Translations under genes and position numbers: made by a program
Notes under the pieces: model-generated
What the model saw: the letters and a program-made list of their open reading frames with translations, nothing else
What the model was told of the DNA's origin: nothing
The model's database searches: none
Assembly: GCA_947581615.1 (NCBI GenBank)
Contig: CANPVD010000068.1
Span: forward strand, 2,240 to 66,239
Length of the DNA: 64,000 bases
Reading direction: 5' to 3'
From: Candidatus Humimonas hydrogenitrophica
Lineage (GTDB): Bacteria; Gemmatimonadota; Gemmatimonadetes; Palauibacterales; Palauibacteraceae
Part shown: in pieces, positions 1 to 64,000 of the stretch
How positions within the stretch are numbered: the first letter of the stretch is position 1
Layout of the letters: the number at the start of each line of letters is the position of its first letter

Positions 1-1270
1 CCACCACGTCTCGCAGGAAGCTCTGTCGACCCGGGTTCTCCGCGTAATCGGGGCAGGGCGGGTCCCACTTCGAGGGCGGCACGTCGGCGGGGTACTTCGC
101 GAAGTACTCGAGGTCCTGCTTCACGTAGGACGAGTACCGGCCCGTGTTCAGGACCTCCATCACGTCGTGTATGGGGGCCTCGGGCCCGAGGGAGGCCAGG
201 TACTCGTGCATGTCGTACCGGAACCGGGGGCAGAAGTCGTCGTCCTTCAGGTGCGCCGCGAGGTGAGGGACCACGATCGAGTCGACGATCACGGCGCCTC
301 CCGCGCGCAGGTCCGAGACGGCCTGGTCGAACAGCCGCAGGACGGAGCTGTCGCTGTTCGAGGGATCGGCCAGGGCGCGCAGCACCCCGATGCGGGCGCC
401 CCGCAGTCCGTCCCGCTCGAGGAAGTTCATGTAGTCGGCCGCGACGTGGCCCCGGGAGGCCGCCGTGTAGGGATCGTCCGGATCGGGGCCCGCGATCACG
501 CTCAGGACGCGGGCCGCGTCGGTGACCGTCCTCGCCATCGGCCCGGCCACGTCCCGGTCGAAGGCCAGCGGGATGATCCCGGCCCGGCTCACCAGACCGA
601 GGGTGGAGCGGATGCCGAACAGGTCCAGGTGGGAGGACGGCCCGCGGATCGAGTTGCCCGTGTCGGTGCCCAATCCCACCAACCCGAAGCTGGCCGCCAC
701 CCCCGAGGCCGTCCCACCGCTCGATCCAGCCGGGACGCGGTCCAGCGCGTAGGCGTTGGCGGTGGTGTCGAACGAGGAGCTCACGGTCTGCTTCGCGCTG
801 AACGCCCACTCGGCCATGTTCGTCTTGGCCACCACCACCGCGCCCGCCCGTCGGATGCGGCGGACGACCGTGGCATCGGTGGGCGGGACGTTGTGGAGCA
901 GGGCGATCGAGCCACCCGTCGTGGGCAGGTCGTGGGTGTCGTAGTTGTCCTTGACCAGCATCGGCACGCAGAACAGCGCTCCGAGGGAGTCCCCTCGCGC
1001 CAGCCGCGCGTCCAGGGAGTCGGCCCGCTGGAGGGCCCGCGGATTGATCACGGTGATGGCGTGGAGCCCCGTGGAGTCGTCGTAGGCCCGGATGCGGCGC
1101 AGGTACGCCTCGACCACCATGTGGCAGGTCGTCCGTCCCGAGCGGAGGGCGGCCTCGACCGCCGGAATCGTCGCCTCGACCACGTCGACTGGAGCCGGGG
1201 CCGGTTTCCGCGAGCACGAGAGGACCAGGGGCACCAGGATCAGGGCGGCGAGCGGGCGGCGATGTCGCAC
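1..1270 (-). CDS. Amidase (amidase-signature family) with N-terminal lipoprotein-type signal; the gene's 3' end lies outside the window
   Basis: Not in the ORF track because it runs off the window edge. Hand translation of the minus strand from GTG at 1270-1268 gives MRHRRPLAALILVPLVLSCS.., then KDNYDT, GGSSGGTASGVAA (amidase-signature Ser-cisSer region) and GTDTGNSIRGPS. An in-frame stop (cta) lies at 1328-1330 upstream. The overlapping plus-strand ORF 167..1417 is low-complexity RGPA-rich antisense. Confidence 0.7.
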   Translation of the reverse strand, partial: MRHRRPLAALILVPLVLSCSRKPAPAPVDVVEATIPAVEAALRSGRTTCHMVVEAYLRRIRAYDDSTGLHAITVINPRALQRADSLDARLARGDSLGALFCVPMLVKDNYDTHDLPTTGGSIALLHNVPPTDATVVRRIRRAGAVVVAKTNMAEWAFSAKQTVSSSFDTTANAYALDRVPAGSSGGTASGVAASFGLVGLGTDTGNSIRGPSSHLDLFGIRSTLGLVSRAGIIPLAFDRDVAGPMARTVTDAARVLSVIAGPDPDDPYTAASRGHVAADYMNFLERDGLRGARIGVLRALADPSNSDSSVLRLFDQAVSDLRAGGAVIVDSIVVPHLAAHLKDDDFCPRFRYDMHEYLASLGPEAPIHDVMEVLNTGRYSSYVKQDLEYFAKYPADVPPSKWDPPCPDYAENPGRQSFLRDVV

Positions 1271-1413
1271 GAGCGGCTCCTCCGGGGCGGTGATCGTGTG
1301 CGGCCACGCGGGCCGTGTCCCGGGAAGCTAGGGCGACGTGACGCCGGCGGGAAGCGACCGGGCCACGCCCGGAACGGAGGTTTCGAGGCCCGCGGACGGG
1401 GCCGAGAGGGAGG

Positions 1414-2958
1414 CTAGCGGTAGAAGCGGACCACGCCGGCGAGCCAGTCCACCTCCAGCGTCTCCAACTGCCCGAGGAACGACTGGCCGAGCAGGATGGA
1501 GCGCGCCGGGAGGCCGATGCGCTCGAGCACGGGCAGCACGGCCACGGCCGCGGGAATCGCTTCGAAGCGAGCACCGCCCAGGTCGAGGGCCTTGAGGGTG
1601 TCGGGCCAGGCCGGGATCGCGGCGCCGTCCAGGCCCGAGAGCATGGTGGGCTGGCCCGTCACGGGGAACATCCCCAGGTCGCTCGCCAGCTCTGGAGTGA
1701 CCAGGGTCGTGGGCGAACCCGTGTCGAGCACGAGGGGGACCGTGTGACCTCCCACGACGCCCGGAATGACGATGAGGCCGGCCATCTCCACGAAGGGAAC
1801 CTCGGCGCGAGCCCGGGAGCGCGAACGCCGGGCCTCCTCTTCGGACAGGAGCTCGAGCGATCCGTCACGGGTGGCCGTGGGCATGTGAATGCGCACGACG
1901 TCGGCACGGCCGAGCAGGTCCGTGCCGACGACGCCGGCGAAGCTGTGACGCTCGAGGGCCGGGAGATCGTCGAGCACATCCACGGCGGCGTCACGGAAAT
2001 CGACGCCGCCGACCCTGAGCCCGGCCACCTGGATCGCGTTCACCCGGGACAGCTCGCCGCCCAGGGCCCGGGTGCCACGGTCCCGGCGCAAGTGCGGCAG
2101 GCGCAGCGCCGCCGGCGTCATGCGGGCCCCGCTCGCCATGGCCAGGATCAGGGTCGACAGCGTGGTGCGGTTGGCACCCAGGTCCAGGATCGCCTCGCCG
2201 GTTCCGCCCCCGGGCACCGACAGCGTGCCGGTGAGGTAGGGGCCCACGCCACGGATCGGCACCGTGCCCTCGACGACCCCCGGACCCCGCGTGCGGGCGT
2301 CGCTGGCGACCACGATGCGGTCGGGGCCCAACGCGGCGGCCGCCCTCTCGGGGAGCACCGGCGGGACGAGCGGATCGCGGGCCAGGGTCCGGCCCTCCCG
2401 GAGGAGGTAGCCGAGGAGAACGCCGTCTCCCAGCACGGTGATCCGGACCTGGCTGCGCCGGAGATCCGCGAGCGACACGCGAGGTGTACGGGTCGCGCCC
2501 AGGTGCTCGTCGCGGTAGGTGATCGACACCCAGCCATCGCCGCAGTGGACCGTGGCGGCGGCTCCCGGGCCGGGGTGGGCGCGGAAGGCGCGACGCTGCA
2601 CGCCCTCCACCGGCGGAAGCAGGACGGCGACGATGCCGCTCCGATCCCCGAGAGGGAACGCCTCGATCGAGCCGGCGGCCAGCCCGTCCACGTCGAGGCG
2701 CAGCCCGGCCCCGTCGCGGCGCAGGAGGAAGAGGGGGCAGGTCGCCGGGCCGGGCCGAGCGGCCGGTCGCGGCCCGGGGGCGGAGCCGGGCACCGCGGCC
2801 CGGAGGTAGCTCCCCTCCCGGGAGCCCGGCCACAGGAGCGCCGCCGCGGCGACCAGCGCGGCGACCAGGCCGCGGAGGTGCCCGGACGCGGCGAAGCGCC
2901 CCGCCCGGGCGGCGGCGCCATCGATGGCGGGACGCGATGTCGTCTTGCGCTCGTCCAT
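1414..2958 (-). CDS. Membrane-anchored/secreted retropepsin-like (clan AA) aspartic protease family protein with two tandem lobes
   Basis: ORF 1414..3165 trimmed to Met70 (MDERKTTS.., ATG at 2958). Hydrophobic segment LVAALVAAAALLW. Motifs LVLDTGSPTTLV and ILDLGANRTTL resemble DTG/DSG catalytic loops of retropepsin-like proteases. Confidence 0.5.
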   Translation of the reverse strand: MDERKTTSRPAIDGAAARAGRFAASGHLRGLVAALVAAAALLWPGSREGSYLRAAVPGSAPGPRPAARPGPATCPLFLLRRDGAGLRLDVDGLAAGSIEAFPLGDRSGIVAVLLPPVEGVQRRAFRAHPGPGAAATVHCGDGWVSITYRDEHLGATRTPRVSLADLRRSQVRITVLGDGVLLGYLLREGRTLARDPLVPPVLPERAAAALGPDRIVVASDARTRGPGVVEGTVPIRGVGPYLTGTLSVPGGGTGEAILDLGANRTTLSTLILAMASGARMTPAALRLPHLRRDRGTRALGGELSRVNAIQVAGLRVGGVDFRDAAVDVLDDLPALERHSFAGVVGTDLLGRADVVRIHMPTATRDGSLELLSEEEARRSRSRARAEVPFVEMAGLIVIPGVVGGHTVPLVLDTGSPTTLVTPELASDLGMFPVTGQPTMLSGLDGAAIPAWPDTLKALDLGGARFEAIPAAVAVLPVLERIGLPARSILLGQSFLGQLETLEVDWLAGVVRFYR

Positions 2959-3125
2959 GACCACTCCTCCCCCAACATACAGGAAGGGGCCTCCGGATGC
3001 TTCGCGGGCCTTCTGCGGCGGATCGGTCGAACCGCGGGGCGGCCTGCGACTCGGTGCGTCGAGCGGCGTGGCCGATCGGCGACGCCGCGGTTGACCGTCG
3101 CGTGGCGGGCGGCGTACGCTGCCCC

Positions 3126-4016
3126 ATGGACGCTGCACGGCGAGTTCGGCGCTACAAGGACGCAAGGGCCTTCCTTGCGAGGGCAGGCTCGTGGCTCCTG
3201 GAGCGCGAGGTCGAACACACGCTGCTTCTCGGCGTGACCCACCGCCTCGCCCGGTCGCGCCGGCCGGGGGCAGCGCCGACGTACCTGGCCGTCATCGAGG
3301 GTGGCGGGGGGCTGGAGGGATGCGCGCTGCGAACGCCGCCGTGGCCCCTCCTCGTGACCGAGGCTCCGGCCGAGGCTCTGTCCGCTCTCGTGGAGGATGT
3401 GGGCCGGGCCTACCCGGAGCTGCCTGCCGTGATGGGCCCGAAGCGCACGTCGGCGGCGTTCGCGCGCCGCTGGGCCGAAGCGCACGAACTGCGGGCGACG
3501 GTGGGCGTTGAGGAGCGTCTCCTCCGTCTCGATCGATGGCTGCCGCCGGCCCACCCGGCGCCGGGGCGCGTGCGGGAGGCGGCGGCGGCCGACCGCGACG
3601 GACTGGTCGCGTGGCTGGAAGAGTTCGCCCGCGAGGCCGACATCATGCTCCCGGACGCCGCCGCCACCGCAGACCGTCTGTTGGAGGAGGGCGCCGTCGT
3701 CCTCTGGGAGCATGCCGGCCGTCCGCGGTCCATGGCCGCCATCGGGGGCGAGTCTCCGCACACCGCCCGCATCGGCTACGTATACACACCCCCCGCCGAG
3801 CGGGGGAGGGGCTACGCCACGGCCTGCGTGGCGGGGCTCAGCGAGCGGCTCCTGAGGCGGGGCGTCGAGGCCGTGGTACTGTTCACCGACCTCGCCAACC
3901 CCACGTCGAACGCCCTGTACGCCCGCCTGGGCTATCGTCCCGTGGAGGACTCGACCCTGTGGAGATTCGGGCCGTCCCGCGCGAGAGGCGACGCTCGCAT
4001 CTCTCATTCAACATGA
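3126..4016 (+). CDS. GNAT family N-acetyltransferase
   Basis: ORF 2997..4016 trimmed to ATG at 3126 (MDAARRVRRYKDARAFL). The C-terminal block IGYVYTPPAERGRGYATACVAGLSERLL..VLFTDLANPTSNALYARLGYRPV is a typical GNAT acetyl-CoA binding fold motif. Confidence 0.6.
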   Translation: MDAARRVRRYKDARAFLARAGSWLLEREVEHTLLLGVTHRLARSRRPGAAPTYLAVIEGGGGLEGCALRTPPWPLLVTEAPAEALSALVEDVGRAYPELPAVMGPKRTSAAFARRWAEAHELRATVGVEERLLRLDRWLPPAHPAPGRVREAAAADRDGLVAWLEEFAREADIMLPDAAATADRLLEEGAVVLWEHAGRPRSMAAIGGESPHTARIGYVYTPPAERGRGYATACVAGLSERLLRRGVEAVVLFTDLANPTSNALYARLGYRPVEDSTLWRFGPSRARGDARISHST

Positions 4017-4023
4017 GGTGAAC

Positions 4024-4203
4024 ATGGCCAAGATGATACGCTGCAGAGATCTTGGACTCGATTGTGACTACGAGGCACGCGCCGACGACCCGGAGGCGCT
4101 GCTCGAGCTGGTGCGTCACCACGCACGGCGGGTCCACAGCCTGGAGGAGATGAGCGAAGCCATGGTCGAGAAGATCCGAGCGGCCATGCGCAACGTGGGC
4201 TGA
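4024..4203 (+). CDS. DUF1059 family small predicted metal-binding protein
   Basis: MAKMIRCRDLGLDCDYEARADDPEALLELVRHHARRVH matches the conserved DUF1059 pattern (M-K-x-I-x-C-x-D-x-G-x-D-C-D-F/Y-E). GAGGTG lies 3 nt upstream of ATG at 4024. Confidence 0.6.
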   Translation: MAKMIRCRDLGLDCDYEARADDPEALLELVRHHARRVHSLEEMSEAMVEKIRAAMRNVG

Positions 4204-4228
4204 TGCGGCGCAGGCCGCGCCCCGTCGC

Positions 4229-6454
4229 CTAGGACTCGACCCGTGCCAGCCTCAGTGAGTTGACCGTCACGCCGAGGGCGGCGCCCATGTCGCCCACGAT
4301 GACGGCGAGGGCGAGGGACACGAGGCCGAGCGGCACCCCGGCCGCGAGGAGTCCCTTGAGCAGGAGCGAAGCGCCGATGTTCTGCCGGATGACGCCTCGC
4401 CCGCGGTGGGCCAGGCGGACCGCGTAGGCCAGGCGGGAGAGGTCGTCCCCCATGAGCGCCACGTCCGCCGTCTCGAGGGCCACGTCGCTCCCCGCCACGC
4501 CCATGGCGACGCCCACCCGCGCCGCCGCGAGCGCCGGGCCGTCGTTGACGCCGTCGCCGACCATGGCCACCGCGCCGTAACGCTTTTCGAGCCGGCGCAC
4601 GATGTCGACCTTCTGCTCGGGGAGGAGGTCGGCGTGTACCTCGTCGATCCCGACCTCCGCGGCGATGGCCTCGGCCGTGGGCCGGTTGTCGCCCGTGAGC
4701 ATGACGACGTGCTCGATCCCGGCCTCGCGCAGGCGTCGGATGGCGGGAGCGGCCTCGGCACGTGGCCGGTCCGCCACGGCCAGCAGGCCGAGCACGCGGC
4801 CGGGGAGGCCGACCAGCACGACCGTCTTTCCCTCCTTTTGGAGTCGCTCGAGGCGGGTCCCGTCCACGGACGCGCTCTCGAACAGGTCAGTGCGGCCGAT
4901 CAGGTACGGCTCATCGTCCAGGCGGGCCGTCACGCCCAGACCCCGTATCCCCTCGAACGCCGCCACCGTACGAGCGTCGGGCTCCACGCCGCGTTCGCGG
5001 GCGCCGCGCAGGATGGCGCCGGCCACGGGATGCTCCGAGCGCTGCTCGAGCGCGGCGGCCAGGGCGAGGATCTCCTCTTCGCTCTCCCCGTGGAGCGCCA
5101 CGACGTCGGTGAGCTCGGGATGTCCGTGGGTCAGGGTCCCCGTCTTGTCCAGCGCCACCGCCCGTACCTGGCCCAGGGCTTCCAGGTGCGTTCCGCCCTT
5201 GATGAGCACGCCCCGGCGGGCGGCGGCCGTGATCCCGCTCACTACGGCGACCGGCGTGGAGATGACCAGGGCGCACGGGCAGGCGATCACCAGCAAGGTG
5301 AGCCCGCGCAGGATCCAGGTCGTCACCTCGGCGCCGAAGGCCAGCGGAGGCAGGGCGGCCACGACCAGGGCCAGGACCACGACGCCCGGCGTGTACCAGC
5401 GGGAGAAGCGCTCCACGAACCGCTCGGTCGGGGCCTTCTTCTCTTCCGCCTCCTGCACCAGGTGGACGATGCGCGCCAGGGTGGTGGCCGACGCCCGCTT
5501 CTCGGTGCGGACGCGCAGGAAGCCGCCGGTGACGATCGTGCCCGCGAACACCTCGTCGCCGACCTCGCGGTCCACCGGCATGGACTCCCCGGTGATGGGA
5601 GCCTCGTTCACGGCCGAGCTTCCCTCGATCACCCGGCCGTCCACGGGGACCTTCTCGCCGGGCCGGACGACCACGACCTCGCCGACCCCCACGTCGTCGG
5701 CCCGCACGGCCTGCTCGGCGCCCCCGCGCTCGACCGTGGCCCGGTCGGGGGCGAGCTCCATGAGCGCCTCGATGGATCGGCGGGCGCGGTCCACCGAGTA
5801 GTCCTCCAGGAGCTCGGCGAACGAGAACAGGAAGGCGATGGCGCCGGCCTCCAGGAACTCCCCCAGTCCGGTGGCTCCCAGGATGGCCACCGTCATGAGG
5901 AAGTTCATGTCCAGGGAGAGGGTCCTGGCCGCCCGCAGCCCCTTGGGGAAGAAGTTCCAGCCCCCGACCAGCGCCGACGCCAGGAAGGCGAGGTCCCCGG
6001 CGTGCAGGGCGTGGCGGGGGAATCGGGCCAGGACGGGTCCCGGCGCCAGCCAGCTCAGCAGCAGGCCGACGGCGAACAGCCCGGCCGAAACGTAGGCCAG
6101 GACCGCCTCCCGGCTCCGCCAGGTCCCGGCTGCCGGCGCGGCTCGCCCGCGCGACACGCCGTCGCCCCCGTCCTCGAGGGCGTCGGCCACGTAACCCAGC
6201 CGCCCGACCTCGGCGCGGATCCTCTCCGGGGTCAGCCGCGCCGGGTCGAACTCCACGACGAGGCGTCGCGAGACCGGGTGCCCCTCCGCCTCCGTCACGC
6301 CCTCCAGGTGGATCAGCCGATCGCGGATGCGGCGGGCGCAGTCGGGGCAGTCCATGCCGCCGACCCGGAGCTGAAGGAGGCGGCGGCCGGCACCGTCGGC
6401 CGGGCGGCCGTCGGCGTCCCGCGCCTCGGTCGCGGCCGACCTACTCACGGACAT
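4229..6454 (-). CDS. Heavy-metal translocating P1B-type ATPase, probably Zn2+/Cd2+/Pb2+ (P1B-2)
   Basis: N-terminal HMA motif GMDCPDCARRI. Membrane CPC (IACPCALVIS), DKTGTLT phosphorylation site and GDGVNDGPALA hinge. The last helix carries DMG (DxG) rather than the MxxSS of Cu pumps. Overlaps the upstream arsR-family gene by 14 nt. Confidence 0.85.
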   Translation of the reverse strand: MSVSRSAATEARDADGRPADGAGRRLLQLRVGGMDCPDCARRIRDRLIHLEGVTEAEGHPVSRRLVVEFDPARLTPERIRAEVGRLGYVADALEDGGDGVSRGRAAPAAGTWRSREAVLAYVSAGLFAVGLLLSWLAPGPVLARFPRHALHAGDLAFLASALVGGWNFFPKGLRAARTLSLDMNFLMTVAILGATGLGEFLEAGAIAFLFSFAELLEDYSVDRARRSIEALMELAPDRATVERGGAEQAVRADDVGVGEVVVVRPGEKVPVDGRVIEGSSAVNEAPITGESMPVDREVGDEVFAGTIVTGGFLRVRTEKRASATTLARIVHLVQEAEEKKAPTERFVERFSRWYTPGVVVLALVVAALPPLAFGAEVTTWILRGLTLLVIACPCALVISTPVAVVSGITAAARRGVLIKGGTHLEALGQVRAVALDKTGTLTHGHPELTDVVALHGESEEEILALAAALEQRSEHPVAGAILRGARERGVEPDARTVAAFEGIRGLGVTARLDDEPYLIGRTDLFESASVDGTRLERLQKEGKTVVLVGLPGRVLGLLAVADRPRAEAAPAIRRLREAGIEHVVMLTGDNRPTAEAIAAEVGIDEVHADLLPEQKVDIVRRLEKRYGAVAMVGDGVNDGPALAAARVGVAMGVAGSDVALETADVALMGDDLSRLAYAVRLAHRGRGVIRQNIGASLLLKGLLAAGVPLGLVSLALAVIVGDMGAALGVTVNSLRLARVES

Positions 6455-6821
6455 GCTGCAGGCCGATGGCGAACAGGGAGGCGATGTGCTCGTCGTCCAG
6501 GCGGTAGTAGGCCATGCGGCCGTCCTTCCGGTAGCGTACGATCTTCATCTGCCGGAGCTGCCGCAGGTGGTGGCTGACCGCGGACTGGCTCACGCCGACC
6601 ACGGCCGCGAGGTCGCACACGCACAGCTCTCGCCTGGCGAGCGCGTCCACGATCTGCAGGCGCGTCGGATTGGCCAGGATCTGGAAGGTGTCGGCCAGGT
6701 AGGTGAGGTGGTCCGCGTCCTCCTGCTCGCGGAGCGCCTCGTGGACCGCGTCCTCGTGCACGAGGTGCACGTCGCACAGGTCTTCGGCGGGAGCCTCATC
6801 GGGGTCGGTCTCGCTGTTCAT
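6441..6821 (-). CDS. ArsR/SmtB family metalloregulatory transcriptional repressor (CadC/CzrA-like)
   Basis: ORF 6441..6884 (TTG-extended) trimmed to ATG at 6821 (MNSETDPDE). Winged HTH with ELCVCDLA (alpha3 Cys pair) and C-terminal DxHx10H (LDDEHIASLFAIGLQH) alpha5-type site. Immediately upstream of, and overlapping, the P1B ATPase. Confidence 0.8.
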   Translation of the reverse strand: MNSETDPDEAPAEDLCDVHLVHEDAVHEALREQEDADHLTYLADTFQILANPTRLQIVDALARRELCVCDLAAVVGVSQSAVSHHLRQLRQMKIVRYRKDGRMAYYRLDDEHIASLFAIGLQHVRE

Positions 6822-6888
6822 GTCGCGTCTCGCTTCTCCTCTCGTCGGACGCTCCCGGCGGCGAGCCCCCGGAGTAACCGACAACGTA

Positions 6889-6939
6889 TGAATACATGTT
6901 CAGATGATGAAGATTACGGCCTCGTCCTCGTAGGTTCAA
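6889..6939 (-). promoter_or_regulatory. Candidate sigma70-type promoter (TTGAAC-N17-TAATCT on minus strand) with overlapping ArsR/SmtB-type 6-2-6 operator TGAATAcaTGTTCA
   Basis: AT-rich island in a 70% GC background upstream of the arsR-ATPase operon. Imperfect inverted repeat TGAATA-CA-TGTTCA at about 6889-6902, just downstream of the -10. Coordinates may be off by +/-1. Confidence 0.45.
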
Positions 6940-6998
6940 GCGACCTGGGACGCGGGGGGGCGCTTGGCGGCCACGGAGGACCGGTCTAGCTTGAGGCC

Positions 6999-8069
6999 AT
7001 GCCGCGCTCACGGTCGTACGCCGCCCTGCTCGCCCTGGGCCTCGTCGCCTGCGGCGGGGGAGGCTCCACCGTCGGGCCCACTCCGGCGTCCGAGCCCCGC
7101 ACCTACGAGATGGGCTGGTCCGCGGTCCCGCCGCGGCCGAGCGAGGCGTCCTTCTTCGCCGCCACCAAGGCCGCGGCCGAGGTCTCCGACGTGGCCATCC
7201 TCCAGCAGCCCGTGCCCTGGGCCCAGCTGCTGGCCGGGGCGCCGATGGACTCTCTGGTCGAGGACCGGGGGGGCGTGGCGGACTACCTGCGGGCGCTGGG
7301 CGAGAAGATCGTCTTCCTGGTGGACCCGCTCGATGGCCTGAACCGGACCAGGGAGACGCCGGAACTGCTCGCCGTCGGCCGCAGCATCCTGGAGGCGGAC
7401 ATCCGCGCCACCCACGAGGCGTGGGTCCGGGCCATCGCCACCCGGATCCATCCCGAGTGGATGGGCCTGGCCTCGGAGATCAACACGCTGGCCGCGCACG
7501 GGGACTCGACCCTCTACCGCACGCTGGTCGGCATGATCGACAGCCTCGCGCCCGAGATCCGCTCCCTGAGCCCGGACACGAAGGTGTTCGTGTCCTTCCA
7601 GGTGGAGGACGCGTCGGGTTACTTCGGCGGGCAGGGCATCGACCAGTTCGCACTCATCGACGACTTCGACATCGACGCCCTGGGACTGTCCTCGTACCCG
7701 GTGTTCGTGTTCCCCACGCCGGCCGACGTCCCCGACGACTACCTGCAGCGCTTCCGGGACGCCACGAGCCTGCCCCTCATCATGGTCGAGGGGGGGTGGA
7801 GCTCGCAGAGCACCGACGCCTTCCAGTCCACCCCGCAGGAGCAGGTCGACTTCTTCCGTCGCTACGAGACGCTGCTCGACGGCGTCGACGCGCGCCTGTG
7901 GGTGATGCTCGTGTTCGCCGACCTCGACATCCCCTCGCTGGGCCTGCCGGCGGACCGCGCGGCCGGACTGGCCCCGTTCGCCCACATGGGAATCGTGGAC
8001 TCCGACCTCATCCCGAAGCCGTCGTACGAGGTGTGGAAGGAGATCCACGACCGACCGCTGGGGGGGTGA
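6999..8069 (+). CDS. Hypothetical lipoprotein (possible TIM-barrel glycoside-hydrolase-like fold)
   Basis: Signal peptide with lipobox LGLVAC-GGG. No confidently recognisable family. Weak resemblance to beta/alpha-barrel hydrolases (FQVEDASGYFGG, MVEGGWSS). Confidence 0.4.
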   Translation: MPRSRSYAALLALGLVACGGGGSTVGPTPASEPRTYEMGWSAVPPRPSEASFFAATKAAAEVSDVAILQQPVPWAQLLAGAPMDSLVEDRGGVADYLRALGEKIVFLVDPLDGLNRTRETPELLAVGRSILEADIRATHEAWVRAIATRIHPEWMGLASEINTLAAHGDSTLYRTLVGMIDSLAPEIRSLSPDTKVFVSFQVEDASGYFGGQGIDQFALIDDFDIDALGLSSYPVFVFPTPADVPDDYLQRFRDATSLPLIMVEGGWSSQSTDAFQSTPQEQVDFFRRYETLLDGVDARLWVMLVFADLDIPSLGLPADRAAGLAPFAHMGIVDSDLIPKPSYEVWKEIHDRPLGG

Positions 8070-8107
8070 TGGGCCGGATCGTGATCCGGCCCCGGCCCGG
8101 GATGCGC

Positions 8108-8145
8108 GAGAGGCCGGCCGCACCCACCGGTGCGGCCGGCCTCTC
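8108..8145. terminator. Perfect 17-bp GC-rich hairpin between convergent genes (candidate bidirectional terminator)
   Basis: GAGAGGCCGGCCGCACC-cacc-GGTGCGGCCGGCCTCTC lies between the lipoprotein (+) stop at 8069 and the stress protein (-) stop at 8206. Confidence 0.5.
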
Positions 8146-8205
8146 GCGTCGAAGCCCGGTCGGCCGGAACCCGCTCACGCGGCCGGTCTCCCGGCTCGCC
8201 GGTCG

Positions 8206-8706
8206 TCAGGCCAGTTCGGCCACCTCGACCATCCCTCCGTGCTGGGTCAGGGTCCCGAGCACCTCGTCCTCCTCGACGGTTCCCGCCGTGTCCACCGTGA
8301 CGAGCACGCCGCCCTCGGAGACGGCCTCGGCATAGGCCCGGGCCTCCTCGGGGCCGTACTCGGCCTTTTCCTCCAGCAGGCCGGCCAGCGCTCCCGTCGT
8401 GCCGCCCACGGCCGCTCCGGCGGCCGCGCCGCCCGCCACCGACCCGATCCAGCTCGTGAGCACGCCAGCCGTGATGAAGGGGCCCACGCCGGGAATGAAG
8501 GCTGCTGCGATCCCCATGATGGCGCCGGCGCCGGCGCCGACCTCGGCACCCCGGGCCGCTGCCTTCGCGTCTCTGTGCTCGCGATCCTCGCCCGAGTGAC
8601 GGGTGAGAAGGCCTATGCGGTCCTCGTCGATGCCCTCGCTTCGCAGGTCGTCCACCGCCGCCTCGGCCTCGTCCATGTCGTCGAATATCGCCGTTACTCG
8701 CTGCAT
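8206..8706 (-). CDS. General stress protein (YflT/DUF1269-like) with central Gly-zipper membrane segment
   Basis: ORF 8206..8850 trimmed to ATG at 8706 (MQRVTAIFDDMDEAEAAVDDLRSEGIDEDRIGLL). Gly/Ala-rich hydrophobic core, then a second acidic domain. GGGAG upstream. Confidence 0.45.
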   Translation of the reverse strand: MQRVTAIFDDMDEAEAAVDDLRSEGIDEDRIGLLTRHSGEDREHRDAKAAARGAEVGAGAGAIMGIAAAFIPGVGPFITAGVLTSWIGSVAGGAAAGAAVGGTTGALAGLLEEKAEYGPEEARAYAEAVSEGGVLVTVDTAGTVEEDEVLGTLTQHGGMVEVAELA

Positions 8707-8808
8707 TCTCGGCTTCTCCCTCTCGAGTCGCTGTACTGCTCGCACTCGACATCGAGGAGCAACGCATGTGCCATCATTGATGAGTCGGACCGAATCCTCG
8801 CGCTCGCG

Positions 8809-8837
8809 TTGACCCTGCCGCGGCGCGGATCTAGCTT
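8809..8837 (+). promoter_or_regulatory. Candidate promoter TTGACC-N17-TAGCTT ending 6 nt before the asnS ATG (would make asnS leaderless)
   Basis: Read directly from the sequence. The -35 is near-consensus and the -10 is weak. No Shine-Dalgarno lies between the -10 and ATG 8844. Confidence 0.3.
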
Positions 8838-8843
8838 CGCGCC

Positions 8844-10163
8844 ATGTCAACCACGAGATCGACCATCGCGGAGCTCTCCGGGCATGCCGGAGAGGAAGTC
8901 GAGCTCCTCGCCTGGGTGCGGAACTTCCGCTCCAGCGGGAAGATCGCCTTCCTCATCCTGCGCGACGGGACGTCGCTTCCGGACGGTACGCCCGAGGTCC
9001 AGGCCGTGGTCTCCCGGGGCGACGTCGACGAGGAGAGCTGGGAGGCCGCGAACGCGGCCCACTACGAGGCCAGCGTGCGTGTGCGTGGGCAGGTGCGCGC
9101 GGACGCCCGCGCGCCGGGAGGCTACGAGCTCTCGGTGCGGGAGCTCCGGGTGCTGGGCCCGTCGGCGGACTATCCGATCCAGCCCAAGGAGCACGGGCCG
9201 GAGTTCCTGCACGACCACCGGCACCTGTGGCTCCGCCATCCGCGCCAGGTCGCCATCCTCCGGATCCGGGACGAGGTCGAGAAGGCCATCCGGGACTTCT
9301 TCTACGATCGGCACTTCACGCTGATCGACACGCCCATCCTCACCGGCTCGATCGGGGAGGAGGCCGGCGAGCTGTTCGAGACCGAGTACTTCGACCTCGG
9401 CACCGCCTACCTGGCCCAGACCGGACAGCTGTACGTGGAGGCCGCCGCGGCCGCGCTCGGCAACGTGTACTGCTTCGGTCCCACGTTCCGGGCGGAGAAG
9501 TCCAAGACCCGGCGGCACCTGACCGAGTTCTGGATGGTCGAGCCCGAGATGGCCTGGACGGACAGCGAGGGCAACATGGCCGTCCAGGAGGCGTTCGTCG
9601 CCTTCATCGTGGGCCGGGTCCTGGAGCGCGGCCGCGCCGAGCTCGATGTCCTGGAGCGGGACGTATCGAAGCTCGAGGCCGTGACGCCGCCCTTCGACCG
9701 CATGAGCTACACGGAGACCGTCGAGTACCTGCGGGGGAAGGGAAGCGCGATCACCTGGGGCGAGGACCTGGGCGGCGAGGACCAGACCCTCCTCACCGAG
9801 GACCGGCCCAAGCCCGTGTTCGTGTACGATTTCCCCAAGGAGGCCAAGGCCTTCTACATGAAGGAGAACCCCGAGGACCCGCGCACGGTGAAGTGCGACG
9901 ACCTGTACGCTCCGGAAGGCTTCGGGGAGGTCATCGGGGGCAGCCAGCGCGAGGACGACTTCGACCGCCTCCTGGCCAGGATCCGCGAGGAGGGCCTGCC
10001 CGAGGAGGCGTACGGCTGGTACCTGGACCTCCGCCGCTACGGCACCTTCCCGCACTCGGGCTTCGGCCTGGGCCTCGAGCGCACGGTGGGCTGGATGTGC
10101 GGCGTGCCCCACATCCGCGAGGTCATCCCCTTCCCGAGGACGATCAACCGCCTGACGCCGTAG
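8844..10163 (+). CDS. asnS: Asparagine--tRNA ligase
   Basis: 439 aa class II aaRS with N-terminal OB fold. FRAEKSKTRRHLTEFWMVEPEMAW is the AsnRS-specific motif 2 region. GGSQRED motif 3. Length fits AsnRS, not AspRS. Confidence 0.85.
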   Translation: MSTTRSTIAELSGHAGEEVELLAWVRNFRSSGKIAFLILRDGTSLPDGTPEVQAVVSRGDVDEESWEAANAAHYEASVRVRGQVRADARAPGGYELSVRELRVLGPSADYPIQPKEHGPEFLHDHRHLWLRHPRQVAILRIRDEVEKAIRDFFYDRHFTLIDTPILTGSIGEEAGELFETEYFDLGTAYLAQTGQLYVEAAAAALGNVYCFGPTFRAEKSKTRRHLTEFWMVEPEMAWTDSEGNMAVQEAFVAFIVGRVLERGRAELDVLERDVSKLEAVTPPFDRMSYTETVEYLRGKGSAITWGEDLGGEDQTLLTEDRPKPVFVYDFPKEAKAFYMKENPEDPRTVKCDDLYAPEGFGEVIGGSQREDDFDRLLARIREEGLPEEAYGWYLDLRRYGTFPHSGFGLGLERTVGWMCGVPHIREVIPFPRTINRLTP

Positions 10164-10180
10164 GGCGCCATCACGAACGA

Positions 10181-10217
10181 AGGGCCGGCCGGCGGACGCT
10201 TCCCGCCGGCCGGCCCT
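10181..10217. terminator. Perfect 15-bp GC hairpin between convergent asnS and gltA (candidate bidirectional terminator)
   Basis: AGGGCCGGCCGGCGG-acgcttc-CCGCCGGCCGGCCCT. Confidence 0.5.
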
Positions 10218-10271
10218 GGCTCCTCGCTCCGGCGACGCCCGGGTGGGGTCCGCCGGACGGAGGGCGGCGCG

Positions 10272-11630
10272 CTACCGCCCGTCCATCCCCGCGCCCACGG
10301 GTGATCCCACCTGCTCGTCCGCGCCGGTTCGCTCGTCGATCGGCACGTACGGCCGCTCGTCCGCCCCGGTGTAGACCTGGCGGGGCCGGGCGATCTTCTG
10401 GTCCGGATCCTCCAGCATCTCCTGCCACTGCGCCAGCCAGCCCGAGACGCGCGGGATCGCGAACAGGACCGGGAACATGTCCACGGGGAAACCCATGGCC
10501 TGGTAAATGATTCCCGAGTAGAAGTCCACGTTCGGGTACAGCCTGCGGCTCACGAAGTACTCGTCTTCGAGGGCGACCCGCTCCAGCTCCAGGGCCAGGT
10601 CCAGCAGCGGCGAGCTGCCCGTCACCTCGAACACATCGCGCGCCATGGACTTCAGAATCCGGGCGCGGGGGTCGTAGTTCTTGTACACCCGGTGGCCGAA
10701 GCCCATGAGGCGGAAGTCGCCGGACTTGGCGCGGTCGACGAACTCCGGCACCCGGTCCTTCGTCCCGATCTCCCGCAGCATTCGGAGGACCTGCTCGTTG
10801 GCCCCCCCGTGAAGGGGTCCGTACAGCGCCGCCGCCGCCGCGGCCACCGACACGTAGGGATCCGCGTGGGACGAGCCCACCGATCGCATCGCGGTCGCGG
10901 AGCAGTTCTGCTCGTGGTCGGCATGCAGGATGAAGAGGACCTCGAGCGCCTTCTGGAGCACCGGGTTGGGCGGCTGCTTGGGCTCCCCGATGCTGAACAT
11001 CATGTTCAGGAAGTTGCCCGCGTAGCTGAGATCGTTGTCCGGGTACACGAACGGCAGCCCCTTGGAGTGCCGGTACGCGAACGCGGCCAGCGTCGGCATC
11101 TTGGCGATGAGCCGCACGATCTGGGTCCGCCGGTTTTCCGCGTCGGAGATGTCACGGGCCTCCGGGTAAAAGGTCGACAGCGCCGCCACCGTGGAGACGA
11201 GCATGCCCATCGGGTGCGCGTCGTAGTGGAAGCCCTCCGTGAACTTCTTGATGGACTCGTGCACGTACGTGTGGAAGGTGATCTCGTGGGTCCACGCCTC
11301 GAGCTCGTCGCGCGTGGGCAGGCGCCCGTGCACGACCAGGTAGGCCACCTCCAGGTAGCTGCCGTGCTCCGCCAGCTCCTCGATCGGGTAGCCCCGATAG
11401 CGGAGGATGCCCTTGTCGCCGTCGATGTGCGTGATCGAGCTGTGGCACGAAGCCGTGTTCTTGAAACCGGGGTCGTAGCCCAGCAGACCGAAGTCGTCCT
11501 CGGACGCCTTGATGTTTCGGAGGTCGGCTGTCGGAATGGAGGCTCCGTACTCCGGATACGTACCGTAGGAGATCGGGACCTCGTACTGCTTCCCGGTCCG
11601 ATTGTCCGTGATGGTCAGGGTATCTGGCAT
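10272..11630 (-). CDS. gltA: Citrate synthase (type II)
   Basis: 452 aa. HADHEQNCS, GPLHGGANE and GFGHRVYKNYDPRA signature motifs. Confidence 0.9.
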   Translation of the reverse strand: MPDTLTITDNRTGKQYEVPISYGTYPEYGASIPTADLRNIKASEDDFGLLGYDPGFKNTASCHSSITHIDGDKGILRYRGYPIEELAEHGSYLEVAYLVVHGRLPTRDELEAWTHEITFHTYVHESIKKFTEGFHYDAHPMGMLVSTVAALSTFYPEARDISDAENRRTQIVRLIAKMPTLAAFAYRHSKGLPFVYPDNDLSYAGNFLNMMFSIGEPKQPPNPVLQKALEVLFILHADHEQNCSATAMRSVGSSHADPYVSVAAAAAALYGPLHGGANEQVLRMLREIGTKDRVPEFVDRAKSGDFRLMGFGHRVYKNYDPRARILKSMARDVFEVTGSSPLLDLALELERVALEDEYFVSRRLYPNVDFYSGIIYQAMGFPVDMFPVLFAIPRVSGWLAQWQEMLEDPDQKIARPRQVYTGADERPYVPIDERTGADEQVGSPVGAGMDGR

Positions 11631-11772
11631 TGCCGTACCTCCTTCTGGATCTCGTGCCGCACCGGCTCCTCACAGCGACCGGCCGGGATCGTGTGCCCCC
11701 GCCGCTCGTCCGCGCGCTGCACCCAATAATACCGCAATCTGCGGGCCGCTCACCATGCGATCTGTAGGGAAA

Positions 11773-12672
11773 TCACGGACCGTGGCGTGGGGGAATGCTC
11801 CCCGGCAGGCGTCGGTCGCCGGGTCGGGCGTCCCCGGCCGCCTTCACCTCGTCCCACAGGGCGTCCAGGTCGGCCAGGGACGCCGATGCGGGGTCGAGCC
11901 CCCGTTCCGACGCCAGCGCGAGCAGGGCGCGGAAGCGGGCCTGGAACTTCCGGTTGGCGGCGCCGAGCGCGTTGGAGGGGTGCACGCCCGCTCGGCGGGC
12001 CAGGTTGACGGCGGCGAACAGGAGGTCTCCCAGCTCTTCCTCGAGGCGGGGATGGGCGGGACCGGGGAGGCGTCCGCCGTCCGCGCCCTCCGCCGGCCCC
12101 GCACCGGCCTCGGCCAGCTCCGCCTCGAGCTCGTCGACCTCCTCGCGCACCTTGGCGAGGGGGCCGGCCACGTCGTCCCAGTCGAAGCCGAGGGCGGCGG
12201 CCCGCTGCTGCAGCCGAAACCCACGCGCCAGCGGCTCCAGGGTCGCGGGAACGCCGGCGAAGGGGTCGGCGGCGGTCCCTTCCGACCGCTGGCGCTCGGC
12301 GGCCTTGACCGCCTCCCAGTCCGGCGGCTCCTCCTCGTCACCGTAAACGTGCGGATGGCGGCGCCGCATCTTGTCCTCGAGTCCCGCCACCACGTTCGTC
12401 GCGTCGAACGCCCCCCGCTCCTCGGCCAGGACGATCTGGAAGGCCACGTTGAGAAGGAGGTCCCCGAGCTCCTCGGCCAGGGCCGCGTCGTCCCCGGCCG
12501 CCACCGCCTCGGCCGTCTCGTGCGCCTCCTCGAGCAGGTAGGGCCGCAGGCTCTCGGGCGTCTGCCTCGCGTCCCACGGGCAGCGCTCCCGCAGGAGCCG
12601 GACGAGGGCCAGGGCCGTGCCCAGCGAGCCGTCACCCGGGAGTCCGCGGGTCGCGTGCAGGGTCTCGCTCAC
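11773..12672 (-). CDS. mazG: Nucleoside triphosphate pyrophosphohydrolase MazG
   Basis: Two tandem MazG domains (EEAHETAEAV..GDLLLNVAF and EELGDLLFAAVNLAR). The start overlaps the stop of the upstream S9 peptidase by 4 nt. Confidence 0.8.
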   Translation of the reverse strand: MSETLHATRGLPGDGSLGTALALVRLLRERCPWDARQTPESLRPYLLEEAHETAEAVAAGDDAALAEELGDLLLNVAFQIVLAEERGAFDATNVVAGLEDKMRRRHPHVYGDEEEPPDWEAVKAAERQRSEGTAADPFAGVPATLEPLARGFRLQQRAAALGFDWDDVAGPLAKVREEVDELEAELAEAGAGPAEGADGGRLPGPAHPRLEEELGDLLFAAVNLARRAGVHPSNALGAANRKFQARFRALLALASERGLDPASASLADLDALWDEVKAAGDARPGDRRLPGSIPPRHGP

Positions 12673-14936
12673 CGGGCGTCGCTCCGGCCCCGCAGCACGC
12701 GGTCGAACCAGCTCGCCGTGGCGCGGTCGGCCTCGAGCCAGCTGGCGTAGCGCAGGAAGTCGTGGATCTCGTCGGGAATCACCAGCTCCTCGAAGCGGAC
12801 GCCGCGGTCCCGGAGCCGCTGGACCAGGTCCACCGTCTGGTGGAAGTGGACGTTGCGGTCATCGTCCCCCTGGACGAGGAGCACCGGGCTCGTCCACCGG
12901 TCCATCCAGGCCACCGGCGAGGAGCGCCACGCCACGTGGAGGGCACGCTCCAGGTCGCCCTTCTCGTAGCGGAGCTCCCGGTCGGGGAGGTCGAGCCAGC
13001 TGCGGAGGGTGTACGTCCAGTCGTGCACCCCATGCATGTCGACCCCCGTCGCGAACACGTCCGAGTTGCGCGCCAGGGCGAGCGCGGTCAGGTATCCGCC
13101 GTAGGAGCCGCCCCAGATGCCGATGCGGGCCGAGTCCACGTCGGGGAGCGAGCGCAGGTAGCCGGCCCCGGCCAGCACGTCTCGGTACTCGGAGGCGCCC
13201 CGCCAGCCCGCGTCGGCCGGGTGGTGGAAGGCGCGGCCGTAGCCGATGCCGAGCCGGTAGTTCACCGAGAGGACGACGTAGCCGTGGTCGGCCAGGTACT
13301 GGTTCACCGCGTAGCTGTTCGAGTAGTACAGGAAGTAGTGCCACCCGAGCAGCATCTGCCTCGGCGGCCCCCCGTGCACGAAGATGACGGCGGGCTTGCG
13401 GCCGCCGTTCCCTCCGCGGTCGAACAGCTGCCCGTGCACCAGGACCCCGTCCTCGGCCCGGAAGGTGACGTCCTTCGGAACCGCCAGGTCGGCCGTCGGA
13501 AAGTCGGACGAGATCCGGTCCCGCCCCAGGAGCTTCGTCGGGCCTCCGGACGCGGGCACGACCGCCGCGAGCGGAGGCCGCCTGGGGCCCGCCGACACGA
13601 AGGCCACGCCGGACCCGTCGCCCGTCACGACCGGGTAGTAGGAGAGGTCCGCCCCCGAGGTGAGCGCCCGTGGCTTCCCTCCGGCGGGCGACACGCGGAA
13701 CAGGTGGCGGCGATCCACGTCGCCGGGCGTCCCCCCGGCGTCGGCGTTGTAGACCAGGAAGCGCCCGTCCGGGCTCGCCGCCACGTACTCGACCATGAAG
13801 CGGCCGGGGGTGAGTAGGGTCGGCTCGGCGCCGCCGTCCGCCGGGACCGAATACAGGTGGGGCCATCCGTCCAGGTCGGCCAGGAAGGCCAGGCGGCCTC
13901 CGGCCATCCAGTGCAGGTTGGCCTGCCCGGCGGTCCCGGGGTAGGAGCCTCGCGGAGTGCCCGGCGAGGCCCACACCTGCCGGCCCCGCCCCGTGGCGGC
14001 GTCGGCCACCCGGATGGACCACGGCGTCGGGGTCTCCTCGAGGATGGGATCCGGTGGGCCGCCGCTGCCGTGTCGGCGGACGAAGACGATCCGCGTCCCG
14101 TCGGGTGACCAGCGCGGGCTGCCGTCCAGGCCCGTGGACGGATCGAGGAAGCGGACGGAGTCGGAGCCCATCCGGTACAGGCCGATGAAGGCGTGGTCGC
14201 CCCGGCCGCTCTGGAAGGCCAGCCGGCGCCCGTCCGGGGACCAGCGGAGGTCGCGGTCGCGTCCGCGGTCGTAGAACAGGGCGGCCGGCGACGCGGAGTC
14301 CCGGAGCGCGACGGCCCACACCGCGCCATCCTTCAGGAAGGCGAGGGTGTCGGACGTGGGCGAGGGGGAGGGATCGTCGCCCTCGGCCACCTTGCGCGGC
14401 TTGCCGCCCGCGAACGGTACCGCCCAGATGGCCACCTCGGGCCGCCCGGTCGAGGCATCCGGGTTGGGCGGCACCGGTTCGGACCAGTTCCCGCCGTGGT
14501 CGCCGCCCCGCACGTACAGGATCGTGGCGCCGTCTCGGGTGAAGGTGAGACCCGTGAGCTCCCGACCGTCGTCGGCCACGTAGTCCGTGACCCGGCGGGG
14601 CGCGAAGTCTGGACCCTCGGCCACGTACACGTTGCGAACCCCGCGCTCGTACAGGATCCACGCGATGCGGCTTCCCGTGGGCGAAGAAGCGATCTCGGAG
14701 GGGAAGGGAAATCCCAGGACCTGGCGTAGCGAGAAGGTGTCGGATCGCGCCGCGCGCGGGAGGCCGGTCCGGGTGAGGCGGCGTCCCGCCGCCATCGCCG
14801 CGGCGCGGGCGGTCCCGCCGCGCGCCGCCGTGGCCCGAGCGGCCGCCGGTCGCGGCCAACCGCCGGCCGCGAGGAGCGCGAGCAGCGCCAGCCCGGCCGC
14901 GCGCGTACCCCCTCCGTGATCGACCCGACCGTGCAT
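12669..14936 (-). CDS. Secreted S9 family serine peptidase (beta-propeller + alpha/beta-hydrolase)
   Basis: ORF 12669..15194 trimmed to ATG 14936 (MHGRVDHGGG..LALLALLAAGG signal). WSPDG propeller repeats. C-terminal GIWGGSYGGY nucleophile elbow, with DDDRNV and His. Confidence 0.75.
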   Translation of the reverse strand: MHGRVDHGGGTRAAGLALLALLAAGGWPRPAAARATAARGGTARAAAMAAGRRLTRTGLPRAARSDTFSLRQVLGFPFPSEIASSPTGSRIAWILYERGVRNVYVAEGPDFAPRRVTDYVADDGRELTGLTFTRDGATILYVRGGDHGGNWSEPVPPNPDASTGRPEVAIWAVPFAGGKPRKVAEGDDPSPSPTSDTLAFLKDGAVWAVALRDSASPAALFYDRGRDRDLRWSPDGRRLAFQSGRGDHAFIGLYRMGSDSVRFLDPSTGLDGSPRWSPDGTRIVFVRRHGSGGPPDPILEETPTPWSIRVADAATGRGRQVWASPGTPRGSYPGTAGQANLHWMAGGRLAFLADLDGWPHLYSVPADGGAEPTLLTPGRFMVEYVAASPDGRFLVYNADAGGTPGDVDRRHLFRVSPAGGKPRALTSGADLSYYPVVTGDGSGVAFVSAGPRRPPLAAVVPASGGPTKLLGRDRISSDFPTADLAVPKDVTFRAEDGVLVHGQLFDRGGNGGRKPAVIFVHGGPPRQMLLGWHYFLYYSNSYAVNQYLADHGYVVLSVNYRLGIGYGRAFHHPADAGWRGASEYRDVLAGAGYLRSLPDVDSARIGIWGGSYGGYLTALALARNSDVFATGVDMHGVHDWTYTLRSWLDLPDRELRYEKGDLERALHVAWRSSPVAWMDRWTSPVLLVQGDDDRNVHFHQTVDLVQRLRDRGVRFEELVIPDEIHDFLRYASWLEADRATASWFDRVLRGRSDAR

Positions 14937-15028
14937 GGTCCTCCTCCTTTGCCCGGGAACCCGTTCCGCCTGGCGACCGCCGCGCGAAGATGGCGGGCCC
15001 CGGGGCTCGCCGACAGGGCGAACTCCGG

Positions 15029-15057
15029 TTGATTGGCCCCGAGAGGCCCGGTATGAT
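15029..15057 (+). promoter_or_regulatory. Candidate near-consensus sigma70 promoter TTGATT-N17-TATGAT immediately upstream of the likely alr start
   Basis: Read directly from the sequence in the S9-peptidase/alr divergent region. The -10 ends about 9 nt before in-frame TTG 15067. Confidence 0.35.
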
Positions 15058-15066
15058 GGGCCGACC

Positions 15067-16194
15067 TTGAACACGGCACCGGAGGACGAGACGCGGCGCG
15101 CCTGGGTCGAGGTTGACCTGGGTGCGCTCCGACGGAACTTCGCCACGCTCGCGGAGCGTGCCGGAGGCGCGTCACGGCTCGTCGTGATGCTCAAGGCGGA
15201 CGGTTACGGCCTGGGCGCCATCCCGGTGGCACGCGCGCTCGGAGACGCGCCGCCCTGGGCCTACGGGGTGGCTACCGTCGAGGAGGGAGCCGAGCTGCGC
15301 CGGGCCGGGATCAGGGGGCGCATCATCGTGTTCTCGCCGTGTCCACCCATGGACGCGGATGCGTTGGCCGCGGATTCGCTCGAGCCGGCCGTGTCCTCGC
15401 TCGACGCGCTGCGACGCTTCGGGTCCGCGGCGCGCGAGGCCGTTCCGCTTCCGGTGCACCTGGAGATCGACACGGGCATGGGCCGTCTGGGCCTGCTGGC
15501 CGAGGACGCGGACCGGTGGACCGGCGCGCTGGTGGCGGCCCTGCGGACGTACCCCCTGAGGCTGGCGAGTACCTTCACCCACTTTCATTCGGCCGACTCC
15601 GACCCGGATGCGACGCGGGAGCAGGAGCGACGCTTCCGGTCGGTGCTGGACGCCCTGCGGGCCGCGGGTGTGGACCCGGGCCTCACGCACGCGGCCAACA
15701 GCGCGGCCCTGTTCTCGGAGGGCACCTCGGACCACGATCTGACGCGCCCGGGCCTGTACCTGTACGGCGGCGGCCCGGGCGGCCCGGAGCCCGTGGCGTC
15801 GGTCCGTGCGCGGGTGCTGGACGTGCGGACGCTGCCCGCCGGCCACGCCGTGAGCTACGGCGCCACCTGGCGGACCGCGGGGTCCGCACGGCTCGCGACG
15901 CTGGGTATCGGGTACGGGGACGGGCTGCGGACCCGACTGTCCAATCGGGGGTTCGTCCTCCTGGGCGGCCGGAAGGCACCGATCCGGGGCGCCGTGTGTA
16001 TGGATGTGACCGTCGTCCAGGCCGCGCCCGATGTGTCGGTCGCGCCGGGCGACGGGGCGACGCTCCTGGGGACGGACGGAGAGGAGAGGATCACGCTGGC
16101 CGAGCTGGCAGACGCGTACGACGCGATCGAGTACGAGGTGCTCACGGGACTGGGCGGACGCCTGTCCCGGGTCTACCTGGATCGGCAGCCTTGA
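15067..16194 (+). CDS. alr: Alanine racemase
   Basis: VVMLKADGYGLG (PLP-Lys region) and alr-like C-terminal beta domain. The ORF-track ATG 14935 adds 44 low-complexity residues and shares its start codon with the divergent peptidase start. In-frame TTG at 15067 gives MNTAPEDETRRAWVEVDL, consistent with alr N-termini. Start uncertain. Confidence 0.7.
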   Translation: MNTAPEDETRRAWVEVDLGALRRNFATLAERAGGASRLVVMLKADGYGLGAIPVARALGDAPPWAYGVATVEEGAELRRAGIRGRIIVFSPCPPMDADALAADSLEPAVSSLDALRRFGSAAREAVPLPVHLEIDTGMGRLGLLAEDADRWTGALVAALRTYPLRLASTFTHFHSADSDPDATREQERRFRSVLDALRAAGVDPGLTHAANSAALFSEGTSDHDLTRPGLYLYGGGPGGPEPVASVRARVLDVRTLPAGHAVSYGATWRTAGSARLATLGIGYGDGLRTRLSNRGFVLLGGRKAPIRGAVCMDVTVVQAAPDVSVAPGDGATLLGTDGEERITLAELADAYDAIEYEVLTGLGGRLSRVYLDRQP

Positions 16195-16628
16195 GCGGGG
16201 CGGAGCGTGCCGAGCTGCTGGACCTGGCGCGGGAGGCCATGCGCTCGGCCTACGCTCCCTATTCGGGATTCCGGGTGGGGGCCGTGCTCGAGGCCGAGGA
16301 CGGACGACGCTTCTCCGGCTGCAACGTGGAGAACGCCGCGTCCTCGGTGACGGTGTGCGCGGAGAGGGTGGCGCTCGGGACGGCGGTGCGCGCCGGAGCA
16401 CGGCGCTTCCGGCGGCTGGCGCTGTGCGCCAGCGGCGCGCGCCCGGTGTCGCCCTGCGGCGTGTGCCGACAGGCTCTCTCGGAGTTCGGGGTCGAGACGC
16501 GGGTGGTGAGTGTGGCGGACGGGGGCGACGTGGCCGAGTGGACGCTGGAGGAGCTCCTGCCGGCCCGCTTCGGCGCCGGAGACCTGGGCTGGCGGTCGGT
16601 CGTCCGGGACACCGGGGAGGGGGCGTGA
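16191..16628 (+). CDS. cdd: Cytidine deaminase
   Basis: C-terminal part of ORF 15339..16628. TTG start at 16191 overlaps the alr TGA. AYAPYSGFRVGA, CAERVAL and PCGVCRQ zinc-binding motifs. About 145 aa. Confidence 0.8.
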   Translation: MSGAERAELLDLAREAMRSAYAPYSGFRVGAVLEAEDGRRFSGCNVENAASSVTVCAERVALGTAVRAGARRFRRLALCASGARPVSPCGVCRQALSEFGVETRVVSVADGGDVAEWTLEELLPARFGAGDLGWRSVVRDTGEGA

Positions 16629-17947
16629 GCCCGGCGTTCTCGCCCGGCCCGGGGGCGCGCCGCGCACGCCGCCGCCGGGTTCGCGGAGCCGCGGCCATCA
16701 CGCTCCTTGTACTGGCCGCGGCCTGCACCGAGCGCTCGATCACCTCTCCCAACGAAGGCTCGGCTCCGGGCTCCGGCGCGCCGACGGTCGAGATCACGAT
16801 CCCGGCCGATTCGATGACGGTGTGGCGGGACACGACGTACACGGGCTTCGCCACGCCGGGGAACGTCGCTTTCTGGATCGGGGCGAAGACCGACTCACTC
16901 GAATCGCGGCCCTTGCTGCGGATCGCCACCATCCCGGACACCCTCACCATCGACTCGCTGGCCTTCGTGGCCGACACCTTCCGCGACGCCCAGCTCCGAC
17001 TGACGTACGACACGACCGACATCGTCATTCCCGCGGGCGGTACGACCTTCAAGGCCTACGTCCTGAACCGGTCCTACGACGCCTCGCGGGCGACCTGGGA
17101 CCAGGCCGCGGACGGGCAGCCGTGGGACAGCGCGGGCGGCGAGCTCGGACCCCTGTTGGCCACCCTGACGCTCAAGCCGCTGGGCTCCGACTCGGTGGTC
17201 AACGACACGATCACGGGCGACAGCGAGCTCCCGCCCGACTCACTGCTCAAGGCGTGGCGAGCCTCGGGCGGCGGCCACGGGATCATCGTCGTGCCCCAGG
17301 ACGCGGGCACCCGGGTCCGGTTCATCCAGGCCGTGCTGGCCAGCAACTTCGACGCCGTGCACGGGGACTCGGTCCGGAAGCTCTACCAGTACTTCCCGGC
17401 TTCCGGGCAGACGTTCATCTACAGCCCGTCGCCTCCCGCTCCGTCCCCGTCGGAGCTCCGCGTGGGAGGCGTTCCGGCCGGCCGGGGCTACTTCGAGTTC
17501 CTGCCCCCCGACAGCATGGAGGGCTACCGGCTGCGCGGCGCGCAGATCAGCCGGGCCGAGCTCGTGTTCCAGCCCCTGGGGGCACCGGCCGCGCCCTTCC
17601 GATTGGAGCGGGCGGTCACGGCCCGGCTCACGGCGCTGGCGGCCGATTTCTTCCAGCTGGGTCCCAAGACGCCGGTGGCCGGCTGGTCGAGCGCGCCCAC
17701 CTTCAGCATGGACCCGGACTCCCTGGCGACCGGCATGCCGGTGCGACTCGACGTGACGACGCTCCTGCGGAACTGGGCCGCGACGCCTGCCGACTCCACG
17801 CCGCAGAGAATCCGGCTGGGACTCGAGCTGCTGCCCGACGGGCAGACGCTCGGATACTGGTCGTTCGGGGGCGTGAAGGCCCCCGCCGACGCCCGGCCGC
17901 GACTCCGCCTTCTCGTCACGCCACCCGTACCTTTCACCGTGCCATGA
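16625..17947 (+). CDS. Hypothetical lipoprotein
   Basis: In the frame of ORF 16031..17947. GTG at 16625 overlaps the cdd TGA. Signal and lipobox LVLAAACTE. No recognisable domain. Confidence 0.5.
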   Translation: MSPAFSPGPGARRARRRRVRGAAAITLLVLAAACTERSITSPNEGSAPGSGAPTVEITIPADSMTVWRDTTYTGFATPGNVAFWIGAKTDSLESRPLLRIATIPDTLTIDSLAFVADTFRDAQLRLTYDTTDIVIPAGGTTFKAYVLNRSYDASRATWDQAADGQPWDSAGGELGPLLATLTLKPLGSDSVVNDTITGDSELPPDSLLKAWRASGGGHGIIVVPQDAGTRVRFIQAVLASNFDAVHGDSVRKLYQYFPASGQTFIYSPSPPAPSPSELRVGGVPAGRGYFEFLPPDSMEGYRLRGAQISRAELVFQPLGAPAAPFRLERAVTARLTALAADFFQLGPKTPVAGWSSAPTFSMDPDSLATGMPVRLDVTTLLRNWAATPADSTPQRIRLGLELLPDGQTLGYWSFGGVKAPADARPRLRLLVTPPVPFTVP

Positions 17948-19212
17948 GCCGGACAGGAAGAGGAATGTTTGGCGCCGCACACGCCCGGACCCAAGGCCCG
18001 TCGCGCACGGGGCGGCGGGCGTCCCGCCTGGCTGTCCTCGGCCTGGCGCTGGCCGCGGCGGCGGGTGGCGTCCGCTCGGCGTCCGCCCAGGCCGTGCCGA
18101 CCACCGCGCTGGGCCTGGGATACCCGACCCCGCCGCTGGACGCCCGCGCGGCGGCGCTCGGGGGCATCGGCGTCGGCCTGCTGGGGGGGACGCTGTCGGT
18201 GCGCAACCCGGCCGACCTCATCGACTTCAGGGTGCCCGTCCTCAGCGCCACGACCTCCCCCCAGAGCGTGACGCTCAGGGGAAACGGGCTGAGCCCGACG
18301 CACGACGGCCGGAGCAACTTCCCCGTCCTCGGGATCGCGGTTCCGATCAGCGGCTTCGCCTTCGGGATCGGGGTGGGATCGGAGCTGGACCAGGACTGGT
18401 CCCTGAGCTTCGAGGACACCCTGCACGCGGCGAGCGGTGAGTTTCCCTACGTCGACCGTCGGGAGCACAACGGTGGCATCAGCTCCATAAACCTCGCCGC
18501 GGCGCGCCAGTTCGGGCCGCTGTCCGTGGGGCTCGCGTACGATCGCCTGGTCGGAAGCCTCCGGGAGACGTTCACGCGCCAGTTCCAGGCCGGCACCGAC
18601 AGCACGGTGAGCCCCCCGGGGACCGTCAGCGACCGGGCCCAGTGGAACTACCACGGCTCGCGCTTCCGCGCCGGCGCGGGCGTCCAGCTCGGCGCCCTGG
18701 CGCGGGTGAGCGGCGTGTACTCGTGGACCCCGTCGCTGACGGCCGAGCGGGACAGCGTGGGCACCACGCGTACCTTCGACATGCCCCGCTGGTTCGCGGT
18801 CGGGGCGAGCGCCCGTCCGTTCGCGAACCTCCTGCTGACGGCGGGAGGGGGCTGGTCGGGATGGTCCGCCGCCGATCGGGAGGTGAGCGGGATGCGGGCC
18901 CGCGACGTCCACTGGGGCGGAGCGGGGCTGGAGTTCACCGGATGGAAGATCGGCGTCTTCCCGCTCGCCCTGCGGGCGGGCGCGCACTTCACGCAGCTAC
19001 CCTTCTGGCAGATCGGTCACCAGCCCCTGGACGAAAAGGCGGTGTCGGCCGGCATCGGGACGCAGTTCGCCGGAGACCGGGGGCGGCTGGACTTCAGCCT
19101 CGAAGTCGGCAAGCGGGGGAACGCGCCCGCCACCGGGACGGCGGAGACCTTCCGGCGCTTCACGCTCACCTTCACGCTGCGCCAGATCCCCACGCCGGGC
19201 TTCCTGCCTTGA
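17944..19212 (+). CDS. Hypothetical outer-membrane beta-barrel protein
   Basis: In the frame of ORF 16510..19212. ATG 17944 overlaps the upstream TGA. Signal peptide RLAVLGLALAAAAGGVRSASAQA. Alternating amphipathic strands. C-terminal aromatic residues (RQIPTPGFLP). Confidence 0.5.
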   Translation: MSRTGRGMFGAAHARTQGPSRTGRRASRLAVLGLALAAAAGGVRSASAQAVPTTALGLGYPTPPLDARAAALGGIGVGLLGGTLSVRNPADLIDFRVPVLSATTSPQSVTLRGNGLSPTHDGRSNFPVLGIAVPISGFAFGIGVGSELDQDWSLSFEDTLHAASGEFPYVDRREHNGGISSINLAAARQFGPLSVGLAYDRLVGSLRETFTRQFQAGTDSTVSPPGTVSDRAQWNYHGSRFRAGAGVQLGALARVSGVYSWTPSLTAERDSVGTTRTFDMPRWFAVGASARPFANLLLTAGGGWSGWSAADREVSGMRARDVHWGGAGLEFTGWKIGVFPLALRAGAHFTQLPFWQIGHQPLDEKAVSAGIGTQFAGDRGRLDFSLEVGKRGNAPATGTAETFRRFTLTFTLRQIPTPGFLP

Positions 19213-19252
19213 TTGAAGGCCCGTTGATGTCTCCCGGGCTACGTACGCGGGC

Positions 19253-20647
19253 GTGGGACGCATGACACGGCTCCTCCCGCTTCGGCGTCCGCGTCGGTCC
19301 CCCGAGCCCGGCGCGGGTGCGCCGCGCCCGGCGGGGCCGCGCGTGTACATCGAGACGTACGGCTGCCAGATGAACATCAACGACACGGAGCTCATGGCCG
19401 GAAGGCTCGCCGAGCGCGGGTATGTGCGGGTGGAGGATCCGGAGCGGGCCGACGTGATCCTGGTGAACACCTGCGCGATCCGGGAGCACGCCGAGCGGCG
19501 GGTGCGAGGTCGGATCGGGCAGCTGCAGCGCTACCGGCGCGCGCGTCCCGACCTGGTGCTGGGGGTGACGGGCTGCATGGCCCAGCGCATCGGCCACCGG
19601 CTCCTGGAAGAGATCGACGGGGTCGACCTCGTGGCCGGACCCGACGGCTACCGTGACCTGGGCCGACGCCTGGACGGGATCCTCGACGGCGCGCTGGAGC
19701 GCGGACAGGCGCTCCTGGACCTCGATCCCGCGGAACACTACGAGGGAAGCCGGATCGCGCGGGAGAAGGGCGTGACCGCATGGGTCACGGTGCAACGGGG
19801 CTGCGATCACCGGTGCACTTTCTGCATCGTGCCCTACGTCCGGGGCGACGAGAAGAACCGGGAGCCGCCCCGGATCCTCGAGGAAGCGCGGCAGGCCGTG
19901 CGGGAGGGGTACACGGAGGTGACCCTCCTGGGCCAGACGGTGAACTCGTACCGGCACGGGTCGTGGGACTTCCCGCGGCTCCTGCGCGCCGTGGCCCGGG
20001 TGCCGGGCCTGAGGCGGGTTCGGTTCACCTCGCCCCACCCGAACGACGTGACCGAGGAGCTGCTCGAGGTCATCGACCGGGAGCCGACCGTGTGCCGGCA
20101 GCTGCACCTGCCCGTGCAGTCCGGCTCCGACCGGGTCCTCAAGCGGATGGTGCGTCGCTACACGTCGGCCGACTTCCTGGCCAGGGCCGAGCTCTGCCGC
20201 AGGAAGGTGCCGGGGATCGCCCTGAGCACGGACGTGATCGTGGGCTTCCCCGGCGAGGGGGAGGAGGACTTCGAGGCCACCCTCGCCCTCATGCGGGCGG
20301 TGCGCTTCGAGGATGCGTTCCTGTACCGATACTCGCCGCGCGAGGGGACGCCGGCGACGCGCTTCCCGGAGGAGGAATTCGTTCCGGGGGATGTGGCGCA
20401 GGATCGGCTGGAGCGGCTCATCGACCTGCACCGCGGCCTCCAGCGCGAGGTCAGCGAGCGCGAGCTGGGGCGCACGGTCGAGGTGCTGGTCGAGGGCGCG
20501 GCGCGCTCCGAGGGCGACGTGCTGGGCCGCACCGAGGGCAACAGGGTCGTGGCGTTCGCGGGCTCGACGGACGAGATCGGATCCTACCTGGGGGTACGGC
20601 TGGTCGGAACCTCGGGGGCCACGTTCACCGGAGAGCGCGTCGCGTGA
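19253..20647 (+). CDS. miaB: tRNA-i6A37 methylthiotransferase MiaB
   Basis: UPF0004 domain VYIETYGCQMNINDTE. Radical-SAM CDHRCTFC. C-terminal TRAM domain. Confidence 0.9.
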   Translation: MGRMTRLLPLRRPRRSPEPGAGAPRPAGPRVYIETYGCQMNINDTELMAGRLAERGYVRVEDPERADVILVNTCAIREHAERRVRGRIGQLQRYRRARPDLVLGVTGCMAQRIGHRLLEEIDGVDLVAGPDGYRDLGRRLDGILDGALERGQALLDLDPAEHYEGSRIAREKGVTAWVTVQRGCDHRCTFCIVPYVRGDEKNREPPRILEEARQAVREGYTEVTLLGQTVNSYRHGSWDFPRLLRAVARVPGLRRVRFTSPHPNDVTEELLEVIDREPTVCRQLHLPVQSGSDRVLKRMVRRYTSADFLARAELCRRKVPGIALSTDVIVGFPGEGEEDFEATLALMRAVRFEDAFLYRYSPREGTPATRFPEEEFVPGDVAQDRLERLIDLHRGLQREVSERELGRTVEVLVEGAARSEGDVLGRTEGNRVVAFAGSTDEIGSYLGVRLVGTSGATFTGERVA

Positions 20648-20660
20648 GGGGAGAGTCTCG

Positions 20661-20915
20661 GTGAAGAACTGGGTGCGCATCCTGAACCTGATCGTGGCGG
20701 CGGCGCTGGCCACCGCCTTCGCCATCGCCAACGGCGGGCAGCACGTCACCGTGGAGCTGGGGCTGTTCGCGCTGCGCTCCGTGTCGCTGCCGCTGGTGGT
20801 GTTCGGGGCCGTGCTGTTCGGAATGGTGGCCGTCCTCCTGGCGGGCCTCCGCGGCGACCTGCGGAACCGGCGCCAGATGGAGAAGGCCCGCCGCCTGTTC
20901 GAGCGAGAGGACTAG
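20661..20915 (+). CDS. LapA-like (DUF1049) small inner-membrane protein
   Basis: GTG start with GGGGAGAG RBS 4 nt after the miaB stop. VKNWVRILNLIVAAALATAFAIANG..two TM helices..RNRRQMEKARRLFE. Confidence 0.55.
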   Translation: MKNWVRILNLIVAAALATAFAIANGGQHVTVELGLFALRSVSLPLVVFGAVLFGMVAVLLAGLRGDLRNRRQMEKARRLFERED

Positions 20916-20976
20916 CCGGGTCCGCCCGCTGCTCCCGGTGGCCTCCTAGACCGGCGCGCCCCGCGTCGCGGCCGCC

Positions 20977-23526
20977 GTGAAGGCCCCGCGCAGGCGACAG
21001 CGGAGCCCGGTGAGCCGGGCGCGGCCCGGTCCCCTCCTCCTCGGCGCGCTGGCGCTGCTGGCTGGCGACCTGTCCGGCCTGGCACCCGGCGCCCCATCCC
21101 TCCCCGCCATCCCCCTCCTCACGGGGGCGGCGTTCCTGACGCTGGCCCTCGTTCCCGGCTGGACGGCCCGGGGACCCGGCGCCGTCCGGGAGACCCTCGG
21201 GCTCCTCGGGGCCTGCTTCCTGGTCGGCCTGGCCCTCGGCGGCGGGGCCGCCGCCGCGGCGCGGAGGGGATGTGCGGCGGGCCTCGCGTCGGGTGACACG
21301 GTGGAAGCCCGGGGCCGGCTGGCCGGGCGGCCGGGCCCGACCGCCGGCGCGGGCGCACCGGGCCGGCGCGGACCCGCGCTCCTGCGCGCCGAGCTCACGG
21401 AGGCGCGGATCTCGTTCCGTGGCGGTCGCTGCCGGCTCGGGCGCCTCCGGGTGAGCCTGCCGGCGAAGGCCGTCGCCGCCTCGAGCGGGAGCTCCGGGCT
21501 CGCGGCCGGCACGATCCTCGAGGTGCGCGGCCGCTGGTGGAACGCGGGAGGCGGCGACCGGTGGCCCCGGTCACCCGGCAGGGCCGGGGTGCTCCTGGCC
21601 CGCTCGGCTCGCACCGGACCGCGCACCACTCCGGCGTGGCGCGTGCGGCTTCGGGCCGCGGCGGCGCGGCGCCTGCGCCGCCGGCTCCCGGCCGACGTGG
21701 CTCCGCTCGGCCTCGCGCTGGTGCTGGCCGACCGGAGCGGCCTGGACCCGCGGCTGGCCCGCCGCTTCGCCGAGGCGGGCCTCGCGCACCTCCTGGCCAT
21801 CTCGGGCCTGCACGTCGGCATCCTGGCCGCCGGGGCCGCCGGACTCCTGGGGCTCGTGGGGCTTCGCCGCAGGCGGCACGCCCTCGCGGCCCTGCTCGCC
21901 CTTGGGTACGTGGCACTCCTGGGCTTCCCTCCGGCGGCGCTCCGGGCGGCGATCCTGGTGGGGGGCTGGGCCCTGGCCCGGACGCGCGGGAGTCCGGTAC
22001 GACTGGGAGAGCTCCTGGGACTGGCGGCGGCGATCACGATCGTACTCGCTCCGCTCGCCCCGCTCGACGTGGGCTTCCAGCTCTCCTTCGCCGGCTTCGT
22101 GGGGTTGGGGCTCGGGGCGGCACTCGTGCGCCGGGTCCTGGCGGCGGGGATGGCGGCGGGCGGGCGCGTGGCGACGGCGGCGCGCCGCGGCCGGCGGCCG
22201 CTGCTGCCGCTGGCGGCCGGGGCGGGCGCCTTCGGCCTCACCGCGCTCCTGGCGGCGGTCCACTTCGGACGGGCGGCCCCGATCGCCGTGTTCACGAATC
22301 TGGTCGGCGTCCCCCTGGTGACGCTGGCACTGGCCGGGCTCGCCGGAGCCCTGGTCCTGCCCGCCTTCCTGGGCGGGGGCCTGGCGGCGGCCGCGGCGGG
22401 AGGGGCGCTCCGGCTCCTGGAGGGCGTGGTGGACCGCTTCGCGGCGCTCCCCTTCGGCCACGCCGAAGTGGCGCCGCCCGGGCCGCTGGCGTGGGTGGCG
22501 GCCGCCCTCCTGGTCGCGGCGGCCGTGCAGGCGGCAAGGGGACTCCCCGGGCGCGCGTGGATCCCCCTCGTGTGCGGCGGCCTGGCGGTGCTGGTGGCCG
22601 GCCCGGGCCTGTATGCCCTGAGGGCCGGTCCCGACGCGCTCCTCTGCTCGCTGGACGTGGGCCAGGGTGACGCGGCGGTGCTGAGAACGCGCCGCGGACA
22701 CTGGCTCGTGTTCGACGCCGGGCCGCGCTCGGGCTCGTTCGACGCCGGACGCCGGGTGATCACGCCGTTCCTGCGCCGGCGCGGGGCACGTTCCATCGCA
22801 CTGTTCGTGCTCTCGCACCCCCACCTGGACCACCTGGGCGGAGCTCCGGCCCTGCTGGACGGATTCCGGGTCGCGGGCGTGCTGGATGCCGGGAACCCGC
22901 TGCCCACGCCCGCGTACGCCGACTTCCTGGAGGAGGTGTCGGAGGAGGGAGCCCGCTGGCTGCCGGCCGGGCCGGGCGAGCGGATCCGGATCGACGAGGT
23001 CGAGCTCCTGGTCCTGGGTCCCGACCTCGAGGCCGAGCGGACCCGAGAGCAGACCGTCTCACCCGACGCCGCGGTGGAGGCCAACGAGGGGAGCGTGGCG
23101 GTCCGCGTGCGGATCGGGGGCTTCACCTACGTGAACCCTGGAGACGCCTCCGCGGTGGAGGAGCGCTGGCTCCTGGATCGCTGGCCGCCGGACTCGCTGC
23201 GGGCTATCCTCCTCAAGGTGGGACACCACGGGAGCCGGGGCTCCTCGAGCGCCCCGTGGCTCGCGGCCGTGGCGCCCCGCATCGCGTTCATCTCCAGCGG
23301 AGCCGGCAACCGGTACGGCCATCCCCACGCCGAGGCCCTGGAGCGGCTCGGGCAGGCGGGGATCTCGCGCATCTGGCGCTCGGACCGTCAGGGAACGCTG
23401 TGCCTCGAGGTCCAGGCGGACGGGGCGTGGCGGATGCCGGGCGGGAGCTGGAATCCGCCGACGCCGGGGCGGCCGGTGGCCGACCCCGACACCGTCATCG
23501 TGACACACACGCAGGAGCGTCGCTGA
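20977..23526 (+). CDS. comEC: DNA internalization competence protein ComEC/Rec2
   Basis: Polytopic N-terminal channel domain. C-terminal metallo-beta-lactamase domain (SHPHLDHLGG .. GHHGSRGSS). Confidence 0.8.
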   Translation: MKAPRRRQRSPVSRARPGPLLLGALALLAGDLSGLAPGAPSLPAIPLLTGAAFLTLALVPGWTARGPGAVRETLGLLGACFLVGLALGGGAAAAARRGCAAGLASGDTVEARGRLAGRPGPTAGAGAPGRRGPALLRAELTEARISFRGGRCRLGRLRVSLPAKAVAASSGSSGLAAGTILEVRGRWWNAGGGDRWPRSPGRAGVLLARSARTGPRTTPAWRVRLRAAAARRLRRRLPADVAPLGLALVLADRSGLDPRLARRFAEAGLAHLLAISGLHVGILAAGAAGLLGLVGLRRRRHALAALLALGYVALLGFPPAALRAAILVGGWALARTRGSPVRLGELLGLAAAITIVLAPLAPLDVGFQLSFAGFVGLGLGAALVRRVLAAGMAAGGRVATAARRGRRPLLPLAAGAGAFGLTALLAAVHFGRAAPIAVFTNLVGVPLVTLALAGLAGALVLPAFLGGGLAAAAAGGALRLLEGVVDRFAALPFGHAEVAPPGPLAWVAAALLVAAAVQAARGLPGRAWIPLVCGGLAVLVAGPGLYALRAGPDALLCSLDVGQGDAAVLRTRRGHWLVFDAGPRSGSFDAGRRVITPFLRRRGARSIALFVLSHPHLDHLGGAPALLDGFRVAGVLDAGNPLPTPAYADFLEEVSEEGARWLPAGPGERIRIDEVELLVLGPDLEAERTREQTVSPDAAVEANEGSVAVRVRIGGFTYVNPGDASAVEERWLLDRWPPDSLRAILLKVGHHGSRGSSSAPWLAAVAPRIAFISSGAGNRYGHPHAEALERLGQAGISRIWRSDRQGTLCLEVQADGAWRMPGGSWNPPTPGRPVADPDTVIVTHTQERR

Positions 23527-24557
23527 TGGAGAGGTCCGTCATCACCCTGAACCGCTTCATCCTCGAGGAGGAGCGGCGGTATCCGGAGGCCACCGGGGCG
23601 TTCTCGAACGTGCTCCAGGACCTGACGCTGGCGGCCAAGCTCATCAACCGGGCCGTGAACCAGGCCGGCCTGGTCGACATCCTGGGCGAGACCGACCGGG
23701 AGAACGTGCACGGCGAGCAGGTGCAGAAGCTGGACGAGTACGCCCACGAGGTCATCGTGGCCGCCATGGACCACGGCGGCCACCTCTGCGTGATGGGCTC
23801 CGAGGAGGCCGAGGAGATCGTCCCGATCCCGGACCGCTTCCCGGTGGGCGAGTACGTGCTCCTGTTCGACCCGCTCGACGGCAGTTCCAACATTGAGGCC
23901 AACATCTCGATCGGGACGATCTTCTCGGTGTATCGGCGGGTCACCGATCCGGCCGTGACGAGGAACGGGACACTGGAGGACTGCCTCCAGCCGGGGACCG
24001 ACCTGGTGGCCTCGGGCTACTTCCTGTACGGCTCCTCCACCATCCTCGTGTACACGACGGGCCGGGGCGTGCACGGCTTTACCCTGGATCCCTCGATCGG
24101 AGAGTTCCTGCTCTCGCATCCGAACATCACCTTCCCCGACCCGGGACAGAAGGTGTACGCCATCAACGAGGGCTACTTCGGGCGCTGGAGCGAGGCGCAG
24201 AGGAACCTGGTTCGGCGGCTGCGGGGTGATGCGGGGGGGGACGACGGGGACGGCTTCAAGCTCCGCTACGTCGGCTCGCTGGTGGCCGACTTCCACCGCA
24301 CCCTCCTGTACGGCGGCCTGTTCATGTATCCGTCCGACAACCGACATCCCTCCGGCAAGCTGCGGCTCCTGTACGAGGCCGGCCCGCTGGCGTTCGTGTG
24401 CGAGCAGGCGGGAGGGAAGGCCACGAACGGCGAGAAGCGCATCCTGGAGATCCGGCCCGAGGAGCTCCACCAGCGCACGCCCCTGTTCATCGGGACGGCG
24501 GAATGGGTGGAGATGGCCGGCGAGCACCTGGCCCGGGAGGCCGCGGCCGGGGCCTGA
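23526..24557 (+). CDS. fbp: Fructose-1,6-bisphosphatase class 1
   Basis: ORF 23256..24557 trimmed to ATG 23526 (MERSVITLNRFILEE), overlapping the comEC TGA by 1 nt. FBPase-1 motifs. Confidence 0.85.
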   Translation: MERSVITLNRFILEEERRYPEATGAFSNVLQDLTLAAKLINRAVNQAGLVDILGETDRENVHGEQVQKLDEYAHEVIVAAMDHGGHLCVMGSEEAEEIVPIPDRFPVGEYVLLFDPLDGSSNIEANISIGTIFSVYRRVTDPAVTRNGTLEDCLQPGTDLVASGYFLYGSSTILVYTTGRGVHGFTLDPSIGEFLLSHPNITFPDPGQKVYAINEGYFGRWSEAQRNLVRRLRGDAGGDDGDGFKLRYVGSLVADFHRTLLYGGLFMYPSDNRHPSGKLRLLYEAGPLAFVCEQAGGKATNGEKRILEIRPEELHQRTPLFIGTAEWVEMAGEHLAREAAAGA

Positions 24558-24570
24558 GCGCGCCCCCCCG

Positions 24571-25677
24571 TCAGGGCAGCCAGGGACGGAGGGCTCCCTC
24601 ATCCACCCCGACCCGCTCGGCCACCCGGGGTCCCACCTCCTCCAGGAGCCGCATCTTCTCGGCCCGGTGCAGGAAGGCGCTGCGGAAGCCGTCCAGCACC
24701 ATCACTCCGATCTCGGGCAGGGTGAAGCCCAGGTGCTCGCGGGCCCGCACGTACTCCTCGGTCACCGTCGTGCCGCTCATGAGCCGGTTGTCGGTGTTGA
24801 GGCTGACCACGATCCCCGCGTCGAAGTAGCGCCGCAGGGGGTGGGCGGCGAAGCTCTCGACCGCCCGGGTCTGGACGTTGCTGGTCAGGCAGATCTCGAG
24901 CGGCACCCGGTGGTCGGCCACGTACTGCATGAGGTCGAGGTCCTCGTAGAGCCGCGTGCCGTGCCCGATGCGGTGCGCGCCGCAGTAGTGCAGGGCCTGG
25001 TGGATGGACTCGGGGCCGTAGGCCTCTCCGGCATGGATGGTGGCGTTGCAGTTGGCGTTGAGCACCGTGTAGAAGGCGTCCCGGTGCTTCTTGGCCGGGT
25101 AGTTGTATTCGGCGCCGGCCAGGTCGAAGCCCACCACGCCCCGTTCCTTGTAGGCCACCGTGAGGTCGGCCAGGTCGCGCGACACGTCCGGGTCCATGTT
25201 GCGGATCCCGCACACGATGAGCCGCGACTCGATGCCGAGCGCCTCCCGCGCCCGCTCCAGGCCCCGGAGCGGCGCCTCCACGGTCTCGGGCAGCGGCAGC
25301 CCCTCGCGCGTCATGAGGATGGGGGAGTAGCGGATCTCCATGTAGCGGACGTTCTCGGCGGCCGCGTCCTCGCACAGCTCGAAGGCGATGCGCTCGAGGG
25401 CGTCGGCGTGCTGCATCACCGACAGGGTGAGCTCGAAGCGCGCAAGGTAGTCCTCGAGACTGCGCGCGTCCCGCACATGCAGGTAGTCCACGAGCGCGGC
25501 CGGGTCCTCCGAGGGGAGCTCGACCCCCTGCTCCCGGGCCAGCTCCATGAGCGTGGCGGGACGGAGCGAGCCATCCAGGTGCACGTGGAGATCGGTCTTC
25601 GGGAGGGAGCGGACCACCTCTCGCACCTCCCGCACGGATTCCCCGGTCGGGTCGGAGGCCGCGCGCTCCCGGCTCAT
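24571..25677 (-). CDS. add: Adenosine deaminase
   Basis: C-terminal 368 aa of ORF 24571..27246. ATG 25677 overlaps the upstream stop by 4 nt. LHVHLDGSL, SLNTDNRLMSGTT and CLTSNVQT motifs. Confidence 0.85.
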   Translation of the reverse strand: MSRERAASDPTGESVREVREVVRSLPKTDLHVHLDGSLRPATLMELAREQGVELPSEDPAALVDYLHVRDARSLEDYLARFELTLSVMQHADALERIAFELCEDAAAENVRYMEIRYSPILMTREGLPLPETVEAPLRGLERAREALGIESRLIVCGIRNMDPDVSRDLADLTVAYKERGVVGFDLAGAEYNYPAKKHRDAFYTVLNANCNATIHAGEAYGPESIHQALHYCGAHRIGHGTRLYEDLDLMQYVADHRVPLEICLTSNVQTRAVESFAAHPLRRYFDAGIVVSLNTDNRLMSGTTVTEEYVRAREHLGFTLPEIGVMVLDGFRSAFLHRAEKMRLLEEVGPRVAERVGVDEGALRPWLP

Positions 25678-27302
25678 CGAGCGCTCGCCGGCGCGGCCGG
25701 GCAGGCGGTCGGAGCGGAGGCGCGGACCGGCACGGCTCGCCAGCGGTCCGGAGTCGGCGCCCGCACGGGCTGGGGCCGGTGCGCGAGGTAGCCGACGAGC
25801 GCGTCCAGGTCGGCGATGTCGGTCGGCGAGACGGACCGCGCCTCCCGGAGCATCGCGAAGCCCGAGCCGCCGCCGGCCATGAAGTCGTTGACCGTCACCG
25901 TGTACAGCGAGTCGGGTCGCACGGGCCCGCGCCCGTCCACGTGGATGGACAGGATCCGGCGGCCGGCCGGGGCGGAGGGCTCGAAGCAGATCGTGAGCCC
26001 GCTGACGTGGGCGTGGGGCCCGTCCTCCTCGAGCGCGTGCTCCAGCGCGCGGCGCAGCACCCGGCCGCTCAGCCGCAGGCGCACGAGCGCGTTGCCGAAG
26101 GGCTGGAGCTCGAACAGGTCGCCGTAGGTGACCGGACCGGCCGGGAGGCTCCGGCGGATCCCCCCGTCGTTCATGATCGCGGCCGCCGCGCCCGTGGCGC
26201 TGCGCTGGGCGTCGGCGATGAGATCGCCGAGCGCGTATTCGGATCCGCGCGTCCCCCTGGCGAGCGGCTCGGCCAGGACCGCGACGCGTCGCTCGACCCG
26301 CCCGGCCACCCGGGAGCGGAAGCGGTCGACCAGGCGGGCCAGAACCGGATCCGGCCGTAGGTCGCCCGGCCACGCCGTCGTCACCGTCGCGAGCTCGGCC
26401 TCGGCCGAGTCGACCTCGCCCCCGGCCAGACGCTCGCGGGCGAACGCGACCCCGTTTGCGTAGGACTGGACCACGGGCCGTCCGCGGACCCGGGTCCGGA
26501 TGAGGGTGTGGGTGTGTCCCGCGATCGCGTAGTCCCACCGGGAGCGAGTGGCCCGCAGCGCGTCGAGGGCCTCCCCCTGGCAGGAACGACCGTGGTCCCG
26601 GCAGAAGCCTCCGGCGTGCAGCAGCACGACCACGAAGTCGACGTCCCGAGACCGCAGCACGGGGACGTAGCGATCGATGGCGGCGGACAGGCTCCGGAAC
26701 TCGAGGCCGGCCACGTTGGAGGGCATGGTCGTGACCGGCGTGGAGCGGGTGGTGACCCCCACGACCCCGACCCGGACGCCGCCGCGCTGCACGACGGTCC
26801 AGGGACGATCCCACGCGGGGTGCCGGTCCGTCCCCTTCACGTAGATGTTGGCGCCCAGGAACGGAAACCCGGCCTGGTGGACCCGCGCGACCAGCGTGTC
26901 GATCCCCCAGTCGAACTCGTGGTTGCCGAAGGTCGCCGCGTCGTAGCCCATGCTGTCGAAGGCGGCGATCGTGGACCGTCCGCCGACGAGGTTGGAGATC
27001 GGCGTCCCCTGCATGAGGTCCCCCGCGCTGAACAGGAAAGTCGGGCACGGGGAGACGGTCTCCTCCCGGCGAAAGTACGCCTCCAGCAGGGCCGCCCCGC
27101 CCAGGGCGCGCCCGTGCGCCCACGCGGGCGTCGAGGGCAGGAGATGTCCGTGCGTGTCGCTGGTGGAGAGGATCAGCGCACAGGGAGAGGGGAGAACGGC
27201 GCCGGGCGAGGGGATGGGGACGCCGATGGGCGCCAGGAGGGGCCACGCCAGCAGGACAGCCCCGAGGAGCCTCCCGGCGCGCGGGCCGCCCTCAGCACGC
27301 AC
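25674..27302 (-). CDS. Secreted 5'-nucleotidase / UshA-like bifunctional metallophosphoesterase
   Basis: Signal peptide. Calcineurin-like domain with GNHEFDWG. 5'-nucleotidase C-terminal domain. Overlaps the purF stop by 11 nt. Confidence 0.75.
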   Translation of the reverse strand: MRAEGGPRAGRLLGAVLLAWPLLAPIGVPIPSPGAVLPSPCALILSTSDTHGHLLPSTPAWAHGRALGGAALLEAYFRREETVSPCPTFLFSAGDLMQGTPISNLVGGRSTIAAFDSMGYDAATFGNHEFDWGIDTLVARVHQAGFPFLGANIYVKGTDRHPAWDRPWTVVQRGGVRVGVVGVTTRSTPVTTMPSNVAGLEFRSLSAAIDRYVPVLRSRDVDFVVVLLHAGGFCRDHGRSCQGEALDALRATRSRWDYAIAGHTHTLIRTRVRGRPVVQSYANGVAFARERLAGGEVDSAEAELATVTTAWPGDLRPDPVLARLVDRFRSRVAGRVERRVAVLAEPLARGTRGSEYALGDLIADAQRSATGAAAAIMNDGGIRRSLPAGPVTYGDLFELQPFGNALVRLRLSGRVLRRALEHALEEDGPHAHVSGLTICFEPSAPAGRRILSIHVDGRGPVRPDSLYTVTVNDFMAGGGSGFAMLREARSVSPTDIADLDALVGYLAHRPQPVRAPTPDRWRAVPVRASAPTACPAAPASAR

Positions 27303-28722
27303 AGCTCTCGATCTCGTAGCCCGCCTCCCGGTCCAGGAGGGGCGCCTTGTAGTCGCCCGTCCAGCACGCCTCGCAGAAGGGCCCGTGCCCCTCGACGGCG
27401 GCGCGCATGCCCTCCAGCGACAGGTAGCCCAGGGAATCGACGCCCAGGTGCTCGCCGATCTCCTCGATCGTCTTCTGCGCCCCGATCAGCTCCTCGCGCG
27501 TGGGCATGTCGATGCCGTAGTAGCACGGGTAGCGGATGGGCGGCGAGGCGATCCGGAAGTGGATCTCCCGCGCCCCCGCCTCGCGCAGGAGCGCCACCAG
27601 GCCGCGGCTCGTGGTCCCGCGGACCAGGGAGTCGTCCACGACGACGATGCGCCGATCCTCGATGAGCTCGCGGACGGGGTTGTACTTGACGCGGACCTTG
27701 AAGTCGCGGCCCGACTGGGTGGGGTGGATGAAGGTGCGGCCCACGTAGTGGTTGCGGATGAGCGCCAGCTCGAACGGGGTCCCGGACTCCTCGGCGTAGC
27801 CCAGCGCCGCGGAGTTCGAGGAGTCGGGCACGGCGAACACGCAGTCGGCCTCCACCGGGTGCTCGCGAGCCAGCTGCCGACCGAAGGCGCGGCGGGCCCG
27901 GTCCACGCTGCAGCCCCAGATGCGCGAGTCGGGCCGGGCGAAGTAGACGAGCTCGAACAGGCACGGCGCCGGCTCGGCCGGCGGCAGGGGACGCATGCTT
28001 TCCACACGACCGTGGCGGATCCTGAGGACCTCGCCCGGCTCCACGTCGCGGACGTACTCGGCGCCGATGATGTCCAGGGCGCAGGTTTCGGAGGCCACGA
28101 TGGCCGCCTCGGCCAGCCGGCCCAGCACCAGGGGGCGGAAGCCGCGCGGGTCGCGGGCCGCGTACAGGGTGTCGCCGACGCTGAGGGCCAGGGAGAAGGC
28201 GCCCTGGATCTGGGAGAGCGCGTCATCGACCTGGGCGCTCTCGGAGTCGCGGCGCGAGCGCGCGATCAGGTGGATGACCACCTCGGAGTCGCTGTCCGTC
28301 TGGAAGATGGCCCCCTCGGACGTGAGCCGGTCCCGGAGCTCGTGCTGGTTGGTGAGGTTGCCGTTGTGCGCCAGGGCGAGGGGCCCGCGGCGGTAGTCGA
28401 CCAGGACGGGCTGCGCGTTGCGCAGGTCCGACGCTCCCGCGGTCGAGTAGCGGACGTGGCCGAGCGCCATCGAGCCCATGAGCCGCCGCATGGAGGCGTC
28501 GTCGAACACGTCGCTCACCAGCCCCATGCCCCGGTGCGAGCGGGCCGTGCCGTCGGCCCCGATGGCCACGATGCCGGCGGACTCCTGCCCGCGGTGCTGG
28601 AGAGCGTACAGTCCCATGAAGGTGAGGGCCGCGGCATCGGGCGAGCCGCTCACCGCGAATACGCCACACTCGTCGTGCGGCTTGTCGTCGCCTTCGATGA
28701 TCGGAAGGGGTCGGTTCACCAT
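27292..28722 (-). CDS. purF: Amidophosphoribosyltransferase
   Basis: ORF 27292..28956 trimmed to ATG 28722 (MVNRPLPIIEGDDKPHDECGVFAV). Ntn-glutaminase Cys after propeptide. PRT motif VVVDDSLVRGTTS. Confidence 0.9.
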   Translation of the reverse strand: MVNRPLPIIEGDDKPHDECGVFAVSGSPDAAALTFMGLYALQHRGQESAGIVAIGADGTARSHRGMGLVSDVFDDASMRRLMGSMALGHVRYSTAGASDLRNAQPVLVDYRRGPLALAHNGNLTNQHELRDRLTSEGAIFQTDSDSEVVIHLIARSRRDSESAQVDDALSQIQGAFSLALSVGDTLYAARDPRGFRPLVLGRLAEAAIVASETCALDIIGAEYVRDVEPGEVLRIRHGRVESMRPLPPAEPAPCLFELVYFARPDSRIWGCSVDRARRAFGRQLAREHPVEADCVFAVPDSSNSAALGYAEESGTPFELALIRNHYVGRTFIHPTQSGRDFKVRVKYNPVRELIEDRRIVVVDDSLVRGTTSRGLVALLREAGAREIHFRIASPPIRYPCYYGIDMPTREELIGAQKTIEEIGEHLGVDSLGYLSLEGMRAAVEGHGPFCEACWTGDYKAPLLDREAGYEIESCAC

Positions 28723-28747
28723 GGCCTCGGGCCCGGTAGGGTTCGTC

Positions 28748-31024
28748 TCACGTGGTGAGCCCCGCCTCGTGCTCCATGCGGCGGGGAAGGGCACGGTCGT
28801 ACACGGAGGCCGCCTCGGGGGCGTCCACCGCGGCGGTGCGGCCGGCGGCCGCGATGCGGATCGGACCCCCGCGGGGACCCACCCGTCCGGCCCGGGCGGC
28901 GGCGACGCCGCGGCGCCCGGCCAGCTCGAGCAGCGGCTCCAGGTCGCCGGGCGCACACGAGAGCGCCGCGCGCGACTGGCTCTCGCCGAACAGGAGCGCG
29001 GCGGCCGAGACGCCGTCGCCGGCCAGCTCGGTCTCCACGCCCACCGGGCCTCCCTCGGCCAGGATGGCGCATTCGGTCAGGGCCACGGCCAGGCCCCCAT
29101 CGGAGACGTCGTGCGCGGAGCGCAGGAGGCCCCGGCCGGCGGCCTCGACCAGGAAGGCCACCAGCGCGGCGGCTTCTTCGAGGTCCAGGGCCGGAGGCTC
29201 CCCCGCCACCAGGCCGTGGACCGTGCGCAGGTACTCGGACCCGCCCAGCTCCTCCCGCGAGGTACCCACCAGCACCACCTCGTCGCCGGGCGCCTGGAAG
29301 GCGGACGGCACACGAGCGGTCACGTCGTCCAGGACCCCCACCATGCCGATCACGGGCGTGGGGTGAATGGGCCCGGCCGGCGTCTCGTTGTAGAGCGACA
29401 CGTTGCCGCCCGTCACCGGCGTGCCCAGGGCGCGGCAGGCCTCGCCGATGCCGGCCACGGCCTCGCGGAGCTGGTGGTAGACGGCCGGCTTGCGCGGGCT
29501 GCCGAAGTTGAGGCAGTTGGTGACGGCCAGCGGCCGGGCGCCCGAGCAGGCCACGTTGCGGGCCGCCTCGGCGACCGCGATCGCGGCCCCCCGGCGCGGC
29601 GACAGGTGGACGTAGCGGCCGTTCCCGTCCACGCTGGCCGCGATCCCCCGCGGCGTGCCCGCCAGCCGGAGGATGGCCGCGTCCGAGCCGGGCCGCACCA
29701 CGGTGTTGGTGCCCACCGTGGTGTCGTACTGCTCCCAGATCCAGCGCTTGGAGGCCACCGAGGGAGCGTCCAGGAGGGCCAGGAGGGCGTCCCGAGCCTC
29801 CTGGTCGGACCCGAGCTCCGCCGCATCCGTCAGGTCCCGGCCGCGCAGCCGGCCCACCGCCTCGTCCTCGCGCGCTTCGTACGTCACCATGGGAGGCTCG
29901 CCCACGAGCGGCGTGAGCGGGATCTCGGCCACGACCTCGCCATCGTGGCGCACGCGGAACAGGCCGTCGTCGGTGACCTTCCCGATCACGGCGCTCCCCA
30001 GCTCCCACTTCTCGAGCACCTCCCGCACCGCGTCCTCGCCGCCCGGCTCGGTGACGACGAGCATGCGCTCCTGCGACTCGGACAGGAGGATCTCGTAGGG
30101 CGTCATCCCGGTCTCACGCACGGGGACGCGGGCGGTGTCGATCTCGATGCCGGCCCCGGCGCGCTCGGCCATCTCGGTGGCGCTCGAGGTGAGGCCGGCG
30201 GCCCCCATGTCCTGGACGCCCACCACCAGGTCGCGCTCGATGAGCTCGAGCGTGGCCTCCAGGAGGAGCTTCTCGGTGAACGGGTCGCCCACCTGGACCT
30301 GGGGGCGGCTGTCGGCGGTCTCCTCTCCGAGCTCCTCGGAGGCGAAGGCGGCGCCATGGATCCCGTCCCGGCCGGTGCGCGAGCCCACCGTCAGCACCAC
30401 GTTGCCCGGCGCCCCGGTGCCGGCCCGCGTCAGCCGGTCGAGCCGTACGAGCCCCAGGCACATGACGTTCACGAGAGGGTTGCGCTCGTACACCGGGTCG
30501 AAGACCGTCTCGCCGCCCACGGTGGGGATGCCCACGCAGTTCCCGTAGTCGCCCACGCCGCGGACCACACCGTCCAGCAGGTAGCGGGAGCGCGGCGAGT
30601 CGAGGGCCCCGAAGCGCAGGCTGTCGAACAGGGCGACGGGCCGGGCACCCATGGTGAACACGTCGCGCAGGATCCCGCCCGAGCCCGTGGCGGCGCCCTG
30701 GTAGGGCTCCACGGCCGAGGGGTGGTTGTGGGACTCGATCTTGAAGGCCAGCCCCCAGCCGCCGCCCACGTCCACGACCCCGGCGTTCTCGCCCGGTCCC
30801 TGCACGACCGCCTCGCCCTCGGTGGGGAGGGTGCGGAGGAGCGGCTTCGAGCTCTTGTAGCTGCAGTGCTCCGACCACATGGCCGAGAACACTCCCAGCT
30901 CGGCGAAGGTGGGCTCGCGCCCCAGGATCTCCAGGATCCGGTTCCACTCGTCGCGGCTGAGGCCGTGGTCGGCGGCGAGCTCCGGGCCCATGGCCGGGCC
31001 GGCCGTGGCGGTGCCGGGGCTCAT
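28748..31024 (-). CDS. purL: Phosphoribosylformylglycinamidine synthase subunit PurL
   Basis: ORF 28748..31627 trimmed to ATG 31024 (MSPGTATAG), overlapping the purQ stop. AIR-synthase-related tandem domains. Confidence 0.9.
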
Positions 31025-31722
31025 GAGGCGGCCGCGGCCGTGGCGGCCAGGGCCGAGCGGAACACGCCGAGGCCGTCGTTCGAGCCCAGGATGGCGGCGT
31101 AGGCGCGGTCGGGGTGGGGCATGAGCCCCACGACGTTCCGGGCCTCGTTGCACACCCCCGCGATGGCCCGCAGCGAGCCGTTGGGGTTGGCCTCCGGCGT
31201 GGCGTTCCCCTCCGCGTCCACGTAGCGGAAGACGACGCGGCCTTCCTCCTCCAGCCGGTCCAGGGTGGTGGCGTCGGCCACGAAGCGCCCCTCGCCGTGC
31301 GAGAGCGGCATGCGGAGGACCTGTCCGCGGCGGTAGGCGCCGGTGAAGGCGGTATCCGTGCGCTCGACCGACAGGTGGACGTCGTGGGACAGGAAGCGCA
31401 GCGCGGCGTTGCGGGCCAGCGCTCCCGGCAGGAGGCCGGCCTCGCACAGGATCTGGAAGCCGTTGCAGATCCCCAGCACCGGGCCGCCCGCGCGCGCGAA
31501 ACTCTCGACCGCCTTCATGATCGGGCTGAAGCGAGCGATGGCGCCGGCCCGCAGGTAGTCGCCGTAGGCGAAGCCGCCCGGCAGGAGGATCGCGTCCGCT
31601 CCGCCCAGGTCCCGGTCGCGGTGCCACAGGTAGAAGGCGTCTTCTCCCAGGCCCTCCTCGACGGCGCGGTGACAGTCGGCGTCGCAGTTGGAGCCGGGGA
31701 AGCGGACGATCCCGAACCTCAT
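31021..31722 (-). CDS. purQ: Phosphoribosylformylglycinamidine synthase glutaminase subunit PurQ
   Basis: [31 protein letters not shown] class I GATase motifs. Confidence 0.9.
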
Positions 31723-31991
31723 GCGCTCCCTCCGCCGGTCGCGGCGCTACCCGCGGCCGGCCGCACGGCGACCGCGAAGTCCTCGATCACGGGGTTGGCC
31801 AGGAGCTCCTCGCACATGCGCTCGGCCTCGTCGCGCGCCGCGGCCTCGTCCTCGGCCTCCAGCGACAGCCGGATGAGGCGGCCGGCCCGCACGGCCGAGG
31901 CGCCTCCGTAGCCCAGCTCCCGGAGCGCCCGTCCGATCGTCTGGCCCTCGGGGTCCAGGATCCCCTGGCGGGGCACCACCCGGATCTCCAC
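31719..31991 (-). CDS. purS: Phosphoribosylformylglycinamidine synthase subunit PurS (start codon uncertain)
   Basis: C-terminal end of ORF 31719..33950: (D)[38 protein letters not shown]. First canonical in-frame start is GTG at 31991. A perfect AAGGAGG lies 6 nt upstream of an in-frame ATA at 32006 instead. Confidence 0.7.
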
Positions 31992-32026
31992 GTCGAAGAT
32001 GTCTATGACGTCCCTCCTTCCACTGG

Positions 32027-32953
32027 CTACGAGTCGTAGTCGGGGAGCTCCCGACCCGTCAGCCGGCGGTACGCGTCCAGGTACCGCTCGGTCGTGGCCC
32101 GCACCACGTCGTCCGGCAGGTCCGGGGCGGGCGGGTTGCGGTCCCAGCCGCCGTCCCCGACGAGGCCCTCCAGATAGTCGCGCACCGGCTGCTTGTCCAG
32201 CGAGGGCTGCGTGCGACCCGGCTCCCACGTCTCGGCGGGCCAGAAGCGCGAGGAGTCCGGCGTGAGCACCTCGTCGATCAGCAGGATCTCTCCGCTCCGC
32301 AGGCTGGTTCCGAACTCGAACTTGGTGTCCGCGATCAGGATGCCCCGCTCGCGCGCCGCCGCCCTGGCGAACCGGTACACGGCGAGGCTGAACTCGCGGA
32401 GGATCTCGGCCGTGTTGAGCCCCAGCAGCTCCCGCATGCGCGCGAAGCTGATGTTCTCGTCGTGGCCGGACTCCGCCTTGGTGGCCGGCGTGAAGCGAGG
32501 CTCGGGGAGCTCGTCGGCCTCCCGCAGCCCCTCGGGCAGCGGCTCGCCCGCCAGGGTGCCGTGCTCGCGGTACTCCTTCCAGCCCGAGCCGGCCAGGTAG
32601 CCCCGCACCACACACTCCACCGGGAACGGCTCCGAGCGCTCGACCAGCATGCCGCGACCGGCCCACGCCTCCCGGCTGGCCTCGAGCTCCGAATGCAGGC
32701 GAACGATCCGGTCGGGCTCGGCGGCCAGGCAGTGGCCGTGGACGATGTCCGCCGTCTCGCCGAACCAGTGGCGGGAGATCTGGGTCAGCACCGTGCCCTT
32801 GCGGGGGATCGGCTGCGGCAGGACGCAGTCGAAGGCGCTGATCCGGTCGCTGGCCACCATGAGCAGCGTGCCCGAGTCCACCTCGTACATCTCCCGGACC
32901 TTGCCCCGATGCAGGAGGGGCAGGGGGAGCTCCGTCTTCCGCACGACCGCCAT
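32027..32953 (-). CDS. purC: Phosphoribosylaminoimidazole-succinocarboxamide synthase
   Basis: LLHRGKVREMYEVD..SDRISAFD..IADTKFEFG SAICAR synthetase motifs. 308 aa. Confidence 0.9.
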   Translation of the reverse strand: MAVVRKTELPLPLLHRGKVREMYEVDSGTLLMVASDRISAFDCVLPQPIPRKGTVLTQISRHWFGETADIVHGHCLAAEPDRIVRLHSELEASREAWAGRGMLVERSEPFPVECVVRGYLAGSGWKEYREHGTLAGEPLPEGLREADELPEPRFTPATKAESGHDENISFARMRELLGLNTAEILREFSLAVYRFARAAARERGILIADTKFEFGTSLRSGEILLIDEVLTPDSSRFWPAETWEPGRTQPSLDKQPVRDYLEGLVGDGGWDRNPPAPDLPDDVVRATTERYLDAYRRLTGRELPDYDS

Positions 32954-33022
32954 CTCGCTCCTTACGTCGTCTGAGCGCGCGGGACCCCCGCGCGCGGCTG
33001 GTGCCGGTGCCGCAACGGCCTT

Positions 33023-34456
33023 CTACACCCGCAGGGTCACGGTCTCGCCGCTGCCGTCCGCGCCCTCGAGCAGCGGGTCGACCCGTATCCGCAGGAAGCG
33101 ATCCACCTGCTCCGGCGCGCGGCCGACCAGGCCCTCGGGCCGTGCCAGCGCCTCGAGGCGGTCCCGGTCCAGGCCAAAGGACGGGTCCGCCGCCACGCGG
33201 TCCAGGAAGTCGTTGTCGGACGCGCCCTCGTCCAGGCGGCGCCGCGCCTCCATGGCGTGGCGGCGGACCCGCTCGTGCAGCTCCTGGCGGTCGCCCCCCG
33301 CCTCCACGCCGGCGAGAAGCACCTCCTCGACGACCAGGAAGGGGAGCGCCCGCGCCAGCCGCTCGCCGATGACCGCCGGGTGCACGACGAGACCCGCGCC
33401 CACGTTGGCCACGAGCTGGAGGACGGCGTCTGCGCACAGGTAGGCCTCGGGGAGGGCGATGCGCCGGTTGGCGGAGTCGTCCAGGGTCCGCTCCATCCAC
33501 TGGACCGACGCGGTCCACGAGGCGTCCAGCTCGAGGACGCACAGGTGACGCGCCAGGGCGCAGATGCGCTCGGAGCGCATCGGATTCCGCTTGTAGGGCA
33601 TGGCCGAGGAGCCGACCTGGCGATCCCCGAAGGGCTCCTCGACCTCCCCGAACGCCTGCAGCAGGCGGACGTCGTGTCCGAAGCGGGCCGTGCTCGCCCC
33701 GATCCCCGCCAGGGCGGCCAGGCAGCGCTGGTCGACCTTGCGGGGATAGGTCTGCCCGACGACATCGTACACGCCCGGGAACTCGAAGCGCTCGGCCAGG
33801 ATCTCGTTGAGCCGGTCCACCTTCTCGCCATCGCCCAGGAGGCGGAGAAAGCTGGCCTCGGTGCCGGTGGTGCCGCGCGCGCCCCGCAGCCTGAGATCCG
33901 CCAGGGCCCGGTCGACGGCCTCGACGTCGGAGACGAGATCCTGCATCCACAGGCAGGCCCGCTTGCCCACCGTGGTGGGCTGGGCGGGCTGCAGGTGCGT
34001 GTAGCCGAGGGTGGGCTCGGCGGCGTGCTCGCGGGCGAAGCGGGCCAGCGCTCCCACCGCGGCGAGCAGGCGGCGGCGCACGAGCCGGAGCGCCTCGCGG
34101 TGCTGGAGGAGCCCCGCGTTGTCGGCCACGAAGCAGCTGGTGGCGCCGAGGTGGATGTGGCCGCGGGCCTCGGGGGCCACCTCGCCGAAGTGGTGCACGT
34201 GGGCCATGACGTCGTGGCGAAGCTCGGCCTCGATCTCGGCGACCCGCGCCAGGTCCACCCGGTCGCGCGCCGCCCGCATGGCGGCGATCGCCTCACCGGA
34301 GACGGACACGCCGAGCTCGCGCTCGGCCTCGGCCAGGGCGATCCACAGGTCCCGCCACTGGAGGGCCTGGCGACGCGGCGAGAACACCGCGGCCATCTCG
34401 GGCGAGGCGTACCGATCGAGCAACGGGTGCGGGTAGGCCTCTGGTCGATCGCTCAC
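33023..34456 (-). CDS. purB: Adenylosuccinate lyase
   Basis: 477 aa. GATSCFVADN and fumarate-lyase signature SSAMPYKRNPMRSE. Confidence 0.9.
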   Translation of the reverse strand: MSDRPEAYPHPLLDRYASPEMAAVFSPRRQALQWRDLWIALAEAERELGVSVSGEAIAAMRAARDRVDLARVAEIEAELRHDVMAHVHHFGEVAPEARGHIHLGATSCFVADNAGLLQHREALRLVRRRLLAAVGALARFAREHAAEPTLGYTHLQPAQPTTVGKRACLWMQDLVSDVEAVDRALADLRLRGARGTTGTEASFLRLLGDGEKVDRLNEILAERFEFPGVYDVVGQTYPRKVDQRCLAALAGIGASTARFGHDVRLLQAFGEVEEPFGDRQVGSSAMPYKRNPMRSERICALARHLCVLELDASWTASVQWMERTLDDSANRRIALPEAYLCADAVLQLVANVGAGLVVHPAVIGERLARALPFLVVEEVLLAGVEAGGDRQELHERVRRHAMEARRRLDEGASDNDFLDRVAADPSFGLDRDRLEALARPEGLVGRAPEQVDRFLRIRVDPLLEGADGSGETVTLRV

Positions 34457-34490
34457 GTTCTCAATCCTCCGTGCCGCGCGCCGCGGCCGA

Positions 34491-36029
<1,539 letters not shown>

Positions 36030-36056
36030 CCCGTCCCCCTCACGTGGGCTCTCCGG

Positions 36057-36881
36057 TCACGCTGGATCTCCGGGCTCGTCGACGGCGGTGAGGCCGGGGA
36101 CGCCCGGGCGCCGGTTCCAGGCCGTACCGTACCGCACGCCGGTCAGGTAGAGTCCCTGCGGGGGCGCCGGGGCCGGCGGTCGCCAGGCGCCCGATCCGCC
36201 CAGGAGCCCCGCCATCTCGTCCGGGCCGCGCCGCCCGGTCGCGATCTCCACCTGCGTGCGCACGAGGTATCGTACCATGTGGTGGAGGAAGCGGTTCGCC
36301 ACGATGAGGAACCGGAGGTCGCCGAGGGTCGTCCTCGACCATCCTGCGGCCTCGACGATGCAGGTCGTGCCTCGCTCCTCCTGGCCGGACTTGGCGAACG
36401 CCTCGAAGGAATGGCGTCCGAGCAGAGTCGCCGCCGCGGCGGCGAGACGATCCGGCCCCGGGGCCGGATACACGCGCCACACACGTCCGGCGCGCAGGGG
36501 GGAGGCCGATCCCGGCCCGGTGGCCAGGAAGTACTCGTAACGGCGGGCGGTCGCGTCGTAACGCGGATGAAATTCTCGCGACGTCTCGGTAAGTTTCTCG
36601 ATCCAGATTTCGTCGGGCACGACCGCGTTGAGCGCTCGCCGCATCTCCGCGGCTCGCCACCGCCGCGGCGCGGAGAACGAGATCTCCTGGCCCGCGGCGT
36701 GCACCCCGCGGTCGGTGCGGCCGGCCGCCAGCGTGCGCGCGGGCGCGTCGAGCAGCCGGGACAGGGCGGCCTCGAGCTCGCCCTGCACGGTGCGTCTCCG
36801 CGGCTGCACCTGCCAGCCGTGGAAGGCAGCGCCGTCGAAGTGCACGGTGGCGCGGAACCAGGTGCGGGTCCGTTCCTGCAC
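36057..36881 (-). CDS. truA: tRNA pseudouridine(38-40) synthase
   Basis: GRTDRGVHAAGQ catalytic Asp motif. 274 aa. Confidence 0.85.
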   Translation of the reverse strand: MQERTRTWFRATVHFDGAAFHGWQVQPRRRTVQGELEAALSRLLDAPARTLAAGRTDRGVHAAGQEISFSAPRRWRAAEMRRALNAVVPDEIWIEKLTETSREFHPRYDATARRYEYFLATGPGSASPLRAGRVWRVYPAPGPDRLAAAAATLLGRHSFEAFAKSGQEERGTTCIVEAAGWSRTTLGDLRFLIVANRFLHHMVRYLVRTQVEIATGRRGPDEMAGLLGGSGAWRPPAPAPPQGLYLTGVRYGTAWNRRPGVPGLTAVDEPGDPA

Positions 36882-37012
36882 GGCGCCAAGCTACCCGGCG
36901 CCGTCGCGGGGTGTCAAGCTGGAACCGGCGGCGGCGGAACGGGTTTCCAGCAGAGTCGAGGGTGGAGGAGCCGGTCGCTCGGGCGGAGGTGCGTGGAGGC
37001 GTGACGGACAGC

Positions 37013-38020
37013 ATGCGGGAACGGGCGGCGGGAGGGGCCCTGTCGGCCGCCGAGGCCGAGCGGGCCTTCGGCCGCATCGTGCGGGGCGAGGAAGACCCGG
37101 AGGACACGGCGGCGCTCTTGCTGGCCATGCGCGAGCGGGGCGAGACCCCGGCCGAGGTGGCGGGGGGCGTGCGCGCCCTGCGCAGCGCGATGGTGGAGGT
37201 GGCGCTCCCGGCGGATGGCCTGGTGGACACGTGTGGTACCGGCGGAGGGCGGTTCACGACCTTCAACATCTCCACCGTGGCCGCCCTGGTGGCGGCGGGC
37301 GGCGGCGTGCCGGTGGCCAAGCACGGCAACCGGTCCTTCACCTCGCGGTGCGGGAGCGCGGACGTGCTGGAGATCCTGGGCGTGGCCATCGACCTCCCGG
37401 CGGAAGCGCTGGCCGAGGTGTTCGAGGCCACCGGCTTCTGCTTCATGTTCGCGCCTCGCTTCCATCCCGCCATGCGTCACGTGGCGCCGGTCCGCAGGAA
37501 GCTCGGGGTGACGACGATCATGAACCTCCTGGGCCCCCTGACCAGTCCGGCCCGCGTGCGTCGGCAGGTGGTGGGCGTTTCGGACCCCGACCGGCTCGAG
37601 CTCATCGCCGGAGCCCTGCTGGAGCTGGGGCACGAGCGGGCGCTCGTCGTCCACGGCGACCCGGGCATGGACGAGCTCAGCCCGATCGGGATCACGCGGG
37701 GGATGCGGCTGGACCGCGGGCGCCTGGAGCCGTTCGAGCTGGACCCACGGGCGCTCGGCTGGGAGGCCCTGTCGCGCGACGACCTGGGGGGCGGCTCGCC
37801 CGAGCGCAACGCCGCGCTCGCGGTCGGCATCCTGGACGGCTCGATCCGGGGTGCGGCCAGGGCGGCGGTCGTGCTCAACGCGGCGGCCGCCTTCTGGGCG
37901 GCGGGGCGCGCGGACAACCTGGAGGAGGGCGTGGACGGGGCGAGGGCCTCGCTGGAAGGGGGACGGGCCTTCGGGGTCCTCGAGCGCCTGCGCTCGCTCA
38001 CCGCCGAGCGGGCCGGCTGA
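37013..38020 (+). CDS. trpD: Anthranilate phosphoribosyltransferase
   Basis: ORF 36911..38020. ATG 37013 (MRERAAGG) is preferred over upstream GTG/ATG. CGTGGG, KHGNRS and glycosyltransferase family 3 motifs. Confidence 0.8.
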   Translation: MRERAAGGALSAAEAERAFGRIVRGEEDPEDTAALLLAMRERGETPAEVAGGVRALRSAMVEVALPADGLVDTCGTGGGRFTTFNISTVAALVAAGGGVPVAKHGNRSFTSRCGSADVLEILGVAIDLPAEALAEVFEATGFCFMFAPRFHPAMRHVAPVRRKLGVTTIMNLLGPLTSPARVRRQVVGVSDPDRLELIAGALLELGHERALVVHGDPGMDELSPIGITRGMRLDRGRLEPFELDPRALGWEALSRDDLGGGSPERNAALAVGILDGSIRGAARAAVVLNAAAAFWAAGRADNLEEGVDGARASLEGGRAFGVLERLRSLTAERAG

Positions 38021-38061
38021 TCGACGGCGCACGCCGCACCGGACCACCCCGCTCGCCAGGG

Positions 38062-38673
38062 TCAGTACTTCCGGATCACCCCGACGACGACGCCACGGAT
38101 CCGGACCCGGTCCGCGTCGAACAGGAGGGCGTCGAGGGCCGGATTGGCGGGCTGGAGGCGCACCCGGCCGTCCATCTCGTGGTAGAACTTCTTCATGGTG
38201 GCGTTCTCCCCGTCCACCAGCGCGATCACCATCTCACCCTCGTGCGCCGTCTCGCGGGACTGGACGATCACGTAATCCCCGCTGCGGATCTGCTCGTCGA
38301 TCATCGAGTCTCCCCGCACGCGCAGCACGAAGTGCTCGCGGCGGGAGCCCGCCACCATGTCCTCGGGGACGGTCAGCGTCTCGGTGTCCTCGATGGCCTC
38401 GATCGGCTCGCCGGCGGCCACCAGCCCGAGCAGCGGGAGGTCGGTCGTTCCCGATCCGTTCGCGCGGCGGGCGAGCTCGATGGAGCGGCTCTCGTTGTAG
38501 CTCTTCCGGATGTAGCCCTTGTCCTGGAGGTTGCAGAGGTGCTCGTGGACCGTGGCCAGGGACCGGTAGCCGAAATGGTCGGCGATCTCCTCGAAGCTGG
38601 GAGAATAGCCGTTGCTGTCGAGGAACGTCTCGACGAAGTCGAGGATTTCCTTCTGTCGCCTGGTGAGGGCCAT
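38062..38673 (-). CDS. lexA: LexA repressor
   Basis: ORF 38062..38958 trimmed to ATG 38673 (MALTRRQKEILDFV). N-terminal wHTH. S24 peptidase VRGDSM..K dyad. AAG autocleavage site. GGAG RBS. Confidence 0.85.
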   Translation of the reverse strand: MALTRRQKEILDFVETFLDSNGYSPSFEEIADHFGYRSLATVHEHLCNLQDKGYIRKSYNESRSIELARRANGSGTTDLPLLGLVAAGEPIEAIEDTETLTVPEDMVAGSRREHFVLRVRGDSMIDEQIRSGDYVIVQSRETAHEGEMVIALVDGENATMKKFYHEMDGRVRLQPANPALDALLFDADRVRIRGVVVGVIRKY

Positions 38674-38932
38674 CGGCTCCGTCCCCGTGGTGTGCCGGTC
38701 GCGTCTCGACGCCCCCGGGCCGCGGCGCTGCTCGCCGGGCACCGAAGGGAAACCGAAAGCAAGGTACCCGAACAGGCCCCGAAACGCAAGCACGCGCGTG
38801 ACGGCGCGGGGCTTGCGCGTCCCGTGAGCCGAGGAGGGCACACCGAGAGGGCGCGCTCGCGGCTCTGCCGCGGCGGTCCACGGACCGCGGCCGCGCGCCG
38901 GCACCCTGGACACCACACGGGAGGAGATCGCG

Positions 38933-39766
38933 TTGCTTCTGGATGAGATCGTCGCCACGAAGGCGGAGGAGGCCTCGGCACTGCGTCGCTGGGAGGATCA
39001 CCTCGAGGACCGGGCGGAGTCGGCCTCCGCGCCCCGGGACCTGGAGGCCAGCCTGCGGATGGGAGCCGACGCCGATGCGGTCGCCGTGATCGCCGAGTTC
39101 AAGCGGCGCTCGCCCTCCGCCGAGGACCTCGCCCCGGAGGCCGATCCCGGGGTGGTGGCTCGGAGCTACGAGGAAGGGGGGGCGGCGGCGATCTCGGTCC
39201 TGACCGATGGTCCCCACTTCGGGGGGTCCCTGTCCGACATCGAGAAGGTGCGGGCCGCCTGCTCGCTGCCCGTGCTGCGCAAGGACTTTCTCCTCGATCC
39301 CGTCCAGGTCCTCGAGGCCAGGGCGGCCGGAGCGGACGCGGTCCTGCTCATCACCCGCATCCTCGACGACGCCCGCCTGCGGGACCTCCTGTCGACCGTC
39401 CAGGCGCACGGCATGACGCCCCTGGTCGAGGTCCACGACGACGAGGAGCTGCAGCGTGCCCTCAGGGCCGATGCCCGGGTCATCGGGGTCAACGCCCGCG
39501 ACCTGGCCACCCTGGAGGTCGACATCGGTGGAGCCCGGGAGCTCCTGTCCCGCGTGCCCCCGGACCGGATCGCGGTGGCCGAGAGCGGGGTCACGGGAGC
39601 CGAAGACGTGGCCGACCTCGGCGCCGCCGGAGCGGACGCCGTCCTCGTCGGCACCTGGCTCATGCGGTCGGGGGCGTCGCGCGTGTCCGAGCTGACCGGC
39701 CAGCCACGCTCGCCGAGGGGCCGCGCGCGCGGATCCGGCCTCGCCGCCGAGCCGAGCGGCGGCTGA
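38933..39766 (+). CDS. trpC: Indole-3-glycerol phosphate synthase
   Basis: TTG start (per ORF track) with GGGAGGAG 6 nt upstream. [20 protein letters not shown] motifs. Confidence 0.85.
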
Positions 39767-39786
39767 GCGGCGTCCGCGGCGGGCGG

Positions 39787-40539
39787 GTGGACGGGCCCAA
39801 GGGGGCTCCCCGGGTCAAGATCTGCGGTCTCACGCGGCCCGAAGACGTCCGTGCCGCGGCGGCGGCCGGATCGGACTACGCGGGCTTCGTGCTGGCCGGA
39901 GGGCCGCGTCACGTGGAGGCGGTCCGGGCCCGGGAGCTCCTCGAGGCGGGTCGGGAGGCCGCCCGCCTCGGTGGCGGACCGGAGCCCGTCGCGGTCCTGG
40001 TGGACGCCGCCGTGGCGCAGGCGCGCGAGGCCGCCGCGGCGGCCGGTGCGCGAATCGTCCAGCTCCACGGGTCCGAGACGCCCGAAGCCTGCGCCGCCCT
40101 CCGGGAGGCGGGGCTGGTGGTGTGGAAGGCCCTCCGTCCACGCTCCCTCGAGCGGCTTCGCGACCTGGTCATCCGGTACCGCGGCTGCGTCGATGCGCTC
40201 CACGTGGAGGGCTGGTCGCCGCGCGCGGCCGGCGGCACGGGCACGGGGTTCCCGTGGACGTGGATCGGAGCCCTGCGCGAGGAGGGGATCCTGGCCGCCG
40301 CCGGGGGACCCGGCCGTGGGCAGCGGGGCGCGTCGCCGGCAGTGAGCCCCGCCGCCGTGCCCCAGCTTCCGCGCCTCGTTCTCGCGGGAGGACTCACCCC
40401 CGACAACGTGGCCGAGGCCATCCGGCGGGTACGGCCGGACGCGGTGGACGTGTCGAGCGGCGTGGAGGTCCGTCCCGGCGTCAAGGACCCCGCCCGGGTC
40501 CGGGCGTTCGTCGAGCGTGCGCGAAACGCGCTAGGTTGA
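39787..40539 (+). CDS. trpF: Phosphoribosylanthranilate isomerase
   Basis: GTG start. [16 protein letters not shown]-terminus. 250 aa with Ala/Gly-rich insert. Confidence 0.75.
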
Positions 40540-40570
40540 GGCCGGATCCCCGCACCAGGAGAGAGCCGAC

Positions 40571-41782
40571 GTGACGACGACAGGCGGCGCCCCCGCGTCC
40601 GGGACCGGGGCGGGGCGCTTCGGCCGCTTCGGCGGCCGCTACGTGCCCGAGACGCTCATCCCCGCGCTCGAGGAGCTGGAGGCCGCCTACGCGGAGGCGG
40701 CGACGGACCCGGAGTTCCTCGGGCGGCTCGCGGAGCTGCTGGCCGACTACGTCGGCCGGCCGAGCCCGGTCTACCGGGCCGACCGGCTGGGCGAGGCGCT
40801 GGGCGGCGTGCGCGTGTGGCTCAAGCGCGAGGACCTGAACCACACGGGCGCCCACAAGATCAACAACACGCTGGGCCAGGCGCTCGTGGCGCTCCGCATG
40901 GCCAAACGGCGCATCATCGCCGAGACGGGAGCGGGGCAGCACGGCGTGGCCACGGCGACGGCGTGCGCCCTGTTCGGCCTCGAGTGTGTGGTCTACATGG
41001 GCCGGGAGGACATGCGCCGGCAGGCGCTCAACGTGGAGCGCATGCGGCTCCTCGGGGCCGAGATCCGGCCGGTGGACTCGGGCCGCGGGACGCTGAAGGA
41101 CGCCACCAACGAGGCGATCCGCGACTGGGTCGAGAACGTCCGTGACACGCACTACATCATCGGCTCGGTGGTGGGACCCGACCCCTATCCCCGCATGGTG
41201 CGCGATTTCCAGCGCGTCATCGGGGACGAGGCTCGCCGGCAGCTGGCCGACCGGGACGTCCGTCCCGCCGCGGCTTTCGCGTGCGTGGGTGGCGGCTCCA
41301 ACGCCATCGGCCTGTTCACGGCCTTCCTCGACGACGGGGAGGTGGAGCTGGTGGGCGTCGAGGCGGCCGGAGAGGGACTGGAGAGCGGCCGCCACGCCGC
41401 GTCGCTGGCCGCCGGCTCGCCAGGCGTCCTGCACGGGTCGCTGAGCTACCTGCTCCAGGACGAGGGGGGCCAGGTGGTGCCCGCGCACTCGGTCTCCGCC
41501 GGCCTGGACTATCCGGGGGTCGGGCCGGAGCACGCCTGGCTGCGGGACACGGGACGGGTGCGCTACGAATCGGCCACGGACGGCGAGGCCCTGGCGGCGT
41601 TCCGCCGGCTCACCCGACTGGAGGGCATCATCCCCGCGCTGGAGAGCGCGCACGCGCTCGCGGGCCTGACGGCCGAGGCGGACCGCTGGCGGGACCGGGA
41701 CGTGCTCGTGTGCCTGTCGGGCCGGGGGGACAAGGACGTCGTCGAAGCGGCGCGGCTCCTGGCCGGCCAGGATTCGGAGTGA
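40571..41782 (+). CDS. trpB: Tryptophan synthase beta chain
   Basis: GTG start with [23 protein letters not shown]-Lys motif. GGGSNAIG. Confidence 0.9.
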
Positions 41783-42585
41783 GCGCCGCCGTGGGCTCGG
41801 GCCGCCTGGCCGCGGCGTTCGAGGCCCGCCGGGAGGCCGGGGGCGCCGCCTTCATCCCGTATCTCACCTTCGGGTACCCGTCGCCGGAGGACACGCCGCG
41901 CCTGCTCGGGCGCCTGGCCGACGCCGGGGCGGACGTCATCGAGCTCGGGGTGCCGTTCAGCGACCCGCTCGCCGACGGACCCACCATCCAGCGGGCCGGC
42001 TGGCGGGCCCTGGAGCGCGGCGCCACGCTGGCGGCGGCGCTGGAGCTGGTGGAGCGGGTGGCCGCCGGCCTGCCGCCCCTGGTCCTGTTCAGCTACCTGA
42101 ACCCGATCCTCCATGCCGGCGTGGACGCCTTCCGCGAGCGGGCCGCGGCGGCCGGCGTGGCGGGGGTCCTGGTGACGGACCTGCCGGTGGGGTCGGACCC
42201 GGACCTCGAGGCCCGGCTGGCCGGCGCCGGCCCGGACCTCATCCGGCTGGTGGCGCCGACCACCAGCGAGGCGCGGGTCCGGGGCATCGCCGGCACGGCC
42301 TCCGGCTTCCTGTACTACGTGTCGCGCACGGGCGTCACGGGCGCGCGCGCCAGCCTCACCGACACGCTGGCGGAGGAGGTGGGTCGGCTGCGCGGGCTGG
42401 TGGATCTGCCGGTCGCGGTCGGGTTCGGGATCTCCCGGCCCGAGCAGGCCGCGCAGGTCGGCCGGCTCGCGGACGGGGTCGTGGTGGGCAGCGCGCTCAT
42501 CGACGCCCTGGGCCGCGACGAGGAGGCGTTCGCCGAGCTCGCCGCGGCGCTGGCGGAGGCCGCGCACGGAGCCCGGTCCACCTGA
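41779..42585 (+). CDS. trpA: Tryptophan synthase alpha chain
   Basis: In the frame of ORF 41281..42585. GTG 41779 overlaps the trp[28 protein letters not shown] motifs. Confidence 0.85.
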
Positions 42586-42601
42586 CGGCCGGGGCGGCGA
42601 C

Positions 42602-44503
42602 CTAGCGGGCGGGCCTCAGCTTCTCGAGGAGGGCCTCGCTGGGCTCGACGAACACCGTCTGCACCCGCTCGGGCACCACCACGCCCGGCGGCGCCTTGCG
42701 GGGGCTGCGCACGTACTTCCTCCGCGTCCAGTCGACCCCGACCGTGCCGCTGTGGCGCGCCTCGCTGTGCACCGCGGCGGCGACGGCCGCCTCGAGGAGG
42801 TCCCGCCGGGGCGGATTCGCATCCCTTCGGCCCCAGCGCAGGATGACGTGGGCCCCCGGCACCTGCCGGGCGTGGAGCCAGATGTCCTCGGTGTGGGAAT
42901 GGTGGAAGGTGAGCTCGTCGTTGTGCCGCGCCCCCCGGCCCACCCGGATCTCGAGTCCGCCCGAGGAGAGGTAGCGGCGGTAGGGCAGGCGGGAGGCGTC
43001 GGCCGCCCCGCGGCGCCCCGGCCGGCCGGGGCGGCCGCCGGCCAGCTCCCACAGCGCCTCCGACGGACTCGACCCGGCCAGGGTCTCCAGGCCGGCGCGC
43101 AGCTCCGCGAGACGCCCGCGGACCCGATCCAGGACGCCGGGAAGCCGCTCGGCCGCGCGCTCCCGCCGCGCGGCGAGCTCGTACAGCCGGTCCGCGTTCT
43201 CGGCGGCCGACAGCGCCGGGTCGAGCTCGATCTCGCGGGGGTCCCCAGCGAAGCCCTCCAGCGTGACCCGTGCCGCTCCGCGGGGAATCTCCGTCAGGCG
43301 CGCCAGGACGAGGTTGGCGTCCTCTCGGAGGAGGGCGGGATCGGGACCCTCCTCCAGCTCACGCTCTAAGGCGGCGGCCCGGCGCTCGGTGCGCTCCGCC
43401 GCGGCCCGAAGCGCGGCCTCGAGCTGCAGGGCCTCCCGGTCGGTCGTGGGGCCCGCCTCGTCCCGGGCTTCCGTCCCGTCTCCCTCCGCGGCGGGTCCGG
43501 GCCCGGAGGCGGCCGGGGGGGACCAGGGACCAGCGGCCGCGGCCCGGGCGAAGGCCGCGAGCAGCGAGTCGACCGGGACCGCGTCGGAGCGGCCCAGTCG
43601 GTCGGGGTAGGGCTGGGCGCCGGCCTCGCCCGGCAGGAGCCACGCGGCGGGCTTCCCGCGCGGGGCGGCCGCGCCCGCGACGGCGGCCAGGCCGAGGAGG
43701 CCGAGGTACCGCTCCCGGGCCGCCTCCAGCTCGCCTCGGGCCGCGTCGGGTTCACCTCCGGCCGCCTCCCCGAGGATCCAGACGGCGGTCAGGCCGCTCG
43801 TCCACGCGGCCTCGCGCAGAAGCGCGGCCGTGCGTCGCCCCGGCTCCTCCTCCGCGAGGAGGGCTCGCCACGCCTCCGGGTCGGGAGGCGCATCGCGCCA
43901 CCGCCGGGGACCGCCGGGGAAGGACGGCGGTCGGTAGGGACGGGCGCCGCGCAGGTCCCGGTCGCCGGCCTCGCGCGGCCACAGTGCCGCCCTGATCCGC
44001 CAGCGGCCCGACTCGTCCGTGCCGTTGGCCGCGGCTCTCCCGGCGGCTCTCGGAGCTCCCGGAGGGGGGGCGCCGGGGCCGGCCTCCTCCACCAGCAGGA
44101 GGTTCCACTGGTTGGTGAGAAGCTCGGCCACCAGGCGGCCACGGCGTCCGCCGCCCTCCAGGTCGAGGACGAGGACGCGCTCGTCGGGCGGAGACCACGC
44201 CCCCGTCAGTCGGCTCCCGTGCAGCTCCACCGCGGTCACCTCCGAGAGGGCCTCCCGGGGGTCCGCGCCCGACGAGCCCCTCCCGGCGAGCACGAGGGCC
44301 TCCAGCGCGCCCGGGTCGGCCTCCAGCAGGAACCCGGCCTCGGGATGGAGCAGGAAGAGCAGAGAGGGCCCCTGGTCGAGCCGCAGCTCGGCCGCGCGCA
44401 TCCCGCGGTGCAGGCGCAGCTCGCGCGCCCGACGGCCTGTCGTCCACTCGCCCAGCTCGCGGGCCAGGCAGCGGACGAGGACGGGGTCGTACTGCAGTGG
44501 CAC
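42602..44503 (-). CDS. NFACT-family RNA-binding protein (RqcH/FbpA-like, ribosome quality control)
   Basis: ORF 42602..44659. The preferred start is GTG 44503, preceded by GAGAGGAGG 8 nt upstream (MPLQYDPVLVRC). C-terminal NFACT-R/DUF814 block YRRYLSSGGLEIRVGRGARHNDELTFHHSHTEDIWLHARQVPGAHVIL. Confidence 0.65.
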   Translation of the reverse strand: MPLQYDPVLVRCLARELGEWTTGRRARELRLHRGMRAAELRLDQGPSLLFLLHPEAGFLLEADPGALEALVLAGRGSSGADPREALSEVTAVELHGSRLTGAWSPPDERVLVLDLEGGGRRGRLVAELLTNQWNLLLVEEAGPGAPPPGAPRAAGRAAANGTDESGRWRIRAALWPREAGDRDLRGARPYRPPSFPGGPRRWRDAPPDPEAWRALLAEEEPGRRTAALLREAAWTSGLTAVWILGEAAGGEPDAARGELEAARERYLGLLGLAAVAGAAAPRGKPAAWLLPGEAGAQPYPDRLGRSDAVPVDSLLAAFARAAAAGPWSPPAASGPGPAAEGDGTEARDEAGPTTDREALQLEAALRAAAERTERRAAALERELEEGPDPALLREDANLVLARLTEIPRGAARVTLEGFAGDPREIELDPALSAAENADRLYELAARRERAAERLPGVLDRVRGRLAELRAGLETLAGSSPSEALWELAGGRPGRPGRRGAADASRLPYRRYLSSGGLEIRVGRGARHNDELTFHHSHTEDIWLHARQVPGAHVILRWGRRDANPPRRDLLEAAVAAAVHSEARHSGTVGVDWTRRKYVRSPRKAPPGVVVPERVQTVFVEPSEALLEKLRPAR

Positions 44504-44524
44504 GGAACGCGCCTCCTCTCTCGG

Positions 44525-44553
44525 TTGGTACGCCGCCAGGGCGGGAATATATT
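44525..44553 (+). promoter_or_regulatory. Candidate promoter TTGGTA-N17-TATATT upstream of panB; the -10 lies within the perfect palindrome GAATATATTC
   Basis: Read directly from the sequence in the divergent rqcH-like/panB intergenic region. Confidence 0.3.
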
Positions 44554-44646
44554 CAGGCCGCCCGGTCGTGCGCGCACGCCGGGGGTCCGGGTGGAGTCGG
44601 TCGCCCGCGACCGTTCTGCCCGAACGGATAGCGGGGGAGGTCGAAG

Positions 44647-45480
44647 GTGACGAGCCCACACAGCCAGGAGAGCCGGCGCCGCGTCACCACACGCGAGCTG
44701 GTCGCCATGAAGGAGCGCGGGGAGCGCATCGCGATCCTCACCTGCTATGACCACCTGTTCGCCCGCCTGCTGGACGCCTCCGGTGTCGACGTCGTCCTGG
44801 TGGGGGACTCGCTGGGCCAGGTGATCCTCGGCTACGACTCGACGCTGCCGGTCACGCTGGAGGCGATGATCCACCACGCCTCGGCCGTGCGGCGCGGCGT
44901 CACCCACGCGCTCGTGGTGGTGGACCTGCCCTTCCTCTCCTACCAGGTGAGCGACGAGGAGGCCCTGCGCAGCGCCGGCCGGATCATGAAGGAGACGGGA
45001 GCCGAGGCCGTCAAGCTCGAGGGGGGCGACGAGGCCGCGGTCTCCCGGGTGCAGGCCCTCGTGCGGGCCGGCATCCCGGTCATGGGCCACCTGGGCCTCA
45101 CGCCCCAGTCCGTGCACAGCTTCGGTGGGTACGGGGTACGTGGACGGGAGCCGGAGGAGGCGACGCGCTTGCGCCGACAGGCGGCGGCGCTCGAGGAGGC
45201 CGGCTGCTTCGCCATCGTCCTCGAGCTCATGCCGACCGGGCTGGCGCGCGACGTGAGCCAGTCGCTGCGCATCCCGACGATCGGCATCGGAGCGGGACCG
45301 GACTGCGACGGCCAGGTGCTGGTGCTCCCGGACATGCTGGGGCTCAACGAGGGCTTCGAGCCCCGGTTCCTCCGCCGGTTCGGGGCGCTGGGCCCGGCCG
45401 TCCACGAAGCGGTGGACGCCTACGTGGAAGCGGTGCGCGAGCGGACGTATCCGGATGCTTCGGAGAGTTATGACGGATGA
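44647..45480 (+). CDS. panB: 3-methyl-2-oxobutanoate hydroxymethyltransferase
   Basis: GTG start with GGGGGAGG RBS. ILTCYD..VVLVGDSLG and GIGAGPDCDGQVLV motifs. Confidence 0.9.
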   Translation: MTSPHSQESRRRVTTRELVAMKERGERIAILTCYDHLFARLLDASGVDVVLVGDSLGQVILGYDSTLPVTLEAMIHHASAVRRGVTHALVVVDLPFLSYQVSDEEALRSAGRIMKETGAEAVKLEGGDEAAVSRVQALVRAGIPVMGHLGLTPQSVHSFGGYGVRGREPEEATRLRRQAAALEEAGCFAIVLELMPTGLARDVSQSLRIPTIGIGAGPDCDGQVLVLPDMLGLNEGFEPRFLRRFGALGPAVHEAVDAYVEAVRERTYPDASESYDG

Positions 45481-46438
45481 GGCGGCGCGGCCGATCGCCG
45501 TGGACAGGCCGGAACCCGGCCCGGAGCGGCCGGCGGCCGCTCCTCCCTCGCGCCCTCGCGTGATCCGGGACCCCGACGAAGCCAGAGACGCGGCCAGAAC
45601 CCTGCGACGCGAGCGCGGCAGCCTGGCCCTCGTGCCCACGATGGGCTTCCTGCACGAGGGGCACCTGAGCCTGCTGGACCGGGCCCGCGAGCAGGCGAGC
45701 GCCGTGGCGATCTCGATCTTCGTCAATCCGACCCAGTTCGGCCCGGACGAGGACTACGAGGCGTACCCGCGCGACCTGGAGCGTGACGCCCGCCTGGCCG
45801 CCGAGCGCGGGGCCGACTTCGTGTTCGCGCCCACCGCGGCGGCCATGTACCCGGGCTCTCCCACGATCACGGTGGATCCCGGGCGCCTGGCCGACCGCCT
45901 GTGCGGCCTGGGCCGCCCCGGTCACTTCCGCGGCGTGCTCACGGTCGTGCTCAAGCTGCTCCACGTGCTGGAGCCGGACGTGGCCGTGTTCGGCCGCAAG
46001 GACTTCCAGCAGTCGGTCCTCGTCCGCCGCATGATCCGGGAGCTGGACGTCCCGACGCGGATCGAGACGGCCCCGATCGTCCGGGAGCCGGGCGGTCTGG
46101 CCATGAGCTCGCGCAACACGTATCTGTCGCCCTCCGAGCGACGGGTGGCGCTGTCCCTGTCGCGGGGGCTGCGGCTCGTGCGCGAGCGCTTCGCCGCCGG
46201 CGAGCGGGACCCGTCCGCCCTCGTGTCGCTGGCCCGAGCCACCATGGAGACGGCCGGCGCCGTGGTCGAGTACGCCGAGGTGGTGGATCCGCGCGAGCTC
46301 GCGGGGGTGGAGGAAGCGTCCGCGGAGGCGGTGTGCGCGGTCGCCGCGCGGGTCGGATCGACCCGCCTCATCGACAACACGCCGCTCGGCGGGAACAGCA
46401 GCCTGGACGCCCCCGGGCGTCCGGGGGCACCCGAGTGA
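45470..46438 (+). CDS. panC: Pantoate--beta-alanine ligase
   Basis: ORF 45455..46438. ATG 45470 is preferred (GGAGAG upstream). LVPTMGFLHEGHLSL HIGH-type motif. SSRN. Confidence 0.85.
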   Translation: MTDEAARPIAVDRPEPGPERPAAAPPSRPRVIRDPDEARDAARTLRRERGSLALVPTMGFLHEGHLSLLDRAREQASAVAISIFVNPTQFGPDEDYEAYPRDLERDARLAAERGADFVFAPTAAAMYPGSPTITVDPGRLADRLCGLGRPGHFRGVLTVVLKLLHVLEPDVAVFGRKDFQQSVLVRRMIRELDVPTRIETAPIVREPGGLAMSSRNTYLSPSERRVALSLSRGLRLVRERFAAGERDPSALVSLARATMETAGAVVEYAEVVDPRELAGVEEASAEAVCAVAARVGSTRLIDNTPLGGNSSLDAPGRPGAPE

Positions 46439-46471
46439 CACGACGATCCGATCGGAGAGCCGATAGAGACC

Positions 46472-46537
46472 ATGCGACGTACCCTGTTCAAGTCGAAGAT
46501 CCATCGGGCCACGCTGACCGGGACGCCCGCCTCGTGA
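46472..46537 (+). pseudogene. panD: 21-codon N-terminal remnant of aspartate 1-decarboxylase (panD) terminating in TGA
   Basis: ATG..MRRTLFKSKIHRATLTGTPAS* matches the conserved PanD N-terminus (MxRTMLKSKIHRATVT..), but the pro-enzyme Gly-Ser cleavage region and the rest of the barrel are absent in all frames downstream. The stop overlaps the GTG of the next gene. Confidence 0.55.
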
Positions 46538-47127
46538 CCGTTCCCCGCGCCGCCGTCCCGCATCCGCTGGTCGCGGCCGCCGGGCGTGACGGCCGCCTCC
46601 CGGAGTGGGCGCGCTGCGGAGAGGCGAGGCGGGCCCACATCGAGCGCGTGGCCGGCCTCCTGGCGGCATGGGCCGAGAGGCTGGACCTCCCGGAAGCGGA
46701 GCGCGTGCGCTGGGCGGCGGCCGCGCGGCTGCACGACGCCCTGCGCGACGCGTCGCCCGCCGAGCTCCGCCAGGAAGCGGCGCCCGACTGGCCCGCCGCC
46801 CTCCTGCACGGCCCCGCCTGCGCGGCGCGCCTGCGGGCGGAGGGCGTCGAGGACGAGGATCTCTTGCGGGCCGTGGCTTACCACACGGTCGGGCACCCGG
46901 AGTTCGGACGGCTCGGCGAGTATCTCTACCTGGCCGACTTCCTGGAGCCGGGACGCTCCTACCTACCGGACGTGCGCGAGCGGCTCCGGGCCATCCTGCC
47001 CACGGAGCGACTGGAGGCCCTCCTGTCGGTCGCCGGCCTCAGGCTGGCCCACCGGCTCGAGGTCCGCGGCGCGATCCGCCCCGAGACGGTGGCCCTGTGG
47101 AACCGGCTGGTGGAGGAGGCCGCGTGA
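46534..47127 (+). CDS. HD-domain phosphohydrolase (YqeK-like)
   Basis: In the frame of ORF 45901..47127 from GTG 46534. H..RV..LA..WA..L..AA.LHD HD motif. About 197 aa. Confidence 0.5.
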   Translation: MTVPRAAVPHPLVAAAGRDGRLPEWARCGEARRAHIERVAGLLAAWAERLDLPEAERVRWAAAARLHDALRDASPAELRQEAAPDWPAALLHGPACAARLRAEGVEDEDLLRAVAYHTVGHPEFGRLGEYLYLADFLEPGRSYLPDVRERLRAILPTERLEALLSVAGLRLAHRLEVRGAIRPETVALWNRLVEEAA

Positions 47128-47639
47128 AGGGGCGCCTGGGGACGGTCGTCACGGTGGTCGTGCTCCTCGGCGTGGGCTTCCTGCTCGGCTCCTTCTGGCT
47201 CCAGTGGCGAGGAACCCGGCTCCGGCAGCCCGGCTCGGAGGTGGAGGGCACGCCGGTCACCGTTCCGGAGGGCTTCGCTTCCCGGGCCCGGGTCGAGGTC
47301 CTCAACGGCTCGGGGGAGCCGGGCGCGGCCGGGCGCGCCGCGAGCCGCCTCCGCGCCATGGGGTTCGATGTCGTCTACTTCGGCAACGCGTCCAGCTTCG
47401 GACACGCTCACACGCGGGTCCTGGCGCGATCGACCGACCGCGGCGCGGCTCGCCGGGTGGCGGACTCGATCGGCCTGGACAGCGCCATCTCCCGCCCGGA
47501 CACCAGCCTCTACCTGGACGCCACCGTCATCCTGGGGGACGACTGGCACGACCTGCTCGAGGTGCGCTCCCGGAGCCAGAAGCCATCGGAGCGACCGGCG
47601 AGCCTGCTCGACCGCATCCTGCACGCCGTCCATCGGTGA
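47124..47639 (+). CDS. LytR_C (LytR/CpsA/Psr C-terminal) domain membrane protein
   Basis: GTG 47124 with [11 protein letters not shown], overlapping the upstream TGA. N-terminal TM helix. RVEVLNGSGEPGAAGRAASRLRAMGFDV LytR_C pattern. Confidence 0.55.
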   Translation: MKGRLGTVVTVVVLLGVGFLLGSFWLQWRGTRLRQPGSEVEGTPVTVPEGFASRARVEVLNGSGEPGAAGRAASRLRAMGFDVVYFGNASSFGHAHTRVLARSTDRGAARRVADSIGLDSAISRPDTSLYLDATVILGDDWHDLLEVRSRSQKPSERPASLLDRILHAVHR

Positions 47640-47692
47640 GGCCGGCTCGCGCGCCCGGAGCCGCCGCGCGTCGACGGCCCCCGCCAGGGTCG

Positions 47693-48775
47693 TCAGGACG
47701 CCGGGTCGCCGTGCTCCAGTCGGAGCTGGCCGCAGGCGGCCGCGATGTCCCGGCCCCGGGGCTCACGCACCGCGGCGCTCACCCCGCGGCGGTGCAGGGC
47801 CCGGGCGAAGGCCTCCACGCGCTCCGGGGGGCTGGATCGCCAGGGCCGGTCGGGGATCGGGTTCCACGGAATCAAGTTGATGAAGCACATGAGGTCGGAT
47901 GTGATATCAGCAAGAGAATCAGCGAGTTCTGTGCTGTCGTTGATCCCCTCGATGAGGGTGTACTCGAAGGTCACGCGACGGCCCTTCCGGTCCAGGTACT
48001 CCCGCACGGCGGCCAGGAGCTCGGGCAGGGGGTAGCGTCGCTCGATCGGCATGAGCGCGGCCCGGAGCTCGGAGAGGGGCGCGTGCAGCGAGACGGCCAG
48101 GCCGAAGGGCTCCGGCCGACGGGCCAGCTCGAGGATCCCGGGCACGAGGCCCACCGTCGACACGGTGATGCGGCGAGCCCCCACGCCGAAGCCCTCGTGC
48201 AGGACCTCGAGCGCCGCGAACAGGGGCTCGGGGTTGGCCAGGGGCTCGCCCATGCCCATGAAGACCAGGTTGGTGATGGGCCGGCCCATCTCCTCGCGCG
48301 CGAAGCGGAGCGAGTCGCGGTACTGGGCCACGATCTCCGCCGCCGTGAGGTGGCGCCGGAAGCCGAAGGACCCGGTGGCGCAGAACCGGCAACCGAGCGC
48401 GCAGCCGACCTGCGACGACAGGCACAGCGTGAGTCGGTCCCCGGCGGGGATGAGGACGGACTCGACCTGCTCGCCGTCCTCGAGTCGCCACAGGTGCTTG
48501 ACCGTGCCGTCGGACGAGCGCGCGGTCCACGCCGCTTCGAGCGGCGTGAGCCGGAACGCCGCGCCGAGCTCGGCGCGCAGCTCCGTGGGAAGCGTCGTCG
48601 CTTCGTCGAACGAGCGCGCCGCCTGCCCGTACACCCAGTGCTCGACCTGGTCGGTGCGGTAGGCGGGCTCTCCCCGCGCCTCGAGCCAGCTGGTCACGGA
48701 GCGGCGGAGCTCCTGCGGCGCGAGGCCGAGCAGGGCCGCGGGTCCGGTCGTTTCCGGGAGGGTCTTCTGGCTCAT
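47693..48775 (-). CDS. rlmN: 23S rRNA (adenine2503-C2)-methyltransferase
   Basis: ORF 47693..49045 trimmed to ATG 48775 (MSQKTLPETTG). Radical-SAM CALGCRFCATG and C-terminal Cys. Confidence 0.85.
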   Translation of the reverse strand: MSQKTLPETTGPAALLGLAPQELRRSVTSWLEARGEPAYRTDQVEHWVYGQAARSFDEATTLPTELRAELGAAFRLTPLEAAWTARSSDGTVKHLWRLEDGEQVESVLIPAGDRLTLCLSSQVGCALGCRFCATGSFGFRRHLTAAEIVAQYRDSLRFAREEMGRPITNLVFMGMGEPLANPEPLFAALEVLHEGFGVGARRITVSTVGLVPGILELARRPEPFGLAVSLHAPLSELRAALMPIERRYPLPELLAAVREYLDRKGRRVTFEYTLIEGINDSTELADSLADITSDLMCFINLIPWNPIPDRPWRSSPPERVEAFARALHRRGVSAAVREPRGRDIAAACGQLRLEHGDPAS

Positions 48776-48805
48776 GGCCCGTCGATGAAGGTAAGCTGCG
48801 CTCGC

Positions 48806-48868
48806 TTGCTGCGGCCGATGGCCGCCGGTATACTCCGGAGCCGTAGTACGCGGAACCGGCCGGCTCCG
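48806..48868 (+). promoter_or_regulatory. Candidate promoter TTGCTG-N17-TATACT followed at once by an 8-bp-stem hairpin (CGGAGCCG..CGGCTCCG) and a U-rich tail in the vanZ/aspS leader
   Basis: Read directly from the sequence. Possible leader attenuator, or a shared regulatory structure of the divergent rlmN/vanZ region. Confidence 0.3.
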
Positions 48869-48929
48869 TTCCTCGTTCCCCGCCCCCGCTTCCGGAGCTC
48901 CCCGGGAGGCCACCCTTCGTGAGTCCTTG

Positions 48930-49310
48930 ATGCGCAACGTGCGTCCGTGGCGTCTGGTCGCCGCCTGGGTGATCGTCATCCTGATGGCCACGACGGTTCC
49001 GTTTCCGTCGGGACTCATCGAGACGGGCCCGTTCCCCTTCGACAAGGTGGTCCACTTCGGGCTCTACGCGGTCCTGGGCTGGACGGTGCACCGCGCCGTG
49101 AGGGCGGGGGGCGGACGGCGACCGCTCTCGATCCTGGCGGCGTGGGCCGTGGGGATCGCCTTCGGCGCGCTGGACGAGCTGCACCAGCACCTGGTGCCGG
49201 GCCGGGACCCGTCGGTGGCGGACTGGGCCGCGGACGCGGCGGGCTACACGGCCGCCTTCCTGGCCTCGTCCGTGCTCGCCAGGAAGAGCTCGAGGAAGGA
49301 GCAGCGCTGA
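48930..49310 (+). CDS. VanZ family membrane protein
   Basis: ORF 48927..49310 (TTG then ATG). FDKVVHFGLYAVLGW VanZ signature. Four TM helices. Confidence 0.6.
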   Translation: MRNVRPWRLVAAWVIVILMATTVPFPSGLIETGPFPFDKVVHFGLYAVLGWTVHRAVRAGGGRRPLSILAAWAVGIAFGALDELHQHLVPGRDPSVADWAADAAGYTAAFLASSVLARKSSRKEQR

Positions 49311-49330
49311 CGGTGGAGTCAGGAGGGCAG

Positions 49331-51166
49331 GTGGAGAGACCGAGCGAGGGCAGGGAAGCGACATCGTACCGGGATGCGCGCTGCGCGACGGCCGGCCGAT
49401 CCTGGGTCGGCCGGCCGGTGCGGCTGGCCGGCTGGGTGCACCGGCGGCGCGACCTGGGCGGGCTGCTGTTCGTGGACCTGCGGGACCGGAGCGGCCTCGT
49501 GCAGCTGGTGTTCGGCGAGGACTGGACCGAGCCGGACGCGCTCGAGCTGGCGCACGGTCTGGGGCCCGAGGACGTGGTGCGCGTCGAGGGAGAGGTGGAG
49601 CTGCGCCCCGAGGAGGCGCTGAACCCCGACATGGCCACCGGGGAGATCGAGGTGCACGTCCGCCGTTTGGAACGCCTGTCGGCGGCCGACTCGCTCCCGA
49701 TCCTGGTGGCCGTGCCTCCCGAGGAGAGCCTGCCCTCCGAGGAGCTCCGGCTCCGGCATCGGTACCTGGACCTGCGCCGCCCCGGGATGGTGCGGCACTT
49801 CGAGGTTCGCCACCGGGCGGTGGCCGGTGCCCGCGCCGCGCTGGACGCTGAGGGCTTCCTGGAGGTGGAGACGCCGCTCCTCACGCGGCGCACGCCCGAG
49901 GGGGCGCGCGACTACGTGGTCCCCAGCCGGCTGCACCACGGGGAGTTCTACGCCCTTCCGCAGTCCCCGCAGCTCTACAAGCAGCTGCTCATGGTGTCGG
50001 GCTTCGACCGCTACTACCAGGTGGCGCGCTGTCTCAGGGACGAAGACCTCCGGGCCGACCGGCAGCCGGAGTTCAGCCAGATCGACGTCGAGATGTCCTT
50101 CGTCGGGGTGGACGACGTGCTCGGCGTCGGCGAGCGCATGCTGGCGGGCATGTGGCGCCAGGGCGTGGGCCTGGAGCTCGAGCTCCCCTTCCCGCGCATG
50201 ACCCACGATGAGGCCATGGAGTCGTACGGGACCGACAAGCCGGACCTGAGGATCCCTTGGCGCCTGGAGGACTTCACGGAGGCGCTCGTCGGCACCGGCT
50301 TCCGCGTCGTCGATGGCGCGGTCGAGGCCGGCGGACGCGTGCGTGGCCTGGTCGCGAAGGGCGGGGCGCGACTCTCCCGCAGCGAGGTCGACCGGCTGGC
50401 GGCGCGCGCCACCGAGCACGGAGCCGGCGGGCTCCTGTGGCTCAAGTCGAGCGAGGACGGCTGGTCGGGGCCCATGGCCCGCTTCATCGACGACGAGCGA
50501 GGCGGGCGGCTGGCCGCGGAGCACGGCGTGGAGGTCGGCGACGTCGTCCTTCTCGTGGTCGGCGGCGACGCCGAGACATCCCGCCCCCTGGACGCGGTGC
50601 GGCGCGCCGCCGGGGAGGCGCTGGACGCGGTGGACCGGAACGCGCATCGATGGCTGTGGGTCACGGACTTTCCCCTGTTCGAGCGCGACCCGGAGACGGG
50701 CCGGCCCGCGGCGGCGCATCACCCCTTCACCCTCCCCGCGACCGACGATCCGGCGCGGATCCGCGAGGACCCCTTCAGCGTGAAGGCCAGCGCCTACGAC
50801 GTGGTGTACAACGGGGCGGAGTTGTGCAGCGGAAGCATCCGTTGTCATGATCCGGTGCTCCAGAGAGCGATCCTGGCTACCCTGGGCCTCGGTTCCGAGG
50901 AGATCGAGGAACGCTTCGGCTTCCTCCTCGAGGCCTTCCGCTACGGCGTTCCGCCGCACGGGGGGTACGCGCTGGGGGTGGATCGCACCGTGATGCTCAT
51001 GCTGGGAGCCGACTCGATCCGGGAAGTCATCGCTTTTCCCAAGACCACCGCGGCACGCGGGCTCATGGAGGGCGCGCCCTCCCCGCTGGCCCCCGGGGAG
51101 CTCGAGGAGTTCGGGCTGCGCTTCGCGGAGGGGCCGGGCGCTCCGCGAGGAGCGTCGCCGTCGTGA
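49331..51166 (+). CDS. aspS: Aspartate--tRNA ligase
   Basis: In the frame of ORF 48947..51166. GTG 49331 with AGGAGG 4 nt upstream. [32 protein letters not shown] motif 1. FRDED motif 2 region. GAD insertion domain. GGYALGVDR motif 3. Confidence 0.9.
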
Positions 51167-52158
51167 GCGGCTCCTCGTCCGAGGCTCCCGTGGTTCGCAC
51201 GCGGCTGTCCGCCGAGGGAGCCGACCAGCTCCTTCTGGCCGGGATCAACGACGTCCACCTCTCGGCCCTCGCGGACCTGTTCGACTGCCAGGTCGTCCTC
51301 CGCAACGACGAGCTCATCCTCTCCGGTCCGGCGGAGGGCGTGGAGGCGTGCCGTTCCGTGGCCGAGCGCATGCTCGAGATGGCCCGCCTGCGCCGCTCGT
51401 TCGGGACCGAGGACATCCGGCGCATGGCCGCGATGCCCGCGCCCGGCTCCGAGAACGGCGGGGGTGCGCCGCGCGAGGACGCGCTCGTCCTGCCCGGCGT
51501 CCAGAAGGTGATCCGCCCCAAGTCGGAGGGGCAGGGCGAGTACCTCCAGGCCATCCGCGACAATGACATCGCGGTCGGCATCGGTCCCGCCGGGACCGGG
51601 AAGACCTACCTGGCCGTGGCCATGGGGGTGGCCACGCTGTACCGGAAGCGGGTGCGGCGCATCATCCTCACCCGCCCGGCGGTGGAGGCCGGCGAGGCCC
51701 TGGGCTTCCTGCCCGGGGACATCCGCGAGAAGGTGGATCCGTACCTGCGGCCGCTGTACGACGCGCTGGAGGACATGATGCCGCCGGAGCGCGTGCGGCG
51801 GGCCATCGAGGAGCACACCATCGAGATCGCGCCGCTCGCCTACATGCGCGGCCGGACCCTCTCGGACGCCTTCATCATCCTGGACGAGGCCCAGAACGCC
51901 ACCACCTCCCAGATGAAGATGTTCCTGACCCGCCTGGGCCTGAACTCGCGGACCGTCATCACGGGTGACAAGACGCAGATCGACCTGGCCCGTCCCGAGG
52001 ACTCGGGCCTGCTCGAGATCGAGGAGATCCTCACCGGGATCGAGGGCATCGAGTTCGTCTACCTCACGGACCGGGACGTCGTCCGTCACCGGCTCGTGAA
52101 GGACATCATCCGGGCCTACGCGGAGAGGGGCGGCGAGACGGGCCGCCGGGACGGATGA
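51163..52158 (+). CDS. phoH: PhoH-like ATPase
   Basis: GTG overlaps the asp[12 protein letters not shown] Walker A. ILDEAQN. Confidence 0.85.
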
Positions 52159-52162
52159 GGCG

Positions 52163-54535
52163 GTGAGCCTCGGCTCGGCGGCCATCCGCTGGCGTCGCGC
52201 GCTGCGATCCCTCAGCGGCTCGCCCGGGAGCGACTGGCGCTCCCTGCTGGTGCACCACGGCGTTCGCGCCGGCTTCGTGGTGGGCGCGGCGGTGCTGCTG
52301 CCTTTCCTCTTCCCGCGCACGTCGCTGCCCAGCTTCGCCCACCTCGAGGAGGGCATGGTCGCCCCCGAGGACGTCATCGCGCGGGTGCCGTTCCAGGTCA
52401 TGAAGGACCCATCCGAGCTGGCGGTCGAGCGCGAGGAGGCCGCCAGCAGCGTGGCCCCCATCCTGACCCTCGACCCCGCGGCCGCGGACTCGGCGGCCAC
52501 CGACGCGATCCGGCTGTTCACGCAGGTGGACAGCGCCGCCCGGACGCCCGGCGCCGATACCTCCTCCATCCGGGGCGTGCTCGCGCAGGCCGGGGTGACG
52601 CCCACCCCCGAGCAGCTCCAGTACCTGGCCTCCTCGGGACGGCGGTCCCGGCTCCGGGACGCCCTCGTGTCGGCGTACCGAACCCTGTTGCCACGGGGGG
52701 TGGTGAGCCGGGGTGAGCTCGGAGACGTGAGCGCCGGACAGGTGGTCGTGCGCAGCCAGAAGGGGGACCGCCTGGTGGCCCGGGACTCCCTGCTGACGAC
52801 CGGCGGTTTCTACGAGCGTGCCGCGGCCCGCGAGTCGGAGGAGCTCGGCCCCACGGGGCAGCAGCTCTTCCAGACGCTCCTCGTCCGCTACGTGCAGCCC
52901 ACCCTGCGGCTGGACAACGCCGCCACCCGGGCCGCCCGCCAGCAGAACCGGGACGCCGTGCGGGCGGTGGAGGGGTCGGTGCTGCAGGGCGAGCGCATCG
53001 TGGCCGCCCACGAACGCGTGAGCCGGGACCAGGTGCGAAAGCTCCGCGCCTACGAGGCGGAGCTGCGGCGCCAGGGCCAGGTGACCGGCGGCTATACGCC
53101 GCTGCGCACGGCGGGCTCGGTGCTGTACGGCGTGCTGATCCTGGGCCTCCTGGCCGCCGTCCTCCTGTCGCTGCGGCCGCGCATCTACCGGGACCTGCGC
53201 GGCTTCGTCCTCGTCGTCGGCCTCGCCTTCACCGTGGTCGTGGCGGGCGGGTATGCGGCGAGCGCCGCCATGCCGGCGGTCGCGGTTCCGGTGGCCTTCG
53301 CCGCGCTCGTGGTGGGCGCCCTGTACGACGGCCTCCTCGGCGTGATCGTGGCGGCGGTGGTGGCGGCGCTGGCCGCCGGGCAGCCGCCCCTGGCCGGGTC
53401 GACGACGCCCTTCCTCACCTTCGTGGCCGGGGCGGCGGCGGCGATGGGGGTGCGCGGGGTGCGGCGGCGATCGGACAGCTGGATTCTCCTGGCCGTGGTG
53501 ACGGCCGCGTACGTGGTCGGCGCGTCCAGCCTCGCGCTGACGCGCTCGCTGCCGCTCCACTCCCTGCTGGTCACGGCGGGGTGGGGAGGACTCAACGCCG
53601 CCCTGTCGACAGTGGTGGCCATGGGGCTGGCCGTGCCGGCGCTCGAGAGCTTCACGGGCATCATCACGGACCAGACCCTGCTCGAGCTCTCCGACCTGGA
53701 CCGGCCGCTGCTGCGCAGGCTGTCGCGGGAGGCGCCCGGCACCTACGCCCACTCGATCGGAGCGGCCAACCTGGCCGAGGCGGCCTGCTCGGCCATCGGC
53801 GCCAACGCGCTGCTGGCCCGCGTGGGCGTGTACTATCACGACATCGGCAAGATGGCCCGGCCGCAGTTCTTCATCGAGAACCAGCCCCCGGGCCGCAACC
53901 CGCACGACCGGCTTCCGCCGGAGAAGAGCGTGGAGGTGCTGCGCGAGCACGTGCGCGAGGGGCTGCGCCTGGCAGAGGAGGCCCGGCTGCCGGGGGCGAT
54001 CCGCGACTTCATCGCACAGCACCACGGCTCGCAGCGGATCAGCTTCTTCTTCGAGAAGGCGCGTCAGCAGGGCAGGGACCCGGACCCCGAGGCTTACCGG
54101 TACGAGGGTCCGAGGCCGCGCGGAAAGGAGACCACGGTCGTGATGCTGGCCGACGCCGTCGAGTCGGCCACCCGTACGCTTTCCGACCCGACGCCGTCCG
54201 GCATCCGGACCCTGATCGAGCGACTGACGCGGGGCCGGCTCGAAGAGGGCCAGTTTGACGAGAGCCCGATCACGCTGGGGGAGCTGGTCCAGGTCAAGGA
54301 GGAGTTCGCCCGGGTGCTGATCGGCATGTACCACCGCAGGATCGACTATCCCGGCTCCGACACGGCCCCGCCCGCCGCCGAGGAAGCCGGGCCAAAGGAA
54401 GCCGGGGACGCCGAGCAGCCCGAGGAGGCCGGCGAGCCCGTGCGGGCCGCGGAGGCCCGGAGGCCCGGGGAGACCGCGAAGCCCGGGCCCGACGGCGACC
54501 GGCCCGCGGAGCGCCCCCCGCACGTGGGGACGTGA
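52163..54535 (+). CDS. 7TM-HD membrane phosphohydrolase (YqfF/PgpH-like)
   Basis: GTG 4 nt after the phoH stop. Extracellular N-terminal domain. Seven TM helices. HD domain HSIGAANLAE..YYHDIGK. Confidence 0.75.
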   Translation: MSLGSAAIRWRRALRSLSGSPGSDWRSLLVHHGVRAGFVVGAAVLLPFLFPRTSLPSFAHLEEGMVAPEDVIARVPFQVMKDPSELAVEREEAASSVAPILTLDPAAADSAATDAIRLFTQVDSAARTPGADTSSIRGVLAQAGVTPTPEQLQYLASSGRRSRLRDALVSAYRTLLPRGVVSRGELGDVSAGQVVVRSQKGDRLVARDSLLTTGGFYERAAARESEELGPTGQQLFQTLLVRYVQPTLRLDNAATRAARQQNRDAVRAVEGSVLQGERIVAAHERVSRDQVRKLRAYEAELRRQGQVTGGYTPLRTAGSVLYGVLILGLLAAVLLSLRPRIYRDLRGFVLVVGLAFTVVVAGGYAASAAMPAVAVPVAFAALVVGALYDGLLGVIVAAVVAALAAGQPPLAGSTTPFLTFVAGAAAAMGVRGVRRRSDSWILLAVVTAAYVVGASSLALTRSLPLHSLLVTAGWGGLNAALSTVVAMGLAVPALESFTGIITDQTLLELSDLDRPLLRRLSREAPGTYAHSIGAANLAEAACSAIGANALLARVGVYYHDIGKMARPQFFIENQPPGRNPHDRLPPEKSVEVLREHVREGLRLAEEARLPGAIRDFIAQHHGSQRISFFFEKARQQGRDPDPEAYRYEGPRPRGKETTVVMLADAVESATRTLSDPTPSGIRTLIERLTRGRLEEGQFDESPITLGELVQVKEEFARVLIGMYHRRIDYPGSDTAPPAAEEAGPKEAGDAEQPEEAGEPVRAAEARRPGETAKPGPDGDRPAERPPHVGT

Positions 54536-55011
54536 CGGTAGGGGTCCGGATCGAGCTGTCCGGGCTCGAGGCCTGGCCCTCGCTGGCGGAGACCGGCCCC
54601 CCCGTGCTGCGCGGGATCCGCCTGGCCCTCGAGGCCGCCGGCGCGCCGCTCCGGGGCGAGGTCTCCCTGGCTTTCGTCGACGCACGCGCCATGGCGGAGC
54701 TCAACCGGCGGTGGCTGGACCGGGAGGGGCCGACCGACGTGATCGCCTTCGACCTGGGCGAGCCCGGCGCCGACGGCGTCCGCGAGCTGGTCGGCGACGT
54801 GTACGTGTGCCCCGACGTGGCCGTGGCCGCCTCGGCCGAGCCCGGAGGACCCGGGCCCGCGGAGGAGTTGGTCCGCCTGGCGATCCACGGTGTCCTCCAC
54901 GTCCTCGGGCACGACCACCCGGAGGACGGGACGCGCTGGGAGTGCGACATGTACCGGCTCCAGGAGAGCCTCCTGGCGCGGGCGCTGGAGGCCGGCGACC
55001 GAGAGACCTGA
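54532..55011 (+). CDS. ybeY: rRNA maturation endoribonuclease YbeY
   Basis: GTG overlaps the upstream TGA. HGVLHVLGHDH zinc motif. Confidence 0.85.
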   Translation: MTVGVRIELSGLEAWPSLAETGPPVLRGIRLALEAAGAPLRGEVSLAFVDARAMAELNRRWLDREGPTDVIAFDLGEPGADGVRELVGDVYVCPDVAVAASAEPGGPGPAEELVRLAIHGVLHVLGHDHPEDGTRWECDMYRLQESLLARALEAGDRET

Positions 55012-55026
55012 GAGGGGAGGCGCCCG

Positions 55027-55677
55027 ATGCTGAGCCGACTGCGACGCTACCTGGTCACGGGTCTCATCGTGGTGGCCCCGATCGGGATGACGGTGTGGGT
55101 GCTGGTGTGGCTGTTCGAGCACCTGGACGCCATCCTCGGGCAGTGGCTGCCCGTCCCGGTCCGCTTCCCCGGCGTGGGCCTCCTGGCGCTCCTGGTCATT
55201 CTCCTGTTCGTGGGCTGGATGCTGCGCTGGGCCGTGGGGCGCCGGCTGGTGAGCTGGTGGAACCGCCTCCTGTCCCGGCTGCCGCTCACCCGCCGGGTGT
55301 ACAACGCCTCCTCCCAGATCGTCCAGTCGCTCCTGGACCGGGACGAGAACGTCTTCCAGAGCGTGGCGCTGATCGAGTACCCCTCCCCGGGGTCGTACGC
55401 GATCGTGTTGGTGACGGCTCCGGCGCCGAGCTCGGTGGGCAGGCTGCATCCCGGAGAGGATCTGGTGAGCGCGTTCCTGCCGACCACGCCCAACCCCACG
55501 ACCGGCTACCTGCTCCTGGTGCCGGCCGAGCGGCTCAAGATCGTGGACATGACCGTCGAGGACGCCATGAAGTTCATCATCTCCGCCGGTGTGGTGGCGC
55601 CCGAGCCCGACCAGCCCCGGATGCGAGGCCTCAACGTCGAGCGGCTCATCCGTGACGCCGGGAAGCGCCGCCCGTGA
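55027..55677 (+). CDS. DUF502 domain membrane protein
   Basis: Two N-terminal TM helices. Conserved YLLLVPAERL and DMTVEDAMKFIISAG blocks. Confidence 0.6.
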   Translation: MLSRLRRYLVTGLIVVAPIGMTVWVLVWLFEHLDAILGQWLPVPVRFPGVGLLALLVILLFVGWMLRWAVGRRLVSWWNRLLSRLPLTRRVYNASSQIVQSLLDRDENVFQSVALIEYPSPGSYAIVLVTAPAPSSVGRLHPGEDLVSAFLPTTPNPTTGYLLLVPAERLKIVDMTVEDAMKFIISAGVVAPEPDQPRMRGLNVERLIRDAGKRRP

Positions 55678-57020
55678 GCGAACGTCCGTCGGCCGAGGAG
55701 ACGCGCTCCACCGTCGTGCGCATGCTGACCTCCGGAGACGACGAAAGTCTCCGCGCGTACGCGGCCTCCCTGCATCCCAGCGACCTGGCCGACGTCCTCG
55801 AGCACCTGGAGGAGTCCGACCGGGTGCGGCTGCTGTCCCTCCTCCCCGCCGGGCCCGCCTCGGACGCCCTGGCCGAAATGGAGGACGTCGAGCAGCCCGG
55901 CGCCCTGCTCGCCCAGCTCGAACCCGCGCGCATCGCGGAGCTGGTCTCCGAGCTGGCGGACGACGACGCCGCGGACCTGATCGGCGAGCTCGAGCCGGAG
56001 GACCAGGCGCGCGTCCTGGCCTCCGTGCACGACCCGGTCGAGATCGAGGAGCTCCTCCACTATCCGCCGGAGACGGCCGGCGGGATCATGACGCGGGAGC
56101 TCGTGGCCGTGTCCTCGGAGCTCACGGCCGGGGCTGCCCTGGCATCCATCCGGCGCCAGGCGGCCCAGGTGGACGAGTTCTTCACGATCTTCGTCGTGGA
56201 CCCCGACGGGCGGCTGCGGGGCGTGGCCAGCCTGCAGGGCCTGGTGCTCAGCGACCCGGACCGGCCCATCACGGAGCTCGTGGAGGAGCCTCCCGCCGTG
56301 GTGCCGGTCCACATGGACCAGGAGGAGGTGGGCCGGATCCTGTCACGCTACAACCTGGTCTCCATCGGCGTGCTGGACCCGCTGGGTCGCCTGGTGGGCC
56401 GCGTCACCTTCGACGACGTCATCGACGTCATCGAGGCCGAGACGACCGAGGACATCCTGCGCTTCGCCTCGGTGTCCGAGGAGGAGGAGCTGCGGGGCTC
56501 CACGCGCGACGCGGTCCGCAGCCGGCTGCCGTGGCTGCTCATCAACCTGCTCACCGCGGTGATGGCGGCGGCCGTCGTGTACCTGTTCCAGGGCACGATC
56601 CGCCAGCTGGTCCTCCTGGCGGTGGCCATGCCGATCATCGCGGGCATGGGGGGAAACGCCGGCACCCAGGCTCTGGCGGTGACGGTGCGGCGCATCGCGC
56701 TCTCGGACGAGACGACCCGGGAGCTATGGAGCGTGGTGGGGAAGGAGCTGCTGGTCGGGCTCATCAACGGGCTGGTGCTGGGGCTGATCGGGGCGCTGGC
56801 GGGCGTCCTCCTGGCGGGGAGGCCCCTGTTCGGGCTCGTCGTGCTCCTGGCCATGTGGGGGAACCTGGTCGTGGCCGGGTTCGCCGGCGCCTTCATCCCC
56901 ATCTTCCTGGAGAGCGTGGGGGTGGACCCGGCCGTGGCCTCCTCGATCTTCGTCACCACCTTCACGGATCTGTGCGGCTTCTTCCTGCTCCTGGGGCTGG
57001 CCACGGTCGTGCTGCTGTGA
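55674..57020 (+). CDS. mgtE: Magnesium transporter MgtE
   Basis: GTG overlaps the upstream TGA. N-domain. Tandem CBS domains. C-terminal 5-TM MgtE domain (GMGGNAGTQ). Confidence 0.85.
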   Translation: MSERPSAEETRSTVVRMLTSGDDESLRAYAASLHPSDLADVLEHLEESDRVRLLSLLPAGPASDALAEMEDVEQPGALLAQLEPARIAELVSELADDDAADLIGELEPEDQARVLASVHDPVEIEELLHYPPETAGGIMTRELVAVSSELTAGAALASIRRQAAQVDEFFTIFVVDPDGRLRGVASLQGLVLSDPDRPITELVEEPPAVVPVHMDQEEVGRILSRYNLVSIGVLDPLGRLVGRVTFDDVIDVIEAETTEDILRFASVSEEEELRGSTRDAVRSRLPWLLINLLTAVMAAAVVYLFQGTIRQLVLLAVAMPIIAGMGGNAGTQALAVTVRRIALSDETTRELWSVVGKELLVGLINGLVLGLIGALAGVLLAGRPLFGLVVLLAMWGNLVVAGFAGAFIPIFLESVGVDPAVASSIFVTTFTDLCGFFLLLGLATVVLL

Positions 57021-57096
57021 GCGGGGTGCCCGCGGCCCGTGGGCGGCCGCCGCGGCGATTGCCGCGTCCGGAGCGGGGCGCCAACTTGGAGCCGCG

Positions 57097-58266
57097 ATGA
57101 GCACGAGGACGGAGGACGGGACGGAGGACGGGACGGAGGCGCCGGAGACGCGGCGCGAGAGGGCCGCGAAGGTCCCGACGCCGGGCGGCTCGGGCGGCGA
57201 GGAGCTGCCCGAGCGCTTCGTCGTCGTCGCACGCCGCTTCCGGGCCGGGGACCCGCGCGGGCTCGCCCGGGCCATCACCCTGGTCGAGAACGAGGTGCCG
57301 GGCTTCGAGCGGCTCCTGGACGAGCTCCACGAGGGAGTGGGCCGCGCCCGCCGCATCGGCATCACGGGCCCTCCGGGGGCGGGCAAGTCGACCCTGACCG
57401 CCGCTCTGACGCGCCTGTTCCGCGCCCGCGGACTCACGGTTGGGATCGTGGCCGTGGACCCGACCAGCCCGTTCACGGGCGGGGCCCTGCTCGGGGACCG
57501 GGTGCGGATGACCGACCTGGCCACCGAGGAGGGGATCTTCATCCGCTCGATGGCCAGCCGCGGCTCCCTGGGCGGCATGGCCACCGCCAGCCGCGAGGCG
57601 GCCGACCTCATGGACGCGTTCGGATTCGACCGGATCCTCCTGGAGACGGTGGGTGTCGGCCAGTCGGAGCTCGAGGTGGCCCAGGCGTGCGACACGGCCG
57701 TGGTCGTGCTGGTGCCCGAGTCGGGCGACGGCATCCAGGCCATGAAGGCCGGCCTCATGGAGGTGGCCGACCTGTTCGTGATCAACAAGGCGGACCGCCC
57801 CGGGGCCGACCGGCTGGCGGCCGAGATCGCCATCATGCAGCGCATCCGGGCCGGCCGGACGCCGGGCGGCGGGACGGGCCACCACGGGGCGGGGTCGGCC
57901 GCGGCCGGCGACGGTGGTGACGCCCGGGCCGGCGAGGTGGAGACCGGCCGCCGCGAGGCGCCCGTGCTGCAGACGGCCGCCTCGAAGGGGGAGGGGATCG
58001 AGGCGCTGGCCGGCGCGCTGGATGAGCACTTCGGGTTCCTGGAAGACACGGGAGCCCTGGAGCTGCGCCGCCGCGAGCACCTGGTCGAGCACGCGCGCTC
58101 CGTGCTGCGCCGCCGGTTCGAGCGTCGGGCGGACCGGCTGTGGAGGGAGCGCGGGTCGGAGATGGAGGAGGCGCTCGGGGCGGGCCGGCTGAGCCCGTAC
58201 GCGGCGGCCGATGCCGTCGAGCGGGCGGCCGCCGATGCCGTGGAACCGGCGACCGACGAGGACTGA
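57097..58266 (+). CDS. meaB: Methylmalonyl-CoA mutase-associated G-protein chaperone MeaB/ArgK
   Basis: GPPGAGKST P-loop. VINKAD. DxxG. SIMIBI-class signature. Confidence 0.85.
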   Translation: MSTRTEDGTEDGTEAPETRRERAAKVPTPGGSGGEELPERFVVVARRFRAGDPRGLARAITLVENEVPGFERLLDELHEGVGRARRIGITGPPGAGKSTLTAALTRLFRARGLTVGIVAVDPTSPFTGGALLGDRVRMTDLATEEGIFIRSMASRGSLGGMATASREAADLMDAFGFDRILLETVGVGQSELEVAQACDTAVVVLVPESGDGIQAMKAGLMEVADLFVINKADRPGADRLAAEIAIMQRIRAGRTPGGGTGHHGAGSAAAGDGGDARAGEVETGRREAPVLQTAASKGEGIEALAGALDEHFGFLEDTGALELRRREHLVEHARSVLRRRFERRADRLWRERGSEMEEALGAGRLSPYAAADAVERAAADAVEPATDED

Positions 58267-58380
58267 CCGCCCGCCCGCGCCGGGAACGCGGCGCTGCGGG
58301 GACCGTATAGCTAGTGGGCCGCCGCCGGGTCTCTTCCCGGTACCGGGCGGCCGGGTGCACACCAGGCTGGGAGCCACCCC

Positions 58381-60105
58381 ATGGGAAGCGTGATGGACGA
58401 TACCCGGTCCCGGGAGGCGCTCGAGCGCGAGCTCGAGGCCCGGGAGAGCGAGGTCGAGGCGCTGCGCGCGGAGCTCGCGAGCTGGCGCGAGGCCTACGAG
58501 GCCGTCCCCAAGCGGGGCGACGCGGCTGGCTTCACGACCGTGTCGGGCCGGAAGGTGGCGCCCCTGTATACGCCGCTGGACCGGGACGGGTTCGACTACG
58601 CGCGGGACCTGGGCTTCCCGGGCGAGTTCCCGTTCACGCGGGGCCCCTACCACAGCATGTACCGCACCCGGCTGTGGACCATGCGGCAGTTCTCCGGCTT
58701 CGCCACCGCCGAGGAGACGAACGAGCGCTACAAGTTCCTGCTCGAGCGCGGCCAGACCGGGCTCTCCGTCGCCTTCGACTTCCCGACCCTCATGGGCTAC
58801 GACTCCGACGACCGCCTGTCGGAGGGCGAGGTGGGGAAGTGCGGCGTGGCGATCACGAGCCTGGCCGACATGGAGACGCTGTTCGACGGCATCCCGCTGA
58901 GCGACGTGTCGGTGTCGATGACCATCAACGGGCCGGCCATCATGCTGTACTGCTTCCTGCTGGTGGCGGCCGAGAAGCAGGGGGTGCCGTTCGAGGAGGT
59001 CCAGGGCACGATCCAGAACGACATCCTCAAGGAGTACATGGCGCAGCACGCCTGGATCTACCCGCCCGAGCCGGCCCTCAAGCTCATCGTCGACACGTTC
59101 GAGTGGTCGGCCGAGCACGCGCCCAAGTTCAACACGATCTCGATCTCCGGCTACCACATCCGGGAGGCCGGCGCCACGGCCGCCCAGGAGCTGGCCTACA
59201 CCCTGAAGAACGGCTTCACCTACGTGGAGCGGGGGATGGAGCGCGGGCTGGACGTGGACGCCTTCGCCCCGCGGCTGTCCTTCTTCTGGGACGTCCACAA
59301 CGACTTCTTCGAGGAGATCGCCAAGTTCCGGGCGGCGCGCCGCATCTGGGCCCGTCACCTGCGCGAGGTCTACGGGGCGCGTGAGCCCGAGAGCTGGCGG
59401 CTCAGGACGCACGCGCAGACGGCCGGCGTGACGCTCACCGCCCAGCAGCCCGTGAACAACGTGGCCCGGGTGGCCTACCAGGCCATGGCCGCGGTCCTGG
59501 GCGGCACGCAGTCGCTGCACACCAACGCCCTCGACGAGACGCTCGCCCTCCCCACCGAGCAGGCGGTGCGCGTGGCGCTCCGCACCCAGCAGATTCTCGC
59601 CTACGAGACCGGGGTCGCCCACTCGATCGACCCCCTGGCGGGATCCTACTACGTGGAACGGCTCACGGACGAGCTCGAGGAGGAGGCCGAGGAGATCTTC
59701 CGGGAGATCGACTCCCTGGGCGGCGTCGTCTCCGGGATCGAGAACGGTTACTTCCAGTCCCAGATCGCCGCCTCCTCGCGCCGCTTCCAGGCGGAGGCCG
59801 AGTCCGGCGAGCGGGTGGTCGTGGGCGTGAACGAGTTCGTGGAGGACGAGGAGACCCCGATCGAGATCCTCAAGATCGGCGAGGAGGCGGCCGAGAAGCA
59901 GGAGGCGCGCCTGGCCGCCCTGCGAGAGCGCCGCGACGGGGCGGAGGTCGAGCGCCTGCTGGACCGCCTGGGCGAGGCGGCCCGGGCCGACGAGAACCTC
60001 ATGCCCCCCATGCTGGACGCCGTCCGCGCCTACGCCACCCTGGGCGAGATCCGGGCCACCCTGGAGGAGGTGTACGGCAGGTTCCAGGAGCCGGTGAGCT
60101 TCTGA
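58381..60105 (+). CDS. Acyl-CoA mutase family catalytic (large, TIM-barrel) subunit lacking a fused B12-binding domain (methylmalonyl-/isobutyryl-CoA mutase-like)
   Basis: [52 protein letters not shown] is the mutase substrate barrel. The 574 aa protein ends before any Rossmann DxHxxG B12 domain. Confidence 0.8.
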
Positions 60106-60148
60106 CCAGTCGGCTGCCCGAGCCCGAAGGCCTCAGCCCATTCCGTCG

Positions 60149-60787
60149 CTACCCCGAGGTTCGCCGTGCGCAGAAGTAGCCGTTGGGTGTCGGTGGCCTC
60201 CAGAAGCCGACAGCCCATGTGCCCTTGAGGCCCATGGAATCGGCTGCCCATACGACCCAATCGGGAGCTCGCCGCGGCCGAACGCTTCCGCTCCGTTCGA
60301 TCTCTCCTTGTTCCAAGAAGACGGTGCTGTCCCTTCCCCGCGAACCTACCACCTGCTTGGGCAAGTCCACAGATTGAACAATGCGGGCCGTTGCTGGCTG
60401 TAGCGAATCTGCCTCACCTTTGTCCAGGGCGAGATCAGTGTGTCCTTCGACGATCCAGGAGAGACCCTTGAGTATTTCAGGGCCTTCGCGTGACCATCGC
60501 TCGAGGGTCAAATGGCCAGACACATCGGAGCCTTTCTGCTCACCAGCCGCGATGTACATAGTCAGTTCATATGTTCCGGGCAGCCACCCAATCTCGACGA
60601 CCGAGCCCGCGAGCGTATCCGGTGGACCACAACCTCGGATATCCGCCGCTGCCTCCTGTCGTGACTTCTCTTGCCTTGATGGGCTACAGGCGATCACCGA
60701 CGCTGCCATCACGACGCTGACGATGCCGACTAGGTTCCGCCTTACGCACCGCTTGCTGCCGCCCTCGCATTCGTCCTTCAGCCTCAT
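60149..60787 (-). CDS. Hypothetical lipoprotein; candidate immunity protein for the adjacent RHS toxin C-terminal domain
   Basis: Lies 15 nt downstream of the RHS stop on the same strand. Signal plus lipobox ..VVMAASVIAC-S. No recognisable family. Lies in a GC-depressed (about 57%) segment. Confidence 0.5.
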   Translation of the reverse strand: MRLKDECEGGSKRCVRRNLVGIVSVVMAASVIACSPSRQEKSRQEAAADIRGCGPPDTLAGSVVEIGWLPGTYELTMYIAAGEQKGSDVSGHLTLERWSREGPEILKGLSWIVEGHTDLALDKGEADSLQPATARIVQSVDLPKQVVGSRGRDSTVFLEQGEIERSGSVRPRRAPDWVVWAADSMGLKGTWAVGFWRPPTPNGYFCARRTSG

Positions 60788-60802
60788 GATCTTCTGAGCG
60801 CC

Positions 60803-63800
60803 TCATTGTGGCCAGGAACAAGTCGTCCAACTGGAATCGATAGGGGTATAAACGTAGAGCAAACCGGAGATGATTATGTGAGTCGTGTGCCGAGTCTTTG
60901 TCGTGCATGTATCTCGAAGGCTTGGAGCGCCGCCGCCCCAATGCGTATGAAAGTCTCCAGAGGCGCCTGCGTAGAAGGGCACGTGCACAGTGTCTCCTCC
61001 CGGTCTGCCGGAAACGGTTACGTGCAATGGATCGCTCCACGGAGCCCCGTACCAGCCGCCAAATTCCTGCCTGTTTAGCCACGACCGCCTGTAGAGATTA
61101 CCTGCCTGCTCGAGGAAGCTCGCGTTGAATTGACAATTGAACGTGTCGGCCCGAGCAGCCGCGGCTGCTCCACCCCCCGGAGGTCCAAACGCGGCAAAGC
61201 CGGAATTGGGGCCCGCACCGTCACCGTCGCCCCCGAGGCCGGGCGCTGAGGAGGCGCCATAGCCACCGGCGGCACCCGCACCGCCGCCACCGCCCTGGAC
61301 GAGGACCTTGAGCTCCGTCGCGTCGTCGCACCACGGATCGGGAGTCCAGGTGAAGTAACAGTCGAGGCCAGAGGGATCCGTCCCGTTCGTGGGACTGTTC
61401 CCCACGTAGGCGTAAGGGTTGATCCCGGCCGAGAGCCCCAGCGGATCCTCGCTGAGGAAGCGTCCGAGCTCGGGGTCGTAGGAGCGGGCGCCCATGGCGT
61501 AGAGGCCCTCGTGCCAGTCGAGCATCGAGCCGGCCCAGCGCAGCCAGTTGGACACGGTGGTCGAGCCGTGCTGGGCATTCCCCCAGGGATCGTAGCGGTA
61601 GTCGTTGGCCACGCCCGAGTCGCCGAACAGCCCGAGGACGGAGCCGAGGTCGTCGGTGGCCAGGTAGTAGGTCTCCTCGTCGGCACGCAGGCTGTGGGGC
61701 AGGGCGCCGCCGGGGAAGTAGGCGTAGGTGGCCTTGAGCGCGGTGGCCCCGGCGTAGACGGCGAACAGGGAGCTTCCGTCCCACAGGAAGTGGAGGACGT
61801 AGCCGGTCTTGCCGCGCTCGACGCGGCGGCCGAAGCCGTCGTACTCGTAGCGCCAGACGGTGTCGCCGTCGGCGAGGCTGTCGAGCCGGCCCGTGGGGCT
61901 CCAGTAGAAGCTCTCGTTCACTCCGCTTCCCGACTTGGAGGTGAGCCGGCCGGCGGCGTCCCAGGTGAGGCTGTAGCCGGCGAAGGAGCTCGGCCGGTCG
62001 GCCGTGTCGATCACGGCGCCGTGGTCGGTGCGATTCCCCACCGCGTCGTAGGCGTAGAGCGCCGAGTCGGCGACCGTGTAGCCCGAGTTGAAGCTGCAGT
62101 CGTTGGGATCGATCGAGCCCGGCGTGCAGGTCACCCCCGCGTTGGCCACGCGGTCCACGTACCCGGTGAGCCGGCTCTCACTGTCGTACGTATAGGCCCG
62201 GCTCGTGTCCTCGCTCGCCCCCCGGTAGACCGCGGTCCGCCGGCCGAGCGAGTCCTCGCTGAAGGCCTGCCCGAACTTCGCCTCGAGGACGGAGCTGCTC
62301 CACGAGAGGGACCCCGTCCGGTGGGAGGAGGCCACGCCGCGCCACAGCGTGTCGCCGGTCGGGTAGATCACTTTCGTGGTCTGGCGGTCCGCGTCGTAGG
62401 CGAAGGTCGTCGCCTGCCCCCCGGCGTCGATGAGGGAGTCCAGCCGGCCCTGGTCGTCGTACCGGTAGCCCACCGAATCGGTCCACGGGGTCGTCGCGGC
62501 GATCTCGGCCCGGCGGCCCTCCCCGTCGTACCGGCTGTGGAGGACGTAGCGGGTAGAGCCCCGGCGGGTGATCTGGTCCACCACGCGGCCCGCGGCGTCG
62601 TAGGTCACCGTGTCCGTGCTCGCGGCGTTGGAGGCGGCGACGAACAGGCCGTCGGGGTCCGTCGTGAACGTGGTGGTGTCGCCCCCCTCGGCGCGCCACG
62701 CCAGTTGGCCCAGGGCGTCGTAGCCGAAGCCCACGGTCTGACCCACCCGGTTCGTCCAGCTCGTGATCCGTCCGTTCGCATCGTAGGCGTACGCGTCGGC
62801 GTGGCCGGCGGGATCGGTGCGCCCGGTGATCCAGCCCAGGGCGTTCCGGTCGAACGAATAGGTCTGTCCGAGGGCGTCGGTCACTCCCGTGACGTAGAGC
62901 GAGTCGTACGACAGGCGCGTGGTGTCCCCCAGGGGGCCGACCGTGAGGGTCATCCGGTTCAACGTGTCGTAGGCCGTGGTGGCGGTGTGACCGTCGGCGT
63001 CCGTGACCTGGACGGTCCGGCCGTAATCGTCGTAGGCGTAGCGCGTGGTCCTCGCCTCGCTCGACAGCGTCGAGTCCACGCCCGTCTTCACCGAGTCGGT
63101 GTTCATGGAGCCGGCCGGAGCGTAGAACACCCTCAGCTCGTGGTGCTCCGGGTCGATCCGGGTGAGGAGGCGCCCCAGGGAGTCGTAGGTGAAGCGCGTG
63201 GCCGCGGCCGCCGAGCTTCCGACGCGCACGCTGTCGACCCTGCCGTCCGTGTAGTCGAGCCACCGCGGCGTCACGTCGCCGTAGAGGCGCGTGGGCAGGT
63301 GGGGAGCGAGGGAGTCCTCGTAGGCCAGGTGGACGGTCCGGTCGCTGGCGCGATCCGTCTCCTGCGTGAGGTCCGGCCCGTCCCACGTGTAGTCGACGGT
63401 GTCGCCGTTCGGGAGGATCGCCTGCGTGAGCCGGGAGTCGCCGTTCCGAACGAAGTGCGTGGCGGATCCCAGCGCCGGATAGATCCAGGTCGGCGCCAGG
63501 AACCTGTCGACCTGGAAGGAGGTCGTGTCTCCCTCCGGGTCCACGATGGCCGGTCGCGCGGTCCCGGACGCTACCGAGGTCGCGGGACTCGAGGACGTGC
63601 CCTCTCCGGAGTCGCTCACCATGTGGGCCACCTGCCAGGCCAGGGAGGCGTACCGGACGACCGGGCGCATGGACGCGCTGTCGGCGACCACCTCGGGCAG
63701 GGTGTCGGCGGCCAGCCGGCCGGCGAAATCGTAGGCGAAGCCCCAGTCGTTCCCGCCGCGATCGGTGCGCGTGAGCATCCGGTGGTCGGCGTCGTAGGTC

Positions 63801-64000
63801 GCCCGCAGGGCATCGACGCCCTCGGGGTACTCGATGTGATTGAGGTCCCCCGCCACGCTGATCGTGACCTTGACGTGCCGGCCCTCCGGATCCTCGATCC
63901 ACGCCAGCTTCCCGTCGTACCCGTACCCGATCGTGAACGACTGGCCCGTCGGGTCCGTGACCGTGTGCAGGCCGTGCGTGTTGTACGCGTACGTGGTGGC
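60803..64000 (-). CDS. RHS/YD-repeat polymorphic toxin (5' end outside window) with uncharacterised C-terminal toxin domain
   Basis: ORF 60803..63856 continues in frame to the window edge (hand translation of 63857-64000 gives ..YAYNTHGLHTVTDPTGQSFTIGYGYDGKLAWIEDPEGRHVKVTISVAGDLNH). More than 25 YD repeats (YDxxGR). Canonical core end DPLGLSAGINPYAYVGNSPTNGTDPSGL (DPxGL). An about 190-aa variable C-terminus follows. Confidence 0.85.
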   Translation of the reverse strand, partial: ATTYAYNTHGLHTVTDPTGQSFTIGYGYDGKLAWIEDPEGRHVKVTISVAGDLNHIEYPEGVDALRATYDADHRMLTRTDRGGNDWGFAYDFAGRLAADTLPEVVADSASMRPVVRYASLAWQVAHMVSDSGEGTSSSPATSVASGTARPAIVDPEGDTTSFQVDRFLAPTWIYPALGSATHFVRNGDSRLTQAILPNGDTVDYTWDGPDLTQETDRASDRTVHLAYEDSLAPHLPTRLYGDVTPRWLDYTDGRVDSVRVGSSAAAATRFTYDSLGRLLTRIDPEHHELRVFYAPAGSMNTDSVKTGVDSTLSSEARTTRYAYDDYGRTVQVTDADGHTATTAYDTLNRMTLTVGPLGDTTRLSYDSLYVTGVTDALGQTYSFDRNALGWITGRTDPAGHADAYAYDANGRITSWTNRVGQTVGFGYDALGQLAWRAEGGDTTTFTTDPDGLFVAASNAASTDTVTYDAAGRVVDQITRRGSTRYVLHSRYDGEGRRAEIAATTPWTDSVGYRYDDQGRLDSLIDAGGQATTFAYDADRQTTKVIYPTGDTLWRGVASSHRTGSLSWSSSVLEAKFGQAFSEDSLGRRTAVYRGASEDTSRAYTYDSESRLTGYVDRVANAGVTCTPGSIDPNDCSFNSGYTVADSALYAYDAVGNRTDHGAVIDTADRPSSFAGYSLTWDAAGRLTSKSGSGVNESFYWSPTGRLDSLADGDTVWRYEYDGFGRRVERGKTGYVLHFLWDGSSLFAVYAGATALKATYAYFPGGALPHSLRADEETYYLATDDLGSVLGLFGDSGVANDYRYDPWGNAQHGSTTVSNWLRWAGSMLDWHEGLYAMGARSYDPELGRFLSEDPLGLSAGINPYAYVGNSPTNGTDPSGLDCYFTWTPDPWCDDATELKVLVQGGGGGAGAAGGYGASSAPGLGGDGDGAGPNSGFAAFGPPGGGAAAAARADTFNCQFNASFLEQAGNLYRRSWLNRQEFGGWYGAPWSDPLHVTVSGRPGGDTVHVPFYAGASGDFHTHWGGGAPSLRDTCTTKTRHTTHIIISGLLYVYTPIDSSWTTCSWPQ

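Follow-up and report, generated by a model that had tools for sequence, protein, structure and literature searches.

The pan locus

The DNA examined here is a stretch of 64,000 nucleotides with a G+C content of 72.9%, called the window in what follows. About two-thirds of the way along it lie the genes of vitamin B5 synthesis, panB and panC, followed by a very short open reading frame and then by genes for an HD-domain protein and a LytR_C-domain protein. Two related contigs, both of which carry a full-length PanD protein (P0040), serve as references: L169 (ENA ERZ27259738 k141_209541), used as the intact reference, and L170 (JGI 3300039631). The features of the locus are the following.

44525..44553, + strand: weakly supported promoter candidate, TTGGTA-17-TATATT, 9/12 matches, upstream of panB
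44647..45480, + strand: panB, ketopantoate hydroxymethyltransferase, intact, 277 aa (PF02548, E 2e-113, profile positions 1-258 of 259)
45470..46438, + strand: panC, pantoate-beta-alanine ligase, intact, 322 aa (PF02569, E 1.5e-95; start as in public gene calls)
46439..46471, + strand: spacer between panC and panD, which carries panD's own ribosome-binding region GGAGAG; 32 of its 33 bases equal the L169 spacer
46472..46537, + strand: panD remnant; codons 1-18 are native panD, and the Gly24-Ser25 site and the remaining fold are missing
46518..46525, + strand: deletion junction, with the break between 46524 and 46525 inside an imperfect microhomology (alignment with L169 and L170)
46525..46533, + strand: remainder of the panD-HD spacer, the last 9 of 19 bases; the GGAGG site of the HD gene is mostly lost and now reads GGGAC
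46534..47127, + strand: HD-domain hydrolase, distantly YqeK-like, 197 aa (Pfam HD, E 5.6e-9; PDB 2o08, E 2.9e-14)
47124..47639, + strand: LytR_C-domain protein, 171 aa (PF13399, E 1.9e-16); starts at a GTG that overlaps the stop of the HD gene (GTGA)

The identities of the two pan genes are secure, PanB scoring 333 bits against an NCBIfam cutoff of 207 and PanC 302 bits against 213. The panC frame is open from an ATG at 45455, and public gene callers use the later start given above. The sequence at 44525..44553 is the sole sigma-70-like match between 44400 and 47800, a region in which 0.0 such matches are expected from shuffled sequences, and it is possibly the promoter of the operon. From panB to the LytR_C gene, the sequence gave no match to an intrinsic terminator or an internal promoter.

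The HD protein clears the Pfam HD cutoff (36.7 bits against 22) and falls short of the TIGR00488 equivalog cutoff for YqeK (48.5 against 70.15 bits). It resembles the YqeK Ap4A hydrolases (TIGR00488; PDB 2o08, 8wmy and 8jja) in its domain and approximate size and finds its best relatives among them, but it differs in scoring below their cutoff and in lying next to panBC and the LytR_C gene rather than nadD. Its L169 counterpart has the same start and is 92% identical (182 of 197 residues), and a metagenome scan with the HD protein gave no match closer than 55% identity. We know of no link between this gene and pantothenate. The LytR_C gene that follows it is conserved in relatives.

Elsewhere in the window are two genes for class II aminoacyl-tRNA synthetases of the Asp/Asn/Lys type. 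The one at 49313-51166 (+) has a GAD domain and is an AspRS; the one at 8835-10160 (+) is without GAD and may be an AsnRS or a non-discriminating enzyme of the AspRS type. At 60806-64000 (-) lies the gene of a large protein with RHS repeats (Pfam RHS_repeat, E 1e-43), which runs past the right end.

The short ORF is the 5' end of panD

panD is the usual gene for beta-alanine in vitamin B5 synthesis. The ORF at 46472-46537 (+) has 21 codons and translates as MRRTLFKSKIHRATLTGTPAS before its stop. It aligns with positions 1-18 of the 115-position Pfam Asp_decarbox profile (E 0.0076; 16.6 bits against a cutoff of 25), and is 75% identical to residues 1-16 of Mycobacterium tuberculosis PanD. An HMM made from the PanD sequences of related loci found one match among the 984 six-frame segments of the window, and this was the stub (E 1.2e-6, HMM positions 1-18). 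Its first 18 residues are all identical to those of five full-length PanD proteins of the clade (P0037, P0040, P0050, P0054 and P0064), gathered by searching a protein collection with the PanD of locus L002. Where relatives continue ..TGTDLEYEGSI.., the stub reads ..LTGTPAS and terminates at residue 21.

The DNA comparison is closer still. The first 53 bases of the stub match the 5' end of the intact L169 panD, at the equivalent position, in 52 cases, and the single difference is synonymous; with flanking genes 92-97% identical, descent from a panD adjacent to panC is established. The sequence-only reading of this DNA had described a 21-codon panD stub behind panB and panC, and the profile match, the HMM and the 52 of 53 bases all bear this description out. 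It had also claimed that the rest of PanD is not encoded downstream, and this holds, as tblastn and the custom HMM (984 six-frame segments) matched no second PanD-like sequence in the 64 kb window.

What remains has the marks of a pseudogene remnant and not of an enzyme. The stub shares with the aspartate decarboxylases (PanD/ADC, PF02261) the homology to residues 1-18, which include Lys9 and His11-Arg12, and it occupies the usual panB-panC-panD position. It differs in keeping only 18 of about 125 residues, with no alpha-chain and no full-length PF02261 domain (about 115 residues, above the gathering threshold). The pyruvoyl group arises solely by self-cleavage of the continuous Gly24-Ser25 bond (PMC3398536). 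Judged from its sequence, the stub cannot be an aspartate decarboxylase or make beta-alanine, because this self-processing site is absent together with about 85% of the fold.

Two other origins for such an ORF were weighed, a short frame that resembles PanD by chance and a separate beta-chain of a split enzyme, the latter being suggested by a length of 21 aa close to that of the 24-residue PanD beta-chain. A chance ORF would hardly reproduce, in 52 of 53 bases and in the equivalent place, the start of a real panD. The split enzyme was rejected: according to the custom HMM, an alpha-chain is encoded nowhere in the window, and the continuous Gly24-Ser25 bond needed for processing is missing from the stub. 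We regard the probability of either as negligible.

Anatomy of the deletion

L169 and L170 agree with the window in gene order and gene lengths, and their DNA is 92-97% identical to it over 44100-50514. The JGI contig has a run of N (a scaffolding gap) at about 2710-2720 inside its panC, which for this reason is called shorter (304 aa) and gives no Pfam hit.

At the place of the stub, L169 holds a complete panD of 125 codons. Global alignment of the two sequences contains one 335-base gap, the window being without L169 4006-4340; the same gap is seen against L170, and it is the sole structural difference between the window and L169 at the locus. The missing segment begins at the last base of panD codon 18 and runs through codon 125 and the TGA stop (L169 4328-4330). 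It takes in as well 10 bases (CGCCCCGGAG) at the start of the 19-base spacer between panD and the HD gene, including most of the HD ribosome-binding site. With the break marked by a slash, the intact left end reads ACCGGGAC/CGACC (that is, CCGGGAC/CGACC) and the intact right end CCCCGGAG/GCCCGG. The microhomology, CCGGGAC against CCGGAG, is imperfect and 5-6 bases long, and a 7-base CGCTGAC repeat lies nearby.

The same alignment accounts for the last codons of the stub. Past codon 18 it reads CCC GCC TCG from the leftover spacer, so residues 19-21 (PAS) come from DNA that was formerly non-coding, and its TGA is supplied by the first codons of the HD gene in another frame. This TGA already exists in L169, where it lies out of frame within GTG ACC (GTGACC). 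The stop of the stub is therefore not the old panD stop, and because the TGA already lay out of frame in GTGACC, the overlap of the stop with the HD start arose as a side effect of the deletion and is no ancestral arrangement.

The alignment demonstrates that the 21-codon ORF is the remainder of panD after one deletion of 335 bases: an intact orthologue exists in a close relative, and the missing part is one defined gap, as in a deletion pseudogene. The ancestral layout was panB-panC-panD-HD-LytR_C, as retained in a relative of about 95% identity, and the single 335-base deletion cut panD to 18 codons. Replication slippage or illegitimate recombination would fit the short flanking matches.

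Two further interpretations of the junction were rejected. A first mapping against loci L002 and L004, whose PanC proteins are 64-67% identical to that of the window, left the right edge of the deletion unresolved. An internal deletion that preserved both the reading frame and the original stop of panD had apparent support in an NTGAC junction shared by L002, L006 and L081 and in three full-length PanD proteins that end in ...EPAS. L169 shows that the true stop was deleted, 335 is not a multiple of 3, and the match of the PAS of the stub to these termini is coincidental. Recombination to the left of the junction was considered from a lower identity on that side (88.8% versus 95.5%); sliding windows trace the drop to a hypervariable part of the NFACT gene. 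Across panB and panC, identity to L169 is 87-95% per 250-base window and mostly 92-95%. The stretch of the NFACT gene at 43000-44100 (-) is 72-86% identical to its L169 counterpart with many indels, between flanks of 92-97%; it looks like a hypervariable middle region rich in Ala, Gly, Pro and Arg.

The junction in independent assemblies

Proteins exactly equal to those of the window occur in public contigs, PanB on 16 and the HD protein on seven. Contigs from five sources (ENA ERZ27257083; Logan SRR21285585, SRR21285564 and SRR5210470; NCBI MAG GCA_030689505.1) were compared with the window and are 99.99-100% identical to it over 7-12 kb. The interval 46430-46600, which contains the junction, is base-for-base identical in all five of these independent assemblies.

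A collapse or mis-join at 46.5 kb in a genome that in truth carries a full panD is a general possibility for metagenome assemblies, and nothing further speaks for it here. The identical junction was reached from different runs by different assemblers, and the repeat at the break, at 5-7 bases, is far shorter than any assembly k-mer. Given these two facts, an assembly error is highly improbable and for practical purposes excluded. The deletion is a genuine allele and is widespread in the population concerned.

Translation of the HD gene

The TGA of the stub (46535-46537) overlaps the GTG of the HD gene (46534-46536) in TCGTGACC. Public gene calls begin the 197-aa HD protein at GTG 46534 in the window-identical contigs L161 and L166, and in L169 the protein is called from the homologous GTG, with the first 11 residues identical. 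An HD start on the stop of the stub, as the sequence-only reading had it, is thus confirmed.

By taking part of the spacer, the deletion would have destroyed most of the ribosome-binding site of the HD gene. L169 has GGAGG 8 bases before the GTG and L171 has GAGAGG, as against GGGAC in the window. Predicted Shine-Dalgarno pairing, computed with the canonical anti-SD tail assumed, weakens from -9.5 kcal/mol in L169 to -4.0 kcal/mol in the window for the HD gene and is unchanged at -6.6 kcal/mol in both for the panD ribosome-binding region. Ribosomes that start at the retained panD start region would translate the mini-ORF and reinitiate at the HD GTG.

Overlapping stop and start codons (NTGA or TGATG) are a known form of translational coupling in bacterial operons. 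Among 76 related loci, 37 have a start in the HD frame that overlaps the upstream stop as NTGA, and a further 27 have one within 15 bases. The window shows this arrangement in the TGA of the stub on the HD GTG (GTGA); it occurs also between panC and the HD gene in many relatives and between the HD and LytR_C genes. The case differs from known coupling in that the upstream partner is a 21-codon relic of a deletion, the downstream ribosome-binding site has been lost, and the coupling is predicted from sequence. The HD gene is probably translated by termination and reinitiation from the stub, which would compensate for the lost site; we take this view because the HD ribosome-binding site is lost, that of panD is unchanged, no terminator or internal promoter intervenes, and the NTGA overlap is common in relatives.

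Another start is available. An in-frame GTG at 46435-46437 overlaps the panC stop (GTGA) and would give a product of 230 aa, its 33 additional residues being translated through the stub region in a different frame. After the deletion this codon could serve as the HD start instead of GTG 46534.

The start region of panD may also have been co-opted, serving as a coupling mini-ORF and so rescuing HD translation. The stronger form of this idea, that selection keeps the mini-ORF as a requirement for translation of the HD and LytR_C genes and that it is no neutral relic, is possible but doubtful. The deletion removed the HD ribosome-binding site and retained the site and ATG of panD, the end of the mini-ORF falls exactly on the HD start, and coupling of the HD gene to an upstream gene is common in the phylum. 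Against this, all sampled carriers are 99.99-100% identical, which is too little time for selection to become visible; older lineages without panD have no stub and join the HD gene straight to panC; and the one other remnant found, in L001, is decayed and frameshifted. Since about one-third of random deletions would bring a stop close by, the arrangement may just be recent and neutral.

Loss of panD in related genomes

A scan of species-representative genomes based on PanC yielded 80 loci, mostly of Gemmatimonadota. Across about 90 Gemmatimonadota loci the layout is conserved: an NFACT gene on the opposite strand, then panB, panC, panD where present, the HD gene and the LytR_C gene, and finally RlmN on the opposite strand. 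A full panD between panC and the HD gene is found in a minority (L002, L003, L004, L006, L008, L009, L018, L025 and L081), and in most Gemmatimonadota loci the HD gene follows panC directly, with no panD at this locus. The layout is conserved throughout the phylum with or without panD, so the HD gene belongs natively in the downstream position and is not a replacement. The sequence-only reading had allowed for either replacement or deletion of panD and had named panBC-panD synteny in relatives as a check. That comparison places the HD gene as an ancestral neighbour, with panD in a minority; the deletion stands, as the 335-base gap against L169, and the replacement falls.

In a bootstrapped neighbour-joining tree of concatenated PanB, PanC and HD proteins, the window groups with the panD-containing loci L002 and L004 (bootstrap 90) inside a clade of nine taxa (bootstrap 100). 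Within this clade panD is present in L002, L003, L004, L006 and L081 and missing in the window, L005, L001 and L007. Since the four taxa without panD sit at three or more separate positions in the tree, its topology implies that panD was lost at least three times independently. In L005 and L007 the HD gene is joined directly to the panC stop, and in all other loci without panD the custom HMM detected no PanD remnant. The window is the youngest stage of a recurrent loss.

The panC-HD interval of L001 (5400-5540) holds an independent, decayed and frameshifted panD remnant with a ATGCGGAGG start. It is visible at the DNA level as a weak 85-base match, 69% identical, to the 3' end of the L004 panD (E 2e-4).

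In a second Gemmatimonadota clade an additional ORF, about 270-300 aa long, separates the HD gene from panD or, failing that, from panC (L008 6200-7100, L009 6140-7030, L018 5560-6440, L025 6180-7090 and L028 5820-6780). Its product begins with a nucleotidyltransferase region resembling that of GlmU and carries hexapeptide repeats at the C-terminus (..GVVLEGxTxIGxETVxGPGCRIxDSxVGSGVELKGWNY..). In L028 this ORF is present and panD is absent.

Supply of beta-alanine

Comparison of the window with L169 gives dN/dS values of 0.18 for panB and 0.27 for panC, with neighbouring genes at 0.13-0.35; these values average both lineages, and a very recent deletion might leave no signal of relaxation yet. 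On these figures panB and panC have no sign of relaxed selection, which favours a pathway still in use over the inactivated pathway that the sequence-only reading had offered beside an alternative beta-alanine source. With panB and panC inferred to be in use and the stub inactive, beta-alanine would be made by another route or supplied from outside.

Genes of known alternative routes were not recognised within the 64 kb window. The only amidohydrolase seen in it is an amidase-signature enzyme at 2-1327 (-) (PF01425, E 7e-76), cut by the left end, which we take not to be of the known beta-alanine synthase type.

Were the genome to carry another intact panD elsewhere, or some functional equivalent that was redundant with it already, the loss at this locus would be metabolically silent and would signify nothing out of the ordinary. 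The analysis covers 64 kb of that genome, panB and panC look selected, and most Gemmatimonadota loci have no panD beside panC, so the phylum must often obtain beta-alanine in some other way. Conversely, the window has no further PanD-like sequence, the genes of the known alternative routes were not recognised there, and in relatives panD, wherever seen, sits at this locus. We consider a silent loss of this kind unlikely.

The gene pattern has parallels. Among the Rhizobiales, 81% of genomes are without ADC and about 92% keep PanB and PanC, and Rhizobium etli obtains beta-alanine through AmaB, the beta-alanine synthase of uracil degradation (PMC7142369). An Acinetobacter baylyi panD deletion mutant grows by means of Dat/Ddc and aldehyde dehydrogenases (PMC9213253). 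These cases share with the window the retention of the pantoate branch and the ligase and the absence of ADC, here at the locus. They differ in that the alternative route is named there and none was recognised in the window, and the Rhizobiales differ further in that the loss described here is seen while a remnant still persists and is dated by comparison with a sister lineage about 95% identical.

For our account as a whole, that the stub is the remnant of a 335-base deletion, that it is probably coupled to the HD gene and that panB and panC would still be used, we estimate a probability of about 0.9. To our knowledge, no alternative beta-alanine route has been identified for Gemmatimonadota. 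That these bacteria obtain beta-alanine by an unrecognised route, whether a new enzyme or obligate cross-feeding, is a speculative and rather improbable proposal. If true, it would account for the recurrent loss of panD in the face of continued selection on panB and panC. The lineage of the window and its panD-containing sister, about 95% identical, would in that case be a natural knock-out pair, and comparing the two could reveal the route.

Significance

This is ordinary gene loss, mapped to the base in an uncultured Gemmatimonadota lineage, and no new kind of system. The current understanding of the pathway is unchanged by it. Its interest is modest and lies in the recurrence of the loss, in a sister lineage that still has the gene and in the consequence for HD translation, where a single deletion can damage a downstream ribosome-binding site and also create a replacement coupling arrangement.

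The locus provides a base-resolved and independently replicated case in which a member of a poorly studied phylum has very recently lost the beta-alanine step in vitamin B5/CoA synthesis, and the deletion lineage and its intact sister are a matched pair for comparative genomics. Recurrent loss of panD in Gemmatimonadota, with panB and panC kept, points to cross-feeding or to an alternative source of beta-alanine.

Follow-up and report, generated by a model that had tools for sequence, protein, structure and literature searches.

Introduction

The closest described counterparts of the locus analysed here are the rhs genes of Enterobacteria, in which the C-terminal tip can be exchanged and differs in GC signature from the conserved GC-rich core that carries it (Jackson et al. 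2009, PMC2935791). Strings of core fragments with tips ("dissociated tips") lie downstream of one intact gene, related strains share tips at different positions, and the core fragments found in one locus belong to the same clade (PMC2935791). In Salmonella Typhimurium LT2, an orphan Rhs toxin is activated through fusion by recombination (Koskiniemi et al. 2014, PMC3967940). A comparable arrangement is found in CdiA-CT/CdiI systems: a polymorphic C-terminal toxin follows a short conserved motif, the immunity gene adjoins it downstream, and orphan pairs keep a stub of upstream homology (Poole et al. 2011, PMC3150448). Among toxins carried on RHS repeats, Tox-JAB-1 is a JAB toxin of deaminase-like fold with NxxxE, HxH, S and D motifs, is placed in the signal-peptide "T2SS" class and is reported only in Bacteroidetes, whereas Imm65, which has a "YxC" motif, is described as the sole lipoprotein immunity protein of the same collection (Zhang et al. 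2012, PMC3482391).

In the present study, we examined the end of an RHS gene in a 64-kb stretch of Gemmatimonadota DNA (hereafter, the window) together with its relatives, namely, an ENA contig (L011) and the Gemmatimonadales MAG CAWANJ01 (L012/L013). Like enterobacterial rhs (PMC2935791), the window locus and its relatives, taken together, display a contrast in GC between core and tip, strings of orphans, shared tips at shifted positions, and core fragments that fall in one clade within a locus. Unlike in Enterobacteria, the host belongs to the Gemmatimonadota and its genome has a GC content of ~73%, so that the contrast is one of GC3, 0.95 versus 0.62, rather than of GC-rich versus AT-rich sequence; in addition, a second junction is nested past a conserved linker, and a relic of a flanking housekeeping gene within the array of the ENA contig marks an imported block. 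The similarity to CdiA-CT/CdiI (PMC3150448) extends to the motif-bounded toxin, the adjacent immunity gene, and the orphans with an upstream stub; however, the carrier is an RHS cocoon rather than a two-partner-secretion filament, and the motif is DPxGL rather than VENN. Collectively, the results suggest that the low-GC segment at this locus very probably represents a toxin tip and immunity gene drawn from a horizontal pool and recombined onto a resident GC-rich RHS shell. Such an exchange had been proposed in the initial annotation of the window and is supported by the GC3 step, by the same shell with another tip in the relatives, and by orphan copies of the window pair in a relative.

Results

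A codon-usage cassette at the end of the RHS gene

The features of the locus are as follows.

58381 to 60105, plus strand: methylmalonyl-CoA-mutase family gene (PF01642 on an identical product; GC3 0.981)
60106 to 60148, no strand: spacer between the convergent immunity and mutase stops (43 nt, from the ORF coordinates)
60149 to 60787, minus strand: candidate immunity gene encoding a 212-aa lipoprotein, starting 15 nt past the rhs stop
60803 to 61141, minus strand: toxin domain, 112 aa and stop, of an unannotated family with predicted JAB/MPN fold (GC 0.562, GC3 0.617)
E 61064-61066, H 60947-60949, H 60941-60943, S 60920-60922, D 60911-60913, minus strand: codons of putative metal/catalytic residues
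61133-61135 and 60818-60820, minus strand: invariant Cys codons
61142 to 61363, minus strand: conserved linker ahead of the toxin, DCYFTWTPDPWCDDATELKVLVQ and then a Gly/Ala-rich tract to ...AAARADT
61364 to 61378, minus strand: DPSGL core/tip motif, which ends the Rhs-associated core
~61364 to 61594, minus strand: Rhs-associated core domain (TIGR03696), the end of the shell
61370 to 61490, minus strand: proposed crossover zone, the last ~120 nt of the core, with a switch from main-like to orphan-like sequence
61364 to 64000, minus strand: RHS/YD-repeat shell, partial (Pfam RHS_repeat, TIGR01643, TIGR03696)

The initial annotation had noted a fall in GC from about 70% to about 57% in this region, and the computed values agree with it. 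Positions 60110-61150 have a GC content of 0.596 (0.557 in the lowest 300 nt), compared to 0.729 for the whole window; the RHS body (61151-64000) stands at 0.706. The lowest 300-, 500-, and 1000-nt values of the entire 64 kb are all located in the dip (z of about -4.4, -4.7, and -4.8, respectively), and outside of it 300-nt GC never drops below 0.63. By maximum likelihood, the change-points in total GC fall at 60295 and 61145.

Codon usage delineates a larger segment. The shell and the neighbouring genes have a high GC3 (0.948 and 0.956-0.981, respectively), whereas that of the linker is 0.70, and the toxin and the immunity gene reach only 0.617 and 0.656 (total GC of the immunity gene, 0.608). 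The single best change-point in GC3 is at codon 867 (~nt 61396; log-likelihood gain of 57.9), with near-equal optima between 61291 and 61420, and separates a GC3 of 0.95 upstream from 0.655 downstream. This sharp step, the outcome of the codon-usage check suggested in the initial annotation, coincides with the DPSGL motif, and GC3 remains low (0.65) all the way to 60149, where the immunity gene ends. The codon-usage cassette is, therefore, ~1.25 kb long (60149 to ~61380) and not 1.04 kb; the earlier figure of about 1 kb had correctly included the immunity gene and the toxin tail but was too short. In total GC the upstream edge is hidden, because high GC1 and GC2 of the linker (0.757 and 0.729) mask its low GC3. 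Hence, the rise at ~61150 that had been assigned to the inside of the YD-repeat body does exist, but it occurs at the Gly/Ala-rich linker, within the C-terminal tip. The break at 61145 is the second junction (61142/61141), where linker meets toxin, whereas the change-point at 60295 is an effect of amino-acid content, not of codon usage. Raw GC can thus misplace the edge of a cassette at a Gly/Ala-rich linker, which GC3 places correctly.

Across the 28 high-confidence reading frames of the window, GC3 averages 0.916 +/- 0.032 (minimum of 0.854), and the cassette lies 8-9 SD below this mean. A dip of this kind could in principle be produced by amino-acid composition or by AT-biased decay, at this site, of DNA that is poorly expressed and under weak selection, with no foreign origin involved. 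Amino-acid content does shift the apparent edges, not only at the linker but also at the end of the immunity gene, the final 150 nt of which look GC-richer, and the dN/dS of the immunity gene relative to its copy in the ENA contig is fairly high (0.61). Nevertheless, it is mainly at synonymous third positions that GC falls (from 0.95 to 0.62-0.66), with GC1 and GC2 barely shifting, and the toxin evolves under purifying selection (dN/dS of 0.25). Furthermore, members of the toxin/immunity family retain a GC3 of ~0.6-0.7 in hosts of differing GC: in other metagenomes, they are attached to unrelated RHS ends with GC3 of 0.58-0.69, against a host GC3 of 0.70-0.90. The six modules of the ENA contig repeat the contrast, with GC3 of 0.86-0.97 in the core fragments (0.94 or above in 5 out of 6), 0.61-0.72 in the five full-length tips, and 0.56-0.71 in the immunity genes. 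Since the orphan core fragments beside these tips, although equally silent, have not decayed (GC3 of 0.94-0.95), the low GC of the tip points to its origin rather than to local drift. We consequently reject composition or decay as the cause of the dip, an explanation largely refuted by the GC3 results and, in our estimate, extremely improbable.

Rfam and tRNA scans of the whole 64-kb window found nothing, and thus no tRNA-linked island accounts for the dip. Promoter and terminator scans of 59900-61500 detected no such site, no mobile-element or repeat scar was found in the window, and self-BLAST of 60100-64000 against the window detected the core, linker, and tip once only. No donor with a GC content matching that of the cassette was identified.

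One shell, different tips

The shell is recognised by PF05593 (RHS_repeat; 11 stretches, E of 7e-42), TIGR01643 (10 stretches), and TIGR03696 (Rhs_assc_core; aa 755-831, 86.8 bits, cut-off of 32.5). Its reading frame is still open at position 64000, where the window ends, and, judging from the 98% identical relative L018, ~1.4 kb more of the gene would lie upstream. This relative was recovered by a protein-based scan; an exact 46-mer from the window end matched none of the metagenome contigs, and a word-indexed homologue search with the RHS body returned only a 28% match, the repeats swamping the search.

Both the ENA contig and the MAG contain one full-length rhs gene followed by five downstream orphan modules, and in both, the full-length gene consists of a window-like shell with an unrelated tip and immunity gene. 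Between the window and the full-length gene of the ENA contig, the shell is 97.9% identical at the nucleotide level over 62634-61368, and the MAG matches the RHS body equally well (97.9%); the homology ends at 61368, within the codons for DPSG[L/M], and the tips thereafter are unrelated. The alignment to related genomes that the initial annotation had called for thus yields a conserved shell with differing tip and immunity genes. The toxin and immunity genes of the window are nevertheless represented in the relative, as the last of the five orphans, adjoining the same mutase gene, which flanks the rhs locus on the right as a conserved anchor in every relative (synteny holds in L001-L003, L011, and L012). 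This copy (L011 13187-15143) is 93-98% identical to the window cassette at the nucleotide level and retains an intact 212-aa immunity ORF, as does that of the MAG, but it lacks a start and shows decay, with DPSGL changed to DPSDL and 66 nt deleted (orphan 6). An identical tail in related strains had been regarded in advance as evidence against exchange. A nearly identical tail is indeed present, in the form of a start-less last orphan, and does not refute exchange, because the displacement model predicts precisely an orphaned pair together with a different tip on the full-length gene. What differs between the genomes is the choice of tip attached to the shell.

In the window, the immunity stop (60149) is only 43 nt from the convergent mutase stop (60105), which leaves no room for orphan modules; the check for orphan toxin/immunity modules beyond 60149 that the initial annotation had suggested therefore finds none in the window. 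Between the window and the ENA contig, dS is 0.093 for the cassette and 0.06-0.20 for flanking genes. Given this similarity, the comparison indicates no recent transfer into the lineage, and the cassette is old at the locus.

A proposed crossover in the last part of the core

To trace the core end, we used informative sites, i.e., positions at which the full-length rhs gene of the ENA contig and its orphan 6 differ. Over 62171-61491, the window agrees with the full-length gene at 44 sites, with orphan 6 at 3, and with neither at 1 (96.9% and 91.5% overall identity to the full-length gene and orphan 6, respectively), whereas over 61490-61369 it agrees with the full-length gene at 3 sites and with orphan 6 at 6. 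The GC3 change-point at ~61396 falls within the latter zone. [quoted passage not shown] The crossover would delete the intervening modules and place the toxin under the rhs promoter, with the rhs signals for export, as happens when orphans are captured in Salmonella. The predicted switch from a main-like to an orphan-like core end resembles orphan activation in LT2 (PMC3967940), with the differences that the event and its putative direction are deduced here from two natural genomes rather than observed in an experiment, and that a deletion is implied, as opposed to the fusion in LT2, because the intervening modules are absent. A single crossover between the full-length gene and orphan 6 is too simple a history, since positions 61389-61432 of the window are closer to orphan 3 of the ENA contig than to orphan 6.

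The reverse history is the next in rank and a serious contender, although we consider it the less probable one: the single-tip state of the window would be ancestral, and the array of the relative would have been built by serial tip insertion with C-terminal displacement. Under the displacement model, the most distal orphan carries the oldest tip, and in the ENA contig it is the window cassette that is most distal; the decay of orphan 6 is also consistent with long silence. The array has clearly been in flux, with copies of IS3 and IS21 whose presence or absence differs between the ENA contig and the MAG. Moreover, directly upstream of orphan 3 in the ENA contig lies a remnant of the 3' end of the mutase gene (79% nucleotide identity, two in-frame stops), which shows that at least one block was imported into this lineage. 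However, an ancestral core end in the window should resemble that of orphan 6 and instead matches the full-length gene at 44 out of 48 informative sites, although a main-like core end could also have resulted from later homogenisation of full-length cores between lineages. We therefore retain deletion by crossover between the full-length gene and the last orphan as the simplest account of the window arrangement.

The linker as a putative second recombination substrate

The cassette has two nested exchange junctions, the first at the DPSGL core/tip boundary (61364-61378) and the second at 61142/61141, ~220 nt downstream, with homology for the crossover provided in each case by the conserved 5' side of the junction, that is, the core end and the linker, respectively. 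Several observations bear on the second junction. The linker also precedes three other toxin domains, those of orphan 3 and orphan 5 (P0001) of the ENA contig and that of P0002. Among the 37 differences between contig L004 and the window, 22 are in the linker (28 if the core end is counted with it) and only 1 is in the toxin and immunity genes, a stretch of ~1 kb. In another metagenome, an identical cassette is joined to a linker that has diverged by 8%. Finally, breaks lie between 61905 and 61213 in ten independent assemblies, and five Logan contigs all start at 61213. This pattern suggests that the linker acts as a second recombination substrate, common to several different toxins.

A predicted JAB/MPN-fold toxin and its candidate immunity protein

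Homologues of the toxin are confined to four clusters among 1.84 billion representatives, all at RHS C-termini. An alignment of six sequences displays a JAB-type motif, E…HxH…SxxD, in which H70, H72, and D82 are invariant, S79 is present in 5 of the 6 sequences, and so is E31 (replaced by His in P0006). The AF2 model, built from a 5-row alignment, has a pLDDT of 82.6 and a pTM of 0.77, and its top Foldseek matches in the PDB are nearly all JAMM/MPN proteins (8tyx_B, 5ld9_A, AF2198, Rpn11, AMSH, and BRCC36). These matches are weak (E of 4e-3 to 0.1, TM of ~0.5), the one to 5ld9_A having a probability of 1.00 and a TM of 0.55; in the viral library, matches are to JAB, RadC, and deubiquitinase proteins (E of 5e-4 and above). 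At the level of the model, the toxin is probably a Zn-dependent hydrolase of the JAB/MPN fold.

Sequence profiles are silent on this point. Pfam/NCBIfam searches at E<=10 with six members of the toxin family returned no match, including none to a curated JAB model; scans of the whole tip, of four other tips or immunity candidates of the ENA contig, and of P0002 assigned no family; and a profile search with the toxin alignment against PDB sequences gave matches at chance level only. The same holds for the candidate immunity protein, with no match in Pfam/NCBIfam, chance-level matches for its alignment profile against PDB sequences, and no match but itself in a word-indexed search of 5.8 billion proteins. 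The toxin/immunity family is, thus, rare and previously unannotated.

The candidate immunity protein has a VIAC lipobox followed by SPS... and ends in a conserved GYFCARR. Each of the other toxin family members found has a homologue of it (24-30% identity) encoded directly downstream, such that in all 6 loci examined a related exported protein with the ending G[YF]FCAxR comes after the toxin; as read from the sequences, the family combines a lipobox (VIAC/AIAC) or signal peptide with this invariant motif. Within the array, a paralogous pair (toxins 37-40% identical, immunity proteins 27%, BLASTP E of 1e-09) appears to have co-diverged. Position and strict co-occurrence lead us to infer that the lipoprotein is the cognate immunity protein. 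Neither product matches any annotated family, which would leave room for an unrelated lipoprotein gene next to a non-toxic C-terminal appendage, with no toxin/immunity module at all. We regard this as very unlikely, given the strict linkage of the pair in six independent loci, the co-divergence of the paralogous pair, the conserved catalytic motif of the JAB fold, and the location of the domain directly after DPxGL of the Rhs core, the canonical toxin position. There is also a precedent, as RHS-borne JAB toxins with a lipoprotein immunity protein have been described (PMC3482391). With Tox-JAB-1, the toxin shares HxH, S, and D as well as the RHS association, and the immunity protein resembles Imm65 in being a lipoprotein, by motif only. 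By contrast, our toxin alignment shows no conservation of the N of NxxxE, the host phylum differs, and neither protein matches a Pfam model at E<=10. Compared by described motifs only, the pair would be either a remote relative of Tox-JAB-1/Imm65 or an analogous pairing.

Probable route of export and site of action

The route of secretion is judged from L018, the start codon of which is not placeable, as the window does not include the rhs N-terminus. The N-terminus of L018 is signal-peptide-like, and its 520-aa N-terminal region has no Pfam match, to PAAR or otherwise. Upstream of the rhs gene, L018 encodes a B12-binding protein, a carboxyltransferase, and AtuA; neither PAAR nor vgrG/EagR chaperone genes, by which a T6SS Rhs effector would be recognised, are found nearby. 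Sec-exported YD/RHS toxins that are independent of the T6SS exist, e.g., WapA of Bacillus subtilis, and the L018 protein is of this type in its N-terminus and gene neighbourhood, albeit in a host that, unlike B. subtilis, is presumably diderm. Export is thus probably Sec-dependent rather than through the T6SS.

In the mechanism that we propose, the YD shell would encapsulate the tip, the Rhs-associated core domain would cleave at DPSGL, the toxin would be stabilised by its invariant Cys pair, and the lipoprotein would neutralise the toxin outside of the cytoplasm. Immunity conferred there by a lipoprotein suggests that the toxin may act in the envelope or periplasm. To our knowledge, the JAB enzymes described elsewhere are isopeptidases of the cytoplasm or proteins similar to RadC.

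Discussion

The kind of system described here is already known, and the understanding of Rhs systems is unchanged by it; what is new is the toxin/immunity pair. Going further, one could envisage a family of extracytoplasmic JAB/MPN-fold toxins with dedicated periplasmic lipoprotein immunity, carried on RHS proteins that Gemmatimonadota and other soil bacteria export through Sec, independently of the T6SS, and spread via two-tier recombination at the core end and the linker. We put this forward tentatively, as a rather doubtful generalisation; if true, two-tier recombination would swap toxin domains while leaving the autoproteolytic core undisturbed.

The locus provides a clean natural case of polymorphic toxin locus evolution, with a proposed crossover zone mapped to ~120 nt: of two related genomes with one shell, one keeps an archive of six modules, and the other would express only the last entry of that archive. 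The model of rhs displacement and orphan capture is thereby extended from Enterobacteria to Gemmatimonadota, and the rare, unannotated pair found in the process, a predicted JAB-fold toxin with a G[YF]FCAxR lipoprotein, is a candidate for a new envelope-directed activity.

Composition of the RHS tip and its putative immunity gene

The initial annotation had placed a GC dip of about 1 kb at 60110-61150, and the computed profile bears this out. In 300-nt sliding windows, GC is 0.73 at 59900-60199, drops to 0.56-0.60 between ~60200 and 61100, and is back at 0.68-0.71 from ~61000-61300 on; the interval stands at 0.596, against 0.729 for the whole window and 0.706 for the remaining RHS gene. The minima of the 64 kb at window sizes of 300, 500 and 1000 nt (0.557, 0.566 and 0.590, with z from about -4.4 to -4.8) all fall in this interval, so the dip is real and far beyond local variance. 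Maximum likelihood sets the total-GC change-points at 60295 and 61145. Only four other stretches fall more than 2.5 SD under the mean (3876-4176, 8559-8984, 10977-11799 and 23878-24182), and at 0.63-0.64 over 300 nt they are far shallower. A tRNA and Rfam RNA scan of the whole window found none. The locus comprises:

64000 (window end, open) to stop at 60803-60805, minus strand: RHS frame (ORF reading)
Residues 755-831 of the listed ORF, minus strand: Rhs-associated core domain (TIGR03696), ending in DPSGL at 61364-61378
60149-60787, minus strand: lipoprotein ORF of 212 aa, beginning 15 nt past the RHS stop
58381-60105, convergent to the lipoprotein ORF: methylmalonyl-CoA-mutase-family gene (PF01642)

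The RHS frame holds 11 RHS repeats, and the tip after DPSGL (185 aa) consists of a linker (DCYFTWTPDPWCDDATELKVLVQ, then a Gly/Ala-rich tract) and a putative toxin domain. The 212-aa ORF carries a lipoprotein signal (…VMAASVIAC/SPS…). The codon-usage profile, suggested together with the GC plot, has a sharp step at DPSGL.

GC at third codon positions (GC3) in the window
RHS body: 0.948
Mutase gene: 0.981
MeaB gene: 0.956
MgtE gene: 0.960
Linker (tip codons 1-70): 0.70
Toxin (last 115 tip codons): 0.617
Lipoprotein (immunity) gene: 0.656

The 28 confident frames of the window have a GC3 of 0.916 +/- 0.032, and GC1 and GC2 are nearly flat across segments, except in the linker, where they are higher (0.76 and 0.73). 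A likelihood scan sets the GC3 break in the RHS frame at codon 867 (~nt 61396; log-likelihood gain 57.9; near-equal optima 61291-61420), the position of DPSGL; the total-GC break lies further downstream in the gene. Since this GC1/GC2-rich linker intervenes, the upper edge first proposed (~61150) lies away from the core/tip boundary, at a second real junction (61142/61141).

A shared shell with different tips

The immunity protein is identical on 16 metagenome contigs, all 16 with mutase-MeaB-MgtE-DUF502-YbeY synteny. Through P0001, the only close homologue of the window tip (54% identity), we reached the 317-kb ENA contig L011, which shares the window's synteny. A genome scan then located this locus in the uncultured Gemmatimonadales MAG CAWANJ010000002.1, at 99.5-99.8% nucleotide identity to L011, which indicates the probable taxon. 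Window 62634-61368 is 97.9% identical to L011, the match ending within the DPSG[L/M] codons, beyond which the full-length L011 rhs has an unrelated 194-aa tip and then a membrane-protein gene. Downstream lie five orphan modules, each a core fragment plus tip, some with an immunity candidate, and IS21 remnants and one IS3 copy are scattered through the array. Window 62171-60149 aligns collinearly with the last orphan (L011 13187-15143), at 93-98% nucleotide identity through linker, toxin and immunity gene. This orphan has an intact 212-aa immunity ORF and adjoins the mutase gene. Window and relative have a common shell with different attached tips, and the window cassette is the distal orphan of the relative, as anticipated by the proposal of tip/immunity exchange on a conserved RHS shell. 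The orphan modules to be sought past 60149 are present in L011; in the window genome, the lipoprotein and convergent mutase stops are 43 nt apart, leaving no space for them.

In the L011 copy of the window tip (13200-14489), DPSDL replaces DPSGL and, by comparison with window ~61631-61830, 66 nt are deleted in frame from the core fragment; these are decay marks of a silent orphan copy. L011 and the merged MAG contigs L013 and L012 are two assemblies of a near-identical Gemmatimonadales genome, differing by insertions: an IS3-family copy with a CCAG target duplication (L011 11010-12446) interrupts the orphan-5 immunity gene and is missing from the MAG, and the MAG has an insertion of ~2.3 kb in the core fragment of orphan 5 (~L011 9969) that L011 does not have. 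IS elements actively target the array. At least four other array tips and several small membrane-protein genes that are immunity candidates (L011 1269-2498, 3717-4214, 7481-8429 and 9001-9573) have no Pfam match, nor does P0002, which shares the linker; together they make up a small stock of RHS toxins without annotation.

Core fragments of L011 have a GC of 0.70-0.73 and all tip/immunity stretches 0.54-0.63, with GC3 of 0.61-0.72 in full-length tips and 0.56-0.71 in immunity genes. Where the same toxin/immunity family sits on unrelated RHS ends, in three other assemblies, its GC3 is 0.58-0.69, with upstream RHS at 0.70-0.83 and neighbouring genes at 0.87-0.90. The composition therefore goes with the cassette. 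Decay is a very unlikely source of the low GC, since five of the six L011 core fragments retain a GC3 of 0.94-0.97 (0.86 in the diverged orphan 2), although the orphans are start-less and presumably silent.

History of the join

Positions at which the L011 full-length (main) gene and orphan 6, the last module, differ are informative about the join.

Informative sites at which the window equals main, orphan 6 or neither
62171-61491: main 44, orphan 6 3, neither 1
61490-61369: main 3, orphan 6 6, neither 0

Below 61369 the window tracks orphan 6. This switch is the footprint predicted by recombination between a full-length rhs and a distal orphan, in which the intervening modules would have been lost; an equivalent fusion was shown experimentally in Salmonella (Koskiniemi et al. 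2014, PMC3967940). A complication is that the junction at 61389-61432 is closer to orphan 3 than to orphan 6. The opposite history, which starts from an ancestral single tip and has the array assembled through successive displacements (Jackson et al. 2009, PMC2935791), we regard as somewhat less likely. As to the timing of the preferred recombination of main gene and orphan, dS between window and L011 is 0.093 for the cassette, 0.059 for the RHS core and 0.198 for the mutase 3' end; the cassette value being comparable to its flanks, the cassette has been at the locus since before the lineages split, and the recent event is the join, not the cassette's arrival.

The linker forms a nested junction. 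It is common to the window, L011 orphans 3, 5 and 6 and P0002 at ~92-95% nucleotide identity, and past …AAARADT these carriers have four different C-terminal domains. The metagenome contig L004 differs from the window at 1 position across the toxin and immunity genes (~1 kb) and at 28 (8%) in the 345 nt upstream (core end and linker). Independent assemblies end at 61905, 61800, 61576, 61485 and 61387, and five more exactly at 61213, as expected if core end and linker occur in several population contexts.

At L011 6455-6735, directly upstream of the orphan 3 core fragment, lies a decayed copy of the last ~95 mutase codons (79% nucleotide identity, two in-frame stops). The block upstream of it must derive from a genome in which rhs likewise abutted the mutase, and the relic records the import of an rhs-mutase block. 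The intact mutase gene (58381-60105, against L011 15187-16911) is near-identical over its first 1230 nt (dS 0.024) and diverged over its last 490 nt, and the adjoining MeaB gene (57097-58330) is just 72-83% identical; this mosaic points to a recent recombination tract whose end lies within the mutase gene.

Putative toxin, immunity and delivery

When 1.84 billion representatives were searched exhaustively with a profile, no more than four related toxin clusters emerged (P0001, P0004, P0005 and P0006), all C-termini of RHS proteins. Invariant in the alignment are C8, F14, Q17, G33, G34, Y36, G64, G67, H70, H72, P78, D82, P105, S109 and C113; adding E31 and S79, both of which occur in five of the six sequences, completes E…HxH…SxxD, the JAMM motif. 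No sequence model matched the toxin. An AlphaFold model built from five sequences (pLDDT 82.6) retrieved from the PDB with Foldseek almost only JAB/MPN structures, at modest E-values of 4e-3 and above (bacterial Ubl-deubiquitinase, Pyrococcus JAMM1, AF2198, Rpn11, AMSH and BRCC36), and JAB, RadC and deubiquitinase matches from a viral library.

Directly downstream of every family member is a homologous exported protein of 174-212 aa with a C-terminal G[YF]FCAxR, a linkage that also holds for the paralogous pair of the L011/MAG array; the IS3 copy interrupts the immunity gene of this pair in L011, whereas the MAG has it whole. Against the L011 copy, the toxin has a dN/dS of 0.25 and the immunity gene one of 0.61. 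The closest known analogue, to which we liken the pair without assigning it there, is the pair of Tox-JAB-1, carried on RHS proteins, and Imm65, a protein with a YxC motif described as [quoted passage not shown] (Zhang et al. 2012, PMC3482391). The lipoprotein nature of the immunity protein and the invariant Cys pair of the toxin suggest action outside the cytoplasm.

The RHS N-terminus lies beyond the window. In L018, a related contig 98% identical over 400 aa, the frame continues for another ~1.4 kb, up to a segment resembling a signal peptide; no Pfam family matches the N-terminal region of 520 aa, the upstream genes are metabolic (B12-binding protein, carboxyltransferase, AtuA), and neither that region nor those genes gave indications of a T6SS. 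We infer Sec-dependent export of the RHS protein from these sequences, with the start codon not placeable in L018. The segment (L018 4312-4460, …RARPPVAVAVGLLALLIGVGALHAQG…) has no preceding in-frame ATG, GTG or TTG; the ATG at 4391 is off frame by one base, with a C10 homopolymer just upstream, and the missing start may reflect an assembly indel or an unusual start.

Pieced together from window 57097-60105 and L018 1-4400, which stands for sequence past window 64000, the gene order in window orientation is MeaB, mutase (+); immunity, RHS (-); B12-binding, carboxyltransferase, AtuA (+). The rhs locus is therefore inverted between the gene for the mutase catalytic subunit and its apparent B12-binding partner, and appears to be an island interrupting a metabolic operon.

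Collectively, the compositional observation is confirmed and its interpretation supported. The GC signature of Rhs core and tip and tip exchange are already established; the novelty lies in the phylum, in the nested junction at the linker, in the relic of the mutase gene and in an unannotated family of putative JAB-fold toxins and lipoprotein immunity proteins.

Follow-up and report, generated by a model that had tools for sequence, protein, structure and literature searches.

The window, a stretch of 64,000 nucleotides of Gemmatimonadota DNA, ends within an rhs gene. Every feature of the locus, namely the RHS gene, its tip and a lipoprotein gene, is carried by the minus strand, and the coordinates below refer to that strand. 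The RHS frame is open for 1065 codons from 64000 to 60806 and its stop codon is located at 60803-60805. Most of the frame is an RHS/YD-repeat shell (61364..64000) which is truncated at its 5' end by the window edge, leaving 879 aa visible. Matches were observed to RHS_repeat (Pfam PF05593, 1.3e-43, 12 stretches) and YD_repeat (TIGR01643, 2.2e-36), and residues 803-879 (61364..61594) form the Rhs-associated core domain (TIGR03696 Rhs_assc_core, 3.8e-24). The core ends with the autoproteolysis motif DPLGLSAGINPYAYVGNSPTNGTDPSGL at 61447-61364, which can be read from the sequence as the pattern DPLGL-x19-DPSGL. Both the repeats and a DPxGL core with a variable tip are present and the protein is a member of the RHS/YD-repeat polymorphic toxins. 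The original prediction of an RHS toxin gene cut by the window edge, with a shell closing in the canonical autoproteolysis motif, was borne out by these matches and by the frame remaining open to 64000.

The C-terminus past DPSGL was found to be 186 aa long (61363-60806), close to the 190 aa that had been estimated, but it does not form one domain. It is composed of a 23-aa Cys/Trp-rich segment, a flexible Gly/Ala-rich linker and a globular domain of 115 aa. The pre-toxin segment DCYFTWTPDPWCDDATELKVLVQ (61295..61363), which contains two cysteines, is common to modules bearing different toxins. As an example, a near-identical segment, differing by two substitutions, is found in the locus L015 ahead of an unrelated toxin that is helical and Gly-zipper-like, and the tip in the window and the tip of the L015 main gene differ past the shared linker. 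The linker itself (61151..61294) was identified by sequence reading and is disordered in the AlphaFold model; it measures about 48 aa and not the 60 aa or so that were first proposed. In L012, L014 and L019, too, a Gly-rich linker comes before the toxin domain. The 71 aa made up by the Cys/Trp segment and the linker are a common adaptor in this lineage; they are shared with an unrelated toxin and are located outside the toxin domain.

The 115-aa toxin domain (60806..61150) is predicted by structure modelling to adopt a JAB/MPN (JAMM) fold with an intact JAMM motif. In an alignment of seven sequences (A3), the JAMM-like motif spans 60911..61066 with residues E29 (61066-61064), H68 (60949-60947), H70 (60943-60941), S77 (60922-60920) and D80 (60913-60911), where the corresponding residues of AfJAMM are E22, H67, H69, S77 and D80 (PMC300881). 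Residues C6, E29, G31, G32, H68, H70, P76, D80, P103 and C111 were observed to be invariant, S77 is kept in five of the seven sequences and the middle residue of H-x-H is T, S or A. The invariant residues Cys6 (61135-61133) and Cys111 (60820-60818) are found outside the motif span. From H-x-H to the serine, the window protein has a spacing of 6 residues and its relatives one of 11-12, as opposed to the canonical 7 of the JAMM/MPN+ isopeptidases, whose motif reads E-x(n)-H-[S/T]-H-x7-S-x-x-D.

In the structural model, which was built on three sequences only and is of moderate confidence, four invariant residues are predicted to be placed at the positions of the JAMM zinc site and the general-base Glu. 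The closest structural matches of the model were the ubiquitin/NEDD8 isopeptidases Rpn11 and CSN5, and not RadC. A Foldseek search of the model against the PDB returned no significant match, the best one (E 0.043) being a JAMM protein. It is improbable, in our view, that the JAB likeness is a modelling artefact and that the domain instead has a metal site of the cupin-like or another H-x-H type, or is a deaminase-like enzyme or a non-enzymatic binder. Searches with the Pfam models JAB (PF01398) and Prok-JAB (PF14464) gave nothing above threshold for the toxin family; the window protein had no match and the sole signal was that of one family member to Prok-JAB (E 0.075). In addition, neither the toxin domain nor the lipoprotein matched Pfam, NCBIfam, PHROGs or PADLOC. 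The proposal that the C-terminal domain falls outside the known toxin families holds at the level of family models, none of which matches, but not at the level of the predicted fold and its motif.

The RHS stop codon is followed, after a spacer of 15 nt (60788..60802), by a gene on the same strand for a lipoprotein of 212 aa (60149..60787), which is the candidate cognate immunity protein. Its signal peptide (60686..60787) contains the lipobox SVVMAASVIA-C34, with the codon of Cys34 at 60688-60686, and was recognized by a PROSITE PS51257-type pattern. Three of the five lipoprotein family members match this pattern and the other two are near-misses. C34, C53, G-x-W and G-x-F-C-A-x-R are invariant in the alignment of the family (A4), the C-terminal [Y/H/F]-F-C-A-x-R is invariant in the family, and the mature lipoprotein carries two further invariant cysteines. 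A scan of 59800-61400 revealed neither a promoter-like nor a terminator-like site, in keeping with co-transcription of the RHS and lipoprotein genes.

A lipoprotein homologue was observed directly behind the toxin in the window and in L013a, L013b, L014, L017 and L012. In the five diverged pairs, the toxin stop and the lipoprotein start are no more than about 60 nt apart or the two genes overlap. The two proteins diverge in a coupled manner, with values of 57% for the toxin and 42% for the immunity protein between L012 and L014, and of 36-40% and 26-29%, respectively, between the window and the P0002 type. The occurrence of co-diverging homologues behind five diverged toxins supports a toxin-immunity pair, as had been anticipated from the position of the lipoprotein gene, and at the sequence level the lipoprotein seems to behave as the cognate immunity gene of the toxin.

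Downstream of the sixth diverged toxin homologue, L019, an unrelated small lipoprotein takes the place of the family member, and in L011/L023 an IS element interrupts the lipoprotein homologue with no evident effect. Both observations would favour a lipoprotein that has nothing to do with the toxin and is either a passenger or a helper in export or assembly, with the true immunity gene located elsewhere. We consider this very unlikely because of the tight spacing in the five diverged pairs, the foreign codon usage that the lipoprotein has in common with the cassette and its travel with the toxin in orphan modules (see below). Furthermore, the lipoprotein was found nowhere else, as a word-indexed search across 5.8 billion clusters gave only the lipoprotein itself, and the IS-split copy is attached to an orphan toxin fragment, which is presumably not expressed.

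The cassette of toxin and lipoprotein has foreign codon usage, where GC3 is 0.65 for the toxin and 0.66 for the lipoprotein as compared with 0.95 for the shell, which resembles the host genes. In sister strains, the JAB and lipoprotein cassette is a silent orphan module located downstream of another toxin/immunity pair, and the strain of the window carries it as a fusion to the main rhs gene. A 978-bp segment covering the shell end and linker (61160..62137) is present twice in the sister strains, once in the main gene and once in the orphan module. By blastn, 62973-61160 of the window corresponds to 1-1814 of L015 and 62137-60360 to 2530-4307. From its sequence, this repeat appears to be the substrate of toxin-tip exchange; its informative sites form a mosaic and a single crossover cannot be reconstructed. 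Arrays of orphan rhs tips with recombination-driven toxin switching are classical in Enterobacteria. The orphan cassette of the sister strains is likewise preceded by the 978-bp copy of the shell end, and the phylum is the only unusual point here.

When 1.84 billion representatives were searched exhaustively with HMMER, only two true relatives were recovered, both of them RHS C-termini. Pattern scans added L013-L019, where the two loci that have named records, L013 and L014, are Gemmatimonadota MAGs. The same cassette was found at 93-100% identity in at least ten independent metagenome or MAG contigs and diverged toxin and lipoprotein pairs also occur elsewhere; therefore, these are not chance ORFs. 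Judging by the sequences recovered, the toxin domain family is very rare and carries an invariant E...H-x-H...(S)-x-x-D. The only full-length relative is the RHS protein of L014 (1445 aa), which carries a Sec-type signal peptide and gave no match to PAAR.

JAB-tipped RHS toxins, Tox-JAB-1 included, have been described in silico only (Zhang, de Souza, Anantharaman, Iyer & Aravind 2012, Biol Direct 7:18). The Tox-JAB-1 RHS toxins were reported from Bacteroidetes only, with a signal peptide classed as 'T2SS', and their lipoprotein partner Imm65, which has a Y-x-C signature, is the only lipobox immunity protein in that collection (Zhang et al. 2012). Compared by published description, the Gemmatimonadota proteins resemble those of Bacteroidetes in combining RHS repeats, a signal peptide (known from L014) and a C-terminal JAB toxin. 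The E, HxH, S and D of the Tox-JAB-1 signature (NxxxE, HxH, S, D) are present here, but an Asn four residues before E29 is not conserved in A3. The lipobox and [Y/H/F]-F-C-A-x-R of the lipoprotein resemble the lipobox and Y-x-C of Imm65 at the level of pattern only. Searched against Pfam-A, which we take to include the Toxin-JAB1 and Imm65 models, the members of A3 and A4 matched no family of toxins or immunity proteins. The cassette represents a known kind of toxin, earlier described in silico, in a sequence family that is new. A known toxin family with its cognate immunity protein, which would have counted against the original prediction, is recognizable in fold and architecture but not in the family models.

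Tox-JAB-2, which is DUF4329 (PF14220; E. coli K-12 RhsB and RhsD), also forms C-terminal RHS tips of about 115-120 aa and has a similar layout consisting of a helix, E-F-x-G-G/L, [Y/F]-H-T-H, S-x-x-D and T-P. An hhalign comparison of A3 with A5 (only RhsB, RhsD and Tenacibaculum) covered 93 columns, over which the motifs stay in register, and was not significant (Prob 0.5%, E 0.12). PF14220 matched none of the seven toxin family members at E <= 10, whereas the RhsB positive control gave 3.9e-40. The partner also differs from that of Tox-JAB-2/DUF4329, being not NTF2-like but the 212-aa lipoprotein without a Pfam match. The DUF4329 tips ride T6SS PAAR-Rhs proteins and have cytoplasmic NTF2-like immunity proteins rather than lipoproteins, the partner in E. 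coli and Klebsiella being YhhH/YbbC (Imm-NTF2-2). They also have no terminal Cys pair at positions equivalent to Cys6 and Cys111. The JAMM/MPN+ isopeptidases (AfJAMM, Rpn11, CSN5, PfJAMM1 and the bacterial Cap3 and BilC) are cytoplasmic and cut ubiquitin-like C-termini, whereas the domain in the window forms the tip of a secreted toxin, is paired with a lipoprotein and has no detectable membership in a sequence model.

The best reading of these sequences is that the toxin acts outside the cytoplasm because of the lipobox, the Cys pairs conserved in both proteins and the Sec signal peptide on L014. This agrees with the periplasmic or envelope target, rather than a cytosolic nuclease, that had been originally suggested. 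Periplasm-acting T6SS effectors (Tae/Tge/Tle/Tlde) have immunity proteins in the compartment of the toxin, and both proteins tend to be disulfide-stabilised. The same compartment logic would apply here but the fold is different, where the predicted JAB fold contrasts with the NlpC/P60 amidase, lysozyme-like, lipase and L,D-transpeptidase-like folds of those T6SS-delivered effectors. No characterised envelope toxin with a JAB fold was found in the literature searched.

A nuclease role was put forward for toxin JAB domains (Zhang et al. 2012), and the tip could accordingly be a RadC-like JAB nuclease that acts in the target cytoplasm, with the lipoprotein intercepting it in the periplasm, ahead of its passage through the inner membrane. 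This seems unlikely to us since each of the six candidate immunity proteins, the unrelated one of L019 among them, is a lipoprotein, and both toxin and immunity protein have invariant Cys pairs that are typical of oxidising compartments. There is also no evident translocation domain for crossing the inner membrane, and the best structural matches are isopeptidases. The immunity proteins of the nuclease toxins known so far are cytoplasmic, which further counts against a nuclease.

The likeness to Rpn11 and CSN5 and the intact JAMM motif, together with the existence of Sec-exported RHS/teneurin-like proteins, would also fit a JAMM deubiquitinase or deneddylase directed against eukaryotes through a surface or secreted RHS/teneurin-like cage, where the lipoprotein is an accessory factor. 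We regard such a role as most improbable. The tight linkage of the toxin to five diverged lipoprotein partners, their co-divergence and the stockpiling of orphan modules of toxin and lipoprotein are hallmarks of inter-bacterial toxin/immunity pairs. In addition, the terminal Cys pair fits an extracytoplasmic bacterial compartment better than the eukaryotic cytosol.

We therefore favour an inter-bacterial envelope toxin: the 3' end of this Gemmatimonadota rhs locus probably encodes a JAB-type tip that acts on the envelope and is blocked by a periplasmic lipoprotein. In such a system, the RHS protein would be exported via Sec, as in the full-length relative L014, and the caged C-terminus would be cleaved after DPSGL and freed into the periplasm of a neighbouring cell. 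A disulfide between the terminal cysteines would stabilise the toxin domain, which would then hydrolyse an amide (isopeptide-type) bond of an envelope substrate. The membrane-anchored periplasmic lipoprotein would bind the toxin and block its zinc site, and thereby protect the producer and its kin. As the substrate, our best guess would be a stem-peptide of peptidoglycan or a linkage between peptidoglycan and protein.

More tentatively, and with considerable doubt, this could be the first periplasmic JAB/JAMM toxin, namely a zinc isopeptidase, stapled by a disulfide, whose target would be an isopeptide-like bond of the envelope such as a cross-link of peptidoglycan or a tether between protein and peptidoglycan. 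If true, a periplasmic isopeptidase would overturn the standing prediction of toxin JAB domains as nucleases and would represent a new enzymatic class among the envelope-targeting interbacterial toxins.

The RHS gene lies on the minus strand as a frame of 1065 stop-free codons (64000 to 60806) with its stop codon at 60803-60805. Its product matched the Pfam RHS_repeat model in 12 stretches (1.3e-43) as well as YD_repeat (2.2e-36) and the Rhs-associated core model TIGR03696 (3.8e-24, amino acids 803-879). The core ends in the motif DPLGLSAGINPYAYVGNSPTNGTDPSGL, which was read from the minus strand at 61447-61364 exactly as the original prediction had given it, and is followed by a tip of 186 residues (61363-60806, minus strand) composed of a 23-residue Cys/Trp-rich segment, a Gly/Ala linker of about 48 residues and a globular part of 115 residues. 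The homology breaks at about 61160 and therefore the toxin proper comprises only the last 115-118 residues. The C-terminus of about 190 residues proposed earlier thus describes the length of the tip but not that of the toxin, and the 71 residues ahead of the toxin domain are a lineage-wide adaptor. This adaptor opens directly after the cleavage site with a pre-toxin segment (DCYFTWTPDPWCDD..., 61295-61363, minus strand) that contains two conserved cysteines and several tryptophans. The same segment was observed in modules bearing unrelated toxins. At two related loci, L014 and L019, other segments occupy its place, and these are also Trp-rich with two to three cysteines and lead into Gly-rich linkers. 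The Cys/Trp segment after the cleavage site may have a general part in release or translocation.

The lipoprotein ORF (212 residues, 60787-60149, minus strand) begins 15 nt past the RHS stop, and neither a promoter-like nor a terminator-like site was seen between the two genes. The next gene encodes a methylmalonyl-CoA mutase on the opposite strand in convergent orientation, and housekeeping genes follow. The RHS shell and the mutase gene have third-position GC values of 0.95 and 0.98, whereas the tip reaches 0.65 (its globular part 0.61) and the lipoprotein gene 0.66. By these values, the tip and the lipoprotein gene belong together as one unit whose history differs from that of the shell and the chromosome. 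No tRNA genes and no Rfam families at the gathering threshold were found anywhere in the window (1-64000).

Relatives of this cassette are rare. A word-indexed search of 5.8 billion protein clusters returned no relatives of the tip and an identical protein as the sole match to the lipoprotein. When 1.84 billion representatives were searched exhaustively with HMMER, four matches were obtained, two of them repeat-driven noise and two real, namely P0002 (7.7e-12) and P0004 (4.9e-5), which are both RHS C-termini. Scanning collections of genomes and metagenomes with patterns yielded the further toxin loci L013-L017 and L019. L013 is a Gemmatimonadales MAG with the same tip as the window (95% identity), L014 is a Gemmatimonadota MAG, and L015-L017 and L019 are additional metagenome loci with the toxin domain. 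From these loci, the window organism belongs to the Gemmatimonadota. The domain resides on an RHS protein wherever upstream sequence is available, L017 being too short to tell. In an alignment of seven distinct toxin sequences, 29-94% identical to that of the window, the residues C6, F12, Q15, E29, G31, G32, G35, P37, W38, P41, T45, G62, G65, H68, H70, P76, D80, P103 and C111 were invariant. L016 (1775-3130) carries a window-type variant in which H-S-H replaces H-T-H and Phe replaces the non-conserved Cys83. When the toxin, the lipoprotein and every homologue were compared with Pfam, NCBIfam, PHROGs and PADLOC models, no match rose above noise. The only family-model signal was that of one toxin family member to Prok-JAB (E 0.075); it came from either this L016 variant or a P0002-type tip, and the L016 variant may be the source.

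Structure prediction for the whole 186-residue tip as a single sequence was uninformative (AlphaFold pLDDT 34.7), while the toxin domain with a three-sequence alignment gave a pLDDT of 68.1 and a pTM of 0.66. The latter model has a helix (residues 10-25) and then two strands (31-34 and 43-45); after a loop of low confidence (47-61) come a strand at 65-69, a helix at 78-87 and, up to the C-terminus, three more strands. Foldseek matches were weak, the best being PfJAMM1 and RadC, and a fold search of BFVD gave weak JAB/RadC-like matches only. The invariant polar residues of the toxin match the JAMM motif E-x(n)-H-[S/T]-H-x7-S-x-x-D. In AfJAMM, this motif is formed by E22 (beta2), H67 and H69 (beta4) and S77 and D80 (alpha2), and loop 41-60 is disordered (PMC300881). 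In the toxin model, E29 is located just ahead of the first strand, H68 and H70 at the end of strand 65-69, and S77 and D80 at the start of helix 78-87, with loop 47-61 being the low-confidence region. The spacing from His to Ser is 6 residues in the window toxin and 11-12 in its relatives, and two of the aligned sequences have Gly or Asp in place of the motif Ser. The modelled toxin domain very probably has a JAB fold, and the residual doubt stems from the shallow alignment of three sequences behind the model.

Other folds were also considered. Searching PDB sequences with the single toxin sequence yielded AAA-ATPase matches, which are linker-driven noise; a toxin profile gave weak cupin and maltase matches, and a profile of the seven-sequence alignment gave no match. 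A cupin fold was rejected because the second motif is absent, and a LAS/M23 peptidase was rejected because H/D and HxH occur in the wrong order. The tip had been placed outside the known toxin classes, but its predicted JAB fold and JAMM motif make it of a kind known only from comparative genomics. We conclude that the toxin represents a sequence family of RHS toxins that is new and very rare, has a predicted JAB fold and comes with its own family of candidate lipoprotein immunity proteins.

Two clades of JAB toxins were described from sequence analysis by Zhang et al. 2012 (PMC3482391). The first, Tox-JAB-1, is a Bacteroidetes clade carried by RHS proteins that bear a signal peptide; it has the signature NxxxE/HxH/S/D and is paired with Imm65, which has a Y-x-C signature and is exceptional as the only lipobox immunity protein of that set (PMC3482391). 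The family described here resembles Tox-JAB-1/Imm65 in its architecture, including a [Y/H/F]-F-C motif in the lipoprotein, as compared by description only. It differs in having no conserved Asn, in belonging to another phylum and in that no Pfam model detects it. Tox-JAB-1 modules were sought in RHS arrays on Bacteroidota plasmids, where only T6SS-linked AHH, HNH and DUF4329 tips were found. The second clade, Tox-JAB-2 or DUF4329, has the signature E/H[ST]H/S/D and an NTF2-like immunity protein (PMC3482391), and thus differs in immunity type from the lipoprotein of the window family. An hhalign comparison of our family with DUF4329, represented by the E. coli RhsB tip, RhsD and one Tenacibaculum sequence, brought E, HTH, S-x-x-D and T-P into register over 93 columns, without reaching significance (Prob 0.5%); as a positive control, the E. 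coli RhsB tip matched the DUF4329 model at 3.9e-40. A nuclease role for JAB toxins was suggested from analogy with RadC (Zhang et al. 2012, PMC3482391) and later papers merely repeat the term 'putative RNase'. In the searchable literature, no toxin JAB domain was found to have been studied experimentally.

The N-terminus of the lipoprotein, MRLKDECEGGSKRCVRRNLVGIVSVVMAASVIA-C34, fits the PROSITE lipobox pattern, and the assignment as a lipoprotein is based on this pattern and not on a trained predictor. Homologues of about 190-215 residues immediately follow the toxin gene at L014, L017 and a further locus, L012, and in two different pairs at L013. A five-sequence alignment, at 23-27% identity to the window protein, showed as invariant features the Cys of the lipobox, another Cys some 20 residues on, G-x-W-x-x-G and a C-terminal G-x-F-C-A-x-R. 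The strict lipobox pattern is matched by three of these sequences and missed by one residue in the other two. Toxin and lipoprotein identities (57%/42%, 54%/36% and 36-40%/26-29%) show that the two diverge together with the lipoprotein changing faster, as expected for toxin/immunity pairs. The toxin-immunity logic of the original prediction is borne out by these homologues and their coupled divergence, and the two proteins are likely to be a toxin/immunity pair. A match of the lipoprotein to FABP in the PDB sequence search was a chance 'GTW' match.

Departures from this arrangement were also observed. In L019 (1559-1960), a toxin homologue 60% identical to the P0004 domain is followed by an unrelated 117-residue lipoprotein, which may represent another immunity family or a case of partner replacement. 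L012 has, after the cognate lipoprotein, a second lipoprotein gene (1842-2441, 199 residues, lipobox LLLVVG-C), possibly an orphan that confers immunity to a different envelope toxin. Both unrelated lipoproteins were checked as remote members of the lipoprotein family and found not to belong to it. Furthermore, the lipoprotein gene of a P0002-type orphan JAB tip at L023 10896-12900 (equal to L011 6896-8900) is split by an IS3-family element, with residues 1-38 before and 38-188 after it and the transposase genes at 11072-12345 of L023.

Tip switching could be followed in two strains, L015 and L016, that share 95-97% identity with the window. Their main rhs gene has the same DCYFTW...Gly/Ala linker and then an entirely different tip (L015 3-2476, also L016 82-1742) of about 150 residues, which is hydrophobic and Gly/Ala-zipper-rich (...GGYMIGAAAACEVDRNYYR) and precedes a 94-residue protein for which membrane helices are predicted. 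The two look like a toxin/immunity pair that acts on membranes. Behind this pair lies an orphan consisting of a 978-bp copy of the shell end and linker, the JAB tip and the lipoprotein gene. By blastn, window 62973-61160 corresponds to L015 1-1814 and window 62137-60360 to L015 2530-4307, so that the window strain has the JAB tip on its main gene and is missing the intervening pair. Informative sites within the 978-bp repeat are mosaic, which fits recombination or gene conversion and does not prove a single event. Long rhs orphan arrays were also found beside the same methylmalonyl-CoA mutase gene in L023 (1-16000) and L013 (1-6000). The arrays of L011/L023 and L013 contain modules of RHS shell fragment and tip, with the P0002-type JAB tip among them and IS21 and IS3 elements in between (several modules in L023 and two in the L013 stretch covered). 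The rhs site by the mutase gene is a toxin-tip storage locus in this lineage.

The mobile cassette joins a JAMM-motif domain, carried on an RHS cage with a cleavage core, to a linked lipoprotein, and from this a mechanism can be proposed. The RHS toxin would be exported by Sec, since the sole full-length relative (L014, 1445 residues) has an N-terminal signal peptide and no PAAR. In L014 (996-2200), the Sec signal peptide is followed by about 400 residues without a Pfam match ahead of the first RHS repeat; these form Cys-rich, probably beta-sandwich domains and could be an adhesion or anchoring region. The tip would be freed by autoproteolysis after DPSGL and would act in the recipient's periplasm. 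This site of action is the more probable one because all candidate immunity proteins are lipoproteins by pattern and because a cysteine pair is conserved in the toxin (C6/C111) as well as in the lipoprotein (C53/C206). Together with the Sec-exported relative, these features agree with the envelope target that had been proposed. The toxin would then hydrolyse an amide bond in a zinc-dependent manner and the lipoprotein would neutralise it by binding. Peptidoglycan cross-links or protein-peptidoglycan tethers are our guess for the substrate, as JAMM enzymes cut isopeptide bonds and the envelope has chemically similar bonds; by this analogy, a peptidoglycan-type substrate is conceivable but rather unlikely.

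RHS toxins with JAB tips were predicted in 2012 and are still annotated as probable nucleases or RNases. The present Gemmatimonadota family provides a second, independent genomic case for extracytoplasmic action of at least some JAB toxin tips, as suggested by a lipoprotein partner in every case, the conserved cysteine pairs and the Sec-exported carrier. If true, JAMM chemistry, that is isopeptide hydrolysis, would be added to the repertoire of envelope-attacking toxins, and the compact pair of a 115-residue domain and a 180-residue partner would be an easy system for finding the substrate. In addition, the locus is a case of classical rhs orphan-tip switching in a little-studied phylum.
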